Shown here piece by piece: positions 1 through 64,000 of a DNA stretch of 64,000 bases. How positions within the stretch are numbered: the stretch's first letter is position 1; each line of letters starts with the position of its first letter. The position numbers were made by a program, and so were the translations under genes. This stretch comes from Candidatus Neptunichlamydia sp. (lineage in GTDB: Bacteria > Chlamydiota > Chlamydiia > Chlamydiales > Simkaniaceae). The stretch lies in NCBI GenBank assembly GCA_965233865.1, contig OZ247587.1:896001-960000 (forward strand), written 5' to 3'. The notes beneath the pieces were generated by a model. It ran no database searches. It saw only the letters and a program-made list of their open reading frames with translations, and was not told where the DNA came from.

Positions 1-66
1 CAGAAAGATCCTTTGGAAGAGAACGCCAAAGAAACCAAAAAACGACTGACCTGTATAGGGATTCAT
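1..66 (-). CDS. ytgD: Metal ABC transporter permease YtgD/TroD, N-terminus only (runs off window start)
   Basis: Reverse strand reads MNPYTGQSFFGFFGVLFQRIFL from ATG at 66, overlapping the ytgC stop (ATGA). It resembles the chlamydial YtgD N-terminus and sits in the expected operon position. Confidence 0.7.
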   Translation of the reverse strand, partial: MNPYTGQSFFGFFGVLFQRIFL

Positions 67-1376
67 AATTGTTCTCCCTGAGGAATCGGCTTCTGATGAG
101 GATCTTTTTGTGGATGGTTGAGCAGCGCTGTCAGCCTCTTCTCCAAGTCTGGGGTAATAATGTGCTCCATCTCCTCTGCACTGTGATGAACCCTTTTCTC
201 GTCTACTTTTAGACATGAGACCAAATAGAGTTCCCATAAACGATGCAACCGTACTAAATATTCAGCACGGGCGATTCCATCTTGAGTAAGTAAAAGTTTC
301 CCCTCTCCACTCTTCATAACCCATCCTTCCCGCTTCAGTGTAAATAATGCGCGTTGCATCGGCATTCTTCCCATAGAATTCCATTTTAAGATCCCCTTTT
401 GGCTAAGCGGCACGTTAATCCCTTCTTTCCATAGAGTCTTCAAAATATTTTCCAGGTGACACCTCCTTCTAAACTGCGCACTGCGGATCATGCGAGCAAC
501 CGCCCCTTTTTTAGGAGCAAACAACAGTGAAAGAATACTGAGAGAGAAAGCGACTAAAAGGATCATGGGTCCCGTAGGATAAACCGTTCCATGAGCACTC
601 AACTTCAGGGATAAATAGTTCCCTCCAAAGCCACTGATAAGACCAAATAGACCTGAAAGAACTAATAGATGCGATAAGCGGTCGGTAAAAGAGCGGGCAG
701 CGGCCGCAGAAGCAAGAAGCATTCCCGACATCAAAATCACCCCAACAGATCGAATTCCTACAACGATCGATAAGATTAGAAGAAGAAAGATTCCCCTGTT
801 CACGCGATGCATTGATAATCCACGGCTATGCGCATAGGGAGCATCGAACAAGGCAACTTCAATTTCTCGGAAACGGAAAAGAATGAATAGAGCCACTATA
901 GAAGAAAGTACGCCATAAATCACAATATGGACATCATTCATCGTTGCAGCTTGCCCATAAATAAACACTTGGGATTGTTGATGCCAAAGAGGATGAGTAA
1001 ACTGAATCCTACTAGCAAACACTACCCCTATTCCTAAAAACACGGAAAGGGTCAAACATAGAGCAGCGTCTAAGTGAATGCGGAATTTATTCTGGAGCTT
1101 CTCAATTACTTCTAAACCAAGATAGGAGAAGAGAAAGGCACCACCAAGAACAACCAAAATAGCAAGTGGATGATTCGGAGCTACAAAAAATGCTCCTACA
1201 ATGACACTCAAAACAACACCTGGGTACGCAGCATGAGAGAGAGCTTCGCCTACTAAACTCCTCCGCTTAACAACCATCAACGTTCCTATTAAAGCAGAGG
1301 ATAAACACATAAGCATCGAACCAATCACTGGGGCGCGGTAAAGAGGATCGATGAAATAATCAACAAACGACATCAC
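63..1376 (-). CDS. ytgC: Metal (Fe/Mn/Zn) ABC permease fused to a C-terminal DtxR-like repressor (YtgC-YtgR)
   Basis: ABC-3 permease motif RRSLVGEALSHAAYPG and multiple TM segments; C-terminal DtxR dimerisation motifs RLHRLWELYL, HHSAEEMEH, DPHQKPIP. Confidence 0.92.
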   Translation of the reverse strand: MMSFVDYFIDPLYRAPVIGSMLMCLSSALIGTLMVVKRRSLVGEALSHAAYPGVVLSVIVGAFFVAPNHPLAILVVLGGAFLFSYLGLEVIEKLQNKFRIHLDAALCLTLSVFLGIGVVFASRIQFTHPLWHQQSQVFIYGQAATMNDVHIVIYGVLSSIVALFILFRFREIEVALFDAPYAHSRGLSMHRVNRGIFLLLILSIVVGIRSVGVILMSGMLLASAAAARSFTDRLSHLLVLSGLFGLISGFGGNYLSLKLSAHGTVYPTGPMILLVAFSLSILSLLFAPKKGAVARMIRSAQFRRRCHLENILKTLWKEGINVPLSQKGILKWNSMGRMPMQRALFTLKREGWVMKSGEGKLLLTQDGIARAEYLVRLHRLWELYLVSCLKVDEKRVHHSAEEMEHIITPDLEKRLTALLNHPQKDPHQKPIPQGEQL

Positions 1377-2140
1377 ACAAATCCTGCTTTCTGTTCTCCA
1401 GAAAGACGGGTCGCTTCATCAAATAACTCCCCTCTTTGTCCGTAGACGAGAGAGAGATTTCGAGAGGTCAGAGTCTCCTTTACGTCGCCATAGGCCACTA
1501 AAGAAGTGTTCAAAAGAAGCACTTGGTCAAAGTAGTGAGGTGCAGTGTTTAAGTCGTGATGCACAACAAGGATTGTTTTCCCTTCCTCTCGAAGTTTTTT
1601 GAGAAGCCTAATAATGATATCTTCCGTCGCTTTGTCAACAGCGGCAAAGGGTTCATCGAGGAGAATAATCTCTGCATCTTGAAGGAGCGCACGCGCGATA
1701 AAAAGGCGCTGCTGCTGTCCACCAGAAAGAGCACCAATCTGCCGATCGGCTAAGTCGCTCATTTCAAGGCGATTAAGCATTTTTTGAGCTGCTTGTTTAT
1801 CAGCTTTTGTATACCACTTTAGGCCGCGGAGCTTTCCAAAGCGCCCCATTAAAACTACATCAAACACGGTGATAGGAAAATCCCAGTCAATACTCCCCTT
1901 TTGAGGAACGTAAGCGATTTTTTCGTTAATTTTATGAAAGGGTTTTCCAAAAAATTGGACGTTTCCAGATAGAGGCTTCACAATTCCTAATAGAGCTTTA
2001 AGAAGGGTGCTTTTCCCTGCTCCATTGGGGCCAAGAACTCCCACGAGGCTTCCTCTCGGGATCGAAACATTGATATCCCAAAGAGCCGAAGTCTTTTCGT
2101 AATTTACTGTAAGTTGGTGTATGTCTACTGCATCTTCCAT
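1373..2140 (-). CDS. ytgB: Metal ABC transporter ATP-binding protein (YtgB/TroB)
   Basis: Walker A GPNGAGKST, signature LSGGQQQR, Walker B LLDEPF, HHDL. Confidence 0.93.
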   Translation of the reverse strand: MEDAVDIHQLTVNYEKTSALWDINVSIPRGSLVGVLGPNGAGKSTLLKALLGIVKPLSGNVQFFGKPFHKINEKIAYVPQKGSIDWDFPITVFDVVLMGRFGKLRGLKWYTKADKQAAQKMLNRLEMSDLADRQIGALSGGQQQRLFIARALLQDAEIILLDEPFAAVDKATEDIIIRLLKKLREEGKTILVVHHDLNTAPHYFDQVLLLNTSLVAYGDVKETLTSRNLSLVYGQRGELFDEATRLSGEQKAGFV

Positions 2141-2142
2141 AA

Positions 2143-3096
2143 CTATTCTTGAGGTAATTCTCGGCTTAGGGTTCGAACATTGTGCTCAACCATTTCTAGA
2201 TAAGAATCTGCACCTGTCCCTTTAGCTCCCATTGTATCCCCGTATAAAGGAGTTGTCGCAATTTTAACACGGAGTCCTTTTTCACGACAGATTGATATAA
2301 TTTTTTTTAAAGCGTCTTGATTGATATTAGTCTCTGGAAAAACTACATGAATCTGATGCTCACAGAGAAATTCACTCACTGCCTGGATATCAAGAATGCT
2401 TACTTGCCCATCCGGAGCAAGACCCTCTGGGGCCATAAAGCGTTTTTCCCAGTCCTCTTCTCCTTGCTTGGAAAGATATTTTTTTGCAAAATAGTAAAAC
2501 GCATCATGACTCGTCACAAGATATCGATTTTGGGGAGGGATCGATTGAACTTCCTCCATTAATGCGCGATCTTTTGCAATCATTGCCGTTTTAAGCGTTA
2601 CCCCTCGCTCTCTAAAAAGCTCTGCATGTTCAGGAGTTTTTTCCGAAAGAGTGCTGACAATAGGATCTATTACTTGAGAAAAAAGAGCTACATCCATCCA
2701 GAAATGAGGATCAAGTAAGCCGTCAATGGTAATGAAAGATGCAGGGTTTGCTCGGTAAAGAATGTCCCCTAACCCAATCGCTTCACTGTGAGACTGTAAA
2801 TGCCCTCTGAGACTCGCCCCATGCTCAAGACCTAGTCCATTGTAAAAAATCACATCAGCAGAAAGAAGCTTTTCATCATCTCCCTTTACAAGCTCATAGC
2901 TATGGGGGTCGATATCTCCGATAATGAGACTTGTATGGTCAATCTCCTTGCCACCAATAAAAGCCACTAGGTCATCAATCATTGCCGTAGTGGAGAGCAC
3001 CTTGGTTTTTCCATTCGGCTCCATAAAGGAGCTATTTACTTCCGTGCTGCAACTACAAAGAATATAGGTTGCAATTAGAATAAACCATTTTTTCAT
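2143..3096 (-). CDS. ytgA: Metal ABC transporter substrate-binding lipoprotein (YtgA/TroA)
   Basis: Lipoprotein-like signal (ILCSC), DPHSYE, NGLGLEH, DPHFW and SHDAFYYF motifs of the TroA/ZnuA family. Confidence 0.92.
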   Translation of the reverse strand: MKKWFILIATYILCSCSTEVNSSFMEPNGKTKVLSTTAMIDDLVAFIGGKEIDHTSLIIGDIDPHSYELVKGDDEKLLSADVIFYNGLGLEHGASLRGHLQSHSEAIGLGDILYRANPASFITIDGLLDPHFWMDVALFSQVIDPIVSTLSEKTPEHAELFRERGVTLKTAMIAKDRALMEEVQSIPPQNRYLVTSHDAFYYFAKKYLSKQGEEDWEKRFMAPEGLAPDGQVSILDIQAVSEFLCEHQIHVVFPETNINQDALKKIISICREKGLRVKIATTPLYGDTMGAKGTGADSYLEMVEHNVRTLSRELPQE

Positions 3097-4073
3097 CTAT
3101 CTAAGTCCCTTAATAACGAAAAAGGATAAATCCCCTTCGAGCATCCTGAAGAGAAGAGAATTTGAATCCCATAATTCCCCACATAGACAATTTTCTCTCC
3201 CTCAATATCCATAAGAGGTTTCTTTTTTTCTAAACACTCGACACAAGGACAGTGCGGCTGGACATCAGCAAAGCGGTAAAGACTTTTCTTTCCGTCCAAC
3301 CATTCAATTGAGAAATGATACCTATCATCCACCTTTATTTTATACCCTTTTTCTTCTTCAATAAGAGCGGTCATCTTTTTCGAAAGCGCATCAAAGAGAG
3401 GCATTGATTGAACTTTTTTATGCATGTTTAATAAAGGATCTATTGGGATCTCTGAAAGTAATGGAACTCTAAATTCTTCAGAGAGTGATTTCCCCCCGCC
3501 TTCTCCAAAAAGGAGGTGACGCTTCGAAGATCCTGGCTCAGAGAAATAGCTCATATTTTCTACAACCCCAAGGATAGGAACCCCCATCTGGATACACATC
3601 CTCATTGATTTTCTCACATCGAGGAGAGATAATTCTTGAGGTGTGGTCACCACCACGACCCCATTGAAAGAAAGCTTTTGCATTAAAGTGATCTGTATAT
3701 CCCCTGTCCCTGGAGGAAAATCTACAAGGAGGAAATCAAGCTCCCCCCACTCAACTTCTTCGATGAACTGAGAGATAATTTGAGTGGCTATCGGAGCACG
3801 CACGGCCGAAGAGCCCTTATATTGGGGTAAATAGGCCGTAGACATCACCGAAATCCTCCCGGATTGGGCGGGGAGCACCTTTTCTCCCTCTGTCTGTGGT
3901 CCGTGGTCCTCTGGTAGAAGAGAGCCGGCAGAAGGGCCATATACATCTGCGTCAAAAACCCCTACCCTATGTCCGCTCCTATCTAACGCACGGGCCAACT
4001 GACCAGTCAAAGTGGACTTTCCTACCCCCCCTTTCCCTGCAAGAACTCCAATAATAGCATTTGCTTGAATCAT
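3093..4073 (-). CDS. Mrp/ApbC/NBP35-family P-loop NTPase with a C-terminal DUF971-like domain
   Basis: GKGGVGKST, DADVYGPS, DFPPGTGDIQ, VTTPQ, VENMS; C-terminal CPCVEC...VGNYGIQILFSSG..GIY. Confidence 0.88.
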   Translation of the reverse strand: MIQANAIIGVLAGKGGVGKSTLTGQLARALDRSGHRVGVFDADVYGPSAGSLLPEDHGPQTEGEKVLPAQSGRISVMSTAYLPQYKGSSAVRAPIATQIISQFIEEVEWGELDFLLVDFPPGTGDIQITLMQKLSFNGVVVVTTPQELSLLDVRKSMRMCIQMGVPILGVVENMSYFSEPGSSKRHLLFGEGGGKSLSEEFRVPLLSEIPIDPLLNMHKKVQSMPLFDALSKKMTALIEEEKGYKIKVDDRYHFSIEWLDGKKSLYRFADVQPHCPCVECLEKKKPLMDIEGEKIVYVGNYGIQILFSSGCSKGIYPFSLLRDLDR

Positions 4074-4364
4074 TTTTTATTTTCCTGTACTGCTTCCATA
4101 AATACTTGACTACAATAGATTAAAGGAAATTCTTTATTCACTTGCTAAAGCCCTGAGTTTATTAAGGCGAAGGCTTCCAGCTCAACAATTAATTCTTGCC
4201 CAAAACTCCCTTATTATACTAATCTCACTCAAATGTGAAACTATTTCGATAGATATTTAGCAACTAAAGCGACTGAACCTCAAAATAATCATTGTATATA
4301 AAAAGAGAAATAACATATAAGCATGTCGAGAATACAGATTAAATAGCAAAAATTAAATGTTTAC

Positions 4365-4393
4365 TTGTCCCATGAATTGGACTGTCATAAAAA
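4365..4393 (+). promoter_or_regulatory. Candidate sigma66/sigma70 promoter for ddbA
   Basis: TTGTCC-17 nt-TAAAAA, about 20 nt upstream of the ATG at 4415. Confidence 0.4.
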
Positions 4394-4414
4394 ATATAGA
4401 AAAAAGGTGGCTTC

Positions 4415-4948
4415 ATGAGCTTTACTGAAGAACAAACTCTTAAAACTAACACCAAAAAGCTTGAAGATCTGGAAGGTGTGATCTCTAAGGCCATTAAGAA
4501 GGTCAGAGGCAGAAAAGAAAACGATCTTTGTAAATATATTCCAATGAACGCTGGTGGATACATGCACCACTTCACTCTCAGAAAAATGAAATACAAGAAT
4601 CCAATAGAATTATCATCCCTTATTGAAAAATTTATTATTCGATCTGATCGTCCCCTAGTTGTTCCTCCAAAGCAGAGAGCTGCTCGTGGCTCTAGAAAGA
4701 AAAAAGACAGTCTTGCTTTCTCAAAGCTTCAGCTTGAAAGGCTTCTAAACATGGCAAGACTATCTGGGGACAAAGAAATGATCTCTATGTTGAGCCCAAA
4801 AAAATCTTTAGCACATACTAAACGAGAGCTTATTCAGTCTCTTCGTCATGAGATCGTTGATCATGAACTTTGGAATGCTTACGTCGAATCTGTAAATGCT
4901 CAGCAAGCAATGATTGCTGCAGGGGCAGAAGCAATGATCAATAATTAA
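4415..4948 (+). CDS. ddbA: Chlamydiae-conserved basic DNA-binding protein (DdbA/CT066-like)
   Basis: KENDLCKYIP..GGYMHHFTLRKMK and RAARGSRK motifs; divergent from the ytg operon and upstream of npt1, as in Chlamydia. Confidence 0.75.
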   Translation: MSFTEEQTLKTNTKKLEDLEGVISKAIKKVRGRKENDLCKYIPMNAGGYMHHFTLRKMKYKNPIELSSLIEKFIIRSDRPLVVPPKQRAARGSRKKKDSLAFSKLQLERLLNMARLSGDKEMISMLSPKKSLAHTKRELIQSLRHEIVDHELWNAYVESVNAQQAMIAAGAEAMINN

Positions 4949-4970
4949 TTCTTTTCAAAGAGATTATTTT

Positions 4971-5003
4971 AAAAAGGACGCTTGATGAGCGTCCTTTTTT
5001 TTT
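4971..5003 (+). terminator. Rho-independent terminator after ddbA
   Basis: AAAAAGGACGCT-TGATG-AGCGTCCTTTTT followed by further Ts. Confidence 0.85.
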
Positions 5004-5004
5004 G

Positions 5005-5032
5005 TTGATTTCTATCTCGAATGCTCTATAAT
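5005..5032 (+). promoter_or_regulatory. sigma66/sigma70-type promoter for npt1
   Basis: TTGATT-16 nt-TATAAT. It overlaps the ORF-track start at 5031, which favours ATG 5130 as the real start. Confidence 0.6.
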
Positions 5033-5129
5033 GTTCGTGATTATAGCTGAAGAGTTCTCTACGATTTTCCATAATGGTTTAGAAAAGCGCAGTGAATGTT
5101 TCAAAAAGAATTTTTATAAGGAACGAAAT

Positions 5130-6710
5130 ATGACATCAACTACAAAAGACTTTGGAAAGTGGAGATCCCGCCTATGGCCGGTTCACCAATTTGAGCTCAA
5201 GAAGCTCATTCCAATGGTTCTTCTCTTCTTTTTTATTCTATTTAATTACACTGTCCTACGAGACACTAAAGACACTCTCGTTGTTACTGCTGCGAAAGGA
5301 TCACAAGTTATCCCATTCTTGAAATTTTGGGCTGTACTTCCTTGTGCGATTTTATTCATGATTCTGTATGCAAAAATGAGTAACAAGCTGAGTAAAACAA
5401 AGCTGTTTTACTATTCAGTGATTCCTTTTATTGTCTTCTTTGGATTATTTGGAACTGTCCTCTACCCCTTAAGAGATTCTTTGCACCCAAACGCTTTTTG
5501 CGACATGCTGCAAACTACACTTCCTGATGGATTCAAAGGATTGATCGATGTTATCCGTAACTGGACCTTCTCCCTCTTCTACGTCATGTCGGAGCTTTGG
5601 GGAAGTATGGCAATCTCCCTTCTATTCTGGGGATTTGCCAACGACATTAGTAAGGTTTCTGAATCAAAACGTTTCTACACCATCTTTGCGATGTTTGCGA
5701 ATGTCTCTCTGATCCTTTCAGGGCGTTTCATTAAATGGGCCGCAAAGATTCGTGAAGGATTGACTTCTGGAGACCCCTGGCAAATGACTCTAAACTACAC
5801 CATGTCAATGGTCGTAGTTGCAGGAATACTTGTACTAGGAATCTACTGGTGGATCAATAAGTATGTCCTAACAGACAAGCGCTTCTATGATCCAACTGAA
5901 CAAAAGTCAGTAAAGAAAAAGAAGCCAAAACTTTCTATGAAAGAAAGTTTCATGATGCTCATCCGTTCAAAATATCTTGGATGTATCGCATTGCTTGTAA
6001 TGGCATATGGAATTTCCATTAATCTCGTTGAGGTAACTTGGAAAGACCAACTGCATCAGCAATACCCAAATTTTAACGATTATCAGGCCTTTATGGGAGG
6101 TTTCTCTGAAAAAACGGGTATCATTACCATCCTTATTACATTCTTCCTAGGTGGAAGCGTTGTAAGACGTTTTGGATGGGGTAAAACCGCTCTTATTACT
6201 CCTGTGATGCTTCTTGTCACTGGTGTGGCATTCTTCTCATTCATTATTTTCCGCGGTAGCCTTTCTGCTACAATTGCAGCAATGGGATCTACCCCATTAA
6301 TGCTTGCGGTCGTCTTTGGAACGATTCAGAATATCGCCACTAAATCATCTAAATACTCCTTCTTCGACCCAACCAAGGAAATGGCTTACATTCCCCTTGG
6401 ACAGGAAGAGAAAGTTAAAGGTAAAGCGGCGATTGACGTTGTTGGCGCCCGTCTAGGAAAATCTGGAGGATCTTTGATCCAACAAGGTCTTTTCCTCGCC
6501 CTTAACACAGCAGTAGTTGGAGTCATCGCACCTTTCGTTGCGGTTATTCTCCTGGGGATCATCTTTGTATGGATCGTTGCTGCTCGCTCTCTAAACAAGA
6601 AATTTCTCACTCTGACTTCTCAGAAAGAAGAGGAAAAAACTGCCGAAAAAGTGGAAGAAGCAGAGCCCGCTGCCAAAGTGGAAGCTCCTGCGGAAACCGC
6701 AAACACTTAA
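5130..6710 (+). CDS. npt1: ATP/ADP translocase (NTT/TLC family)
   Basis: LFNYTVLRDTKDTLVV, SELWGS, KYSFFDPTKEMAYIPL, KGKAAIDVVGARLGKSGG; start moved to MTSTTKDFG (AAGGA upstream). Confidence 0.93.
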   Translation: MTSTTKDFGKWRSRLWPVHQFELKKLIPMVLLFFFILFNYTVLRDTKDTLVVTAAKGSQVIPFLKFWAVLPCAILFMILYAKMSNKLSKTKLFYYSVIPFIVFFGLFGTVLYPLRDSLHPNAFCDMLQTTLPDGFKGLIDVIRNWTFSLFYVMSELWGSMAISLLFWGFANDISKVSESKRFYTIFAMFANVSLILSGRFIKWAAKIREGLTSGDPWQMTLNYTMSMVVVAGILVLGIYWWINKYVLTDKRFYDPTEQKSVKKKKPKLSMKESFMMLIRSKYLGCIALLVMAYGISINLVEVTWKDQLHQQYPNFNDYQAFMGGFSEKTGIITILITFFLGGSVVRRFGWGKTALITPVMLLVTGVAFFSFIIFRGSLSATIAAMGSTPLMLAVVFGTIQNIATKSSKYSFFDPTKEMAYIPLGQEEKVKGKAAIDVVGARLGKSGGSLIQQGLFLALNTAVVGVIAPFVAVILLGIIFVWIVAARSLNKKFLTLTSQKEEEKTAEKVEEAEPAAKVEAPAETANT

Positions 6711-6732
6711 GAGAAGACTTAATATCTTTTCG

Positions 6733-6764
6733 AAAGCCCTCCCTCACCGGAGGGCTTTTTTTTT
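6733..6764 (+). terminator. Rho-independent terminator after npt1
   Basis: AAAGCCCTCC-CTCACC-GGAGGGCTTT followed by a T run. Confidence 0.85.
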
Positions 6765-7052
6765 GCCAGCATTCACCCTCTTGACTAAACTCTAGAGCAT
6801 CCTGATCCATAAAAGACTCTTGCAATATTCTTCTGAAGGTTTCAATTCATCTGCTGTCGTAAAGAGGCATACTTACATCCGTCCCTCTAAGGGTATGGGC
6901 ATATGCAGCCACTTTAAAATTAGGAAGATAAAAATTCATTTTGAAAATTCGACTAAGTAACGTCTTTTGATATGAGGACCCTGAAATGTATTTATTATAG
7001 GTTAGTGCTTTGAGACTTTAGTTTTTTGAAGAGATACGCTAACATTAAGCCT

Positions 7053-8864
7053 ATGACATTCCAATACGATCCGAAATATATCCGCAACTTCTCAATCATT
7101 GCTCATATCGACCACGGCAAATCAACGATTTCTGATCGTCTATTGCAGGTAACAGGAACGGTACCTGATCGTGAGATGCAGGAGCAGCTCCTAGATGACA
7201 TGGAATTGGAGCGGGAACGGGGGATTACAATCAAAGCCCACCCGGTCACAATGTACTACGAAGCAAAAGACGGACACACTTACCAGTTTAATTTTATTGA
7301 TACTCCTGGTCATGTCGATTTCTCATATGAAGTCTCGCGCTCTTTGTCAGCATGTGAAGGAGCCCTTCTCATTGTTGATGCAGCTCAGGGTGTGCAAGCA
7401 CAAACCTTGGCGAATGTTCATCTTGCTATCGAGAGGGATCTAGAGATTCTCCCTGTATTGAATAAGATCGACCTCCCTGCTGCGGACCCTGAAGAGGCAA
7501 AAACTCAGATTGAAGAGGTCATTGGCTTAGAAGCGCAAAATGCAATCCTCTGCTCAGCAAAAACAGGGGAAGGGATTGGTGATATTTTAGAACGAATCAT
7601 CACAGATACCCCACCACCGAAACCTCCGGAAGATGAAGTGCTTCGTGCTCTTGTTTTTGATTCTCACTACGATCCATACCGAGGGGTAATGGTCTATGTC
7701 CGGCTTATCAGCGGAGAGATTAAAAAGGGAACCCACATTAAATTGATGGCTACGGATAAGAGCTTTGAAGTTCTTGAGGTAGGCGTTTTTTCTCCTAATG
7801 CAACGTCTATTGATATCCTCCGTCCTGGAGAAGTGGGTTATCTTATTGCAAATATTCGGAAAACCTCTGATGTGAAAGTTGGAGACACAATTACTTCTTT
7901 TCGCTTGGGGGCTTCAGAGCCTCTTCCAGGATTTAAATTCATTAAGCCCGTCGTTTTTGCAGGAATTTATCCAATTGATACCTCAGAATTTGAAAATCTC
8001 CGCGATGCACTTGTAAAATTGCAGCTTAATGATTCGGCCCTGCACGTCGAACAAGAGAGCAGTCTAGCTCTTGGCTTTGGCTTCCGATGTGGCTTTCTAG
8101 GTCTTCTTCATTTAGAGATTACGTTTGAACGTCTCCAGAGAGAATTTGATCTTGATATCATTACAACCGCCCCAAGTGTCGTTTATAAAATAACCCTTTC
8201 AAATGGAGAAGAGAAGAAGATCGACAACCCGGCCCATTATCCCAATCCGGCAGTTATTGACTTTGTGGAAGAGCCTTGGGTTCTCTCCCATATCATGACC
8301 CCTTCTGATTTTTTAGGACCTATCATGGCTCTTGGAACAGAAAAGAGAGGAACACTCGATAAAACTGAGTCAATAGGAGAAAATCGCCTTCTTCTTACTT
8401 TTCGCTTTCCAATGAATGAAATCATTACAGATTTTAATGACAAACTCAAATCGGTAACCCGTGGCTATGGCTCTTTTGACTATGAGTTTGATCGATATAA
8501 TATTGGCTCTGTGATAAAGTTAGAAATCAAGGTCAATGACGAAGTTGTGGATGCCTTTTCCTGTCTTGTACATACCACTAAAGCTGAAGCAAAGGGACGA
8601 GCCATTTGTAAAAAACTTAGCGATGTGATCCCACGCCAACAGTTTAAAGTCCCCATTCAAGCTGCAATCGGTGGAAAAATTATTGCACGAGAAACCCTTT
8701 CTGCTCTTTCAAAAAATGTGACCGCCAAGTGTTATGGTGGAGACATCACCAGGAAACGCAAACTCTGGGAAAAACAAAAAAAAGGGAAGAAAAAAATGAA
8801 AGAGATTGGTAAAGTTACCATCCCTCAGTCTGCTTTCATGGCAGTCTTGAAAGCAGAAGAATAG
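7053..8864 (+). CDS. lepA: Translation elongation factor 4 (LepA)
   Basis: [46 protein letters not shown]; likely start ATG 7053. Confidence 0.97.
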
Positions 8865-9373
8865 CAATATTCCTAGTGCTCTGTCACTTTTTGAGTTTAG
8901 AATATTCGATTGGAACTTTTTCTGCTGTGGCAAGGGAAATTAGTATAATCTCAATACAGAAGAATCTTTACATCCTGATTTAAACCACCCGCCACCCGTG
9001 AAACCTCATTGGGATTATGAAGGACCAAATTTTCCCAAATGAAATTTACTATTTTTTTCAAAAAACAATTTATACACAAAAAATATAGAAATTTGTTTGG
9101 GAAAATCAAATGCTATCTGGCACTCCCCTTGCGTTCTTACAAGTGCAAATTTTGATGAGAAGAAGCATAGATTTTAGACGCTTTTCCCTCTAACATCTAT
9201 TTTTTGCAACACTACCCTTTCCTTTATCGTCATCATTGCCTCCAAATTTTTCTTTACCTCCTTAGGAAAACTTCTAAAAAGAGGACATTATCACTTTGCG
9301 CTTACAGCGCAACAACTTTCTTCATTTAAAAAAAACCATCGTGTATCATGGGAATCTAACTCTAAGGAATGTT

Positions 9374-10624
9374 TTGCAACCAAAAAGATACTCGAAAGAT
9401 CAACACGGTATCGATATCCGACATATCGATCCCAAGGCCCTATATATTTTGGAAAAATTGCGTGCATCTGATTACACTGCCTACCTAGTAGGTGGAAGCG
9501 TGCGCGATCTGTTACTGGGAAAGAAACCCAAGGATTTTGATATTTCCACGTCAGCAAAGCCTGAAGAAATTAAACGTTTATTTCCTAGCTCAATTCTCAT
9601 TGGAAAACGGTTCCGCCTCGCTCATGTCCGGTTTGGGAAAAAAGTGATTGAAGTCTCTACCTTTCGCTCTGGAGATATCGAAAATGAACAGCTCATTACA
9701 GAAGACAATATTTGGGGGTCTCCTGAAGAAGATGTCTTAAGACGAGACTTCACCATCAACGGTCTTTTTTATGACAGCAATACCGAAGAGATCATCGATT
9801 TTGTTGGGGGGTACCCTGATATTGAAAAAAAACTACTTCGAGCAATTGGCCAGCCTTTTCTCCGTTTCAAACAAGATCCCGTCCGAATGATCCGCTGTCT
9901 AAAATTTCAAGCTCGATTTGGACTAGAGGTAGAGGAAGAGGCGCGTCTTGCTCTCATCGACTGCAAAGGAGAAATCTTAAAGAGCGCACAAGCCCGGGTA
10001 CTCGAAGAAATGCTACGCATGTTGGAGTCTGGAGCTTCAAAAAACTTCTTCCGCTTGATGACCGACCATGGTTTGATGCAACAACTCCTTCCCACCATTG
10101 CTGAATACTTAGAAACACAAGAAGGAAGTGAAATCTACTCCTATCTAAGCGAAGCTGACGGCACGCTTAAAGAACCTCATAACCCCAATCTTGAACGCCC
10201 TGTTCTCCTTGCTTGTCTTGCCTTCCCACTTCTCGAGAAGCATTTGAAGGTACACTTCACCGATCGAGACAAAATTCCTCACCTTGGAGATATTTACAAA
10301 GAGGCCAACACTGTTATTGATGAAGTTTTTCATACCTTTTTCCAAATCCCCCGTCGTTTGAAGATTAGAACACTTAGTATTTTGATTTCACAGTTTCGAA
10401 TTACCCCTTTCCAAAAGAAAAAAAACATGCGAATCCGCATCCCTCGTGCCCCTGAATTCCATCTAGCCCTTCAGTTTTTTGATCTTCGCTGTCGTTTAGA
10501 GCCAGGACTTCAAGAACTTCACAAGCTGTGGAAAGAGGCTTATGAGAAAATTGCAGACACTCTTCCATCCCCACAAAAGCGGGGAAGGCGCTCCCATCGC
10601 CGAAACCCTCGGCCAAGAAAATGA
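9374..10624 (+). CDS. pcnB: Poly(A) polymerase I
   Basis: LVGGSVRD, KDFD, PAP signature LIGKRFRLAHV, RRDFTING, DPVRMIR, Arg-rich tail; likely TTG start at 9374 after TAAGGA (ORF track gives 9296). Confidence 0.9.
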   Translation: MQPKRYSKDQHGIDIRHIDPKALYILEKLRASDYTAYLVGGSVRDLLLGKKPKDFDISTSAKPEEIKRLFPSSILIGKRFRLAHVRFGKKVIEVSTFRSGDIENEQLITEDNIWGSPEEDVLRRDFTINGLFYDSNTEEIIDFVGGYPDIEKKLLRAIGQPFLRFKQDPVRMIRCLKFQARFGLEVEEEARLALIDCKGEILKSAQARVLEEMLRMLESGASKNFFRLMTDHGLMQQLLPTIAEYLETQEGSEIYSYLSEADGTLKEPHNPNLERPVLLACLAFPLLEKHLKVHFTDRDKIPHLGDIYKEANTVIDEVFHTFFQIPRRLKIRTLSILISQFRITPFQKKKNMRIRIPRAPEFHLALQFFDLRCRLEPGLQELHKLWKEAYEKIADTLPSPQKRGRRSHRRNPRPRK

Positions 10625-11319
10625 GATTGCAAAAGGCTGACGATCATGCACTTTTTATTGGCCCTCCGCTAGAAGAAGGTCCTTTGCCAGCCCTTTTTTA
10701 CTTCGCTCTTTCTGCAGAAGATAGCTTAGGACGAGATCCCTACAACCAACCTGCTCAGTTCTTGCAAGGATTACCCATACGGATTTTTTCAATCACACTT
10801 CCTGCTCATGAAAACAACTTTCCCCCTGAAAAAGCAATGACTGTTTGGGCCAAAAGAATTAAAGGAGGCGAAACTCTTATTCCTCCTTTTATCGCAAACG
10901 TCAAAAAAACTGTAGAGAAGCTAAAACCCCACTTCACAAGTTGCGCCGTTGCAGGCCTTTCCAGAGGGGCTTTTATCGCTTGCCACCTAGCTGCTCTTTG
11001 CCCAGAATTTACGCATGTTTTGGGGTATGCTCCTTTAACCCAACTGGACTACGCACCTAATTTCAACCTCGAAACCCTTTCTTCTAAGCTGTTCAACCGC
11101 AAAATCCGCTTTTACATTGGGAACCACGATACACGGGTAGGAACAGAGCACGCCTTCTCCTTTATTCATGCCCTTGCAAATGAAGCCAACAACAACAGGA
11201 TACGCAACGCGCCTATTGAAATGATCATCGGATCATCGATTGGATACCAAGGGCATGGAACCAGTCCTAGCGTCTTCCAATCAGGTGTTGATTGGCTAAA
11301 AAAGGAACTATCGATATGA
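10621..11319 (+). CDS. Alpha/beta-hydrolase fold protein (putative esterase)
   Basis: Nucleophile elbow AGLSRGAF, IGNHDTRVG and GHGT; overlaps pcnB and lpxB by ATGA. Confidence 0.65.
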   Translation: MRLQKADDHALFIGPPLEEGPLPALFYFALSAEDSLGRDPYNQPAQFLQGLPIRIFSITLPAHENNFPPEKAMTVWAKRIKGGETLIPPFIANVKKTVEKLKPHFTSCAVAGLSRGAFIACHLAALCPEFTHVLGYAPLTQLDYAPNFNLETLSSKLFNRKIRFYIGNHDTRVGTEHAFSFIHALANEANNNRIRNAPIEMIIGSSIGYQGHGTSPSVFQSGVDWLKKELSI

Positions 11320-12449
11320 ACGACGACCTCTTTATTTTTGCCGGAGAAATCAGCGGAGATTTGCATGGAGAAAAACTCTTGAAAGAGCTCTATTCTGCCT
11401 ACCCTAATCTCAAAGTTAGAGGAGTGGGGGGCCCAAAAATGCGAGCAGTCGGGATGGAATGCGTCATGCCTATGGAAGAGTTCCAAGTTATGGGATTTAT
11501 CGATATCCTTTCCTCTCTTCCAAAGCTCATCAAACACTTTAAAGCAATTAAGAAGGATATTCTTACCCACCCCCCTAAAGGAGTGGTGACGATCGACTAC
11601 CCAGGCTTTAACCTCAGATTAGCAAATGCTCTTTTCCAGAAAAACTCACCAGCAAAGCGCATCCATTATATTTGCCCAACTGTTTGGGCTTGGGGAAAGA
11701 ATCGGATTCCAAAAATAGAACACTCCATTGATCGCCTTTTAACAATTCTACCCTTTGAACCCGACCTTTTTTCCAAACACCAGGTCGATGCTACGTATGT
11801 TGGGCATCCCCTTATTGCGCGTATAAATCGCCACCAGTACGATCCGAGTTGGAACCAAGCCTATGGAATTGACAGCGAACAACCGATTCTCTCCATATAT
11901 CCTGGAAGTCGCAAAAAAGAACTCCTTCGCAATTTACCCCTGCAGATCAAAGTGGCAAAGCAAATTCAAAAGAATCATCCCGATCTTTTGATTGCTATCT
12001 CTTGCTCTGATGAAAAATTCCTTCCTTTTCTAGAAAAAGAATCAGGAGATCTCCTAATTATTCGGCAAGAACACTCTTATGAGCTCATGCGAGCCTCTCA
12101 TCTTGCTATTGCAACCTCTGGGACAGTCACTCTAGAGCTGGCTCTCCACAAGATTCCTACAGTTGTAACCTTTGCGATCAACCCCCTAGATGTCTTTTTA
12201 GCGCAGCATATTTTCCGTATTAATCTTCCCCACTATGCCCTTCCAAATATTCTCTATCATGGAGAACTTTTCCCTGAGCTTTTTGGGCCAAACCTTACAG
12301 AAGATGCTCTTTATAAAAAGGGGAATGACTTCATGCTGAGCGAATACAAGCGCTTAGAGTGTATTGAAGGTTGCAAGAGACTAAGAAACCAACTTGGAAA
12401 ACAAGATGCGAGCAAAGAGGCTGCCCGCGCCATCCTTGAACTTATTTGA
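11316..12449 (+). CDS. lpxB: Lipid-A-disaccharide synthase
   Basis: AGEISGDLHG, IDYPGFN, PTVWAW, ILPFE, YVGHPL, PGSR, SGTVTLE. Confidence 0.95.
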   Translation: MNDDLFIFAGEISGDLHGEKLLKELYSAYPNLKVRGVGGPKMRAVGMECVMPMEEFQVMGFIDILSSLPKLIKHFKAIKKDILTHPPKGVVTIDYPGFNLRLANALFQKNSPAKRIHYICPTVWAWGKNRIPKIEHSIDRLLTILPFEPDLFSKHQVDATYVGHPLIARINRHQYDPSWNQAYGIDSEQPILSIYPGSRKKELLRNLPLQIKVAKQIQKNHPDLLIAISCSDEKFLPFLEKESGDLLIIRQEHSYELMRASHLAIATSGTVTLELALHKIPTVVTFAINPLDVFLAQHIFRINLPHYALPNILYHGELFPELFGPNLTEDALYKKGNDFMLSEYKRLECIEGCKRLRNQLGKQDASKEAARAILELI

Positions 12450-12697
12450 TTAAAACTCTTCCTCTTATTGCTCATGTGCCTTCAATGGAAGCGCATATCA
12501 ATTTTTCTTATAAAGATGAACGTGAAAATCCTCAAACTATAAGAAAATTAGGACCTATTAGTATTCCAGATTATCAAAAATTTCTGGAAGATTCAGTCAG
12601 AGAAAAAAAATTACCTTTGCCTAGTTATACGCACATGACAAGACTTTGGGACATAGCAGCAAGAGACTCAACATTAGTTCCGGCTCAGGACACGTAG
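12446..12697 (+). CDS. Hypothetical small protein
   Basis: ORF only, no motif; possible ATG start at 12485. Confidence 0.3.
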   Translation: MIKTLPLIAHVPSMEAHINFSYKDERENPQTIRKLGPISIPDYQKFLEDSVREKKLPLPSYTHMTRLWDIAARDSTLVPAQDT

Positions 12698-12704
12698 AAA
12701 CTAT

Positions 12705-13115
12705 TCAGTGAGTGTTTTCGTAAAGATCTAAATTCAAAGGTCTTGCTTGTATCTCTAGATAGTCAATGGGAAAGGATAGATGAGGAAGATCTTTAATAGA
12801 AACTTCTAAAGCCGTTGCTGCCGCAACTCTTACATATCCTGAATGTAAATAGTTAACCCTTGCGTATAAGGCTCTTCGAGAAGATTCTCTAACGGTAGTG
12901 ATGATTTCTGCATCCTTAGATAAGGGACCTAACTTTTGCAAAAAAGCATCAACAATGGCAGGGATCTTCTCAGACATTATCGGATTAACAATTGCATCAG
13001 AATGAAATTGATACAGTAGGCTTGCTTGCTCTGTAGTCGTTTTAGAAGAAAACAGCTCTTCGTTTTCCTTAATAACTCCCTGAAAAAGAATAGAAAACTC
13101 GCTTAACTTTCCATC
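12705..13115 (-). pseudogene. Hypothetical protein remnant
   Basis: The frame of ORF 12705..12977 stays open about 46 codons further upstream (DGKLSEFSILFQ...) to near the IS256 junction, with no ATG start. Confidence 0.35.
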
Positions 13116-13159
13116 TTATAGTTATAAAATCTTGCCGTTTTTCGAGGTTCGAGGGTATA

Positions 13160-13946
13160 GGGCCTTTGTCAAACATTTACCCTATCATCTTTTTTGATGC
13201 GATACATTACAAAGTCAGGGAAGGAAGCAAGGTGGTAACCAAAGCCGCTTATACCTGCTTAGGAATCAATATAGAGGGCTATAAAGAGATTTTAGGGGCC
13301 TGGATAGGTGAAAGTGAGGGGGCAAAGTTGTGGCTTCAAGTATTCACTGAGTTAAAGAATCGAAGTGTAGAAGACATCCTTATTGCGTGTATGGATGGAT
13401 CCAAGGGTCTGCCTGAGGCCTTGAAATCCGTATTTCCTGATACAGAAGTTCAGCTTTGTATCATCCATATGATTCGAAACTCTATCAAATATGTGCTCTC
13501 TAAACATGTCAAAGAGTTCTTAAAAGATCTCAAGGAAATTTACCAGGCCCCCACTGAGGCAAAAAGAGAAAGTCTTCTGCTTGCTCTGGGCGAAAAATGG
13601 GGAAGGAAATATGCTTTATCTGTCAAGCCTTGGATGACGCATTGGGAAAACCTGAAGACATTCTTCCAGTTTCCTGATGAGGCTCGGAGATTGGTTTACA
13701 CAACGAACGCAATGGAATCACTGCATAGGCAGTTTAAAAAAGTGACAAAAAATAAGGCAGTCTTCCCCTCAGACGAGCCTCTTTTGAAGATGCTGTATCT
13801 GGCTTCTGATGGAATACAAAAGAAATGGACAGTGCCTGTAAGGGGCTGGAAAGAAGCCATCTCATATTTTGGGATAGCTTACGAAGATAGGATCTCAAAA
13901 GGAGTTGAGGCCTAATGACCGTTTACACAGTTTAGATTACACTCCC
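13160..13946 (+). mobile_element. IS256-family element, 5'-truncated (C-terminal transposase at 13166..13915 plus right inverted repeat)
   Basis: PLSNIYPIIFFDAIHYKVRE, DG, QLCIIH, YTTNAMESLH (DDE, mutator family); right end TTTACACAGTTTAGATTACACTCCC. The N-terminal part and left IR are absent. Confidence 0.9.
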
Positions 13947-14606
13947 GGATTTTTTCAAATATTGCTCGATGCCAACGGCAATGGATTTAGCCATCTTCTC
14001 AACGTATCCTTTGTCAGAGAGATTGGAATGTTCTTTAGGATTCGTAATAAAACCTCCCTCAATGAGTATTGCTGGCATATAGGTTTCCCGAATCACATGA
14101 AAGTTTCCGTATTTTACCCCACGATTTTTTGCACCTGTGGCTTCGATCATCCCATGGAGAATGGTATCAGCAAGCTTCTTTGAAGCAATCTCCCGCCACT
14201 TGGATCCTCTATTATAATAGTAGATTTCAATCCCATGAGGATGGGTGGATTTATAGGCATTAAAATGAATGCTGATAAAGAGTTTGCTTTTCGTATCATT
14301 TGCAATTGCAGTGCGCTTTTTAAGCGGAAGAAAAATATCTCGGCTTCGAGTCAAAATCACGCGATACCCCTTCTCGTGAAGATATTTTTTCACAAGTGTG
14401 GCTGTTTGAAGCGCTAGCGCTTTTTCTTTGATGTTTTTTACTTGTGCTCCAATGTCATCTCCACCATGCCCTGCATCGATTACAATTAACTGCTTTCCTA
14501 GGGGTTGTTTTGAGGTCGATGCGGCTGCATACATCTCTTGATCAACTTGATTAGAGTGAGAACAAGAGGCAGCAATCGAAATGTAAAAAAATAAAAATTT
14601 AAACAT
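13932..14606 (-). CDS. amiA: N-acetylmuramoyl-L-alanine amidase (Amidase_3)
   Basis: IDAGHGG, EK, FISIHFNA, PAILIEGGFITN; lipoprotein-like N-terminus; lies downstream of murE, as in Chlamydia. Confidence 0.92.
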   Translation of the reverse strand: MFKFLFFYISIAASCSHSNQVDQEMYAAASTSKQPLGKQLIVIDAGHGGDDIGAQVKNIKEKALALQTATLVKKYLHEKGYRVILTRSRDIFLPLKKRTAIANDTKSKLFISIHFNAYKSTHPHGIEIYYYNRGSKWREIASKKLADTILHGMIEATGAKNRGVKYGNFHVIRETYMPAILIEGGFITNPKEHSNLSDKGYVEKMAKSIAVGIEQYLKKSGSVI

Positions 14607-14613
14607 ATCGCTG

Positions 14614-14643
14614 AGTTTACCAGTCTTTCTTATCTAGCGTCAA
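14614..14643 (-). promoter_or_regulatory. sigma66-type promoter of amiA (probably leaderless)
   Basis: TTGACG-18 nt-TAAACT with TG extension, 7 nt before the ATG at 14606. Confidence 0.55.
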
Positions 14644-14667
14644 ATGAGAAATTTCATAGACCAGGGA

Positions 14668-15534
14668 TATAGCTAAAATATTTCGTTTTAGTTATACTTT
14701 TTTGAATGATGTATTCATTAGATTTTAGAAAAAAGGTACTGTTGATCCGAAGCACAGAAAATTTAAGTTTTAGTGTAAGTGTAAATAGCATATTTCTTTA
14801 GTCTAAAAGGCTAGAGGCAAAGCGCACTAAAAATAGACCTGCAATAAAGATTGAAAGAGATCGCTTGATGGAGGATATCAAAAAATACCCTGATGCCTTC
14901 AACTATGAACGAGCATATCGTCTCAATGTAAGCCCTTCAGGTGTTCGTTGTGCCATGAAGCGGCTAAGAATTAGCTATAAAAAAAACACTTAACCATCCC
15001 AAGGTTTGCAAAAAGAAGAGATTTCTCTTCAGAGAAAAGATTGCAAGGTATGAATGCTTGGGAAAACCGATTGCATACATCGATAAAAGTGGGTTTGCCC
15101 ATGATATGCCCCGAACGCATGGTTACTCAAAAATAGGAGAGAGGTGCTTCGGCACCCATGACTGAGGAGCAAAAGGGAGGGCAAATGCAATAGGGGCGTT
15201 ACTTGGAACAAACCTTCTTACTCTTGCACTGTTTGATTGTAATATTAATACAGATGCCTTTAGCAGTTGGGCAGAGCAAGACTTGATGCCGAAACTTCCT
15301 TCTGAAAGCGTTTTGGTTATGGATAATGCATCGTTTCATAAAAGCAAATCTATGCAAGAAAAGATCGAAGCTGCAGGCCACATCTTGGAATATCTTCCCC
15401 TATATTCCCCAGATTTAAATCCTATTGAGAATAAATGGGCACAAGCAAAATCTAAACGAAGAAAATATCAATGTGGAATTGATGAACTTTTTAAGGAATA
15501 TTGCCTATAACTAAATTATATCAACTTAGCTATA
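14668..15534 (+). mobile_element. IS630-family element, copy 1 (decayed)
   Basis: Ends TATAGCTAA...TTAGCTATA (TA target); orfA YSLDFRKKV HTH; A8 slippery site; orfB VMDNASFHK, YSPDLNPIE; internal stops and a 21-bp deletion. Confidence 0.92.
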
Positions 15535-15618
15535 TAATGGTTTAAGTTCGTGGAACCCCACGAGTGGTTCTTATAGCGTGAAGATGAAACTATAGGTTAA
15601 AAGAGCAACCTAAGTTTA

Positions 15619-17046
15619 TCAATTTAAAGTTAAACTACTATAATGCTTTGTCGCTGCGTCATAAGCCACTTGCCTATCGTCAAAAGGAATTCTTCTTCCT
15701 CCAATTTTCTGAAAGAGCTCATGACCTCTTCCAGCAATGAGAACCGTGTCATTTTTCTCTGCCATAAAAATACCTCTCTCAATGGCTGAGCGCCTGTCTA
15801 CTTCAATAAGAGCCTCCTGCTTGAGACCTTTTGCAATTTCATTACAAATTTTCAAAGGGTCTTCTCCTCTAGGATTATCAGAGGTCACGATAACTTGATT
15901 GGAATATTTTTCTGCAGCCTCAGCCATTAAAAAACGTTTTCCTTCATCTCTTTCACCACCACAACCAAAGATCGTAATAATTTTCCCTCTTTTGATGCCT
16001 TCAAGCGTTTCGAGCACTTTCAAAAGCGCCTCAGGGGTGTGAGCAAAATCGACAAAAAGATGGATCTCTTGAGGATTTTTAATTCTTTCAAGCCGACCTG
16101 GAACCCCTGGAAAAGTTATAAGTTTCTTCTTTATTAAAGCAAGAGACTCTCCCTTTGACAAGAGCACAGCAAATGCAGCTAAAACATTATAGACATTATA
16201 CCGCCCAATAAGAGGAGATTCGATATTAATGACCCGGTTTTTGTAAAGCAAATCGAAGGTTGTCCCTTCTAGCGTAACAGAGATATTTTCCGCCCTGAGA
16301 TCAGCTACAGTATCGATAGCATATGTTATTCCTTCTCCAAACTTTTCAGCGACAGGATCATCCTGATTATAAATTGCTAGCTTCGACTGATCAAACAGCT
16401 TCAGCTTTGCGCCGAGATAGGCATCCATTGAACCGTGGTAATCAAGGTGATCTTGAGAAAAATTCGTAAAGACTCCCACATCAAACTCCATTTCTTCTAC
16501 ACGATTTTGATCAAGAGCATGAGAAGTTGTCTCCATGACTGCAGCCTTGAGTCCTTCTTCTGCCATTTCTTTTAAAATTTTATGATTTGTCACAACATCA
16601 GCCGTTGTTAATTGTGCGGGGAATCGCTGCTTTCCAATGATGGTTTCAATGGTCCCCATGAGCCCACATTTTGGAAGAAGGTGCTGAATCAAACATGCCG
16701 TCGTCGTTTTCCCATTTGTTCCAGTAATTCCAATTAAAAAAAGAGGGTTATTCTCCGTTCCATAGTAACGCTTTGCTAAAAAAGCTTCTAGCTTTGCCAC
16801 GTTGGGAGTCACAACTTGAACAATTCCTTGCAAGAAGGGATTATAAAAATCTGTGAGAACAGCGATAGCTCCTGTTTCTATCGCCTTGGGAATAAATGCC
16901 GTTCCATCAAAGGTCTCCCCTCGCTTTGCAATAAACAAGCTTCCTGGGGAAATAAATTGTGAATGGGAAGAAATTCCCGTCACTTCAATTTCGCGACTTC
17001 CTTTAACATCAACATCAAGGCCTTTGAGTAATTTCTTAAGTTTCAT
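15619..17046 (-). CDS. murE: UDP-MurNAc-tripeptide synthetase (mDAP-type)
   Basis: GITGTNGKTTT, DHLDYH, PGRLE, DFAHTP, FGCGGERD, DNPR; likely start ATG 17046 overlapping the ftsI stop. Confidence 0.95.
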   Translation of the reverse strand: MKLKKLLKGLDVDVKGSREIEVTGISSHSQFISPGSLFIAKRGETFDGTAFIPKAIETGAIAVLTDFYNPFLQGIVQVVTPNVAKLEAFLAKRYYGTENNPLFLIGITGTNGKTTTACLIQHLLPKCGLMGTIETIIGKQRFPAQLTTADVVTNHKILKEMAEEGLKAAVMETTSHALDQNRVEEMEFDVGVFTNFSQDHLDYHGSMDAYLGAKLKLFDQSKLAIYNQDDPVAEKFGEGITYAIDTVADLRAENISVTLEGTTFDLLYKNRVINIESPLIGRYNVYNVLAAFAVLLSKGESLALIKKKLITFPGVPGRLERIKNPQEIHLFVDFAHTPEALLKVLETLEGIKRGKIITIFGCGGERDEGKRFLMAEAAEKYSNQVIVTSDNPRGEDPLKICNEIAKGLKQEALIEVDRRSAIERGIFMAEKNDTVLIAGRGHELFQKIGGRRIPFDDRQVAYDAATKHYSSLTLN

Positions 17047-19010
17047 TCGTTCCAATTTTTGTAGAGTTCTTTGAGAACCTGCACTTCTCGGCTCCAATCT
17101 GCTTGCTCTGGGTCAGCATCGGGATGTCCCTTTGGAAATCCGTGAGGGTCATCGGGTGGAATGCCCAAATACTTGTAAGTTTTTTCCATAATACTCTTAA
17201 AGGCAGGGGCTGCGCACCTTCCACCAAAGTAAGTTTTTCCGATCCCAGGAAGGTAACGGTATTCAGGCTCATTAATCGCTACATAAAGAAGAAATTGAGG
17301 GTTGAAAGCTGGTGTAAACCCTACAAAACTAGAGTAATGATGTTTTTTCGAATAAGTTCCGTTAATGATTTTTTCCGTTGTTCCTGTTTTTCCTGCTTCG
17401 GTATGCCCTGAAATATTGGCGCGCCAGCCCACTCCTCCGGGTTTTGTTACGAATTTTAACGCATAAATGATTTCTCGGCTAATCCGAGGATTTAAAAGTT
17501 GCTCACCTCTCTCCGTTTTATGGGTATAAATCTCCTCCCCACCCTTCACAATTTTCCTGACCAGGGTAGGTTTCACAGAGTATCCTCCATTGGTCAGGAT
17601 AGCATAGGCGCGCAAAAACTGCACAGTGTTGCTAAGCATATTGTACCCAAATGAAAGAGAATAGGGAGTGATCTTTGACCAAAGGAATGTCTGGTCAACG
17701 CGAGGAAGAAGACCCGAACTTTCGCATGGAAGCTCAATATCTGTGGGAATCCCAAAACCAAAAACTTCCTCGAGTTTTTCGCGATACCACTGATCCCCAA
17801 GCGTGGCAACAATTCTTTGGACGAGCTTAGCACAATAGATGTTTGAAGATTTTTGCATTGCTAAATACATATTAAGGTAGCGGTGGTTCCCCACGTCTCT
17901 GATCGGATTTTTCCTGCCAGGGAAATTACCATCACTTACAGGAATCATGTCCTTTGGATCAAAGATAGGCTCTTTTCCTTGCTGAATCAGTTCTTCATTC
18001 GCAAACATTGCAATGGCAATCGTAATCGGCTTCATTGTTGATCCCAATTCAAAACAATCGGTAATCGCTGAAATTTTCGTAGCATCTGTTTTATCAGGAT
18101 CATTGTAATAGGAGCGGTAGTCCGAAGGATCAAAGAAGGGATATTGCGCTAAGGCATAGATCTCCCCTGTATTCGGGTTCATCATGACCGCCCATCCATT
18201 CTTAGCACCTGATGACTTCACAGCACGTTCCACTTCTTCCTCAGCAATTGCTTGGATATAATGATTAATCGTGAGGTAAACATCGGCGCCATCTTCGGGT
18301 TCGTTGACAAGAAGGCCCTCTTCCATCGAATTGCTAGGTGAGCGGAGAAGAAGCCGCTTCCCTGGCTTCCCCTGAAGATATTTATCAAAGCTAAGCTCAA
18401 GTCCACCAGTAGGAAGTGCTTGATGGCTTTCCAAATCTCGATCATCTTGCACAGTATGAAGAACCGGGCCAAGCAATTTCCCATAAGGGTAGGCTCGTTT
18501 GTAGTCTTCTTGAAAATAAAGAGCATTTCGAGGAATTTTTTTCCATCGAGCATAGGGGCGCCACCAGGCTAATAGCAGCTCTTTATCTTTCTCGGTAATC
18601 CACATCTTTAGTCGGCGACTGCGACAATGTTTTTCAAAGTGCGGCCGGATCCCATTTTTTTCTTTCCAATCGAGCGAAAGAAGTTCACTAACTTTATCTG
18701 AAATTTCGTCCCTTAGTCCTGGATAAATAGCAATGGGGTCAATGAAAAGATGATGTCTTTTTACATCAAAAACAAGAGGTTGAGCAGTTTCAATATGCCC
18801 TTCTTTAAGAGTATTATTCGCAAAAAACCGCCCCCTTTTGAAAGGTTCTGTTACTGAAAATTGGTGCTGGGCCCGTGCTTGGAGCGCCCATTTATTTCCC
18901 TCTATGATTTGCAGTTTATAAAACTGCAAGATGATGAAACAAAAGAGAATAAGCATTGCGATGGACAACGCTAGGAGACGACGTAGATCTTTTGCATCAA
19001 CTTCTTTCAC
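17043..19010 (-). CDS. ftsI: Class B penicillin-binding protein PBP3/FtsI
   Basis: N-terminal TM; SxxK (GSTMK), SxN (KSSN), KTG (GKTGT); position in the dcw cluster. Confidence 0.92.
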   Translation of the reverse strand: MKEVDAKDLRRLLALSIAMLILFCFIILQFYKLQIIEGNKWALQARAQHQFSVTEPFKRGRFFANNTLKEGHIETAQPLVFDVKRHHLFIDPIAIYPGLRDEISDKVSELLSLDWKEKNGIRPHFEKHCRSRRLKMWITEKDKELLLAWWRPYARWKKIPRNALYFQEDYKRAYPYGKLLGPVLHTVQDDRDLESHQALPTGGLELSFDKYLQGKPGKRLLLRSPSNSMEEGLLVNEPEDGADVYLTINHYIQAIAEEEVERAVKSSGAKNGWAVMMNPNTGEIYALAQYPFFDPSDYRSYYNDPDKTDATKISAITDCFELGSTMKPITIAIAMFANEELIQQGKEPIFDPKDMIPVSDGNFPGRKNPIRDVGNHRYLNMYLAMQKSSNIYCAKLVQRIVATLGDQWYREKLEEVFGFGIPTDIELPCESSGLLPRVDQTFLWSKITPYSLSFGYNMLSNTVQFLRAYAILTNGGYSVKPTLVRKIVKGGEEIYTHKTERGEQLLNPRISREIIYALKFVTKPGGVGWRANISGHTEAGKTGTTEKIINGTYSKKHHYSSFVGFTPAFNPQFLLYVAINEPEYRYLPGIGKTYFGGRCAAPAFKSIMEKTYKYLGIPPDDPHGFPKGHPDADPEQADWSREVQVLKELYKNWNE

Positions 19011-19282
19011 TTGAGGACCACCACTTTATTCACATATGGGTAGCGCAAATGAGAATACTCCTTTTCCCTTAGGAGTCCAATAAGACGACTTGGACTTTCC
19101 AAACGCTCAATTTCTAGACATAATTGATCATTTTCTTCCTCAAGGCTCCTCAGTTGTTTTGCAAGCTCCGGAATTTCCATTTTGAGTTCTGTTAGATCAT
19201 TTTGCTTATCAATGTATGTATAAAGAAATCCCCCAAGAGCAAAGATACAAATGAGAAGGCGGAATAGCAAACCTCGATTCAC
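19007..19282 (-). CDS. ftsL: Cell division protein FtsL-like
   Basis: Single TM followed by a coiled coil ending IERLESPSRL; lies between rsmH and ftsI. Confidence 0.78.
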   Translation of the reverse strand: MNRGLLFRLLICIFALGGFLYTYIDKQNDLTELKMEIPELAKQLRSLEEENDQLCLEIERLESPSRLIGLLREKEYSHLRYPYVNKVVVLK

Positions 19283-19302
19283 TTAGCGCCCCCGCGACAT
19301 AT

Positions 19303-20219
19303 TTAGATCCGTTCCGCGACTCGAAGTTTGGCGCTTCGGGCACGCCGGTTTGTACGGCTCTCTTGAAATGTAGGAATAAGCGGCTTCTTAGTCAGTAGCT
19401 TCAGTATGGGATAGATGTGAGTCTCTTTCATTTCGATCATTTTTTTAATGGGCCTGGATGCTGTGCGGAAAAGATTCTTCACAATCCGGTCTTCAAGCCG
19501 GTGGAAAGAAAGAACGCCGATACGCCCTTCTGGAGCGAGGATTTGAATGGCACTTTTTACCCCTTCTTCGATCGAATCGAGTTCACGATTGACACAGATT
19601 CTAAGGGCTTGGAAGACAAGGGTTGCAGGGTGGAGTTTTTTCTTACTGCGGCCGATCGACTCCGATAAGATTTCAGCGAGCTGTGTCGTGGTTTCAATGG
19701 GCTCCTTTCTTCGCGCTTCCACGATTGCTCGCGCTGCTTGTCGCCATCGCCGCTCTTCTCCATATTCGCGAAACAAATTTGCTAAATCTTTTTCAGACCA
19801 CTTATTAACGATCTCTTTTGCCTTTATACCAGTCGACGGATCCATCCGCATATCCAAGGGACCTTCCCTAAGAAAACTAAAGCCTCTTTTTTCTTCATCT
19901 AACTGCATTGATGACACTCCCAAGTCAAAAAAAAACCGTCTAATTTTTTAATTCCCCGCTCCCCAAGCTCCTCTTCCAATCGATTAAAATTCGAATGGAC
20001 AAAAGTCACCTTCCCTTCAAAATCCTTTAAATTATTTTTTGCAAGCGCTAAAGCATTTTCATCCTGGTCGCACCCATAATAGGTTTCAATCTCAGGGTGC
20101 GCTTCAAGCAGCGCTTTTGCAAACCCCGCTGCGCCCAGCGTTCCATCGAAAAAAGTCTTGATCTTTTGGTCCTTAAAAATTTCCAAACTCTCCGTAAGCA
20201 TAACCGGGATGTGTTTCAT
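19303..20219 (-). pseudogene. rsmH: 16S rRNA m4C1402 methyltransferase RsmH/MraW, split by a frameshift in a T9 tract (19927..19935)
   Basis: N-half HIPVML, DGTLGAAG (19899..20219); C-half LGVSSMQLD, PLDMRMD, FQALRI, FHRLEDR, RARSAKLR (19303..19923). The frames join if one T is added. Confidence 0.9.
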
Positions 20220-20740
20220 TAAATCTGCTCGTATTCTTCTTGTTGATCGGGAGTCAACACCTCTTCCTTATCTCTTTCATCTAAAAGAGCAAAGGCTTCC
20301 TCTGTCATCTGCGATAAATTTCCGTCTTTCCCATCTAAAAAGCTCTCCAGGTCGAATTCATACTTCTCTTTCGGCCAAATCTCAATTTTGTTTAGAACAC
20401 CTGCAATCACGATTTCATTTTTGATATTTGCTGCTTTTTTCAAAACAGGAGGAAGGACGACGCGTCCTAATTTGTCACATGTAGCGTGGTGAAGTGTGGA
20501 AAAGAAAAGCGTAAAGAACTTTTGATACTTAGCCACATGCTGTTTTGACTGAAACTTTTTAACAATTTTCTCAATGTCACTTCTCTTGTAAATCGCGAGG
20601 GATCCTCCAAGCCCAAGAGCAATAGTGAACTCAAGCTCTCCATTTTCCACAAGCCCGTAGCGCATTTGCTGAGGAAGAACGAAGCGGTTCTTATCATCAA
20701 GCTTAGAGTGGGTAGATCCGTTAAAGAAGAAGTTTTTCAT
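20219..20740 (-). CDS. mraZ: Transcriptional regulator MraZ
   Basis: Two AbrB/MraZ motifs, LDDKNRFVLP and CDKLGRVVLP, plus KIEIW; first gene of the dcw cluster. Confidence 0.9.
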   Translation of the reverse strand: MKNFFFNGSTHSKLDDKNRFVLPQQMRYGLVENGELEFTIALGLGGSLAIYKRSDIEKIVKKFQSKQHVAKYQKFFTLFFSTLHHATCDKLGRVVLPPVLKKAANIKNEIVIAGVLNKIEIWPKEKYEFDLESFLDGKDGNLSQMTEEAFALLDERDKEEVLTPDQQEEYEQI

Positions 20741-20759
20741 AAGTTAATGTCGTTAAATT

Positions 20760-20897
20760 TTCCACTTATTTCCACATCCTATCATCGGTTTTGAAAATGA
20801 GCAATGTTTTTGTCTAAAAGCTCTGTTTGAAAATGCCTAAATGATTTTTAACCCACTTAAAACAAATAAGAAAAGACTGGTGGAAATCTGTGGAAAA
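20760..20897. promoter_or_regulatory. Candidate MraZ-binding repeats and DnaA box in the divergent promoter region
   Basis: TTCCAC at 20760 and 20770, GTGGAA at 20880 and 20890 (10-bp period); TGTGGAAAA at 20889..20897 fits TTWTNCACA on the reverse strand. Confidence 0.5.
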
Positions 20898-20975
20898 ATT
20901 GTTCATGCTTTTTGGTTGTACCGAAAAAAAACAGAGATCGGTATAAATAGGGGAAACACTTATTAGAAGGCATAA

Positions 20976-21494
20976 ATGGTAGACCCTAAAACAGTAGATA
21001 ATCTTGGATTGGACTCCTCTGTTCGTTGGGCACAAGATCAGGCCTACCTTGATAAAAGTCTCTCAAAAGAGGCCCCTTTTGTTTCTCGAAGTACACAGAT
21101 TGACGTTGCTCATCCCTTTTATAGAAGCGAGTTCGACACTCTCTTTCAAACTTCCAGTCGATTTGCCCCATGGGCACTTCTCTCTCCTCCTTCTGGCTTT
21201 AATCTCCAAAAGATGCGCCTCTTTACCTTCCAAATTATTCCCTCACTTGGCACCCATGAATTTCTTTCTGCTCAGATGCAGAAAATCCGCGATAAGGTAG
21301 ACAATTCCCAAAAGGCGCGTGCCCAAAGACGCCAAGAAGGAAAAGGGTCGGAGTATGAATGGGAAGATGAGAAAGAAGAGGAAGAGGAATTTCGGGAATC
21401 CAAAGCCCTCATTGCCCTTTTTGATTATCTTCAAGTTCTCGACACCCTACTTTCTCAGATCAATTCACGACGCAACCAGTACTCAAAAGGATAG
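20976..21494 (+). CDS. Chlamydiae-conserved hypothetical protein (CT273-like)
   Basis: WALLSPP, LFTFQIIPSLG, C-terminal RRNQYSKG; sits between rsmH and the TPR chaperone, as in Chlamydia. Confidence 0.7.
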   Translation: MVDPKTVDNLGLDSSVRWAQDQAYLDKSLSKEAPFVSRSTQIDVAHPFYRSEFDTLFQTSSRFAPWALLSPPSGFNLQKMRLFTFQIIPSLGTHEFLSAQMQKIRDKVDNSQKARAQRRQEGKGSEYEWEDEKEEEEEFRESKALIALFDYLQVLDTLLSQINSRRNQYSKG

Positions 21495-21499
21495 GCGCC

Positions 21500-21892
21500 A
21501 TGGATACAAATTGGATTAAACTTCTGGGGTGGAATAAAGATCAGATAGAAGACATTCGATTCGCTGGATACTCTTTTGCTAAACAGGGGCATTATGAACA
21601 CGCCCTAAAGTTTTTTGAAGTCTTAGTGATCCTTCCCGAAGAAAATGTTTACGACCTTCAAACCCTTGGAGGCATCTACCTTCAAGTAGGCAACAACCTC
21701 TCTGCCCTAAACCACCTTGAAAAAGCACTTTCCCTTGATCCTAAGCATGAGCCTACTCTTTTGAATAGAGCCAAAGCTCTCTTTCTCCTTGGATACAAAC
21801 GGCAGGGCCTTACTCAAGCATCCTACCTAGAGCGCAGTTCCGATTCCTATATTGCTGACCAAGCACGCGCCCTCACTCTCGCCTATAGCTAA
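21500..21892 (+). CDS. TPR protein, putative type III secretion chaperone (CT274-like)
   Basis: LGW....EDIRFAGYSFAKQGHY, YDLQTLGGIYLQ, TLLNRAKALF (TPR repeats). Confidence 0.75.
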   Translation: MDTNWIKLLGWNKDQIEDIRFAGYSFAKQGHYEHALKFFEVLVILPEENVYDLQTLGGIYLQVGNNLSALNHLEKALSLDPKHEPTLLNRAKALFLLGYKRQGLTQASYLERSSDSYIADQARALTLAYS

Positions 21893-21963
21893 TCCGGTCG
21901 AAAAAGATGAGCTCTGGGGTAATGCTATTCAGCAAATGATCCGCACCGAATTTACCTTGGCCT

Positions 21964-23664
21964 TTAATCAACTTGAGCTGTAACTCTTCGGCGATCTCTT
22001 TTGATGAGTGGGAGATCTCCTTTCTGGGCCTCTTCAATCTCGCAGGTGAAAGAAGGAAGATCAATTTTATACCCTTCAATAAACTTGTGCCCCCACTCCT
22101 TCTTTTGGGAGAAGGTGGGATCCTGAATTGCAATCATTGGAGCAATCTTCTTTTCTTCATAGAAAAGAGCAACAGCTGTAGGAGTAAGTTGGCGCTCCCA
22201 CAATTTGCGGAAAATAGTAAAGTCATTAATCCCTTCAAGCGATTCGAATAGTGACTTCCGGCAAAGAGCCGCTGAAAAGGGACGGCTTGCCCCCTCTTCT
22301 CCTAGTTGATACGCGTAAATTCCTTGATCGATGGGAATTGTGTGCGGAAGAGCTTCTCCCTCTTCGACTTCGTGAGATAAGAAGAAATGGTCAGCGTGCA
22401 CTTTTTCCATAGCAGAGATGCAATCATGAAACTGAATCCTTTCCTCAAAGATAAGTTGATCGTCTACAATCGCCAGATAGGGAGATGCATGACGTTTATT
22501 AGCCAAAACCTTAGAAATCAAAGTAGCATAATCATTTCCAGGATAATCACACACATTCAAGAATTGCACCGTATGAAACTCATTTTGCAGGTTGAGATAG
22601 GCCCGTTGGAATTCATGGTCATTTCCCTTATAAAGAACGTAGATTTCATTGATATCCCTTGCATTTAACAAGAGAGATTCAAGACAAGCATAGAGGTGGA
22701 GAGGACTATCTTCGGAAAAAAGAATGAAGTCACTTTTGTATCGATGAAAGCTCGGGCTGCTTATCTCCAGCTTAAGCTGAGACAGGGTCTTGTATGAAGG
22801 AAGTGATCGCAGGTGGGCGTCAATCAAAGCAACTTTCTGGAGATGGAGTTTGTGATCTACAACAGAAACGCTGTCATTTTTTACATAACTGACTTCATCC
22901 ATAAAAAGGATATGTTCAGGACCCATTTCAAAAAGAGGAAGCAAACTCGCGAGCCCATAACATTCATCAATAAATTTTCCCTTGTATAGGAGGTCTTGCA
23001 GTCTCACATTTTGAAAGAACCCTGCATAAAACGTCGTGAGCGGGCTAATCTTTTCGCGTACTTTTTGACGAAACTCTTTCCCTAAGAGGAGCGACTCAGA
23101 AAATTCATGCCCAGAAAGTACTTGGTAATCAGGGTGAGAAATAGCCCTTGAATGGGTCATCCATACGCCAGGATTCGCATAAGCACAGTTAAGATGATCA
23201 AAGACATTTTCATGTGATAGCCAATCTTTTCCCTCAATAAGTGCTACAATTTCGTGGGGGTCAAGGCGCTGGATAACATCGTATAAAACTTCAAGGTTAG
23301 GCTTTCGATTTTCGTAGCGAATCAGTTCCAATTTTCTCTCTTGATTTTGAGAGTAAGCCTCAGCTCTTTCGTAAGTGCCATCTGTCGATCCATTATCGAT
23401 GAGGATCACGCGCGTATAAGGATAGGTTTGCGTGAATAAAGAGTCTAAATTTCGTTGAACATCCTTTGCATTATTCTCAGCAAGGATAACTGCAACGATC
23501 ACCTGATCTTCCAATATCGGATGAATAATTCCAAGACGTGATTGAAGCGCTGTTTCTTTCTTCTGTGGCGCGATTTTTTCAATCACACCAAAATGGGTTT
23601 TCAATCCATAATAGGTTGAGGCAAGCAGGCCAATAAGAACTAAAAAAACGAAACCCTTTTTCAT
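21964..23664 (-). CDS. Membrane-anchored glycosyltransferase family 2-like protein with two GT-A-like domains
   Basis: N-terminal TM; LDSLFTQTYP..RVILIDNGSTDGT; a second GT-A-like region (ACLESLL...INEIYVLY). Confidence 0.7.
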   Translation of the reverse strand: MKKGFVFLVLIGLLASTYYGLKTHFGVIEKIAPQKKETALQSRLGIIHPILEDQVIVAVILAENNAKDVQRNLDSLFTQTYPYTRVILIDNGSTDGTYERAEAYSQNQERKLELIRYENRKPNLEVLYDVIQRLDPHEIVALIEGKDWLSHENVFDHLNCAYANPGVWMTHSRAISHPDYQVLSGHEFSESLLLGKEFRQKVREKISPLTTFYAGFFQNVRLQDLLYKGKFIDECYGLASLLPLFEMGPEHILFMDEVSYVKNDSVSVVDHKLHLQKVALIDAHLRSLPSYKTLSQLKLEISSPSFHRYKSDFILFSEDSPLHLYACLESLLLNARDINEIYVLYKGNDHEFQRAYLNLQNEFHTVQFLNVCDYPGNDYATLISKVLANKRHASPYLAIVDDQLIFEERIQFHDCISAMEKVHADHFFLSHEVEEGEALPHTIPIDQGIYAYQLGEEGASRPFSAALCRKSLFESLEGINDFTIFRKLWERQLTPTAVALFYEEKKIAPMIAIQDPTFSQKKEWGHKFIEGYKIDLPSFTCEIEEAQKGDLPLIKRDRRRVTAQVD

Positions 23665-23878
23665 AAAGCAACTCCAATGCTGAATGTAAAACTATATAGC
23701 GTGTTTGAACTTTTTTTTGCAATCTAATCACTACAAGGAATGGGTTCTTGTTATTTTATGCTCCTTTTTTTTCAGTTTTAGAGTGTTAGAAAAAAAAGGC
23801 CGAAAGGTAGAGAAATATACTTGCTGAAAGAAAAGGATGGTGGTAGTGTTACGCCGAAAAAAAGGGAAGCTGTTTTAT

Positions 23879-23898
23879 TGTGGAAAAAATGTCGATAA
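23879..23898. promoter_or_regulatory. Two DnaA boxes upstream of dnaA
   Basis: TGTGGAAAA (23879..23887, fits TTWTNCACA) and TGTCGATAA (23890..23898, one mismatch to TGTGGATAA). Confidence 0.55.
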
Positions 23899-23913
23899 CT
23901 TTTGGAAATAACA

Positions 23914-25248
23914 ATGCCTCTTGAAACAAAAGAAAATACCTGGTCTGAATTCCTATCCTTTATGCAAGATCGGTGCTCGCGTGCCGAATTTGAAAATTGG
24001 ATCGCGCCAATAAAATGTGTCGAAGAATCAGATCCTATAACATTGCAAGTTCCTAATGTGTTTGTTCAACAGTATCTCCTCGATAACTACGAAGAAGCCC
24101 TTGCAAGTTTTTTTCCAAAGGACAACAAAGGTAAACCTCTGATCTCTTTTTTGATTAAAGAGGGAGAAAAACGGAAAGAACTTAAAAAAGAGCTCCCCAA
24201 ACCGAAAAAGAAATCAGACATCGGACACCCTCTTTCCTTCAACGTCTCTTACACATTTGAAAACTTCATTGAAGGTCCTTCCAACCAATTTATTAAATCA
24301 GCCGCTCTTGGCGTTGCATCTCGTCCTGGAAAATCTTACAACCCCCTCTTTATCCATGGGGGTGTGGGCCTAGGAAAAACTCACCTACTTCATGGCATTG
24401 GGCACTCCATCCAAAAAAATCATAAAAAACTCTGCATCCAATGCATCACAACCGAAGCGTTTATCAATGATCTTGTCTCCCACTTGAGGAGTAAGTCCGT
24501 CGACAAAATGAAGCGGTACTTCCGCACCCTTGATGTCCTCCTTGTCGATGATATCCAGTTCTTGCAAAACCGTCTCAATTTTGAGGAAGAGTTTTGTAAT
24601 ATGTTTGAAGCCTTGATCAATCAAGGTAAGCAGATCGTGATTACCAGCGATAAACCTCCAGGACAGTTGAAACTTTCAGAACGCATGGTTGCGCGCATGG
24701 AATGGGGCCTAGTTGCACATATCGGAACTCCAGATTTAGAAACGCGCGTTGCTATCTTGCAATATAAAGCAGAAAAAACCGGCCTCCACCTTCCAAGCCA
24801 AACTGCATTCTATATCGCAGAACATATCTATAATAACGTGCGGCAACTTGAAGGAGCTATCAATCGACTTGGGGCTTACTGCCGCTTGATGCACCTTGAG
24901 CCCACCCAAGACGTAGTAGATTCAACACTCAGTGAAATGTTCCAAGCACCCGTTCGCTCTAAAATCTCCGTAGACCGGATCCTTCACAGCGTCGCATCGA
25001 TGTTCAATGTCAGAGAAAGTGATCTCCGCGGATCGTCCCGAGCCAAAGATGTGACATATCCACGGCAAATTGCCATGTATCTTGCCAAGGAACTACTCGG
25101 AGAATCCCTCATCAAGATCGCTTCGTCCTTTGGTGGTAAAACCCATTCGACCCTCCTCCATGCTTGGAAAAAAATCTCCCAGCAACTGGAAAGAGACGAT
25201 GTGCTGCGTCGTCAAATTCAAATGACACGGCAAAACATCGAAGCTTAG
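23914..25248 (+). CDS. dnaA: Chromosomal replication initiator DnaA
   Basis: [48 protein letters not shown]; likely start ATG 23914. Confidence 0.96.
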
Positions 25249-25368
25249 ATAAATGTTAACTTTAAGCGGAAGAAATTCTTCAAAATTTATTTGATAAGCA
25301 TTCTACGAATTTCCTCCATGAAAAGCCTTCCATTACAAATTATGTTAATAAGTTTTTTTAATTAGGTG

Positions 25369-25977
25369 TTACGTTCTATAGTCAATTAGAACAAAGGAAG
25401 TAATTTTCCTTGGGAAATACCCTTTTAAGTAGCGTTTCATATCAAGAAGCTCCCTAGCATCATGCAGGACATCGGTAATGAGAAGAACAGACTTGTCTTG
25501 AAGGCTAGGGCCAGGAAGAAAGCAAGGGCATTTCAGAAGACGCGCTAGACTCCTTGCCAAAAGGTAGGAGGGCTCTCTTTGAGGAAAGAGCCTGTTGGTG
25601 TTTGGAACAACCGCATCGGGGATGGAAAAGGAAGAGCGACTCAGTGCAAGAAGGAGAAAGGCGGCAAGATCTTTCCCTTGCTTGGTTTTAAGAAAATGAT
25701 TGTAGAGAGAAAGGATGGGACCGCACCCTTCAAAAAGAGATAGATGAGGGCGAAGCGGGCGAGGGGATCCTTTGCACGGCTTGCAAGGGGATGGACCGGC
25801 GCAATAGATGCATCGCTCTTTTGAAGGAATCCATTCTATCAACTCAAGGCATGAGGGACAGAGAAGATGGTGCTTCTCTGCAAGGGATCCATCGCAATGA
25901 AGACAGTAAGAGGGATAAAAAAAATGGAGAATAGCTTTAACGCAAGCCGTACTTCGGATTCTCAAAGGTTCCCCCAA
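25369..25977 (-). CDS. ComF-like protein (double zinc ribbon with a degenerate PRTase domain)
   Basis: YPSYCLHC, LCPSC, RCIYC, CKPC; the PRPP loop is degenerate (VLLITDVLHD); start uncertain. Confidence 0.6.
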   Translation of the reverse strand: MGEPLRIRSTACVKAILHFFYPSYCLHCDGSLAEKHHLLCPSCLELIEWIPSKERCIYCAGPSPCKPCKGSPRPLRPHLSLFEGCGPILSLYNHFLKTKQGKDLAAFLLLALSRSSFSIPDAVVPNTNRLFPQREPSYLLARSLARLLKCPCFLPGPSLQDKSVLLITDVLHDARELLDMKRYLKGYFPRKITSFVLIDYRT

Positions 25978-28900
25978 TCGATAGCGTAAAGGGTTCGGTC
26001 ACTTTGAGGAGAACATACTGCTTCATCTTAATGTTCACATTGATATTTCCATCAAAGTCTATATAGGAGTGTTCAATCGGCGAAAGGTAAAATTGTGAAC
26101 GCTTACCTTCACTGTAGCTGGATTTAAGTTCTGTAAAATAGACTCTACCATCTACGATTACATATTCTATTTCTCCTCGAACGGGAACCAGAAGTCCCAT
26201 ATCAAGGCCCAATCTCCCCAAAATTTCAAAGGGGATATCGAGGATATGGTAGTCCCTTTTGAAGGTATTGATAAAGTTAATGTTTCCTTTTCCAACAAAA
26301 CTTGAAGCATTGCCGAGGGTTCCACGAATATTATTAGCCCGCAATTCTCGAATAGTCAGGGGTTTAATTCGAGTGGGATACTTTCCAATTTTCTTCAGGA
26401 GACTGGGACGAAAATCCGTGATTACAACTTCAGGAACATTAAGCTCCCACTCTTCATTAGACTTTTTCATCATACGGATAGATTCTATTGCAAACATCCC
26501 AGAGGAATCACTAATTGTAAAGTTGTCGAGTTCGATGTGATCAGGACGAATATCAATTTCGCTCATAAGCGTCCCCATGAGAGACCCCATCAATTGAAAT
26601 TTCTTTCCCTTAAGATATCCCGAAAAATGACTCTCATCAAACTGAGTCTTGGAAATGACTAGGTCTCCGCTGAGCTCATACCCTTTGCCAATCTCAAATT
26701 CAGATACAGTGTTTCGTATGTCCTCCGGCATTAATTGAGCAAGTTTAGGAACATTTACTTTTAACTGCCCTGTAAGCGCCATTTTATCTAAGAAAGACTC
26801 TTTTGGATTATGGTGAAATGAAAAGTCAAGACCGCACACTCCTCCATCCATACTTTGAATAAAAAATCCCTCGTTTGCATTCCAATCTGTTTGGATCACA
26901 AGCGGCTGTTCCCCCCGCTGATCATTGCAGGTTTCTTGAATCACAAAACGAGAGGTAAAATGAGGATGAAATGAAAGGTCAGCTCTTAGGTCAAACGGGA
27001 GCTCGTCATACAGAGTATTCACGTTAACGGTTACGGTTTCTTTCTCATAAGCAAAGGAACAACTGCTTAGATACCACGCTTTATCTCCTACCCAATAGTA
27101 TCCTTCTTTTAAATACCCGCTTGCCATGGAAGATTCACCGAGCTCAAAATCAAGGGATGCCTCAATTTGGTTCTCCCACTCAATCGGATAACCAAAAACA
27201 ATCATTTTCTCTTTCTTGTATCCCAAATGGGGGAGTGAATGGGTCTGCCCAATAAAATGGACCATCTCTGGAGGAGCAATAAGTTTAGCTCCCTGTCCTT
27301 TAAGAATTCCGTCTCTATATCCTAACCAATCAAAGTGACATTTTGCCCACAGTTGATTCGACCGTGGGTGAAGAAAATTGAAAGCGGCTTGGCCTAAGGA
27401 AAACCCATTTTGTGGATTATACGAAATACGAAGAGCCTCTGGACTCTCTACCCTAAGGCGTCCTTTTCCAAACTCTTCACCTACGCAGTGCAGTTCGGAA
27501 TCAAAAGCCCAGTCTTTCCAGCCTCTCGAAAAGTCAAATATGAAGCTCCCTTTTGCAAAAAGGATCCCTTTCAAATAATCCCAATCAAATTCTGTATGGG
27601 GGAAAAGTGTTGCAATCTCCTCTAAGTTAAGTCGAAGTCCCTCAAGAGGGACTTGAAGCTGCCGTTTTTCTTCATCAAAAGTCACAACCCCACTCTTTAA
27701 AAAACTTTTCTTCCAAAGAACTTCTAAATCGGGAAGGTGCCACCGCGCCTCTTCTCTGACCATTGTCGCATGAATCTTTAATGAGCCCGCTTCAAAACGA
27801 TCTAAAGTAAAGCGATCACCTTGTCTTTGCCCATGCACGAGAAGGTGATCAAGATTAATCGACTCCAATCTAAGGCTAGAGCTCTTTGCATCAAAGGAGA
27901 AGCTCTCTTCCTTTCTATTAAACAAAAAGCCAAATTCTAATTCCCCTTCAACGTGGGGACCACGCATCTCATCTAACGTCTCTTCCTTAATAGGAAGAAG
28001 CCCTGCAGAATTAAGGAAGTCTAAATGGTGAACCAAATCAAGAGCTGATAACTTTGTTGCAACACTTGCACGGCTTAAAAATCCTTCGTGAAAGGCCAAA
28101 GTTTCCACCTCCATCCGTGCACCAAAGAAACGAGTGCGACCTGTATCGATATGAAAGCAAAACTCTTCCCCTTCCTGAGCCCCTCTTCCAACAACGCGAC
28201 AGATTTCATAGGTAGGTGCTTCAAGCCGACAATCGTAAATCAGAATTCCTTCTTTCGCATCAAGCTCCAGTACCGGAACATTCAAAGAGTAAGACTTGGG
28301 AACATTCCCCGCGGTTAAGGTGAGATTTCCTGCAACATCCTCAATTTTAAACCTCTCATCTTCTGCAGAATAGTAAAGGTTTCCTGATAAATTCTCAAAA
28401 CCGAAATTTTTTGAAAAGGGGTACTGTCCATTCCTCAAGTGAAGCGCAATCCGCCACTCTAAAAGCTCTTCTATATCCCCAATATATGCATGGAGATGCA
28501 TATCTCCTGGCCCACTTTTTATTGCTCCTGACAAAGGAAGTTCAACGCCTCGAAAAGATTCAAAATGATTGAGAAAGGTAAGAACATCTTTAGCCTCTCC
28601 ATCGATTGCATAGGTGTTTATCGTTAATTCATTGCGATCAGCGCGAGCAAAGTCAACGGCTATTTCTGCTTGAAAGTGAACTCCATCCGCTACTGCGTCA
28701 ACATTTTGAAACAAAAATTCTGTTCCTTCCAGGTCCACTTCTGAGGTGAAGGAATCAAATGAGAGTCCAAATGCGTGTTCTTGCACCTGGGCATTTTTGA
28801 GAGGAATTTTTCCCTGCCAAATTCCTTTCTCAAAGTCTAGAAAAAAATTGCAGTTAGGTGCTTTTTCCTTCCCCTCTCCTTTTGGCATAATATCGATAGC

Positions 28901-30955
28901 TTTTGATTCATATTTTAGATCTGTTGGATCAATACTAAATTCAACCGCTCGAGAATTAAACGTCCCCTCTATCCCAAGCGCCCCTCTCCCTCGAAAATCT
29001 CGGTGCCAAATCATCAAGGGAAGATTTAGCGTCCGAGCTGAGATCTTTTCAGCGTGGAACCACCCTAGTTCTAAGCTTGAAAGATACTCCCCAAGTGCAA
29101 ATTTTTCTAAGTCCCAATTCCACCCAAACTCAATAATATCATCTTTCTCACCCTCTCTTAGGAACCCTAAGCTTCCTTCAACACCCAATCGATCATCAAC
29201 AGTTTTCAGCTTCATATCAAGATCAAGCGCGACAGGCTCTGACATGTTTTTTGGTTTTTGAACCTGCAAAAGTTCGGCTAGTTCCTCAGGATGAAGAAGG
29301 ATATCGACATTAATGTTCAGATGAGAATAGAGTCCTTCAAAAGCAAATTTTCCATTGATTCCTTCGTAGCTGCAAGTCAGAGTAGAGGGTTTAAGATATT
29401 GATCATGCATCGCAACGAAGAGATCAATCCCTTCAATCTTCCGCTTTTGAATACTACACTCTCCCTCTACTACTTTAATTTCCCAATGTGTCCCATCAAA
29501 AAAATCTGGAGTCGAAAAATCAAACTCTCCTTTTCCAAAAATCTCATTCCCCTTCCAATGAAGATCCTTGCCATGAATGCTTCCTATTACCTGAGCTGCT
29601 TTAAAGTCGAGAATTTCACACCGAGTGAGCTTTTTATTTTCAACCCACCCAACGACTCTTCCGTCGAAAGTCCCTTGATCGATTGTAATTTTTTCAACTG
29701 CTGGAATATGGACTCCAACAAAATGTTGAAAGAAAGTGAGCTGATCAGGTGCAAGAGATTTCCCCTCGCCCTCAACAATAAATGTCCCTCCACCCTTTGA
29801 CGTCAACGCAATAAATGCTCCAATTTCTTCTTTATCAAAAAAACGAGCATCAAATGCGACCTTCCAAGTCGTATTGTCTTCAATGATCCCTTCTCCCACC
29901 AGATGAAAAGGAACTTTTTTTTCCTTCCGATGAAAGAGTCCATGGAATTCCATAAGTGGGGCATTCAAACGGCTAAAACGGAGGGAGCCATTGACATCAA
30001 CTGCTTCCCACACTTCATCATTTTTTGGATGATTAAATATTGCATGAAGTCCCGCGACTTCCCCTTCGCCTACAAAGTAAGGCCACAGATTTTCAAAAAA
30101 TGGATGAGACTCCCATCCTTTCATCTCAGCATTAGAAGTAAAGTGCTCTTTCCAAGTCAGGTGATGGAGATTCACATCCAACCCGTACTGTTGATGGGAA
30201 AATGCAAACTCTTCGATCCCCAAAGAGTACTTTACATATTCGATTTGTTTGGGCGCTGATAGAGCAAACTCTACAGTTCCACTAAGCTCTCCATTTTTAA
30301 CTTCCATGCTATTTTGGAGCGATGGAAGAAAAAATCGACTAATCTCAAACGCCCAAACAGTATCAAAACGCTCGAAGTTAAGATTAAAGTGCAATTGTTT
30401 TTCTTCTTTTAAAAAGGTAGCAACAAACGGAGTTTCTCCTGCTCCTTTGCTAATTTTTAGAAATCCTTTTTCCCCTTCCTCAGGACACTCAAATGTTATT
30501 TCAGCAATTTGATCACCAAAAATAAACTCTCCCGCTTGTACTTTCACAGGGGTTTTAAAAAATAGTTTATCGAGAATGTCATAAACACCCTTTTTCTTTT
30601 TTGGCTCCTTAAATTCACTAACCATCAAAGCAACTTGAGGGTGATCCATGATCACTTTCGGGGAAAATCTAAAGGGAAACATTTGAAGCTTGAAGGAAAC
30701 CTTTAAGTCATCGATCTTAACGTTAAAGGCAGGGCCCTCCTTTCCCTCTTTTCTTACAACCCTCACATCATGAAGCACCAGCTGTCCTTCATTGAGGCGC
30801 GCATGATCATAAGAAAAGTTAAGCCTTCCTCCTTTTGGAAGACGCGTTGACAAATAGGATTTAGCTCCAAAATAAATGAGAGGACGATGCCCCACTCCAA
30901 AGGCAATTAAAACCGCAAAAAGGGAAATAAACCAAATCAACGCTTTCTTTCGCAC
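25937..30955 (-). CDS. Large AsmA/TamB/YhdP-like envelope protein (1672 aa)
   Basis: Single N-terminal TM anchor, long alternating beta-strand pattern, AsmA-like C-terminus (PFTLSIGGTFENP). Confidence 0.6.
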   Translation of the reverse strand: MRKKALIWFISLFAVLIAFGVGHRPLIYFGAKSYLSTRLPKGGRLNFSYDHARLNEGQLVLHDVRVVRKEGKEGPAFNVKIDDLKVSFKLQMFPFRFSPKVIMDHPQVALMVSEFKEPKKKKGVYDILDKLFFKTPVKVQAGEFIFGDQIAEITFECPEEGEKGFLKISKGAGETPFVATFLKEEKQLHFNLNFERFDTVWAFEISRFFLPSLQNSMEVKNGELSGTVEFALSAPKQIEYVKYSLGIEEFAFSHQQYGLDVNLHHLTWKEHFTSNAEMKGWESHPFFENLWPYFVGEGEVAGLHAIFNHPKNDEVWEAVDVNGSLRFSRLNAPLMEFHGLFHRKEKKVPFHLVGEGIIEDNTTWKVAFDARFFDKEEIGAFIALTSKGGGTFIVEGEGKSLAPDQLTFFQHFVGVHIPAVEKITIDQGTFDGRVVGWVENKKLTRCEILDFKAAQVIGSIHGKDLHWKGNEIFGKGEFDFSTPDFFDGTHWEIKVVEGECSIQKRKIEGIDLFVAMHDQYLKPSTLTCSYEGINGKFAFEGLYSHLNINVDILLHPEELAELLQVQKPKNMSEPVALDLDMKLKTVDDRLGVEGSLGFLREGEKDDIIEFGWNWDLEKFALGEYLSSLELGWFHAEKISARTLNLPLMIWHRDFRGRGALGIEGTFNSRAVEFSIDPTDLKYESKAIDIMPKGEGKEKAPNCNFFLDFEKGIWQGKIPLKNAQVQEHAFGLSFDSFTSEVDLEGTEFLFQNVDAVADGVHFQAEIAVDFARADRNELTINTYAIDGEAKDVLTFLNHFESFRGVELPLSGAIKSGPGDMHLHAYIGDIEELLEWRIALHLRNGQYPFSKNFGFENLSGNLYYSAEDERFKIEDVAGNLTLTAGNVPKSYSLNVPVLELDAKEGILIYDCRLEAPTYEICRVVGRGAQEGEEFCFHIDTGRTRFFGARMEVETLAFHEGFLSRASVATKLSALDLVHHLDFLNSAGLLPIKEETLDEMRGPHVEGELEFGFLFNRKEESFSFDAKSSSLRLESINLDHLLVHGQRQGDRFTLDRFEAGSLKIHATMVREEARWHLPDLEVLWKKSFLKSGVVTFDEEKRQLQVPLEGLRLNLEEIATLFPHTEFDWDYLKGILFAKGSFIFDFSRGWKDWAFDSELHCVGEEFGKGRLRVESPEALRISYNPQNGFSLGQAAFNFLHPRSNQLWAKCHFDWLGYRDGILKGQGAKLIAPPEMVHFIGQTHSLPHLGYKKEKMIVFGYPIEWENQIEASLDFELGESSMASGYLKEGYYWVGDKAWYLSSCSFAYEKETVTVNVNTLYDELPFDLRADLSFHPHFTSRFVIQETCNDQRGEQPLVIQTDWNANEGFFIQSMDGGVCGLDFSFHHNPKESFLDKMALTGQLKVNVPKLAQLMPEDIRNTVSEFEIGKGYELSGDLVISKTQFDESHFSGYLKGKKFQLMGSLMGTLMSEIDIRPDHIELDNFTISDSSGMFAIESIRMMKKSNEEWELNVPEVVITDFRPSLLKKIGKYPTRIKPLTIRELRANNIRGTLGNASSFVGKGNINFINTFKRDYHILDIPFEILGRLGLDMGLLVPVRGEIEYVIVDGRVYFTELKSSYSEGKRSQFYLSPIEHSYIDFDGNINVNIKMKQYVLLKVTEPFTLSIGGTFENPKYGLR

Positions 30956-31040
30956 AAAAAATCCTTATTTTTCCTACCTAATCGTAAAGGAAAAGGCAAA
31001 AAAAATAGAGGAAAAACTTCTTTTTCTACATTATGAAAAA

Positions 31041-32540
31041 ATGTTACGAAAAATTTTAGATTTTCATCTTCGTTTAACAGAGGATGGAGCGCGCCTCCAT
31101 CGCTTCCGCCCTCTTGTAAATGCGCTCGACACTTTTTTCTATGAGGTACCAATTAGAACAACGCGAGGACCTCACATTCGCGACATCATTGATCTTAAAA
31201 GATGGATGATGGTTGTTGTCTATGCCCTTCTTCCCTGCATCCTCGTTGCAATTTGGAATAGCGGTGTGCAATCCTACGTGTTTGGAAGCGGTAGTGTCGA
31301 AATTATGGACTCCTTTATCAGAGCTTCAGAAACTTTTGGAGGCTATTTTTCCTTTGGAAAATCACACTTTTGGCCCATTCTGAAACAAGGATTGATTGCA
31401 TTCCTTCCCATCATGTTCATCTCTTATGCCGTTGGAGGTGCATGGGAAGTTCTCTTTGCTGTGATCCGCCGCCACGAAGTTTCAGAAGGATTTCTTGTTA
31501 CCGGAATGTTATTTGCCCTAATCCTTCCTTCCACGATTCCTTACTGGATGGTTGTCGTTGGGGTTTCTACTGGCGTCGTGATTGGAAAAGAGCTCTTCGG
31601 GGGCACGGGAATGAACATCCTCAATCCCGCTCTTGTCTGTCGCGCCTTTCTCTTCTTTGCCTTCCCCACGAAAATGACGGGACCTGTGTGGGTAGGAACA
31701 AACCCCACTGAAATCCAACAAAGCATCGTCTCCATGAACCAGACCTCCGGAGAAATCGATGGCATTACTCAAGCATCAGCTCTCAATCGCTTTAACATCA
31801 GCCCCGATATTAAGCGAATCCATGTCGATGCAATTGGAATGAACTATGGGAAGGAGATAAAAACAGAGCGGATCATTAACCACCAACTGTCATTTTGGAA
31901 AAAAGGAGCAAGCTACTCAACGCTCTCTCCAAAAGAGCGAAAAACATTTGTCACTTCTTCCTTAAGCATTGGAGGGCTGGGGCTTTCGCCTGAAAACTAT
32001 TCCGACGCTGTCCGTTTTGCTGAGCTCCGCTTCGGACAAGGAAGACTCAGCAATGGAAATTTCTTTTTTGGGAATCGTATTGGATCCATGGGAGAAACAT
32101 CGATCTTTGCCTGCCTTTTAGGGGCTTTTCTTTTGATTTACACACGAATAGGATCATGGAGATCTATGGCAGGGATGGCAGCTGGCGCTTATCTTTGCGC
32201 CCTTCTTTTTGAGTGGGGTTCTCTCCATTTAGGTCCTCATGAAGGAGCATTTAATGCTGCAAAGTATGCATTTCCCGCCTACAAACATCTCCTTTTAGGA
32301 AGCCTTGCCTTCGGATTAGTCTTTATGGCCACCGACCCCGTCTCTTCTCCTTACATAAAAGGAGCAAAGTGGATCTACGGGATCTTATGCGGAGTTCTTG
32401 TCATCGTCATTCGGACCATCAACCCTGCCTTTCCAGAAGGGGTCATGTTAGCCATTTTGTTTGGAAATGTCTTTGCTCCACTCATTGATCATTATGCACT
32501 CACAAGGAAATGTCGTGGTAGAAAGAAAATCCGGATTTAG
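31041..32540 (+). CDS. nqrB: Na+-translocating NADH:quinone reductase subunit B
   Basis: PHIRD.IDLKRWM, KELFGGTGMNILNPAL, GSMGETS, FMATDPVS, PEGVMLAIL; likely start 31041. Confidence 0.95.
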   Translation: MLRKILDFHLRLTEDGARLHRFRPLVNALDTFFYEVPIRTTRGPHIRDIIDLKRWMMVVVYALLPCILVAIWNSGVQSYVFGSGSVEIMDSFIRASETFGGYFSFGKSHFWPILKQGLIAFLPIMFISYAVGGAWEVLFAVIRRHEVSEGFLVTGMLFALILPSTIPYWMVVVGVSTGVVIGKELFGGTGMNILNPALVCRAFLFFAFPTKMTGPVWVGTNPTEIQQSIVSMNQTSGEIDGITQASALNRFNISPDIKRIHVDAIGMNYGKEIKTERIINHQLSFWKKGASYSTLSPKERKTFVTSSLSIGGLGLSPENYSDAVRFAELRFGQGRLSNGNFFFGNRIGSMGETSIFACLLGAFLLIYTRIGSWRSMAGMAAGAYLCALLFEWGSLHLGPHEGAFNAAKYAFPAYKHLLLGSLAFGLVFMATDPVSSPYIKGAKWIYGILCGVLVIVIRTINPAFPEGVMLAILFGNVFAPLIDHYALTRKCRGRKKIRI

Positions 32541-33357
32541 CAACGCTCGCACCCTTATTTTTGTTGTGATTATTTGTACAACTTGTGCCCTAGTCCTGTC
32601 AATCTTCGCTGAATTATTAAAAACTCCCCAGCAAAATGCAAAGGAGATCTACCGGAGCAAGCAACTCCTTCTTGCCGCCCGTATCTTAGATCATAAAGGA
32701 TACTTTCTTCTAGATGGAAAACGAACAAATAAAGCAAAAAATCAAGAACTCTTAGAGGTATTTGAAACTAGAATTCTGACTCGACTTACAGATTTCCAAG
32801 GAAAACTTTACACATTTGAAGAAGCAAGTTTGAACGAAACAGATTACCTGCTAGATCACGCAAAGCTAGGCTACTCGAAACTCCCCTATAAACTCATCTA
32901 CCTTGTAAAACAAGCTGCTCCTTCTTCTACCCCCTATGGATATGTCATTCCTGTGAATGGGTATGGGCTTTGGAATGCCATTTATGGTTATTTAGGGATT
33001 GCAGCAGATGGAAATACCGTGCTTGGTATGACTTGGTATGATCAAAAAGAAACCCCTGGACTGGGCGGTGAAATCGCTCTTCCACAGTGGCAACAGCAAT
33101 TTTTAGATAAAACCATTTTCCAAAAAAAAACCGATGGATCAACTAATTTTCAAAGAGCACCCCTTGGAATTAAAGTCGTGAAAACAACCGTAGAAGAAAC
33201 ACTTGGAACAACTCCTATGGCGGATAGCGCCGTAGATGGAATTGCAGGGGCCTCCATTACGGTTACAGGAGTCAACGAAGCCCTCCGCTCTTCTCTTGAT
33301 CCTTATCGTCCCTTCCTCATCCGTGCACATAACCAAGAGGTGAAAATCGATGGTTAA
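32515..33357 (+). CDS. nqrC: Na+-NQR subunit C
   Basis: [27 protein letters not shown]; likely GTG start at 32515. Confidence 0.93.
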
Positions 33358-33988
33358 AAAGCCCTCTCTTGGCCGTTACTATACAGATCAATTGTGGAAT
33401 AATAACCAAATCCTTGTAACAATTTTAGGGATTTGTTCCGCACTTGCAGTTACAATTAAATTGAGTGTTGCGACTGTTATGGGGATTTCAGTGATTTTTG
33501 TAACAGGATTTGCTTCCCTTTTGGTCTCACTTATCCGCAAATGGACTCCTTCAAGCGTCCGGATGATTGCGCAACTTGCCATTATCTCCCTTTTTGTCAT
33601 TATCGTCGATCAAGTCCTCAAAGCCTATTTCTATGAAATGTCGCTAACACTCTCTGTTTTTGTGGGGTTGATTATCACTAACTGCCTTGTGATGGGACGA
33701 GCAGAAGCTATGGCAAAAAATAGCCTCCCCCTCCCAGCCTTTATGGATGGACTAGGAGCCGCTTCAGGATACGCCCTGATTCTTTTGGGAGTGGGTTTCA
33801 TCCGTGAACTCTTTGGTTTTGGGACCCTTTTTGATTTTCAAATCATTCCCTTAGCATGGTATGCCACTCCGCAGCATCCTGATGGTTATCTGAATTCCAA
33901 CCTGATGGCACTAGCTCCTTCTGCATTCTTTATTATTGGGGGAATGATTTGGGTTCGAAACATCATTGCAAAAGAGGGCGGTGAATAA
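33350..33988 (+). CDS. nqrD: Na+-NQR subunit D
   Basis: [28 protein letters not shown]. Confidence 0.95.
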
Positions 33989-34683
33989 TGGGTCCCTACT
34001 CCATCTTGAATTTACTAGGCCTCGCCATTCAGTCTATCTTTATTCAAAACATCCTTCTCTTTAATTTTCTAGGGATGTGTTCTTATCTTGCCTGTTCGAA
34101 CAAAATCAAAACGGCCAATGGACTCGGGATGGCCGTCTGCGTCGTGATGGCCATTTCCGGAGTGCTTAATTGGTTTGTTCATACTTATATTACAGGTGAA
34201 AATGCTCTCTCTTGGCTAGGCCACCTAGGCGTTCCCACTGAAGGCGTCAACCTTGGGTTCCTTGAATTTCTTATCTATATCTCCGTGATCGCTGCCTTTG
34301 TCCAAGTTCTCGAGATTGTGATCGACAAGTTTGCCCCAGCCCTCTATCGAGCACTAGGGATGTATCTTCCTCTCATCACTGTCAACTGCGCCATCTTAGG
34401 AGCCTCCCTCTTCGCAACAGTAAGAGCCTACCCCTTTATTCCCAACCTCATCTACGTAGCAGCCGCAGGGATAGGGTGGTGGGTCGCCATCCTTCTCATC
34501 GCTGCCATCCGAGAAAAACTTTCCTACTCTAATGCCCCTAAGGGACTTCGCGGGATGGGATTGACCTTTATCATGACAGGCCTTATTTCTTTGGCATTCA
34601 TGGGGCTTTCAGGAATCGCTCTTGACCAAATTACTGAAGATGACACCTATCCCCTCCTTATCCAAACAGAGCCATCAGAATAA
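33988..34683 (+). CDS. nqrE: Na+-NQR subunit E
   Basis: FLGMCSYLACS, LPLITVNCAILG, IREKL.YS. Confidence 0.95.
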   Translation: MGPYSILNLLGLAIQSIFIQNILLFNFLGMCSYLACSNKIKTANGLGMAVCVVMAISGVLNWFVHTYITGENALSWLGHLGVPTEGVNLGFLEFLIYISVIAAFVQVLEIVIDKFAPALYRALGMYLPLITVNCAILGASLFATVRAYPFIPNLIYVAAAGIGWWVAILLIAAIREKLSYSNAPKGLRGMGLTFIMTGLISLAFMGLSGIALDQITEDDTYPLLIQTEPSE

Positions 34684-34718
34684 GAACCACAGCTGCAAAA
34701 TTTAAACTTAAAACACTA

Positions 34719-35550
34719 TATAGCTAAAATATTTCGTTTTAGTTATATTTTTTTGAATGACGTATTCATTAGATTTTAGAAAAAAGGTACTGTTGATCCG
34801 AAGCACAGAAAATTTAAGTTTTTCCAAGACAGCAAAACGTTTTGGTGTAAGTGTAAATAGCATATTTCTTTGGTCTAAGAGGCTAGAGGCAAAGCGCACT
34901 AAAAATAGACCTGCAATAAAGATTGAAAGAGATCGCTTGATGGAGCGATATCAAAAAATACCCTGATGCCTTCAACTATGAACGAGCATATCGTCTCAAT
35001 GTAAGCCCTTCAGGTGTTCGTTGTGCCATGAAGCGGCTAAGAATTAGCTATAAAAAAAACACTTAACCATCCCAAGGCTTGTAAAAAGAAGAGATCTCTC
35101 TTCAGAGAAAAGATTTCAAGGTATGAATGCTTGGGAAAACCGATTGTATACATCGATGAAAGTGGGTTTGCCCATGATATGCCCCGAACGCATGGTTGCT
35201 CAAAAATAGGGGCGTTACTTGGAACAAACCTTCTTACTCTTGCACTGTTTGATTGTAATATTAATACAGATGCCTTTAGCAGTTGGGCAGAGCAAGACTT
35301 GATGCCGAAACTTCCTTCTGAAAGCGTTTTGGTTATGGATAATGCATCGTTTCATAAAAGCAAATCTATGCAAGAAAAGATCGAAGCTGCAGGCCACATC
35401 TTGGAATATTCCCCCCCATATTCCCCAGATTTAAATCCTATTGAGCATAAATGGGCACAAGCAAAATCTAAACGAAGAAAATATCAATGTGGAATTGATG
35501 AACTTTTTAAGGAATATTTCCTATAACTAAATTATATCAACTTAGCTATA
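34719..35550 (+). mobile_element. IS630-family element, copy 2 (decayed)
   Basis: Same TATAGCTAA...TTAGCTATA ends and near-identical body to 14668..15534; YIDESG, MDNASFH, PDLNPIEH; 1-bp insertion in orfA and a 57-bp deletion in orfB. Confidence 0.92.
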
Positions 35551-35660
35551 TGCAGTCCATTCAGTATCAACCTAAGTTTTGTAAATAAAAAATTAAAAAA
35601 GAAAAAGGTTATTGATGATATGCTTTGTGCAAAGAATTCTAACTCGAAAGTTTAGAAAGC

Positions 35661-36029
35661 CTATTCTTCTGGAAGCAGCGATCCTAAAACTAATTTTTTG
35701 TAATCCTCCGCTGCATAAAGCGATTTGATTTCTTCTGGGTTAGATGGCACAATCTCAAAAAGATATCCTTCCTTTTCAGGAAACTGATTGAGCAAATTCA
35801 CATCTTCTTTTAGCTTCATATTAACAGCCGTAACGATCCCTGAAATGGGGCTGTAGATGTCAGCTGCTGCCTTAGTAGACTCTAGGACTGCTATTTCTTC
35901 CCCAGCTTCTACTTGTTGCCCAACTTTAGGAAGCTCGATATAAACAATTTCCCCAAGCTCCTGTTGAGCATATTTAGAGATTCCCACTTTTCCAGCTAAG
36001 TACCATTCATGTGTATCTGTATACTTCAT
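35661..36029 (-). CDS. gcvH: Glycine cleavage H / lipoyl-carrier protein
   Basis: YTDTHEW, GISKYAQQELGEIVY, LESTKAAADIYSP (lipoyl Lys); likely start 36029. Confidence 0.93.
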   Translation of the reverse strand: MKYTDTHEWYLAGKVGISKYAQQELGEIVYIELPKVGQQVEAGEEIAVLESTKAAADIYSPISGIVTAVNMKLKEDVNLLNQFPEKEGYLFEIVPSNPEEIKSLYAAEDYKKLVLGSLLPEE

Positions 36030-36625
36030 CTTATAAGCTCCATTGAGGCCCAAAGGGCGGGGTGTTTTTCAAGATTAAAATAATCCGAGGAAAGGTTAAA
36101 GTGTTCCTTTTCTCCATTTTTTCGCTTAAAGCGGTAGCAAAATCCGAGGCGCTTAAACTCTACCGGATCATACCCATATAGAAGCTCTTTAGGAAGGGCG
36201 ATTTCAACCCTATATGAGCTCCTCTTCACTTCTGTCTTCATTGTAATAACATCAGAATCTGCCAATTCATGGCTATCTTCGCCTCGAAAACGGGTCACTT
36301 CAATTCCAGTCTCTTCCTCTAAATCAAACGAGAAGTGGTGGCAAAATCGGGTGATGACATTGGATGTCTTAAGATCTCGGGTATCTATAAACAGCTCTAG
36401 CTGATCCCCACTCTCTATTCCCAGTTTGCATCCCATCTCCACATAGATTCCCACAGGGCTCCACAAGAGAGCCAGCGAAATGAGATTTCCTTCTCCAGTC
36501 AGACTTGTGGTATTAGGAAGAAGCCCCTTCTTAAACTGCCGCTTCTTTTCTGCTTTGGAGATTTTCCCTCTCACTTCAAAAAAGGCCGCTGGACTTAAAG
36601 GTTTAAGGTCTTTCAAAACTGACAT
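36026..36625 (-). CDS. Hypothetical protein with a DOMON/CBM9-like fold
   Basis: LELFIDTRD, YRVEIALP and LGFCY resemble CBM9/DOMON-like strands; coupled to its neighbours. Confidence 0.55.
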   Translation of the reverse strand: MSVLKDLKPLSPAAFFEVRGKISKAEKKRQFKKGLLPNTTSLTGEGNLISLALLWSPVGIYVEMGCKLGIESGDQLELFIDTRDLKTSNVITRFCHHFSFDLEEETGIEVTRFRGEDSHELADSDVITMKTEVKRSSYRVEIALPKELLYGYDPVEFKRLGFCYRFKRKNGEKEHFNLSSDYFNLEKHPALWASMELIR

Positions 36626-38999
36626 CGTTAAGCTTTATTGCATTTTTTTTCTGAATCCGCTTAATCAAATCGGTCATGAGGTGGCGCTCCGCCTCTTTTG
36701 ATAGAATCGTTTGTCCTTGCTTCATTTCTGCATTGAAATTCCCACTAGGAACTAATTTCTTCTGAAGCTGGAAAAACGAAAGACGATTTTCAGAGCGATG
36801 CTCCACATTAGACCAGCTCTTTTCTATCATTGAAAAGAGCTCCAAAGAAAACCAAGGACTACGCTCATGGTTTTTGAACATTGTATTTTCTTTTACAAGG
36901 GACCATTGGGAGCTGAGATCTTCCTTTACTCCAAGCTTTCCATCTTCTTTAAAAGCCTCTGTTTGCTTCAAGAATTGACTCCCCTCACCAACCCTACGAA
37001 TGTCCTTTTCTGCCACCATCATATGTGGAAAAAGGCGGTGCTTAGGGTAAAATTCGTCAAGCCTTGCAAATCGGTCCTCAGGAAGTTCAACCCCAAGTTG
37101 CGACATTTGAAAATCAATCTTCCTTAAGGTATCTGCAAAGAGGATCCGACCCACTTCTTTCTCCACCTCGCTTAAAGGCTTCCAATCGTTTTCTTCTGTT
37201 TTGAAAACAGCAGGATTTTTGATCCGCACTTTAGGGTAAGATGTCTCCAAATGCATTTGAAGCAATGTGTCTAAAATTCCGCGTTCGCTTGCTTCCTCAA
37301 AGGTTAAAACCATTCGAGTGAGATCCCGATCCACTACTTGAAAGCGGTAATAGATTTCTCCATCCCCTGTAAATAGTTCCAACTGATTTTTTGCTGCAAG
37401 AGCTTCAGGATCGCTATCGAGTTCCCCCTTTAGCACTGCTATAGAAAATAAGTTAGAAAGTTTTTTGCTAGACTCTATTCCTTCAAAAGGAGAGTTTCTT
37501 CCACTCGGTGAAAAACTCACAGTGCGCAAATTTATATGCTTTTGGTTGAGCGCTTCTTGAATCCATTCAGGGTGATTTTCAACAATCCTTCCTCTTGAAA
37601 ATCTGTCGATCTTTCCGCGAAGTTCAGGTCCTAATTCTTCAAGCGCTGCAAAATATTCTCCTGCATCTTTAGCATTTTTAAGTTTCAATTGTGGAAACTC
37701 TTTTGTTAAAAGTGCAAAATTCTCTTCCTCAAGCTGCCACTCCCATGTTTCTTTAAGACTCACACCAAGAGCAACTTCATCCTTTTTTACTTCAGCAATT
37801 TCTACCAAAAACCGCTGTTCAATAAGCTCAGGGGAGATTTTTTCAATCTCACTAGCACTTGTAAATGTTTCTGGAAGTATCAACCCTTCCCTTCGGTTTT
37901 GCGAAACTTGATCAAGATAGAGCTCGAGTTTCATCAAGGTAGAGAAATCTTTGATATCCAAAGAACCGGGCAAATGATACAAATCCACTTCAGCTGTCTT
38001 CGAAGCGAAACTATAGAATGCCTCGTAGACATGAGGGTCAACAAAAACAGCTCCACCTACATCTTCAAATAAGCGGCGAAATAGCATAATTTTTTGCCAC
38101 ACTCCAACAGCTTCTTTTTCATTCATCCCAAGAGAGTGTAGCTGCTGCTGCCAAAGCTGCGAGATTTCTTCTTCAGAAACCTCTGATTTTCGAAGCTGCG
38201 TTTGCATTGATTCGTAACCATTACGAATCAAATCAACACGCGCTTCTTCAAAGCTAACTTTATATCCTTGCTCCTTGGCAATAAGCTCTGCATTGATCAC
38301 AAACTGGGCCACCAGCTCAATAAACTGAGGGCCAAACCACTCTTCTAAGCTCCGACAATGAAAAACATTTAAGTTCACTCTTTCTAATGCTGGGTCAGGC
38401 TTAATCCAGTTGTAGTGCTTTTGCTGGAACATTAAATATTCACGTAGAATGTTTGGAGGAAATGCAGATTCTCCGAGATACAAATTCACAAGAAGCCCAA
38501 AAGAATCCGGATTCACTTCTCCAGTCGTATCCAAAAAAGCATCCAAATAAGCTTTCTGCGAAGGTAGAACTTGTGACCACATATTTTCTACGCTGATAAA
38601 AGGGGCTGTCGGATGACGATAAGGATGAAACGCCTTATGGTGGGTCATGCGCTCGTTAAGGTTTTCTTTCAAATCTTCAAAATAAGCATGCGCGAGCAAT
38701 ACTCCAATACCGGTTCCCAAAAGATCCTTTCTTACTACCCCATCATTGAAAAAGTTGGGCATCATTCCTTTTTCCGTAAGCGCTAAATCATTTCGATCAC
38801 TCGATAAGAAGCGAACCATATGGCCCAGCTCACTTTTCATAATTTTTGATCCATCGACCCCTTGGCAAATACAACTATTCTCAGCTTTTTGAGGAGCATT
38901 GGTTGCACTATGCGTTCCGAAAAAGGAAAAGGAAATGACGATGACAACAGCGATAACGATAAAAAAATAACGTTGGTATTTGCGAAAAAATTCCAGCAT
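36603..38999 (-). CDS. SurA-N/PpiD-like membrane-anchored periplasmic protein (CT283-like)
   Basis: MLEFFRKYQR + TM ...ISFSFFG, typical of the PpiD/SurA_N start; chlamydial position upstream of gcvH. Confidence 0.65.
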   Translation of the reverse strand: MLEFFRKYQRYFFIVIAVVIVISFSFFGTHSATNAPQKAENSCICQGVDGSKIMKSELGHMVRFLSSDRNDLALTEKGMMPNFFNDGVVRKDLLGTGIGVLLAHAYFEDLKENLNERMTHHKAFHPYRHPTAPFISVENMWSQVLPSQKAYLDAFLDTTGEVNPDSFGLLVNLYLGESAFPPNILREYLMFQQKHYNWIKPDPALERVNLNVFHCRSLEEWFGPQFIELVAQFVINAELIAKEQGYKVSFEEARVDLIRNGYESMQTQLRKSEVSEEEISQLWQQQLHSLGMNEKEAVGVWQKIMLFRRLFEDVGGAVFVDPHVYEAFYSFASKTAEVDLYHLPGSLDIKDFSTLMKLELYLDQVSQNRREGLILPETFTSASEIEKISPELIEQRFLVEIAEVKKDEVALGVSLKETWEWQLEEENFALLTKEFPQLKLKNAKDAGEYFAALEELGPELRGKIDRFSRGRIVENHPEWIQEALNQKHINLRTVSFSPSGRNSPFEGIESSKKLSNLFSIAVLKGELDSDPEALAAKNQLELFTGDGEIYYRFQVVDRDLTRMVLTFEEASERGILDTLLQMHLETSYPKVRIKNPAVFKTEENDWKPLSEVEKEVGRILFADTLRKIDFQMSQLGVELPEDRFARLDEFYPKHRLFPHMMVAEKDIRRVGEGSQFLKQTEAFKEDGKLGVKEDLSSQWSLVKENTMFKNHERSPWFSLELFSMIEKSWSNVEHRSENRLSFFQLQKKLVPSGNFNAEMKQGQTILSKEAERHLMTDLIKRIQKKNAIKLNDVSFERP

Positions 39000-39220
39000 A
39001 ATAGCTCTTCCAATAGATTATAAAACAACCCATCGTACCAAACCCTCTCCTTTCCCGCAACATCCCTCAAACAATTCCAGCAGCTCCCGGGAAATGTGTG
39101 GGATGAGGAAAGTGTAGATTTTTTTTAACGTCAAAAATATACACCCTCTTGAACCTTATTTTTTATGAAGTATCTAGAAGGAAATTTTAACCCAAAAACA
39201 GCGAGCTATAGTTGACTTTA

Positions 39221-39258
39221 GTAGTATTCTCTAATTGTGCGCAATTAGAGAATACTAC
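39221..39258. repeat. Perfect 17-bp inverted repeat downstream of proS
   Basis: GTAGTATTCTCTAATTG-TGCG-CAATTAGAGAATACTAC. Confidence 0.8.
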
Positions 39259-39262
39259 CTTA

Positions 39263-40759
39263 CTAATAGGATTTTGCGAAGAGGACTCTTTGGGAGCTCA
39301 GATTGCCGGTAAATGGGCATGTCCCTTCTTCTTTAGGCCCGTCTAATGGGATACACCGGATAGTCACACTCAAGTCTTTTTGAACCATTTTCTCAACTGC
39401 AGGCTCTCCTGACCAGTGGCAGCTTGCAAAACCCGTGTCCTTTTTAAAGAAGTTATAGAATTCCTCTTTGGTGTTGATCTCTTTAACGCGGCTATCACGA
39501 AAAGCCTTTGCTTTTTGATAGAGGTCCTTTTGGATCTTCTCAAGTTGATCAACAACAGAGTTAAGAAGTTCTTCTTCTGATTGCTTTTCGAAATCCTTAT
39601 GCCCTTTATTTCTTTTAGCAATAGAAAGCTGATTTTGCTCCAGCTCGCGAGGCCCTATTTCAATCCGGATCGGCACCCCTTTCTTAATCCAAGACCAAAC
39701 CTTCTCCCCGCTCCGCATATCGCGATCATCAAGATGAACAGTAAGAGGGTCTTCGCAGTAATGAATCGCCTGCAATTTCTTCTTAAGCTCGCAGCAATAG
39801 GAAAGAACTTTTTCCTTAGCTTCGGGGTTATGAACCAGAGGAAGAATCACGATCTGAGCTGAAGCTATACGAGGAGGGAGAACCAGGCCATCGTCATCCC
39901 CATGCACCATCACCATTCCTCCAATCATGCGCGTAGTTACCCCCCAAGAGGTTGTCCAGGCAGGCACTTGATTTCCTTCCTTATCTTGAAAGATAATATC
40001 CTGTGCTTTGGAAAAGTTTTGGCCAAGAAAGTGGGAAGTCCCCCCTTGCAAGGCCTTTCCATCTTGCATCATAGCTTCGAAGGTGAAGGTCGCAACGGCC
40101 CCTGGAAAGCGTTCGCTCTCGGTTTTCTCTCCTTTAAAGACAGGAATTGCAAGCTTGTTTTCTACAAAATCGACGTAGATATCAAGCATTCGACGGGTTT
40201 CTTCCCGCGCTTCTTCTTCTGTAGCATGCGCGGTGTGCCCTTCTTGCCAAAGGAATTCTGCTGTACGTAGGAACAAACGTGTGCGCATCTCCCAACGAAC
40301 AACGTTTGCCCACTGGTTGATGAGAAGAGGCAAGTCGCGATGAGACTCTATCCACCTAGAGAACATATCACCGATGATCATCTCAGAAGTAGGCCGCACA
40401 ATGAGAGGTTCTTCTAGTTCTCCATCAGGAACAAGTTTTCCATCCTCACCTTGCACCAAGCGATGATGGGTCACAACCGCGCACTCTTTAGCAAACCCTT
40501 CGACGTGCTTTGCTTCTTTTTCCAAATAACTCAATGGAATAAAAAGAGGAAAGTAAGCGTTTTGATGTCCCGTTTCTTTGAACCGGCGATCCAAGATCTG
40601 TTGGATATTTTCCCACAGAGCATAACCCCAAGGTTTGATGACCATGCATCCTCTCACGGGAGAGTGTTCGGCAAGTTCTGCCACCTTGATCACTTGTTGA
40701 TACCATTCTGGATAATCTTCTTCCCGTGTTGGATTCACGGCAGTCCTTGGCTTATTCAT
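39263..40759 (-). CDS. proS: Proline--tRNA ligase, eukaryote/archaea-type
   Basis: RPTSE, QWANVVRWE, FLWQEGHT, GTSHFLGQNF, TIRCIP, C-terminal AKSY; no inserted editing domain; likely start 40759. Confidence 0.95.
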   Translation of the reverse strand: MNKPRTAVNPTREEDYPEWYQQVIKVAELAEHSPVRGCMVIKPWGYALWENIQQILDRRFKETGHQNAYFPLFIPLSYLEKEAKHVEGFAKECAVVTHHRLVQGEDGKLVPDGELEEPLIVRPTSEMIIGDMFSRWIESHRDLPLLINQWANVVRWEMRTRLFLRTAEFLWQEGHTAHATEEEAREETRRMLDIYVDFVENKLAIPVFKGEKTESERFPGAVATFTFEAMMQDGKALQGGTSHFLGQNFSKAQDIIFQDKEGNQVPAWTTSWGVTTRMIGGMVMVHGDDDGLVLPPRIASAQIVILPLVHNPEAKEKVLSYCCELKKKLQAIHYCEDPLTVHLDDRDMRSGEKVWSWIKKGVPIRIEIGPRELEQNQLSIAKRNKGHKDFEKQSEEELLNSVVDQLEKIQKDLYQKAKAFRDSRVKEINTKEEFYNFFKKDTGFASCHWSGEPAVEKMVQKDLSVTIRCIPLDGPKEEGTCPFTGNLSSQRVLFAKSY

Positions 40760-41460
40760 TTTGTCAGTTCCTTCTGAAGTTGGTGTTTGAGAGTTTCCCT
40801 CACCTGCATTAGATCGTTTTGAGTCCATCCTTTCCCTAAAATAGAGAAGGTATTGGAAAGCATTGCTTCCTGGACTTGGGTATTAGGAAGGAGGATAGAG
40901 TTTAGAAAGTTTTCTTTAGGAAGGGCTATTGCAATGCTTCCTTGGTGGAGATATCCTTGTTTTCGCCGTCTTTGGGACGCTCCGGCCACTTTCCTCCCCT
41001 CTAGCATCACATCATAGATTGTGGGCTTAGCCATACAGAAGTGACGACAACTCTCGTCGAGAGGGGTCGGATCCTCTGGGAGAAGGGAAAGGCCATCTTC
41101 AAAAAAAGTCTTCACTCCTCTTTTAACCGCAGTATTGATAAAATCATAGTTGTCGAGTGTGCTAAGTGAGAAATGAGGATGATCTGCGGGGACTAAGACT
41201 GAAAAAGCTAAGTCGCTGACATGAAATATGATCCCACCACCGGTAGGGCGCCGGGCTAAAGAAAGGCCCATTTGACCTGCTGCCTCTAAGTCTAGGAACT
41301 TGCCCGGATCTACAAAATAGCCATGAGTCGCCGCATCCCCCTCCCAGTCATAGAAGTGGAGAATAGGAGCGTCGCTTGGCTGCATTTTTTCAAGAAGGGC
41401 CCGGTCAATTTCCATGTTTTTTTGAGCAGAAGCGGTGCCGGTATTTAAAATTTTCCACAT
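40756..41460 (-). CDS. Lipoate-protein ligase / octanoyltransferase (LplA/LipM family)
   Basis: NMEIDRALL, RRPTGGG..FH, RKVAGASQRR, HQGSI. Confidence 0.88.
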   Translation of the reverse strand: MWKILNTGTASAQKNMEIDRALLEKMQPSDAPILHFYDWEGDAATHGYFVDPGKFLDLEAAGQMGLSLARRPTGGGIIFHVSDLAFSVLVPADHPHFSLSTLDNYDFINTAVKRGVKTFFEDGLSLLPEDPTPLDESCRHFCMAKPTIYDVMLEGRKVAGASQRRRKQGYLHQGSIAIALPKENFLNSILLPNTQVQEAMLSNTFSILGKGWTQNDLMQVRETLKHQLQKELTK

Positions 41461-41665
41461 TGCTAATCACACCTGGTAAAGAGGTTAAAACGTACCAGAA
41501 AAGGAGATAAAAAAACAGGGCACAATTTAAATTCCCAAAAAAATAATAACATGGGCAGAATACGAATTATAGAAGGGAAACATATTCACTTGATTAGTTT
41601 GGCTTAAAATATTAATCTTTAATAAGATTAGTGTTTCAATTTAGACTAATAAAACCACGGGCATC

Positions 41666-44215
41666 ATGATGTTTGATAAGTTCACAAACCGGGCCAAGCA
41701 GGTCATAAAACTCGCTAAGAAAGAGGCTCAGCGCCTCAATCATAATTACTTGGGAACGGAACACATTCTGCTCGGCCTCCTCAAGCTGGGACAAGGGATT
41801 GCAGTGAATGTAATGCGTAACCTCAATGTCGACTACGACACTGTCTTAGCTGAGGTGGAACGCCTTGTGGGCTTTGGGCCTGAGATTCAAGTCTATGGTG
41901 ATCCAGCTCTCACCGGAAAAGTGAAAAAGGTCTTTGAGTATGCAAACGAAGAAGCTGCAGCTCTTAACCATAATTATGTGGGAACAGAGCATCTTCTCCT
42001 TGCACTCTTAAGACAGACTGATGGTGTTGCCACTCAAATCCTAGAAAATCTCAATATCAACCTAAAAGAAGTTCGAAAAGAGGTTCTTAAAGAACTTGAA
42101 ACTTTTAATCTTCAACTTCCTCCAATGGGAATGTCAGGATCTCCTTCAACACCTCGGCAAGAAAAAACTTCATCAGCACCTGGATCAGAAAAGCTTGCAG
42201 CGCTCCGCGCTTATGGACATGACCTAACGGAACTTTGCCGGGAAGGGAAGCTTGACCCTGTAATTGGAAGAAAAAATGAAGTCGAGCGCCTGATCTTAAT
42301 CCTCTGCCGTCGACGAAAAAATAATCCTGTTCTCATTGGAGAGGCCGGCGTTGGTAAAACAGCAATTGTTGAAGGACTTGCCCACGCAATTGTAAATGGA
42401 GAAGTTCCTGATCATCTGACAAAGAAAAAACTCATTTCTCTCGATCTTACCCTTATGATCGCAGGAACGAAGTACCGAGGACAGTTCGAAGAACGTATCA
42501 AAGCAGTCATGGATGAAGTGAAGAAGCATGGAAACATCCTTCTCTTTATTGATGAGCTTCATACGATTGTGGGAGCAGGGGCTGCTGAAGGAGCAATTGA
42601 TGCTTCAAACATTTTAAAACCCGCTCTTTCTCGTGGAGAAATTCAGTGTATTGGTGCCACAACCATTGATGAATACCGAAAACATATTGAAAAAGATGCT
42701 GCCTTAGAGCGTCGCTTCCAGAAAATTCAAGTGACTCCTCCCTCTGTTGAGGAAGCAACAGAGATTATCATCGGACTCAAAGAAAAATATCAAGAACACC
42801 ACAAGTGTATTTATACTGAAGAAGCGATTCGAAGCGCTGTCTACCTTTCTGATAGGTACATCACAGGACGGTTTCTCCCTGATAAAGCAATAGACTTAAT
42901 CGATGAAGCGGGTGCAAAAGCACGGATCTCGATGCTTCACCAGCCTCAAGAGATTCACCAGCTCGAGATTCAGATTGAAGAGCTCCGCAAAGCTAAAGAA
43001 GAGTCAATTGGTAAGCAAGAGTATGAAAAAGCTGCAAACCTTCGCGATAATGAGAAAAACCTGCGCGAAAAACTCGCCAAGGAAATTGCCCTTTGGGAAA
43101 AGAATAAAGAAGAGAATCAAGTCGTTGTTGATGAGGATGATGTTGCATCTGTTGTGGCAAAACACACCCGTATCCCCATGTCTCGTTTGACAGAAGGAGA
43201 GGCATCGAAAGTTCTCAAAATGCACGAGATTCTACAAGATTATATTGTCGGACAAGAAAAAGCACTTGATACGGTCTGTCGCTCTATTCGTCGTAGCAAG
43301 GCCGATATCAAAGATCCTGATCGTCCCATCGGAGCGTTCCTTCTTCTTGGACCCACGGGAGTCGGTAAAACCCTCCTTGCCAAACAACTCGCCATTCATA
43401 TGTTCGGTGGAGAAGATGCCCTGATCCAAGTTGACATGTCTGAGTACATGGAAAAGTTTGCGGTGAGCCGCATGACAGGATCCCCTCCAGGATATGTAGG
43501 ACACGAAGAAGGCGGTCAACTGACTGAACAGGTCCGCCGCCGCCCTTACTCTGTTGTCCTCTTTGATGAAGTCGAAAAAGCTCATCCCGATGTGATGAAT
43601 CTCCTCCTTCAAATTCTTGAAGATGGAAAACTCACTGATTCTATGGGACGTAAAATAGATTTCCGCAATACAATCATTCTCATGACGTCTAATCTTGGCT
43701 CTGATTTAATCCGCCGTACGACTGAGGTTGGCTTTGGAGTTAAAGAAGGAATGCCCGACTACGATACCATGAAAAGCAAAATTGACAAAGCGGTGAAAAA
43801 ACACTTTAAGCCAGAGTTTATCAACCGCCTAGATGATCTTGTCATTTTCAAAGCTCTTGATAAGGACAATCTCATGAAAATTATTGAGATTGAGGTTGCA
43901 AAGCTCAAAGTGCGACTCGAAAGAAAAAATATCATTATTCATCTCACCAGCGATGTGAAAGCCCATCTTGTTGACAAAGGACATCAGCCTGAAATGGGCG
44001 CTCGTACTTTACGCCGATGCATTGAGCAACTCCTTGAAGATCCTCTTGCTGAGAAACTTCTTCTCGAAGGTGATGAGCCTAGACAGATCGTCATCGATTT
44101 TAAAGATGAAAAGATCACTTTCACCGACGAAGATCTTCCTAAAGAAAAGAAGAAAAAAGAGAAAAAACTCGCTGGGTCCACAACCACGAAGGATGAAGAA
44201 GGGAGTAAAGCTTAG
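41666..44215 (+). CDS. clpC: ATP-dependent Clp protease ATPase ClpC
   Basis: Two Clp-N repeats (GTEHILL), [11 protein letters not shown] coil ([11 protein letters not shown]), [12 protein letters not shown] ClpP-docking loop. Confidence 0.96.
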
Positions 44216-44322
44216 AAAGCTTCAGCGCTGCACGACGTAAATCTGCAGAAAGCTTTTAGCTTTCAAATACTTAAAACGAAGAGATTGGATACTGTGGCGG
44301 CATAAATGGAGCTGTTAGTCTC

Positions 44323-45057
44323 TTATGAGCCCTTAGCTCCAACTTGAGACTCCCAATCCTTTAGGTACTCAAGAAGTTCTTTCTTCTCAGGCTGCGAGCG
44401 AAACAATTCTAAAGCTTCATCACTGCTACTAAGATGAGCAAGCTTTGCTAAGAGATGGAGGTGCCGTTTGTCATCACAGCCAAAAAGGAAAAAGAGAGTG
44501 TGGACAGGAGCTTCGTCTAAGGCACCCCAATCGATCGGATCCTTTGGGAAAACAATTACAACCACGTCTGTTGGTCCTTTCAACAAAAAATCTCGTGTGT
44601 GAGGAACAGCAATCCCATTATTCAAGGCTGTAGGCATCAACTTTTCTCGATCGAGCAGAAGATCAGACATAACCGAAGGATCCATTCCCAATTCTCCCGA
44701 AACACGATCCATAGTTTCTCGAATAATCGCGTCTTTTTTTGTAGACTTTAGATCTGTGAAAACCCCGCCTTTATGCACTGCACGATACAGGCTAAACTGT
44801 TGCATTCCCTTTTTGCCATCTTGTTCTTCATTCTTTTCTTTTTTGGGAGGGAAAATTTGTTCTTCTGTGGAAGGAAGGAAGTTTCCTGTCTCTTTTTGAA
44901 GACGACAGCTAAGCATCCAGTTTTCTATTTCAATGCGACTGAATCGGTATTGGTGATGAAGACGATAAGCAGGGATTTTTCCTTCTGCAAGCCACCGTCG
45001 AATGGTTGTTTCGGAAACATTTAATAACTCTGCTACATCTTTAATCTTTAGATCCAT
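44323..45057 (-). CDS. ptsN: PTS EIIA(Ntr)-like protein with an N-terminal excisionase-type HTH
   Basis: VAELLNVSETTIRRW...IPAY; DRE.LMPTALNNGIAVPH phospho-His motif. Confidence 0.85.
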   Translation of the reverse strand: MDLKIKDVAELLNVSETTIRRWLAEGKIPAYRLHHQYRFSRIEIENWMLSCRLQKETGNFLPSTEEQIFPPKKEKNEEQDGKKGMQQFSLYRAVHKGGVFTDLKSTKKDAIIRETMDRVSGELGMDPSVMSDLLLDREKLMPTALNNGIAVPHTRDFLLKGPTDVVVIVFPKDPIDWGALDEAPVHTLFFLFGCDDKRHLHLLAKLAHLSSSDEALELFRSQPEKKELLEYLKDWESQVGAKGS

Positions 45058-45226
45058 CTCACACCCTGGCTTACCACCTTTAACTCTATGATGACAAACC
45101 TATATTAATTTTGACTTTCTTGCAACATTTCCGCCACGAATTCTTTCCGCTGCAAGCAGCAAGAGTCTAAACATAAGGCGGGTTATTAAAATGGCAAAAA
45201 ATGATTAAGAATGAGTAACTTTAAGA

Positions 45227-45727
45227 CTATAAACCCTCAAACAGGGCGAGAACTTCTTCTTTTGTCCTAGAGTTGATCAAATTTTTTCTCCGGTCTTCAT
45301 CTTTAATCGCTGCTGTTAAAAGAGAAAGAATATTTAGGTACTCTGTCTGCCGATTAGCAGGCCCTCCAATCAAAAAGATGAGCCGGACAGGAGGCGTACT
45401 TTCTGTATCCCATTTAATCCCTTCCTTGGATTTTAGAAGACCCACAGCTAAAAAGAAACGGTTAAATGTGGGAAGTTTTGCATGAGGAATAGCAACTCCC
45501 ATTCCAATTCCAGTCGATACAATTTTCTCTCTTTTGTAGATTGCTTCGCGAAATTCTACTTTATCACCGAGATCACCTACATCCGCAAGAGTTTCTACCA
45601 TTTGATCTAGCGCCTTGTCGCGACTTTCTGCTTCTAAAAAGCAGACTACTCCCTCTTGGATAAATTCTGAAAGAGTCACATTTTCTCCTTTCTTAAAGAG
45701 ATGGTTAATGCGTTCCAGTATGGCCAA
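45227..45727 (-). CDS. ptsN: PTS EIIA(Ntr)-like protein
   Basis: [19 protein letters not shown]. Confidence 0.85.
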
Positions 45728-46148
45728 AACCGCCTTCCCCTCTTCCTGTCATTCTTAGCTTGTCTTTTTCCCTGTAGTATGCCTGAAAAACTGGTGCAAA
45801 AACTAGTTGTGCTATTCGCATTTTCGGTGTGACTATAAAAGGATTCCTGCCGTGGTTGATTAAAATCACCCCAACTTCGCCGCGATAATCAGAATCAATT
45901 GTACCTGGGGTGTTTAAGACAGTAATACTATGTTTTAGCGCTAGTCCGCTTCGAGGACGGACCTGAATTTCAAATCCCTTTGGTATTTCTAAACGGATCC
46001 CTGTGCGAACAAGCTTGCTCTCCCCAGGAGCTATGACGAGCTCCTCCTGGACCAGAGCACGGACATCCGCCCCCGCTGCCTCTTCAGATCCGTAGATGGG
46101 GAGCTCTGCTCCCTCTTCTAATTTTATGGGGATATCATGTTTTTTCAT
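45705..46148 (-). CDS. dut: dUTP diphosphatase
   Basis: [37 protein letters not shown]. Confidence 0.96.
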
Positions 46149-47107
46149 GGCTTGCTAACTTTAATCGTGTTTTTTTTCCGCTCTTTCTGTGAAAGTGCGA
46201 TAAGATCATCAAATTTTTCTCGCTCTACTTTCTTAGCTCTCTTTTCAGGAAGTTTTTGATTCCCTGTTAAGAACCCAATAAAAAAAACGAGTTTTTCTTT
46301 GAGTTCGCTCCGCTTAACGATACAGTCTATCATTCCCTTTTCTAGAAGAAATTCAGATTTTTGGGCTGCATCGGGAAGCTTCTGGCGAATGGTTTGCTCC
46401 ACAACCCGTGGTCCTGCAAACCCAATTAAAGCATTTGGCTCTGCAATCATAATGTCTCCAAGAGACGCAAATGATGCAGTCACTCCACCTGTTGTGGGAT
46501 TAGCCAAGACAGAGATATAGGGAATTTCAGCGTTGTGAAGCCTTGCAAGTGCTGCAGAAGTTTTTGCCATCTGCATCAGAGAGTAAATAGACTCTTGCAT
46601 CCGTGCTCCTCCAGATGAGGAAACAAGAACAACTGGAATACAATTCATTAATGCGTGTTCAATTAAGAGTGTAATTCTCTCCCCTACGACAGACCCCATT
46701 GATCCCCCCATAAATCCAAAGTCCAAAACCCCAAGGGCAATTTTATTCCCCCCCATTTCGCAAGTTCCAGTCAGAATCGCTTCAGTTCGGCCCATCTTCT
46801 TCTGAGCTCTTTCTAGGCGCTGAATGTAGGGTTCGGAATCAACAAAGTTTAAGGGGTCTTTTGGGTGAATTTCGCTAAAGAGCTCTTCAAAAGTCCCTTC
46901 ATCGGCAAGAAGATCGGTGCGCTGTATTGCTGAGAGACGGTAATGATGTTCACATTTCGGACAGCAGTTATGATTCGATTGAAGTTCATTAGCATGGACC
47001 ATCTCTTCACATTTCGTGCATTTGATCCAACCACTAAATCCGTCTTTTTTCGTCGACTCTACTTGAACCATCTGTCGGCGACGTGTAAAAAGATTTAAAA
47101 AATTCAT
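46145..47107 (-). CDS. accD: Acetyl-CoA carboxylase carboxyltransferase beta subunit
   Basis: Zn finger CTKC...[26 protein letters not shown]. Confidence 0.96.
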
Positions 47108-47179
47108 ATCAAGCCATCTTGATTAAGTATTTACCAAAAGGTTACCAAACCGGTCAAAAGAACACAACCTTGATCATTC

Positions 47180-48436
47180 CTAAGATTGCAATTTAATTTT
47201 TAAAATACTGCGTGTAATTGCTCCTATCGCCGTCAGCTTAATTTCTTTGGGTACCACTGTAAAAGCTTCTGAAAAAGCTTCAACCGTTGAAGGACTTGTA
47301 AAAATAATTTCGTCAAAACTTTCTAAATCAGGTTTGACACTTGGGATTTTTTTCTTTGTATCATAAATAGACACTTTTTGATGGCGCGCTCTCCGGAGCA
47401 TCAAGGAGGTCGAAAGCGCAGAGCGTGCCCTTGAAGATTGTGGCAAAAGAACATAGGCATCATCCAAATCTTCCATTGCCAAGAGATGAATCATTCCTTC
47501 TTGGGTCTCTTCCACTGCCACCTCATCAACTTTCACCCCTCTCTCTTCTAGAGCCTTAGTCGTCACTTTCCCTACTGCAAAAATTTTTTTTCCCTGAAAT
47601 TTTACCTTGTAATACTTCATGCAGTCGCAAAAAATCCGCGCTCCATTTTTACTTGTAAGGATCACATGGGTATACTCAGAAAAGTCGGTCATTGCTGTTT
47701 GTATTTCAAATCCTTGAAAATCACGTGGAATAATTTCAATAAGAGGAAGGTGCACCATCCCCTTTTTCCCTTCTGTTCCTAAATAAAGAACTCTCTTCTT
47801 TTTTCGGGAGTCTAAACTTTTAAACACTTTTTCCATCTCAAAGTCCCCATTGCGCGCAACCACAGCAAGTTTCCCTTGAAGCTGCGCCCCTTTTCCAGGA
47901 AGGAGCACTCGGTTTCGACTTGTCAATTCCAAACGGATTAGAGCGGCTTCTGCAACAACAAGAGCATCGACTTCTCCCAGATCCAGCATCTTCAATCGCA
48001 GGTCAACGGGCCCTCGCAACTCTCTGCAAAGAAAATCAGGGCGCAGCCCTTTAACGACCTTATCGCGGCGAAAAGATGAAGATCCAATTACAGCTCCTCT
48101 CTTCAGAGTTTCCAGACAATCTCCTTCTCGCATCACTAAGCTGTCTCTTGAGTCGACTCCCCGCGTCAAAGCAATAAGTTTGAGCCCCTCTGGAAGTGGA
48201 TCTGGAAGATCTTTTGCTGAATGAATCCCCACATCGTATTTCCCCTCTAAGACCCTTTCATCTATTTCTCTCGTGAAAAAATCCGTCTTGTCCATTGGAC
48301 CTAGCTGTGAAGCAAGATCGCGATCCCCCATAGTTTCAACCCATCCACACTCATACTCTCTCCTGAGTCCTTTCATAATTTCTTCCACTTGTCTCTTCGA
48401 AAGCTTTGATCCTCGTGCTCCCACTTTTATTTTCAT
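47180..48436 (-). CDS. hemC: Fused hydroxymethylbilane synthase (HemC domains 1-2) / uroporphyrinogen-III synthase (HemD)
   Basis: GARGSKLS, HSAKDLP, GSSS.RR, LRG; then HemD motifs LTSKNG, AVGKVT, FTSPSTV, AIGAIT; likely start 48436 (GGAGG RBS). Confidence 0.85.
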   Translation of the reverse strand: MKIKVGARGSKLSKRQVEEIMKGLRREYECGWVETMGDRDLASQLGPMDKTDFFTREIDERVLEGKYDVGIHSAKDLPDPLPEGLKLIALTRGVDSRDSLVMREGDCLETLKRGAVIGSSSFRRDKVVKGLRPDFLCRELRGPVDLRLKMLDLGEVDALVVAEAALIRLELTSRNRVLLPGKGAQLQGKLAVVARNGDFEMEKVFKSLDSRKKKRVLYLGTEGKKGMVHLPLIEIIPRDFQGFEIQTAMTDFSEYTHVILTSKNGARIFCDCMKYYKVKFQGKKIFAVGKVTTKALEERGVKVDEVAVEETQEGMIHLLAMEDLDDAYVLLPQSSRARSALSTSLMLRRARHQKVSIYDTKKKIPSVKPDLESFDEIIFTSPSTVEAFSEAFTVVPKEIKLTAIGAITRSILKIKLQS

Positions 48437-48554
48437 CAATAAATAATCCTCCAAAAGACTCCCAAAATCCTGAGCATAAACTTTTTTCTTTCACACCACA
48501 AGAGTAACTTGTTAAGAACTTATGAGGAATGTCGTTGATCGGAAAATTTTGTGA

Positions 48555-49925
48555 TTAACCCAACAAAGTCTTAATGGCTTCTTCAACGCGTGTGACGCCT
48601 TGAAGTATAATTTTTTCAGGCAGTTTCTTGTTAAGGCCCTTGAGATTTTTAGAACTGAGGATGCACCGCTTAAATCCCATGTTAATGGCTTCTTTAATAC
48701 GACTTTCAATGCGAGGAATGCTTCGCACTTCGCCGCCAAGCCCCACTTCTCCCATCACAACTGTGTCCGAGGGAATATGCTTGTTGCAATAGCAGGAGGC
48801 TATGGAAAGGATTGTTCCAAGATCAATCGCTGGCTCGGTAATTTTCATCCCACCAGCAATAGAAACAAAAACATCAAGTGCATGAAGCTGGTACCCCATC
48901 CTTTTTTCAAGAACGGCGAGGAGGAGGGTCAGCCGTTTGGGGTCAAGGCCTGTGGAGCGCCGAGTGGAGGTTGCAAAAGAACTCGGTGCAACAAGAGCCT
49001 GTACCTCAATTAACAAAGATCGGGTCCCTTCAATCGTTGGAATGATGACAGATCCTGGAGTGCCTGTCATTCTCTCTTCTAAAAATGTTACTGAAGGGTT
49101 AAGAATCTCAACTAGCCCCTTTTCATTCATCTGGAAAAGGGCTACATCATCTGTCGGTCCAAAACGATTTTTAACCGACCGCATCAGGCGATATCCATGT
49201 TGACGATCTCCTTCAAACTCGAGAACAGTATCGACAATATGCTCAAGAACGCGTGGCCCTGCAATGTCACCACTTTTGGTTACATGTCCTATGAGAAACG
49301 TTGTGATCCCACTCCCCTTAGCAAGATGCATACACTCCATTGCGATCTCGCGCACTTGCGTGACAGAACCAGGCGCGGAGGGAAGCTCACTTTTGTAAAC
49401 AATCTGAACGGAGTCAACAATCAAGACATCGGGATGAATCTTTTCGATTTGTGCACGAATTTGAGAAAAAATTGTTTCGCTGTAGAGATAAATCTTATCA
49501 CTCTTAATGCCGAGTCTTTTAGCTCTAAGAGAAGTCTGTTCTACTGACTCTTCACCACAAATATATAGGACTGTTAGCCCCTGGTCAGCGAGACGTTTGG
49601 AAAGTTGGAGGAGCATTGTAGATTTTCCGATCCCTGGCTCACCTCCGAGCAAGTTAAGGGACCCTGAAACAATCCCCCCTCCCATTAAACGATCAAATTC
49701 TCGGTATTCTGTATAGATACGCTTAAAATTTGAGGCATCAACTTCTTCAATTAATACGGGTTTAGTCGTCCGAGAAACCTTTGCTTCAAACCGTCCGACC
49801 TTTTCACTGATTTCAAGTTCTTCAGCAAAAGAATCCCAGCTCTTGCAAATATTGCAACTTCCTGTCCATTTGAATTGCTTATTCCCGCATTCATTGCACA
49901 CCCAAACCGACTTCTGCTTGACCAT
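48555..49925 (-). CDS. radA: DNA repair protein RadA/Sms
   Basis: C4 zinc finger, GGEPGIGKST, KNRFG, Lon-like C-terminus. Confidence 0.96.
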   Translation of the reverse strand: MVKQKSVWVCNECGNKQFKWTGSCNICKSWDSFAEELEISEKVGRFEAKVSRTTKPVLIEEVDASNFKRIYTEYREFDRLMGGGIVSGSLNLLGGEPGIGKSTMLLQLSKRLADQGLTVLYICGEESVEQTSLRAKRLGIKSDKIYLYSETIFSQIRAQIEKIHPDVLIVDSVQIVYKSELPSAPGSVTQVREIAMECMHLAKGSGITTFLIGHVTKSGDIAGPRVLEHIVDTVLEFEGDRQHGYRLMRSVKNRFGPTDDVALFQMNEKGLVEILNPSVTFLEERMTGTPGSVIIPTIEGTRSLLIEVQALVAPSSFATSTRRSTGLDPKRLTLLLAVLEKRMGYQLHALDVFVSIAGGMKITEPAIDLGTILSIASCYCNKHIPSDTVVMGEVGLGGEVRSIPRIESRIKEAINMGFKRCILSSKNLKGLNKKLPEKIILQGVTRVEEAIKTLLG

Positions 49926-50633
49926 TTATAACCCTAAGTTTTTGATTGCGTTTTCTGCGGCATTTTGCTCTGCCTCTTTCTTGGAAGATCCTTTTCCTTG
50001 ACCAAGCTCTCTATTGTCGAGATGCGCTTTAATAAAAAAGGTCTTGAGATGATCAGGCCCTTCTTCTTTGAGCACTTCATAATCTGGGGTTTTTTGATGA
50101 CTTTTCTGACAATAATCCTGAAGCTCAGCCTTCCAGTTTCGATGGGGCTTCTCAATGATAGAAAGGACATTCTCTCTAAAGTGATCAAAGAAAAACGAGC
50201 GAGCTGCTTCAACCCCCCCGTCGAGATAAAGTGCGCCAATGATTGCTTCAAAAAGATCCGCAAGAATCGTTCCACGACCTTTCCCTTCATTCATGGATTC
50301 CCCTTTTCCAACCATGAGAAATTTCTCTAAATCAATTTTCTGAAGATACAGGGTGCAGGCAGGAGCCTCGACCATTCTAGAACGGAGGTAAGAAAGCTCT
50401 CCTTCAGGGCGGTCTGGAAGGTGGTTGTAAAGAAAATCACTAACAATCAACCCAAGAATAGTGTCACCTAAAAATTCTAATCGCTCATTATGCCCCTCAA
50501 CAACATCGCGATTTTCATTGGTAAACGAGCGGTGAATAAACGCGAGTTCAATTAAAGACTTTTCTTTAAAAATGTAGTTGATTTGCGCTTCAATAAGAGG
50601 AACGCCTTTTCTCAAATGGTCATATGTATTCAT
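49926..50633 (-). CDS. rnc: Ribonuclease III
   Basis: NERLEFLGD, ADLFEAIIGALYLD, dsRBD (GSSKKEAEQNAA). Confidence 0.97.
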   Translation of the reverse strand: MNTYDHLRKGVPLIEAQINYIFKEKSLIELAFIHRSFTNENRDVVEGHNERLEFLGDTILGLIVSDFLYNHLPDRPEGELSYLRSRMVEAPACTLYLQKIDLEKFLMVGKGESMNEGKGRGTILADLFEAIIGALYLDGGVEAARSFFFDHFRENVLSIIEKPHRNWKAELQDYCQKSHQKTPDYEVLKEEGPDHLKTFFIKAHLDNRELGQGKGSSKKEAEQNAAENAIKNLGL

Positions 50634-50693
50634 TGGACTTCTGACTCTAAAACCGTTATAATGATTCTAACAAATATATTGTAAAAGGTAAAC

Positions 50694-51344
50694 ATGCGGT
50701 TTGCACTTGCTAAAGATCATCTCGATTTCTTCTATCGGAATCATTATATCGAATTTGAAGATATTCTGACTCTTGAAGAAGTGTTCTCAATCGAGGATGC
50801 AATTGAAGAGGTTCTCACAAAACGAGTGGGGGGAAACCGCAATCCCAAAAAGATTTACTTAGCGGGTAATTACTGCTGGCAAGACGACCCCCGCATTACA
50901 AAAATTGCACTTAGCTACCGCCTTGCAGAAATCGCCTCACAGCTTACAAAAGAGCGCACCCTCCGCTTAGCATCTAGCCAAATTCTTTCCGGCAGTCTCT
51001 CAGAGGAAAAGGTTTTTGATGAGCCATTGCCCCTTGAAAACCTCTGCTCAATTCAAAAAATATCATGCGGGGTCATTCTACACCTCTCTTCTTCCGAAGA
51101 GCTCGAAGATCCTCAACCTAAAAAGATTGGAAGCGCCACCTTCTTCTCTACAAGGATTCCCATTTCATTCGACTACCTCACCAAAACCTCACACCTCACT
51201 CAGCTTTTTTTTATCTACTCAGTGGAAAATGCTCTCTATGCTCTCACCCCTACCGATCCTCATACCCATGCCCTTAAAAAGCTTGGCTATGGCTTCGGCG
51301 ATCATGTCCTCCCAAATACGCACCCCATCGTTATAACTCCTTAA
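50694..51344 (+). CDS. Chlamydial CT296/DcrA-like protein (PhyH/2OG-dioxygenase-like fold)
   Basis: HLDFF...YIEFE N-terminus; DPH...LKKLGYGFGD...HP C-terminus; divergent from rnc, as in Chlamydia. Confidence 0.6.
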   Translation: MRFALAKDHLDFFYRNHYIEFEDILTLEEVFSIEDAIEEVLTKRVGGNRNPKKIYLAGNYCWQDDPRITKIALSYRLAEIASQLTKERTLRLASSQILSGSLSEEKVFDEPLPLENLCSIQKISCGVILHLSSSEELEDPQPKKIGSATFFSTRIPISFDYLTKTSHLTQLFFIYSVENALYALTPTDPHTHALKKLGYGFGDHVLPNTHPIVITP

Positions 51345-51480
51345 AAAAATTGATCATTTTTAACAACTTAATATTTGTTTTTTAGTTTCTTTTAATCGCA
51401 TTTGTCTTAATAAGAATTGTACATCGTTGTATATAAACAATCTGCATAAACACTCCTCTAGCCTAGAGGAGTGAAACTAC

Positions 51481-51567
51481 ATGAACCATAGCATGCTCTC
51501 GAACGTTCAGATCAAATGGCATTGCGATGAAATGGACACAAACGCTCTCGCCACTGGGGGCTTTTAG
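51481..51567 (+). CDS. Unannotated 28-aa small ORF MNHSMLSNVQIKWHCDEMDTNALATGGF
   Basis: GAGGAG RBS about 9 nt upstream; hairpin immediately downstream of the stop; below the ORF-track size cutoff. Confidence 0.4.
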   Translation: MNHSMLSNVQIKWHCDEMDTNALATGGF

Positions 51568-51568
51568 C

Positions 51569-51586
51569 TAGGTAGATCTCTACCTA
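51569..51586. terminator. Hairpin between the converging small ORF and amidohydrolase gene
   Basis: TAGGTAG-ATCT-CTACCTA. Confidence 0.4.
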
Positions 51587-52471
51587 TATATCGTAAAATG
51601 CTTTGGCATTTTCATAGAACAGCTTGCGTTGAACTTCCGGCGCATAGCGAGAAAATGCGGTACGAAAGATTTCTATAAGCTTTCCGTAGGTTAGAAATAA
51701 GGAATCTGGAGGAATATTGCTTCCAAAAAAGCACCGATCTTCTCCGAAAGCTTCGATACCTGCATGGAGAAACCTCTCAATATTCTCTTGATCATGGGAT
51801 TTAAATATAAGTCCAATTCCACTGAGCTTCAGATGAACATTCAGATTCTCCGCGAGAAGCTTGATGTCCCTCTTCCAAGCTTCAAAACCATTGTCTGTGA
51901 TATCACGGGGCCACCCCAGATGATCTAAGACAAAGGTCACATTAGGGGTCGACTTAACAAGCTTCGCCGCATCTGGGATTTGATGGCCAAATAGAGAAAT
52001 ATCAAAGGTAAGAATCTGCTTCGATAGGGATTGAAGACCTTTTTGAAAATGGGGTTCACTCATGAGATCTGGATCAGAAGATCCTGCTTCATGAAAAAGG
52101 ATCTGGCGCACGCCACGGACGTTAGGAAAATGGCAATGATCTTTTAACACGTTTTCAATATCAGGATCTCTAAGGTCCGCTTGAAACACAATAACATTTG
52201 GAAACCCATGGTTATCGGCAATTTTTTGAAGCCATTCTGTTTCATAAAGCGACTTCTTAAAAACAGGATTCGCTTCTAGGTGCACACACTTTGTGACATG
52301 GTAGGGCTTAACCAAGCTCTCATAATCGGTAATCAAAAAGTTCTTGCACAGCTTATTGCCTTTTCCGATAACCTCTTCAAAGTGCCCCTCTTTTTCTGTA
52401 AGCCAGGGGTATTCACCGTCATCTAGGTCCCATAGATGCATATGCCCATCGATAATTTCGTCTGTATACAT
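51584..52471 (-). CDS. Amidohydrolase_2 family protein (sugar-lactonase-like)
   Basis: IIDGHMHLWD, VRGVRQ, VLDHLGWP, NVHLKLSG, FGSN.P, NAKAFY; likely start 52471. Confidence 0.85.
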   Translation of the reverse strand: MYTDEIIDGHMHLWDLDDGEYPWLTEKEGHFEEVIGKGNKLCKNFLITDYESLVKPYHVTKCVHLEANPVFKKSLYETEWLQKIADNHGFPNVIVFQADLRDPDIENVLKDHCHFPNVRGVRQILFHEAGSSDPDLMSEPHFQKGLQSLSKQILTFDISLFGHQIPDAAKLVKSTPNVTFVLDHLGWPRDITDNGFEAWKRDIKLLAENLNVHLKLSGIGLIFKSHDQENIERFLHAGIEAFGEDRCFFGSNIPPDSLFLTYGKLIEIFRTAFSRYAPEVQRKLFYENAKAFYDI

Positions 52472-52656
52472 TGTTGATGCCTTTGTGAAAAATCCTGTCC
52501 TAAAATTCACATTACTGGTTTAATGAATTTTTTTGCACGTGCGTACTAATTTTTGATGGGCCAGAACTTTGCAATGATAAGAAATTCAGTTTTTGTAGTA
52601 AAAAATTGATGCAGAGTAATTCCCATCTCTGATATGAAAATAAGATCCTTCGGATA

Positions 52657-55600
52657 ATGATAAAATACGTGATGAAAAGCAGAACTGTAACACTCTTCCT
52701 CTACTACATATTTTTATGTTTTTCTTTATCCACCGCTTATGCTGCAAAAGGTCCAATCTCACACCCTCAAGCAGATCTCTCACCAGAAAAGGGTCTAATA
52801 CCTGATGCTTCCTCAGGACCAGGATATACGATTAACTTCGATAACGTTCCAGTTCTAGAAGTCGTCAAGTTTATCAGCAAAATTGGGAAGGTTAACTTCG
52901 TCTATGATGAAACAGCCTTAAACTTCAATGTTACAATCGCTTCAGAAGAGCCTACTCCTCTCGTTCATGTAATGGCGGCATTTATTCAGGTCCTTAGAAT
53001 CAATGGTCTAGACCTGATTGAGCAAGGGAACACTCTGGTGATTTCCAAAGGAGCGGGCATTAGGCAGATTGCAACAGTCGTCTCCAAAGAAGTCCCCCTT
53101 ACTGGGGATTATATCCCGCCGATTATGACCCGTGTATTTGATGTGAAAAATGCTAACCCCGATACGTTAGCAGGAATCATTCGACCTCTTCTCTCTTCAT
53201 CTGCAATCATAGAAGTGTCTGAGGCGACCCGTCACATTATCGTGACTGACATCACTCAGAACATAGAAGAAGTGCATAAGCTCTTTTACACTCTAGATGT
53301 TCCCAGGTCTGCTTTGAGCCTTGACTCATTTTCTTGCCATAACAGCTCTCCTGAAGAGCTAATCGCTCTTGCAAACCAAATCATGATCCCTATTTCTGAA
53401 GGGAATCCCTTAATATTTGTTCCTCAAAACCAAACACGCACGATCTTTATAGTTTCAACGCCCTTTCTTATCGAACAGTCGATCATGATCTTAGAAGATC
53501 TTGATACCCCTCCCTCTCTATCTAGAGGAATCCCTGGGCCGCTCACTGCAAACAACATTTTAATCTACCACATTAAATACAAGCCTGCTGATGCCTTGAT
53601 GCAAGGTGTCAAAGGGGTTGAAGGAAATCTTCACCAGCTAGGTCCTTCTTCTCAAAATTTAGTCGGTGCCTTAGGCTCCATGAAGTTTGTGAAACAAAGT
53701 CACTCTCTGTTTTTTGTTGGAGATACTCAGTCCCTTGATGAAGTCAAAACCATCTTGGATAGCTTGGATGTTCCCTATAGCGAGCAGGAACTCGAATATG
53801 TTCGAGGGGGGTTCTACATCTACAAAATTAAATATAATGATGAACAAGAAATTGCCAGCTCTCTTGACAAGCTTGTTAAAAACTTAAAAAATTCTGATCA
53901 TCCAGATACCGATCTTATCAGCACTATTCAATCAATGAAGTATATCAAGGAGAACGACTCTTTGATGTTCACCGGAGATCAACGGTCCATTAACCGTCTA
54001 AAAGAGATTTTGACAACGTTTGATGTACCTCAACATCAGATTTCGAAGATCCCCATGAGTAACCACTTCTTCATCTACAAGCCCACAAATGAGACTGCAG
54101 AAGACTTGTTAACTCAGGTAAAAAACACCTCTAAAAATCTTAAGAATTCTAATTTTACCGATGCAGCATTTCTGAAAGCTCTAAGCTCTATAACCCTTTC
54201 TGATGAAGGCAAATCCGTCACGTTTACTGGAGACCGACAATCCCTTGATCGAATTAAGGCTTTAGTCGCAGGGATGGATCAACCTAAAGGACCGGCTTCT
54301 GCTGAAACAAAAAATTTTATCTATCAGATCCAATTTGTAAATCCCGAATACATTGAAGGAGGGCTTCAAAGTATAGCAGAAACGCTCCCTTCTGATAACC
54401 CTTTAACTCTGACAATCGATAACATGAAATATGTCAAGCAGTCAAACTCGATTGTTTTTAGAGGGTCAGAAAACACGATTAGCGAGATCAAAACAATCTT
54501 GCCAACGCTTGATAATCAGCAAATTTCTCAAAATCAAGCAGCTGGAAAGTCTACGTACTTTGTCTACAAATTGCAAAATGCTTCCGGTAATCAAGTCATT
54601 AAAGAACTCAAGCAAACAGCTCAATCCATCAAGGGTTCTACTACCCAAGATAAAGAAGTTATACAATCAATCAACAGTATTGATTGTATTGAGTCAACAA
54701 ATTCTCTAGTTATTACAGGCCCTCCCTCTGTTATTGATCGCATTAGAGGCATGATTGAAAAATATGATACTCATCGTGCAGAGGCGACTTCGTTCTATGT
54801 CTATAAACCAACAGGTATCACTGCTGAAAAATTCCAAAAACGTGCTCTCAGCGCTGCAAAAGAAATGGATGCTGCTGGACTTGATAATAGTAGCTTTATT
54901 GAAGCTATGGGCTCCGCGAAAATTGTATCGAATGGTTCTGCTGTAATGTTTACCGGTACTCCTCAAAGCATCGAAAAACTCAAAGAGATGATTACATCTT
55001 TTGACTCCTATAAAGCAGATCAGCCAAAAACTTCAGAATTTTTTATGTACAAACCTAAGGTGATTTCGGCAGAACAACTTAGAAATGACGTCTTAAAAGC
55101 TGCTAAACAGCTTGAGAAGTCAGGACTCCAAGATCCTGAGTTAATTAGCGCCATGGACTCTGCCAAAATCTCCTCTAGTGGAGATCGTGTTGTCTTTACG
55201 GGAACACCTGAAGCTATTTCAAAAATAAAAATGATGGCTGAACAGTATGATAATCAAGAGGAACAAACCAAAGCTTCTCAGTATTTTATTTTCAAACCGC
55301 AGCATCAAACTCCTGAAGAGATTATCAAACAATCACAACATGCTGCCGATCAAATGGAAGATAAGGGTCTCACTGACAGGAGCCTGATTACAGCTCTTAG
55401 CTCTGCAACAATTGTTTCCCAGGGAACTGGTGTTCTATACACTGGAACCAAGGATGCCATAATGCAAATTGAGGACCTTGTTCCAACCTTTGACAATACA
55501 AAGGCTACCTCCCCCGATGCAAACCAATTCTTTGTGTATACTCCTGTTCATATTACCGCCGATCAGCTAAGGCAACACTCACGTCGTGTTGCAGATGACA

Positions 55601-57480
55601 TGGAAGGTGCTGGGTTTAGCGATAAAAGCTTGATTAGCACCCTGCAAAACACCCGCCTTGCTTCTAACAGAAAAGGTGTTTTATTTACGGGAACTTCAGA
55701 GTCAATTGCCAAAGTTCAACAATTACTCCCCTCTTTAGATAGTCCAACGGATGATCAGCCCAAACAAGTTGGGAAGACCACTTTCATGATCTACAAGATC
55801 AAGTATCTAACAGGGCAAACCTTAATGGGATACTTAAGAAATATGGCCTCAGACTTGCAACGCGCTGGGTCTACTCAAGATGACTTAATGACAACTTTGA
55901 ACAATATGCGCTATGTTCAGGATACTAACTCGATTATCTTTACTGGAACCCCTCATGCTATTCAAGAATCTCTGGCCCTAGCTCAGAAATTTGATATTCC
56001 TTCGCTTGCTCAAGAAGCTCCCATTCGTGCCCCTACTGACTATCTGATTTACAAACCTAAGTTCGTTCCTGGAGAAGAATTAATTCGTGTACTCCACGAT
56101 TTTGAGCAGAATTTAAGAACATCTGGCGTCACTGATAAAGAACTCTTTGATGTGATCAATAACCTCAAGTGGATGGAAAGGACCTCTTCAATTCTAGTCT
56201 CAGGCGATGAAAAGGAGACAAAAAAAGTTTTAGAGCTTCTAGAACGTTTTGATATTCCTGGACCTGGAATTCCTGAGGGTGCACCTGGAATTGAAACTGT
56301 CTCTGATATGAGCTTCCTTATTTACAAGTTACAGTATCATTCAGGAGAAGAAATCCAGTCAGCAATTAAGCTTATCGGAGTAGACCTTGGAAAATCAAAA
56401 TCAAATAGTGATTTAGCCCAAGCAATTCGAACACTTCAATGGATCGAGGTCACCAATTCCCTTGTTGCCACAGGGCAAGCAGATTCCTTAGGGAAACTCA
56501 AGGAGTTGATCAAGAGCATTGACATCCCTCTTAAGCAAGTCTTTGTAGAAATTTTAGTGATTGAAACGCAAAACGCCGACACTCTAGAATTTGGTCTTCA
56601 CTGGGGGTCTCAAGGTGTCTACCGCAATAAGTTCTCTTATGGCACATATGGCAATCCTATAAATACATCGAACAACAAAGATCCACTCGTGTCCTTTAAC
56701 GAATCCGTACAAAGAATTACTGGATCAGCAACTCCGAGTGGAACCATGATTCCAGTCGTATCAGGTGGAGATCTTGGAGTAATTGGGGATATTATCCTCC
56801 ATAAAGGACAGACCTATTTTGCACTAGGTTCTTTGATCAATGCACTCAAGAATGATGGTGATTCTACGATTGTAATGAACCAGAAAATCATCACTCAGGA
56901 CAATAAAATGTCTACCATCTTCTCAGGGCAGAACATTCCCTATACTGGATCCCTTGTCACACAAACGGGTGCGAATCAAATCACAACAGCCAACTTGGAA
57001 TATCGCGATGTGGGAATCAGCCTAAGTATTACTCCTGTTGTTGGGAATAACGACATTATCACACTCATGATTGAGGAAGACATTTCCGAACAAATCAATA
57101 CCGATCAAGGAAGTAGCGTAAACTCTGATCAGGTTCAAGGAATTACAACAAGTAAAAACAGCACGAAGGTTGTTGTCAGTGTTCCAGACAAAAGCTTCCT
57201 TGTCTTAAGTGGGTCGATTCAGGACTCTAAAACACGCACCAAAACAAGCATTCCCTGCCTTGGAGGTCTTCCTCTGATTGGTGCGGCCTTTTCCGATGTC
57301 AGTCTGGATAGCTCGGTTGCAAACATTGTCTTCTTTGTGAAGCCGCAAATTATCAAATCCTTCGATGTCTACTCGGAGATTACCGAAAGACAGGAAGATA
57401 TTTTCCGCGGTTACTCAGGTGACTCTGAAGACTTTGATATTGGTGTCGAACTTGTCAAAACCCCAGATGACACTTATTAG
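52657..57480 (+). CDS. Giant secretin (chlamydial CdsC/SctC-like) with N0, N1, N2, about 12 tandem N3-type domains and a C-terminal secretin barrel
   Basis: Signal peptide (..STAYA); N0 GYTINFDNVPVLEVVKFISKI; repeats F(I/V)YK...FTG...D; secretin core KQVFVEILVIE, YRDVGISLSITP, IPCLGGLPLIGAAF, FFVKPQII. Confidence 0.9.
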   Translation: MIKYVMKSRTVTLFLYYIFLCFSLSTAYAAKGPISHPQADLSPEKGLIPDASSGPGYTINFDNVPVLEVVKFISKIGKVNFVYDETALNFNVTIASEEPTPLVHVMAAFIQVLRINGLDLIEQGNTLVISKGAGIRQIATVVSKEVPLTGDYIPPIMTRVFDVKNANPDTLAGIIRPLLSSSAIIEVSEATRHIIVTDITQNIEEVHKLFYTLDVPRSALSLDSFSCHNSSPEELIALANQIMIPISEGNPLIFVPQNQTRTIFIVSTPFLIEQSIMILEDLDTPPSLSRGIPGPLTANNILIYHIKYKPADALMQGVKGVEGNLHQLGPSSQNLVGALGSMKFVKQSHSLFFVGDTQSLDEVKTILDSLDVPYSEQELEYVRGGFYIYKIKYNDEQEIASSLDKLVKNLKNSDHPDTDLISTIQSMKYIKENDSLMFTGDQRSINRLKEILTTFDVPQHQISKIPMSNHFFIYKPTNETAEDLLTQVKNTSKNLKNSNFTDAAFLKALSSITLSDEGKSVTFTGDRQSLDRIKALVAGMDQPKGPASAETKNFIYQIQFVNPEYIEGGLQSIAETLPSDNPLTLTIDNMKYVKQSNSIVFRGSENTISEIKTILPTLDNQQISQNQAAGKSTYFVYKLQNASGNQVIKELKQTAQSIKGSTTQDKEVIQSINSIDCIESTNSLVITGPPSVIDRIRGMIEKYDTHRAEATSFYVYKPTGITAEKFQKRALSAAKEMDAAGLDNSSFIEAMGSAKIVSNGSAVMFTGTPQSIEKLKEMITSFDSYKADQPKTSEFFMYKPKVISAEQLRNDVLKAAKQLEKSGLQDPELISAMDSAKISSSGDRVVFTGTPEAISKIKMMAEQYDNQEEQTKASQYFIFKPQHQTPEEIIKQSQHAADQMEDKGLTDRSLITALSSATIVSQGTGVLYTGTKDAIMQIEDLVPTFDNTKATSPDANQFFVYTPVHITADQLRQHSRRVADDMEGAGFSDKSLISTLQNTRLASNRKGVLFTGTSESIAKVQQLLPSLDSPTDDQPKQVGKTTFMIYKIKYLTGQTLMGYLRNMASDLQRAGSTQDDLMTTLNNMRYVQDTNSIIFTGTPHAIQESLALAQKFDIPSLAQEAPIRAPTDYLIYKPKFVPGEELIRVLHDFEQNLRTSGVTDKELFDVINNLKWMERTSSILVSGDEKETKKVLELLERFDIPGPGIPEGAPGIETVSDMSFLIYKLQYHSGEEIQSAIKLIGVDLGKSKSNSDLAQAIRTLQWIEVTNSLVATGQADSLGKLKELIKSIDIPLKQVFVEILVIETQNADTLEFGLHWGSQGVYRNKFSYGTYGNPINTSNNKDPLVSFNESVQRITGSATPSGTMIPVVSGGDLGVIGDIILHKGQTYFALGSLINALKNDGDSTIVMNQKIITQDNKMSTIFSGQNIPYTGSLVTQTGANQITTANLEYRDVGISLSITPVVGNNDIITLMIEEDISEQINTDQGSSVNSDQVQGITTSKNSTKVVVSVPDKSFLVLSGSIQDSKTRTKTSIPCLGGLPLIGAAFSDVSLDSSVANIVFFVKPQIIKSFDVYSEITERQEDIFRGYSGDSEDFDIGVELVKTPDDTY

Positions 57481-57567
57481 TTTCAACCTGAGATTTGTAA
57501 AGCACTAGCCTTAAGAGGGCGTCAAACAGCTGGACTTTTCGTTCGATGAATGCTAGGCTGTTTCCCA

Positions 57568-58521
57568 ATGAAGTATGCAAAATTAATCCTCACCGTTTTT
57601 TTATTGCTCGCCGTGACAGGTTGCTACAAGGTCCCTGATAAAATTGAGCCACAGGTGAATTTCTCGGTGCAAGACAAGTACTTAAAGCAATTACCTCCCG
57701 CTTTCCCCCCACTAGACTCAAGTGAGAAAGGAGAATCGTGGGGACAGGAGTATCTGATTGCTCAAAAATTTGCAGAACATTTGGACCTTTACCGCGCAAT
57801 TACGACATTTAAACGTGCGGAGTTTTTATTACCAGCGGGGAAGCTTAACCGTCTTGAAGAGATTCAGTACCAGATCCTCTTGAGCTACTATTTAGGAAAG
57901 CGATATGAGCAAGTAACGCAAGAGTTTATCCACTCATCTCTATACTCAGCGACAGAGAGTTTTCCTGCTTACCATGATCTTCTGATCATAATGTATGAAA
58001 GTTACCTGGAAGTGGGAGAAGAGCAAAAAGCGGATTACGTCTTTAAAGTGATAGAACACCGTTTTCCTGAAGCAGCAAAAAGGCTCAAAGTTTCAACGGC
58101 CCTGATTGAAGGGAATCTGGACACACTCCAAACGATTCAGAAGGAAGGCCCTTCAAAGGAATACATCACACAATTTCTAAACACTTACGAAGCAAAAAAA
58201 AAGTCTGTTAAAAAAGCACAAACGCTCAATGCCCTCCTGCCAGGTGCAGGGTTCTTGTATATCGGGCAAAAACAATCAGCATTTACCTCTTTTCTCTTAA
58301 ATGGCCTCTTTATCTGGGCGTCGGTTCACTTTTACACTAAAGGAAACTATGCAGCCGGAGCAATCTTCACAAGCTTTGAAACAGGCTGGTATTTTGGAGG
58401 GATCTATGGAGCTGGAGAAAGTGCTAAGTTTTACAATGAACGTCTTTACGAAGAGAATGTCTGCCCCATCCTTAACAAACATAGCTCCTTTCCTGTCTTA
58501 ATGCTGAAGTTTGGGTTCTAA
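57568..58521 (+). CDS. TPR-containing lipoprotein with a C-terminal hydrophobic (TM2-like) segment
   Basis: Lipobox AVTGC; TPR-like YRAITTFKRAEFL; LLPGAGFLYIGQ; upstream of a yidD-like gene. Confidence 0.7.
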   Translation: MKYAKLILTVFLLLAVTGCYKVPDKIEPQVNFSVQDKYLKQLPPAFPPLDSSEKGESWGQEYLIAQKFAEHLDLYRAITTFKRAEFLLPAGKLNRLEEIQYQILLSYYLGKRYEQVTQEFIHSSLYSATESFPAYHDLLIIMYESYLEVGEEQKADYVFKVIEHRFPEAAKRLKVSTALIEGNLDTLQTIQKEGPSKEYITQFLNTYEAKKKSVKKAQTLNALLPGAGFLYIGQKQSAFTSFLLNGLFIWASVHFYTKGNYAAGAIFTSFETGWYFGGIYGAGESAKFYNERLYEENVCPILNKHSSFPVLMLKFGF

Positions 58522-58943
58522 TGAAAACACTCCTATTACTCATTTTGTCCATTCCTCTATTTGCTGAAGTGGGGTTTGTGAAACCATGGGGAAGAGATTC
58601 TGAACTGGTCCCTAGCACTAGTCTCATTCCTCCCCTTCCAGAACAGTCAGGGCTCATGACTAAACTGAGCGAATATATTATCCTTTTTCATCAAAATATC
58701 ATCTCCCCTGTTGATGGCCCCCGTAGTCACTTCCGTCCCACAAGCTCACGCTATATGCTTCTGGCAATGAGAAGAAATGGCTTTATCAAAGGGTACATTA
58801 TGGGATGTGACCGCCTCCTACGAGAAAATAAGGAGGAGTGGGTCTATCGCACAGTAACAATTAATGGAGAGACTTATAAGTGGGACCCAACTTTTTCATC
58901 ATCAAAAAGAAGCGGCTCCTCCAAGAAGGCTACTTCATCATGA
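58521..58943 (+). CDS. yidD: YidD-like membrane protein insertion efficiency factor
   Basis: FHQ.IISPVDGPRSHFRPTSSRY...GCDRLLREN. Confidence 0.75.
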   Translation: MKTLLLLILSIPLFAEVGFVKPWGRDSELVPSTSLIPPLPEQSGLMTKLSEYIILFHQNIISPVDGPRSHFRPTSSRYMLLAMRRNGFIKGYIMGCDRLLRENKEEWVYRTVTINGETYKWDPTFSSSKRSGSSKKATSS

Positions 58944-60262
58944 GATGATTTCTTCTTGTCCTGCTTCTTTTTACCTTTGAGATAAAAAGTCAGGGGGACA
59001 CCAGTATATTGATAGGCCTTGCGGAACTGATTGATTAGATATTTTTTATAGGTATCGCCTAAAAGGCTAATCTGATTAACGAAGAAGACGAAACGGGGGG
59101 GAGCGGAGTCAACCTGCGCCATATAGTAGATACGAAGGCGTTTCCCTTTAAGCATTGGAGGATGCACCTTATGCATCACCTTCTCAATAAATTTATTGAG
59201 TTGTCCGGTAGATATTCTTTTTGTAAGATTTTCATAAACCTCTCGAATCAAAGGGAAGAGCTCATCAATTTTTCTACCTGTTAGAGCAGATCCAAATAAA
59301 GTGGGGCAGTAATTGATAAAGGATGCTTCAATCTCGAGACTCTTTTTACAATGCTCCATTCGAAATCCCTTTACAAGGTCCCATTTATTGAGAAAAATGA
59401 TGCATCCCTTTCCTTTTGATTCAATAGAATTAGCAATCCTTTTTTCCTGAGAGGTCATTCCCTCTTGGGAATCCAGCATGAAGATACACACATCGGCCCG
59501 TTCAATCGCGCGTTCGGTCCGAATAGCAGCAAATTTATCAACGACTTCAGGCTCAGATTTTTTTCGACGGATCCCTGCTGTATCAATAAAGGTAAAAGTC
59601 TCTCTTTCAAACTCTACGGCAACATCGATTGAGTCTCGAGTCGTTCCAGCAATAGGGCTCACGACGCACCGGGATTCATCTAAAAGTGTATTGATAAGGG
59701 TTGACTTTCCAACATTGGGACGACCAACGATGGCTACCTTAATCCCCTTAGCATCATCTTCTCTATCAACAAGGGGACAAGGCTCGAGAGCTGCCTGCAA
59801 CATTTCAACAATGTTATTCCCTTGAATCGCAGATACAGGAATCATCCTCTTTATCCCTAATGCATAGAATGGTGCCAGGATCGAATGGTCTTCATTATCC
59901 ATTTTATTTACAGCAAGGGTAAGTGGCTTTCCACTTTTCAAGAGAATTTGCGCAACATTTTTGTCTAAATTGGTAAGACCAATCCGAGAATCAACAACCA
60001 TGATTAAACTGTCGGCTTCTTCAATTGCAACTTTTGCCTGAAGCTTGACCTCTTCAGCAAAGGGAATCGTACTGCTTTCATCAATCCCACCAGTGTCGAT
60101 GATTTCAAAAGGACGCCCAAATAGATCCGCTTCGGTATAGAGACGATCACGAGTCACACCTTCCATTTCATCAACGATAGCGATTCGTTTTTTAGCAATC
60201 CGATTAAAAAGGGCCGATTTCCCTACATTAGGGCGCCCTATCAAAGCAATTTTTGTTTTCAT
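58874..60262 (-). CDS. der: Ribosome biogenesis GTPase Der (EngA)
   Basis: Two G domains (GRPNVGKS twice, DTGG/DTAG, NKMD/NKWD) and a KH-like C-terminus. Confidence 0.97.
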   Translation of the reverse strand: MKTKIALIGRPNVGKSALFNRIAKKRIAIVDEMEGVTRDRLYTEADLFGRPFEIIDTGGIDESSTIPFAEEVKLQAKVAIEEADSLIMVVDSRIGLTNLDKNVAQILLKSGKPLTLAVNKMDNEDHSILAPFYALGIKRMIPVSAIQGNNIVEMLQAALEPCPLVDREDDAKGIKVAIVGRPNVGKSTLINTLLDESRCVVSPIAGTTRDSIDVAVEFERETFTFIDTAGIRRKKSEPEVVDKFAAIRTERAIERADVCIFMLDSQEGMTSQEKRIANSIESKGKGCIIFLNKWDLVKGFRMEHCKKSLEIEASFINYCPTLFGSALTGRKIDELFPLIREVYENLTKRISTGQLNKFIEKVMHKVHPPMLKGKRLRIYYMAQVDSAPPRFVFFVNQISLLGDTYKKYLINQFRKAYQYTGVPLTFYLKGKKKQDKKKSSHDEVAFLEEPLLFDDEKVGSHL

Positions 60263-60337
60263 AGGCGTTCATTATACCAAACCCTTGCTTAAAAAAAAAT
60301 ATTAATAAAAAATTGTGGAGAAGGTAAACAGTAAGGA

Positions 60338-60733
60338 ATGGAAAAAAGATACCACTTCTTGCTTATTTTTTTCTTGACTGTCGGCGCCCTTGCAATTGGA
60401 ATTTCTTTCTATGTCCAATACAGAATGGAAATCCCCCCCTGTATCTACTGCAAGTTACAGCGGTGGGGGTATTTCTTTTTGGTTCCCCTCTCAATTATTG
60501 GTCTATTGATCAGGCAGAAGCGAAGATTGCTCCGGTTCATCCAAGGAATATTGGTGATAATCCTTTGGTTTGCCGCTGTTCGTACATTCAAGGATTTTTT
60601 TGGAAGTACATGCAGCTGCGCAGTAGGAGCAATGCAATGGAAAATATTAGGATTAAACGCCTCTCTTCATAGCGCGATCCTCTCTATTGCCCTATTCTCA
60701 ATGGTGCAAATTTTTCTTAAGAGACATAAGTAG
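60338..60733 (+). CDS. Minimal DsbB-family disulfide bond formation protein
   Basis: Four hydrophobic segments; PPCIYCKLQR (DsbB CxxC..R motif); second Cys pair in TCSC. Confidence 0.7.
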   Translation: MEKRYHFLLIFFLTVGALAIGISFYVQYRMEIPPCIYCKLQRWGYFFLVPLSIIGLLIRQKRRLLRFIQGILVIILWFAAVRTFKDFFGSTCSCAVGAMQWKILGLNASLHSAILSIALFSMVQIFLKRHK

Positions 60734-60746
60734 ACTTATTTCTCTA

Positions 60747-60920
60747 TTATTTGGCCGTTTTACAATAATAGCATTCTGTTGTCCCTTCATAATTATGAAG
60801 TCCACAGTTTGAGCATTTCCATTCTTCTGCTATGGGGACTACGCGACGTGATTCCGAAAAAGTCATCGCGGGAGAAAAAGATGCTACGAGTATTAAAACT
60901 GATATTGCAAAGTGTTTCAT
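60747..60920 (-). CDS. Unannotated 57-aa secreted protein with a RanBP2-type zinc finger
   Basis: MKHFAISVLILVASFSPAMTFSESRRVVPIAEEWKCSNCGLHNYEGTTECYYCKTAK: Sec-like signal plus W-x-C-x2-C-x3-N-x6-C-x2-C; GGAAGA upstream of the ATG. Confidence 0.7.
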   Translation of the reverse strand: MKHFAISVLILVASFSPAMTFSESRRVVPIAEEWKCSNCGLHNYEGTTECYYCKTAK

Positions 60921-61080
60921 ATATCTTCCAATTTAAATTTTGAGTAATTTTCAAAAACACCTATTTTATTCCTTAAGCAATATAATTTCAAGGTTATTTT
61001 TTAAGAAAAATTTTATGCCTAAGGCAATCTATGCTATATATTTCCTTAGTACATGGATTATGTTGCTTTAGTAGTCATGA

Positions 61081-61098
61081 TTGGGGTAGTCACCCCAA
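61081..61098. terminator. Hairpin just downstream of the SNF2 gene
   Basis: TTGGGGT-AGTC-ACCCCAA, 3 nt after the stop codon; no clear U tail. Confidence 0.4.
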
Positions 61099-61101
61099 AT
61101 T

Positions 61102-64000
61102 CTAAGAAAGACTCTTTAAAAGCCTGATGAGATCTTTGCGATCTAAGTGTTTAATCTGATCTTGATCATCATACCCAATTATCCCTTCTGTGAGGCTAAT
61201 CTTCCTCTCAATAAGCGCATGAATATGCTCTTCAATAGTTAATTTATTCACCATCTTAAAGACTTGAACCCCACGGTTTTGCCCAATTCTATGAACTCGG
61301 TCGGTAGCTTGATTTTCTTTTGCTGGATTCCACCATCGATCATAATGGATAACAACGGAGGCTGCAGTTAGGTCAACACCTGTCCCCGCGGCTTTCAATG
61401 AAGCAACAAAGACTTCACACTCAGGATCTTCTTTGAAGGTCTGGAGTTGTTTTCTTCGATCTTGAGTGGACCCCCTAATAGTTGCATACCCAATCTTGTT
61501 ATCTTTAAGATAGTTCTCAATAAGAGTCATCATATCGAGATACTGGGAAAAAACAACAAGCTTCTGCCCACTCCCTCGGGTTTCTTCAAGAAGTTCAATA
61601 AAAAGATTCCATTTCCCGCTTTGGTATTTTTTGTAGTTTTTAAGATCTTTATTAATCAGGCAAGGATGATTACATATTTGTTTTAAGCTATTTAGAAGTG
61701 CAAAAACATGCATATATGGAACAGCTTTATCAGGATTCGAGACGTCATTTACCAGAGCATCGCGAGATTGATTCACAATATCCATATAAAGTTTCTGCTG
61801 CTCTTCAGAAAGATAAGAGTATGCAATTTCTTCAATCTTCTCAGGAAGATCATCAAGAACATCACTTTTTTTTCTTCGAAGGACAAAAGGGTGAATTAAA
61901 CGAGAGAGGAGCATCCTTTTCTCTTGGTCATGAAGTTTTTCAATAGGATTGACAAAAAGTTCACGATACTGAGCCTGAGTTGGCATATATCCTGGAAGAA
62001 CAATATCAAAAAGAGCTTTGAGTTCTTGAAGCCGGTTTTCAATTGGAGTTCCTGAAAGACCTATTTTAGTCTTGGCCTTCAACATAGAAAGGGCTTTATG
62101 CGTTTGAGATTGCGCATTTTTAGCAATTTGAATTTCATCAAGAATTGCTACATCAAACTCGATCGTCGACAATTCTTTTCTCTCACTCCGCAGTGTTCCA
62201 TAGGAAGTGAGTAGAATGTCGGCTTTATAATTAAAAGATTTTAGAGTGCGCTGCGTTCCATAAAAAACTACGACATTCATACCAGGAAGAAATTTTTCCA
62301 AGAGATCTTCCCAATGATAAATCACAGAAGTGGGACAGACAACAAAGAATTTTTTCTTTTTCTTTCCTTCAGAGCTTTTAGCAGCAGCAAGAAGGGCCAT
62401 TGCTTGGTGGGTCTTCCCTAGCCCCATATCGTCACATAAAAGCCCTGAAAGTCCATAAGAGTAGAGAAACCATAACCACTTGGCACCCACGTCTTGGTAA
62501 GGACGTAACGTGCTTTTCAATCCTTCTAAACTAAAAATATCTGTCGTCTCAAAAGTATCAAGCTCTTCAAGAAGTGCACGCGTCTTATAAGCCTCCTCCG
62601 TTTCTTCCTTAGGCTGCTCGATATTCTCGAATGTTCGAAGACGCATCCACTGTAAAGTCGAAAGAGTAAGGGGCTCTTCTTCACTGTTTCCAACTTCTCG
62701 AAGCCAATTAAATCGAGGATCTTTAAAAAAGAGTAATCCCGCCTCAGTAATGGCATAGGAGCGGTGGCGATCAATTGCTTCTTTAATAGTGCTAAGATTT
62801 TCCTCTCCAAATTCACTGACATACGCTAGCTGCACTTCCCACTCCTTGCCCTCGGTCCTATCGATAGCATTCACTTTGAGCGTCAAGTTATGAGGCCGCT
62901 TGAGTCGACGGTCGATTTTAATGATGTAAGCCTTAAGTTTTGTCAATTCTACCGTAATAAAAAGAGGTTCTCCCGCCTCATCAATATGAGCTCTTTTCCG
63001 ATATTTTTCTGGAAGGCGTGAAGAAAGGGACATTTTACTAAAACCCTCTCCAGGCACATATGCATAATCCCCATAGTAGTGAATCTCACGACCCTGATAT
63101 TCTGAGCGATAAAAATACTCAGGCTCCACTACAATGCTCCCCTCCTCATCGATCGAAATATTGAGACCGGCTTTTTCTAAGGGGCAAACAGGGCTGAAGA
63201 AGTTTTTAATTTGTTCAAGCTCTTCTTGGTTTTCATGAATAAAAAGAGGGATTTCCCTTGCTTTTATCGCTTTACTCGGAGAAATATTTCCAAGCCCTCG
63301 AGCCCGAACTTTTCGATAAAACCCTTTCTTGTTCATGTAGAGCCAATCTCCAAAGTCAAGGATATCTTCATTCCCTTCAAATGTTCCTGACTCACTTTCA
63401 AATGTAAGCATTTTCAAATCAAAGACATAAGTTAAATGAAATTCTACATTTGAGAGGTGAATCTGAAATCCTTCGTGCTCATTGAGCCATAGGCGATGCT
63501 CATTAATAAAGTCCCCGATCTTATCAGCCGAAACAACTGTATCGAGGTCTTCAAATAACATCTCTTTGAACGGATAAAACCCATTTCCATCAAGATAAAC
63601 CCACGGTAAGAACAGTGCTGCTCCTTCCTGTTGCAAGTCTCCTTTCTCAAAAGCATAACACTCGATATGAAGCTGCCTTTTTTCATCAAAATATAAATCA
63701 TAAAGCGGAGTCACCACTTCTCGAGAGAGAATCGCTCCTTCAAGATATCTTTGCACTGCTTTAAAGTTTTTCTGCAAAAAGTCCCCAAGTTTTTCCTGTG
63801 AAACAACTTTTTTCTTCAATAGGGGGCTTGTTTTTGCTGGAAAGAACCCACTTGTAGGAAAAAATTCCCAGTCATCTACTTTTACCATTCCTTCCCCTCT
63901 TTTTTCCTCTAGAGGCTCTGAGGAAATATGAAGCTCTTTAGCACCTACATCGTAGCGCATTTTTTGCACTCTTACATCTCGAAACTCATGAACAGAAAGA
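61102..64000 (-). CDS. SNF2/SWI2-family DEAD/H helicase (N-terminus runs off the window end)
   Basis: LRPYQ, LCDDMGLGKT, ILDE, SGTPIENRL, LRRKK, WWNPAKENQATDRVHRIGQ; the frame remains open from 63969 to 64000. Confidence 0.93.
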   Translation of the reverse strand, partial: LSVHEFRDVRVQKMRYDVGAKELHISSEPLEEKRGEGMVKVDDWEFFPTSGFFPAKTSPLLKKKVVSQEKLGDFLQKNFKAVQRYLEGAILSREVVTPLYDLYFDEKRQLHIECYAFEKGDLQQEGAALFLPWVYLDGNGFYPFKEMLFEDLDTVVSADKIGDFINEHRLWLNEHEGFQIHLSNVEFHLTYVFDLKMLTFESESGTFEGNEDILDFGDWLYMNKKGFYRKVRARGLGNISPSKAIKAREIPLFIHENQEELEQIKNFFSPVCPLEKAGLNISIDEEGSIVVEPEYFYRSEYQGREIHYYGDYAYVPGEGFSKMSLSSRLPEKYRKRAHIDEAGEPLFITVELTKLKAYIIKIDRRLKRPHNLTLKVNAIDRTEGKEWEVQLAYVSEFGEENLSTIKEAIDRHRSYAITEAGLLFFKDPRFNWLREVGNSEEEPLTLSTLQWMRLRTFENIEQPKEETEEAYKTRALLEELDTFETTDIFSLEGLKSTLRPYQDVGAKWLWFLYSYGLSGLLCDDMGLGKTHQAMALLAAAKSSEGKKKKKFFVVCPTSVIYHWEDLLEKFLPGMNVVVFYGTQRTLKSFNYKADILLTSYGTLRSERKELSTIEFDVAILDEIQIAKNAQSQTHKALSMLKAKTKIGLSGTPIENRLQELKALFDIVLPGYMPTQAQYRELFVNPIEKLHDQEKRMLLSRLIHPFVLRRKKSDVLDDLPEKIEEIAYSYLSEEQQKLYMDIVNQSRDALVNDVSNPDKAVPYMHVFALLNSLKQICNHPCLINKDLKNYKKYQSGKWNLFIELLEETRGSGQKLVVFSQYLDMMTLIENYLKDNKIGYATIRGSTQDRRKQLQTFKEDPECEVFVASLKAAGTGVDLTAASVVIHYDRWWNPAKENQATDRVHRIGQNRGVQVFKMVNKLTIEEHIHALIERKISLTEGIIGYDDQDQIKHLDRKDLIRLLKSLS

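Follow-up and report, generated by a model that had tools for sequence, protein, structure and literature searches.

This locus raises the question of which machine a secretin with a long array of repeated periplasmic domains belongs to, and what such an array may do for it. The gene lies in a window of 64,000 nucleotides from a Candidatus Neptunichlamydia genome (contig OZ247587.1, positions 896,001 to 960,000). Coordinates are given within this window unless marked as contig positions. The initial annotation had regarded the gene as a giant stand-alone secretin, i.e., as a candidate for a much longer periplasmic tube or for the conduit of a distinct apparatus.

Domain layout of the giant secretin

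The ORF (52657..57480, + strand) begins with ATG and encodes 1607 aa. Its product is composed of a signal peptide, the domains N0, N1 and N2, 12 diverged N3-type repeats of ~82 aa, and an intact secretin core. Pfam, a repeat profile and AlphaFold2 (AF2) models bear out this layout, which had been proposed before. All features named in this section are on the + strand. The probable signal peptide (aa 1-29; 52657..52743), a hydrophobic stretch ending in AYA, was read from the translation by eye. N0 (aa 59-142; 52831..53082) is identified by Pfam PF21305 (aa 59-126, 31.9 bits vs. a cut-off of 27), by an AF2 model and by a PDB sequence comparison, in which aa 55-218 match XcpQ/GspD N0-N1 crystal structures. 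The AF2 model of aa 25-300 (pLDDT 77) shows N0 together with two beta-alpha-beta-beta-alpha domains, which correspond to N1 (aa ~156-213; 53122..53295; pLDDT 84-88, also with a PDB match) and N2 (aa ~221-282; 53317..53502; pLDDT 85-96).

At the other end, the core with its C-terminal tail (aa 1301-1607; 56557..57480) contains a complete Secretin domain (PF00263, profile positions 1-169 of 169) at aa 1396-1567, i.e., nt 56842-57357, with 108.9 bits vs. 27.5. phmmer matches the core to 10 T2SS GspD-type cryo-EM chains (E-values 7e-30 to 5e-25). Secretin_N (PF03958) is found in 10 stretches of the protein with 232.6 bits vs. 28.2. That is, a C-terminal Secretin domain above threshold is combined with a periplasmic N0 and further N-type domains, as is characteristic of the secretin superfamily.

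The array covers nt 53557-56556, close to the ~53550-56520 estimated initially, and all 12 motifs quoted at that time are present. Each heptad motif sits at the first residue of its repeat, with a spacing of 79-91 aa: R1 (aa 301-385; 53557..53811), R2 (aa 386-470; 53812..54066), R3 (aa 471-552; 54067..54312), R4 (aa 553-633; 54313..54555), R5 (aa 634-712; 54556..54792), R6 (aa 713-794; 54793..55038), R7 (aa 795-875; 55039..55281), R8 (aa 876-957; 55282..55527), R9 (aa 958-1042; 55528..55782), R10 (aa 1043-1128; 55783..56040), R11 (aa 1129-1219; 56041..56313) and R12 (aa 1220-1300; 56314..56556). With a profile of the 12 units, every repeat is recovered at i-E-values between 1e-27 and 1e-34, while N1 and N2 give weak partial matches and nothing stronger. 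Pairwise identity between the repeats is 24% on average (range 11-41%), with R6-R9 closest to each other (32-41%). R12 is the canonical N3 beside the core; it aligns with the N3 of solved GspD structures as well as with the single repeat of a 564-aa paralogue (see below).

We modelled R6-R8 with AF2 (pLDDT 81), and each of these repeats folds as beta-alpha-alpha-beta-beta-alpha. Foldseek reports 17 matches of this model at E<=1e-3; all listed matches are secretins, with ExeD as the best (9e-7). As judged from these models, the repeats share the secretin N-domain fold. A complex prediction with four copies of R6-R8, run without controls, scored 0.00 and does not bear on ring formation.

An assembly artefact as source of the array is ruled out, because Tandem Repeats Finder sees no DNA-level repeat in the gene, the repeats differ as strongly as stated above, and the same repeat order is found in the orthologues of other genomes. 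Three DNA runs from a single study provide contigs that span the gene without any difference, indel or joint; since these runs are probably the source data of the assembly, they lend it no independent support.

Relation to the chlamydial T3SS secretin

The initial annotation had suggested a phylogeny against CdsC and GspD. In a tree of the core domains of 53 secretins ('quick' IQ-TREE), a GspD clade (6 rows) is split from an SctC clade (47 rows) with support 100, and the giant secretin groups with SctC. The latter clade includes the T3SS-operon secretins of the genomes G009, G044 and G099, and the window protein is placed in the clade of its own family (f1) with support 99. It is thus outside the GspD clade and apart from the GspD of its own genome. 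This separate GspD (781 aa) is encoded in a GspD-GspE-GspF-GspG operon at contig positions ~1,245,007-1,251,400, while no Gsp genes are near the giant secretin. The GspD operon and the place in the tree rule out that the window protein is a T2SS paralogue.

Gene order in relatives agrees with the tree. The order SctN-SctO-SctP-SctQ-Pkn5-secretin is found in G009 and G044, SctQ-Pkn5-secretin in G099, and Pkn5-secretin-TPR lipoprotein in G135 and G147, while G061, a genome of the same genus, shows Pkn5-[2 genes]-secretin. That is, orthologues in six genomes are located behind SctQ-Pkn5. Within family f7, the multi-repeat secretin is the sole SctC-type secretin in 5/5 genomes examined, the other secretin being GspD-type. 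The window genome itself encodes one SctV and one SctJ. Based on these sequence comparisons, we identify the giant secretin as an orthologue of the chlamydial T3SS-operon secretin SctC/CdsC. The earlier notion of a stand-alone secretin or distinct apparatus is therefore not upheld.

Profile-based labels point elsewhere. The giant secretin is below the cut-off of the NCBIfam SctC model TIGR02516 (88.2 bits vs. 238.45) and above the equivalog cut-off of the GspD model TIGR02517 (362.9 vs. 351.35), a score summed over 5 stretches because the N domains are repeated. The operon-encoded CdsC-type protein of G009 likewise scores 81.8 on the SctC and 299.5 on the GspD model, so the chlamydial clade is not delimited by TIGR02516. 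Abby and Rocha 2012 (PMC3459982) describe the T2SS as the source from which the chlamydial T3SS secretin was recruited, and Nans et al. 2015 (PMC4682100) call CdsC T2-like. Under automatic labels ('hypothetical', 'secretin N-terminal domain-containing', GspD), the T3SS secretin of these organisms is hidden.

In the window genome, the gene is not located in the T3SS cluster. The cluster from SctD to Pkn5 is present, with no secretin behind Pkn5; it ends at ~1,559,000, while the giant secretin gene is found at ~948,657-953,480 of the same contig. A rearrangement, seen in this genome only, has relocated the gene ~600 kb from the T3SS cluster. In line with the initial annotation, no T2SS or T3SS genes are found among the window's other ORFs. 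The divergent neighbour is an Amidohydrolase_2 gene (51584..52510, - strand; Pfam). In G061 and G053 this gene sits between Pkn5 and the secretin, and it therefore marks the rearranged side in the window genome. The downstream block (TPR lipoprotein, YidD, EngA, SNF2 helicase) is kept. Directly 3' of the secretin, a 323-aa TPR lipoprotein (57550..58521, +) was recognised from its lipobox by eye and from its chlamydial 'lipoprotein/TPR' clusters. It is retained beside the secretin in six non-Chlamydiaceae chlamydiae (G044, G055, G099, G102, G135, G147), while a search with the window genome's lipoprotein finds no match in 3/3 Chlamydiaceae-like genomes, nor in G074. This protein may be an accessory or pilotin-like factor. 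The third gene of the block (58521..58943, +) encodes a YidD-family membrane-insertion efficiency factor (PF01809), and the order secretin-lipoprotein-YidD is the same in G044, G055, G099, G102 and G147.

Repeat number and the SctP-like ruler candidate

In a Chlamydiaceae-like genome, the CdsC-type protein contains a single N3-type repeat, in agreement with the likeness to a single-domain CdsC stated in the initial annotation. Among 24 genomes studied from the families f1, f7 and f9, the repeat number ranges from 4 to 21 (e.g., 14 in G053), and among the best 120 database proteins from 7 to 29, with at least 8 repeats in 119/120. Together with N0-N2, the most expanded of the latter reach about 32 periplasmic domains. 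Within the window genus, arrays of 8, 12 and 13 copies are found. Here, single repeats are orthologous position by position between congeners, while R3-R6 of the window protein are without counterpart in the same-genus G054. The individual repeats are thus old, yet whole repeats are still gained or lost mid-array, which supports the first half of the earlier claim of an old, selected expansion and qualifies it by ongoing change. Public data contain many orthologues with as many repeats or more; our literature searches found no published description of a multi-repeat chlamydial SctC and none of the orthologues characterised in print.

Next to the secretin, we considered whether other parts are extended, as had been suggested. 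The own SctD (581 aa) has the normal periplasmic domain set PD1, PD2 and C, so the extension is on the secretin side. A longer part is the product of an SctP-like gene between SctO and SctQ, with 539 aa in the window genome vs. 281-311 aa in Chlamydiaceae-like genomes. Its C-terminal domain (~125 aa) is shared with the DUF5421/CdsP protein of a Chlamydiaceae-like genome, and a profile of this domain matches in 136/150 chlamydial genomes. The own protein has no match in Pfam or NCBIfam. The SctP-like identity, and with it a putative role as ruler, is assigned from gene position and from C-terminal sequence similarity to DUF5421/CdsP. The variable part of the protein is of low complexity.

We compared SctP-like length with repeat number, both taken from ORFs counted from the first possible start codon. 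Over the 24 genomes of f1, f7 and f9, the two are strongly correlated (Pearson r=0.84, with a slope of 24.7 aa per repeat). This holds within each family (f1 r=0.96, f7 0.94, f9 0.80; slopes 30, 28 and 20 aa per repeat). Over the three families, the protein lengthens by ~22-30 aa per repeat. Within the window genus, 8, 12 and 13 repeats are paired with 421, 539 and 584 aa. Independent contrasts, for which the gene tree of the secretin cores served in place of a species tree ('quick' method, arbitrary resolution of polytomies), retain r=0.84 (p=2e-7), with 17 concordant, 4 discordant and 2 zero signs. The outcome is similar once the extreme genome is left out (r=0.80). As controls, the lengths of the neighbouring genes show no positive trend of this kind with repeat number (SctO r=-0.42, SctQ r=0.18, Pkn5 r=0.16).

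For all 40 genomes, the span from N0 to the C-terminus is correlated with SctP length (Pearson 0.69, Spearman 0.80), while extensions before N0 show no positive correlation (r=-0.28). Total secretin length gives r=0.48 over all families and no covariation in the 16 genomes without repeat arrays (r=0.06). Two apparent exceptions are explained: in G025 (secretin 1763 aa, SctP 208 aa) a contig end cuts the SctP ORF, and in G064 (secretin 2516 aa, SctP 300 aa) 1768 aa are an extension before N0. A further outlier is G104 with a secretin of 985 aa and an SctP-like protein of 735 aa. Secretins of family f8 carry an unrecognised insert of 1400 aa.

The window genome also carries a minimal SctC-type paralogue of 564 aa (N0, one N3, core), as do the f1 genomes in general, together with a second, short SctP-like gene. 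The short copy is found in f1 and many f9 genomes; its product has 228 aa in the window genome and 196-241 aa across the 14 genomes whose loci show it. For a secretin with one repeat, ~230 aa would be expected from the regression of ruler-candidate length on repeat number. The genes around the 564-aa paralogue differ between the own genome and G053, so a nearby PspC-like gene is probably coincidental. The search for a normal cdsC suggested initially thus yields a compact SctC-type gene, but it is the giant and not the short gene that holds the T3SS-operon place in relatives.

A proposed multi-ring injectisome and its alternatives

We regard it as moderately probable that the giant protein is an injectisome SctC whose N3 was multiplied into stacked rings and that this is matched by a longer SctP-like ruler. 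Here, the single N3 between N2 and the pore would have been multiplied in f1 (Simkaniaceae-like), f7 and f9, with 12 copies in the window protein, such that N0, N1, N2 and the array add up to 15 periplasmic domains per subunit. Each repeat would form one multimer ring, as the N domains of solved secretins do, and the rings would stack straight into a tube ~11 rings longer than in Chlamydia. At the base of this tube, N0/N1 would keep their contact with an SctD/SctJ inner-membrane ring of normal size. By this model, every added repeat would lengthen the basal body by about one ring height (some 3.5-5 nm). A needle in such a machine would have to cross a much longer basal body, for which a proportionally longer SctP-like ruler would compensate. 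Nans et al. 2015 (PMC4682100) report a linear correlation of SctP size and needle length. The scaling of the ruler candidate with the number of repeats suggests an unusually long injection machine and lends indirect support to the extended tube proposed initially; the stacking of the rings is a prediction. Against a stacked tube counts its physically extreme consequence, a basal body that would exceed the Chlamydia one by roughly 40-50 nm.

Characterised systems resemble parts of this picture. CdsC of Chlamydia is a T3SS secretin of about 920 aa. It shares with the window protein the clade in the core tree, the operon position of the latter's relatives, a T2SS-like core, the N0-N1-N2-N3 order and the failure on the NCBIfam SctC model with best scores on the GspD model. 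In contrast to the CdsC type, which has one N3-type repeat and an extension of ~250-285 aa before N0 (Chlamydiaceae-like genomes; Nans 2015, PMC4682100), the window protein lacks this extension (N0 from aa 57-59), carries 12 repeats and is encoded away from the T3SS cluster. GspD, PulD, ExeD and XcpQ provide the best sequence and fold matches for core and N domains, although the window protein is outside their clade and its genome has a true GspD of its own. T2SS secretins have N0-N3 only. The sole characterised precedent we found for an extended secretin is PilQ of Thermus thermophilus, a T4P and DNA-uptake secretin with six rings N0-N5, termed an 'unusual number' and 'one of the largest' (PMC5745081). 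Its multiplied beta-alpha-beta-beta-alpha N domains stack as rings across an unusually wide periplasm according to the same source, but it has six rings compared to 15 periplasmic domains, serves T4P instead of T3SS and belongs to another secretin subfamily. Similar to the rulers YscP, InvJ and CdsP, the candidate is variable in length, encoded between SctO and SctQ and shares its C-terminal domain with CdsP. In Yersinia, it is the ruler's length that determines how long the needle becomes (Journet 2003, cited in Nans 2015, PMC4682100), while the length of the SctP-like candidate tracks an internal component, secretin ring number, and not surface structures.

The array could also belong to a T3SS secretin without forming a rigid tube. 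As a flexible, compressible or folded-back spacer that follows a variable periplasm, or as a partner-binding region, it would add far less length per repeat than a ring height. Such behaviour has parallels: in C. trachomatis, linked periplasmic domains compact and thereby shorten the basal body from 34 to 29-30 nm (Nans 2015, PMC4682100), the periplasm locally widens from 13.8 to 28.6 nm (Nans 2014, PMC4336559), and the rings of Thermus PilQ are described as flexible (PMC5745081). Low pLDDT values (55-58) at two inter-repeat linkers of the R6-R8 model fit as well. Rulers extend by ~1.9 Angstrom per residue. With this constant, the SctP-like growth of 22-30 aa per repeat corresponds to approximately one full ring height, which argues against a spacer, and we consider it rather unlikely. 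Less credible still is that SctP-like length and repeat number are associated without a functional reason, i.e., through shared lineage history or a common expansion tendency with nearly neutral repeat number. The 24 genomes come from three families of non-independent kin, the stretch in which the SctP-like protein varies is of low complexity, and G098, G057, G086 and G090 combine 7-8 repeats with 312-321 aa while G099 has 422 aa at 6 repeats. The contrasts, the similar family slopes, the three control genes and the pre-N0 extensions all speak against it.

A takeover by the minimal paralogue deserves separate discussion. With its compact layout and the usual size of an injectisome secretin, the 564-aa protein could be the working secretin of the T3SS, which counts against our reading of the giant protein. 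For f1/f9, the latter would then be a separate conduit, envelope tether or spacer, not far from the distinct apparatus of the initial annotation, as might fit its location away from the T3SS genes in the window genome. However, the giant gene and not the short one holds the position behind Pkn5 in G061, G135, G099 and G147, the paralogue is absent from 5/5 f7 genomes examined, and the ruler covariation is present within f1 and within f9. Furthermore, genes of a different apparatus are missing around the giant gene. We thus consider a takeover very improbable. Both secretins may also be in use: f1/f9-type chlamydiae could build two injectisome sizes on one export apparatus, a long one from the multi-ring secretin and the long ruler (539 aa) and a short one from the 564-aa paralogue and the 228-aa SctP-like protein. 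We put this forward as a tentative and on balance doubtful idea. If true, long and short injectisomes could serve different developmental stages or periplasm widths, and secretin ring number and ruler length would be a co-evolving, tunable pair that sets machine length.

Returning to the favoured multi-ring injectisome, secretins characterised so far form three or four periplasmic rings, or six in PilQ, while the chlamydial branch studied here has 7-32 periplasmic domains in its injectisome secretins. Environmental chlamydiae have reportedly been imaged including their T3SS (by Pilhofer et al. in 2014), which may bear on the predicted length. Certain members of the group, Simkania among them, can be cultured, such that the prediction is open to cryo-electron tomography. 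Should the rings stack, the basal bodies of these injectisomes would be far longer than any others known, and they would provide a natural length series for probing the molecular-ruler model of needle-length control as well as the way in which a trans-envelope machine copes with a wide, plastic periplasm.

Architecture and identity of the giant secretin

The giant secretin gene (window 52657-57480, + strand) encodes 1607 aa, for which Pfam reports a GspD-like N0 domain (aa 59-126), Secretin_N with 232.6 bits over 10 stretches and a full Secretin domain (aa 1396-1567). All 12 repeat motifs listed in the initial annotation were found (aa 301-1220, 79-91 aa apart), and each repeat (R1-R12) is recovered by a profile of the 12 units themselves (i-E 1e-27 to 1e-34). 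The repeats share 11-41% identity (mean 24%), with R6-R9 closest to one another, and the gene contains no DNA-level repeat. Its sequence is unchanged in contigs of three runs of one study, probably the source data. An AlphaFold2 model of aa 25-300 contains N0, N1 (~156-213) and N2 (~221-282). For R6-R8, a model based on 140 three-repeat segments (picked randomly out of 142) shows three beta-alpha-alpha-beta-beta-alpha domains (pLDDT 81), whose best structural matches are N domains of T2SS secretins (ExeD, GspD, XcpQ; 17 at E<=1e-3). Pfam, repeat profile, AlphaFold2 and structural matches therefore yield 15 periplasmic domains ahead of the pore per subunit, i.e., N0, N1, N2 and 12 N3-type repeats, followed by the secretin core, which agrees with the domain count initially proposed.

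The window genome (1.83 Mb, one contig) encodes three secretins, of which the 781-aa one is the first gene of a GspD-GspE-GspF-pseudopilin operon. A quick gene tree built on the C-terminal 340 residues of 53 secretins from chlamydiae (core tree) separates 6 rows forming a GspD clade from 47 rows forming an SctC clade (support 100). The giant secretin is found in the latter, within the clade of the Simkaniaceae-like family f1 (support 99). The SctC clade also holds secretins encoded in T3SS operons, namely those of the genomes G009 (Chlamydiaceae-like, 920 aa), G044 (1115 aa) and G099 (1160 aa). Respective gene orders are SctN-SctO-DUF5421(CdsP)-SctQ-Pkn5-secretin for G009, the same followed by a ~330-aa gene, YidD, EngA and an SNF2 helicase for G044, and SctQ-Pkn5-secretin-317 aa-YidD for G099. 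In the window, the giant secretin is followed by a 323-aa TPR lipoprotein, YidD, EngA and SNF2. The T3SS cluster of this genome (SctD, needle-region genes, SctN, SctO, two SctP-like genes, SctQ, Pkn5) ends with Pkn5, ~600 kb from the giant secretin. Pkn5, a 1542-aa secretin and the TPR lipoprotein are contiguous in the f1 genome G135. In the same-genus genome G061, just two genes, one for an amidohydrolase and one of 236 aa, lie between Pkn5 and the secretin (1688 aa), and the amidohydrolase still adjoins the giant secretin in the window. Core tree and synteny thus identify the giant gene as the predicted T3SS secretin, split from its operon by rearrangement. That is, the initial reading as a stand-alone gene of a possibly distinct apparatus is not upheld, while the resemblance to CdsC noted initially is.

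Two truncated transposase genes (Mutator family, window 13166-13915, +; DDE_3, window 35131-35526, +) fit a rearranged genome, e.g., with SctC parted from its operon. The window also holds two ORFs without Pfam match at E<=1e-8 (25937-30955, -, 1672 aa; 36603-38999, -, 798 aa) as well as a MerR-type HTH domain fused to a PTS EIIA-2 domain (44323-45057, -), adjoined by a second EIIA-2 gene (45227-45727); both of the latter are chlamydial PtsN-like regulators.

The TPR lipoprotein and YidD (window 57550-58943, +) are found downstream of SctC in genomes of f1, f6, f7, f9 and f12, while the window lipoprotein as query has no match in three Chlamydiaceae-like genomes or G074 (f8). Since TPR lipoproteins are pilotins for type IV pilus secretins, the one behind SctC could by analogy be a candidate assembly factor.

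The giant secretin scores low on the NCBIfam SctC model and high on the GspD model, as does the operon-encoded CdsC-type protein of G009. This pattern fits a T2SS origin of the chlamydial T3SS secretin, which is the view published in parts of PMC3459982 and PMC4682100.

Repeat number across the chlamydiae

Secretins are present in all 150 chlamydial genomes scanned; Chlamydiaceae-like genomes have two (~920-950 aa and ~755 aa). We counted N3-type repeats in 44 SctC-type proteins from 41 genomes and found 8-14 in f1, 6-12 in f7 and 4-21 in f9, with a single repeat in f4, f6, f8, f12, f16, f17, f21 and f24 (two for two f6 proteins). Among the best 120 database matches, 119 have at least 8 repeats (range 7-29, up to 2810 aa) under source names such as 'hypothetical', 'secretin N-terminal domain-containing', 'GspD/PulD' and 'type III secretion protein C'. 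Between congeners, repeats are orthologous by position and the array ends (R1-R2, R10-R12) are best conserved; compared to the window protein, G061 has one additional repeat mid-array and G054 lacks counterparts of R3-R6.

SctC is also lengthened in other ways. The 2516-aa protein of G064 (f16; L031:1361-8911, -) carries a 1768-aa extension ahead of N0, and the 1934-aa protein of G074 (L029:1505-7309, -) has ~1400 residues from N0 to the last N3 that are unmatched by Pfam or the repeat profile. Two f6 genomes (G023, locus L049; G121, L052) encode two tandem SctC-type genes (~916-956 aa each) behind the T3SS cluster, which form two orthologous pairs in the core tree.

Covariation with a candidate needle ruler

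The SctP-like gene is located between SctO and SctQ. Its C-terminal ~125 aa are homologous to DUF5421/CdsP of G009, while the remainder is low-complexity and variable; given position and homology, we assume it to be the putative ruler. The C-terminal domain profile matches 136/150 genomes, which suggests that this domain of CdsP has homologues throughout the phylum; for CdsP itself, PMC10448858 gives a distribution limited to Chlamydiaceae and one sister family.

For 24 genomes of f1, f7 and f9, picked from the profile matches listed for secretins and the SctP-like domain, SctP-like ORF length (which depends on start-codon choice) increases with repeat number (Pearson r=0.84, slope 24.7 aa per repeat, intercept 205). 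This holds within f1 (r=0.96, slope 30), f7 (r=0.94, slope 28) and f9 (r=0.80, slope 20), after removal of G147, the extreme genome at 21 repeats and 670 aa (r=0.80), and for Felsenstein contrasts on the core tree (r=0.84, p=2e-7; 17 concordant, 4 discordant, 2 zero). Lengths of the control genes SctO (r=-0.42), SctQ (r=0.18) and Pkn5 (r=0.16) do not track repeat number. Across the full set of 40 genomes, it is the stretch between N0 and the C-terminus with which SctP-like length correlates (Pearson 0.69, Spearman 0.80; Pearson rises to 0.85 when G104 is removed), and no such relation is seen for the extension ahead of N0 (r=-0.28); G025 was left out, as a contig end truncates its SctP ORF. 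The one clear outlier is G104 (f21), where a 735-aa SctP-like protein (L048:1864-4071, +) adjoins an ordinary 985-aa secretin. Of the genes initially considered for a matching extension, SctD (CdsD) of the window genome is not enlarged (usual periplasmic domains, 581 aa), while the needle-length candidate scales with the repeats.

Short paralogues and conduit length

A separate SctC-type gene of normal size, whose presence had been raised initially, lies outside the window (L005:4253-5947 = G000:C1:549252-550946, +). This stand-alone gene, located near a PspC-like gene, a peptidase, a MIP channel and GlpK/GlpD, encodes 564 aa comprising N0, one N3-type repeat and the secretin core. Its N0 shares 30% identity with that of the giant, its repeat and core 50% with R12 and core, i.e., it is a minimal version of the giant secretin. 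In f1, f9 and some further families there are similar paralogues (~450-585 aa), which form a clade beside the f1 giants in the core tree.

In the window genome, SctO and SctQ flank two adjacent SctP-like genes of 228 and 539 aa (L028:8904-9590 and L028:9719-11338, -; G000:C1, ~1,561,903-1,564,337). The short copy directly follows the long one in f1 and many f9 genomes (18/18 f1, 13/22 f9 genomes scanned; 196-241 aa in 14 genomes). At least three secretin matches are found in 34/38 genomes with two SctP-like matches vs. 21/112 others, a hand count over non-independent kin in which three matches do not always include a short paralogue. For a one-repeat secretin, the regression predicts an SctP-like protein of ~230 aa, the length of the short copy. 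This supports the speculative reading of two machine sizes, i.e., a one-repeat secretin with the short and a giant with the long SctP-like protein, and leaves room for the alternative in which the T3SS uses the short secretin. Against the latter, none of the five f7 genomes examined has an SctC-type secretin other than the multi-repeat protein, and we retain the giant secretin as the predicted T3SS secretin.

The closest characterised cases, as far as described in the respective source passages, are Chlamydia CdsC, a T2-like secretin with a 250-residue N-terminal domain and no pilotin known in a 34 nm basal body (PMC4682100), and Thermus PilQ, whose six stacked rings across a wide periplasm are termed unusual (PMC5745081). 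Around injectisomes, local widening of the chlamydial periplasm from 13.8 to 28.6 nm is reported (PMC4336559). Our full-text literature searches found no description of a multi-repeat SctC or its link to SctP.

N-domain rings are ~3-4 nm high, and the Yersinia ruler is said, in work by Journet from 2003, to add ~1.9 Angstrom of needle per residue. If this applies here, 22-30 aa per repeat (~4-6 nm) would be the size expected for one stacked ring each. Ring formation, stacking and actual tube length are what we infer: each repeat would add one stacked ring, and the needle would have to cross every added ring.
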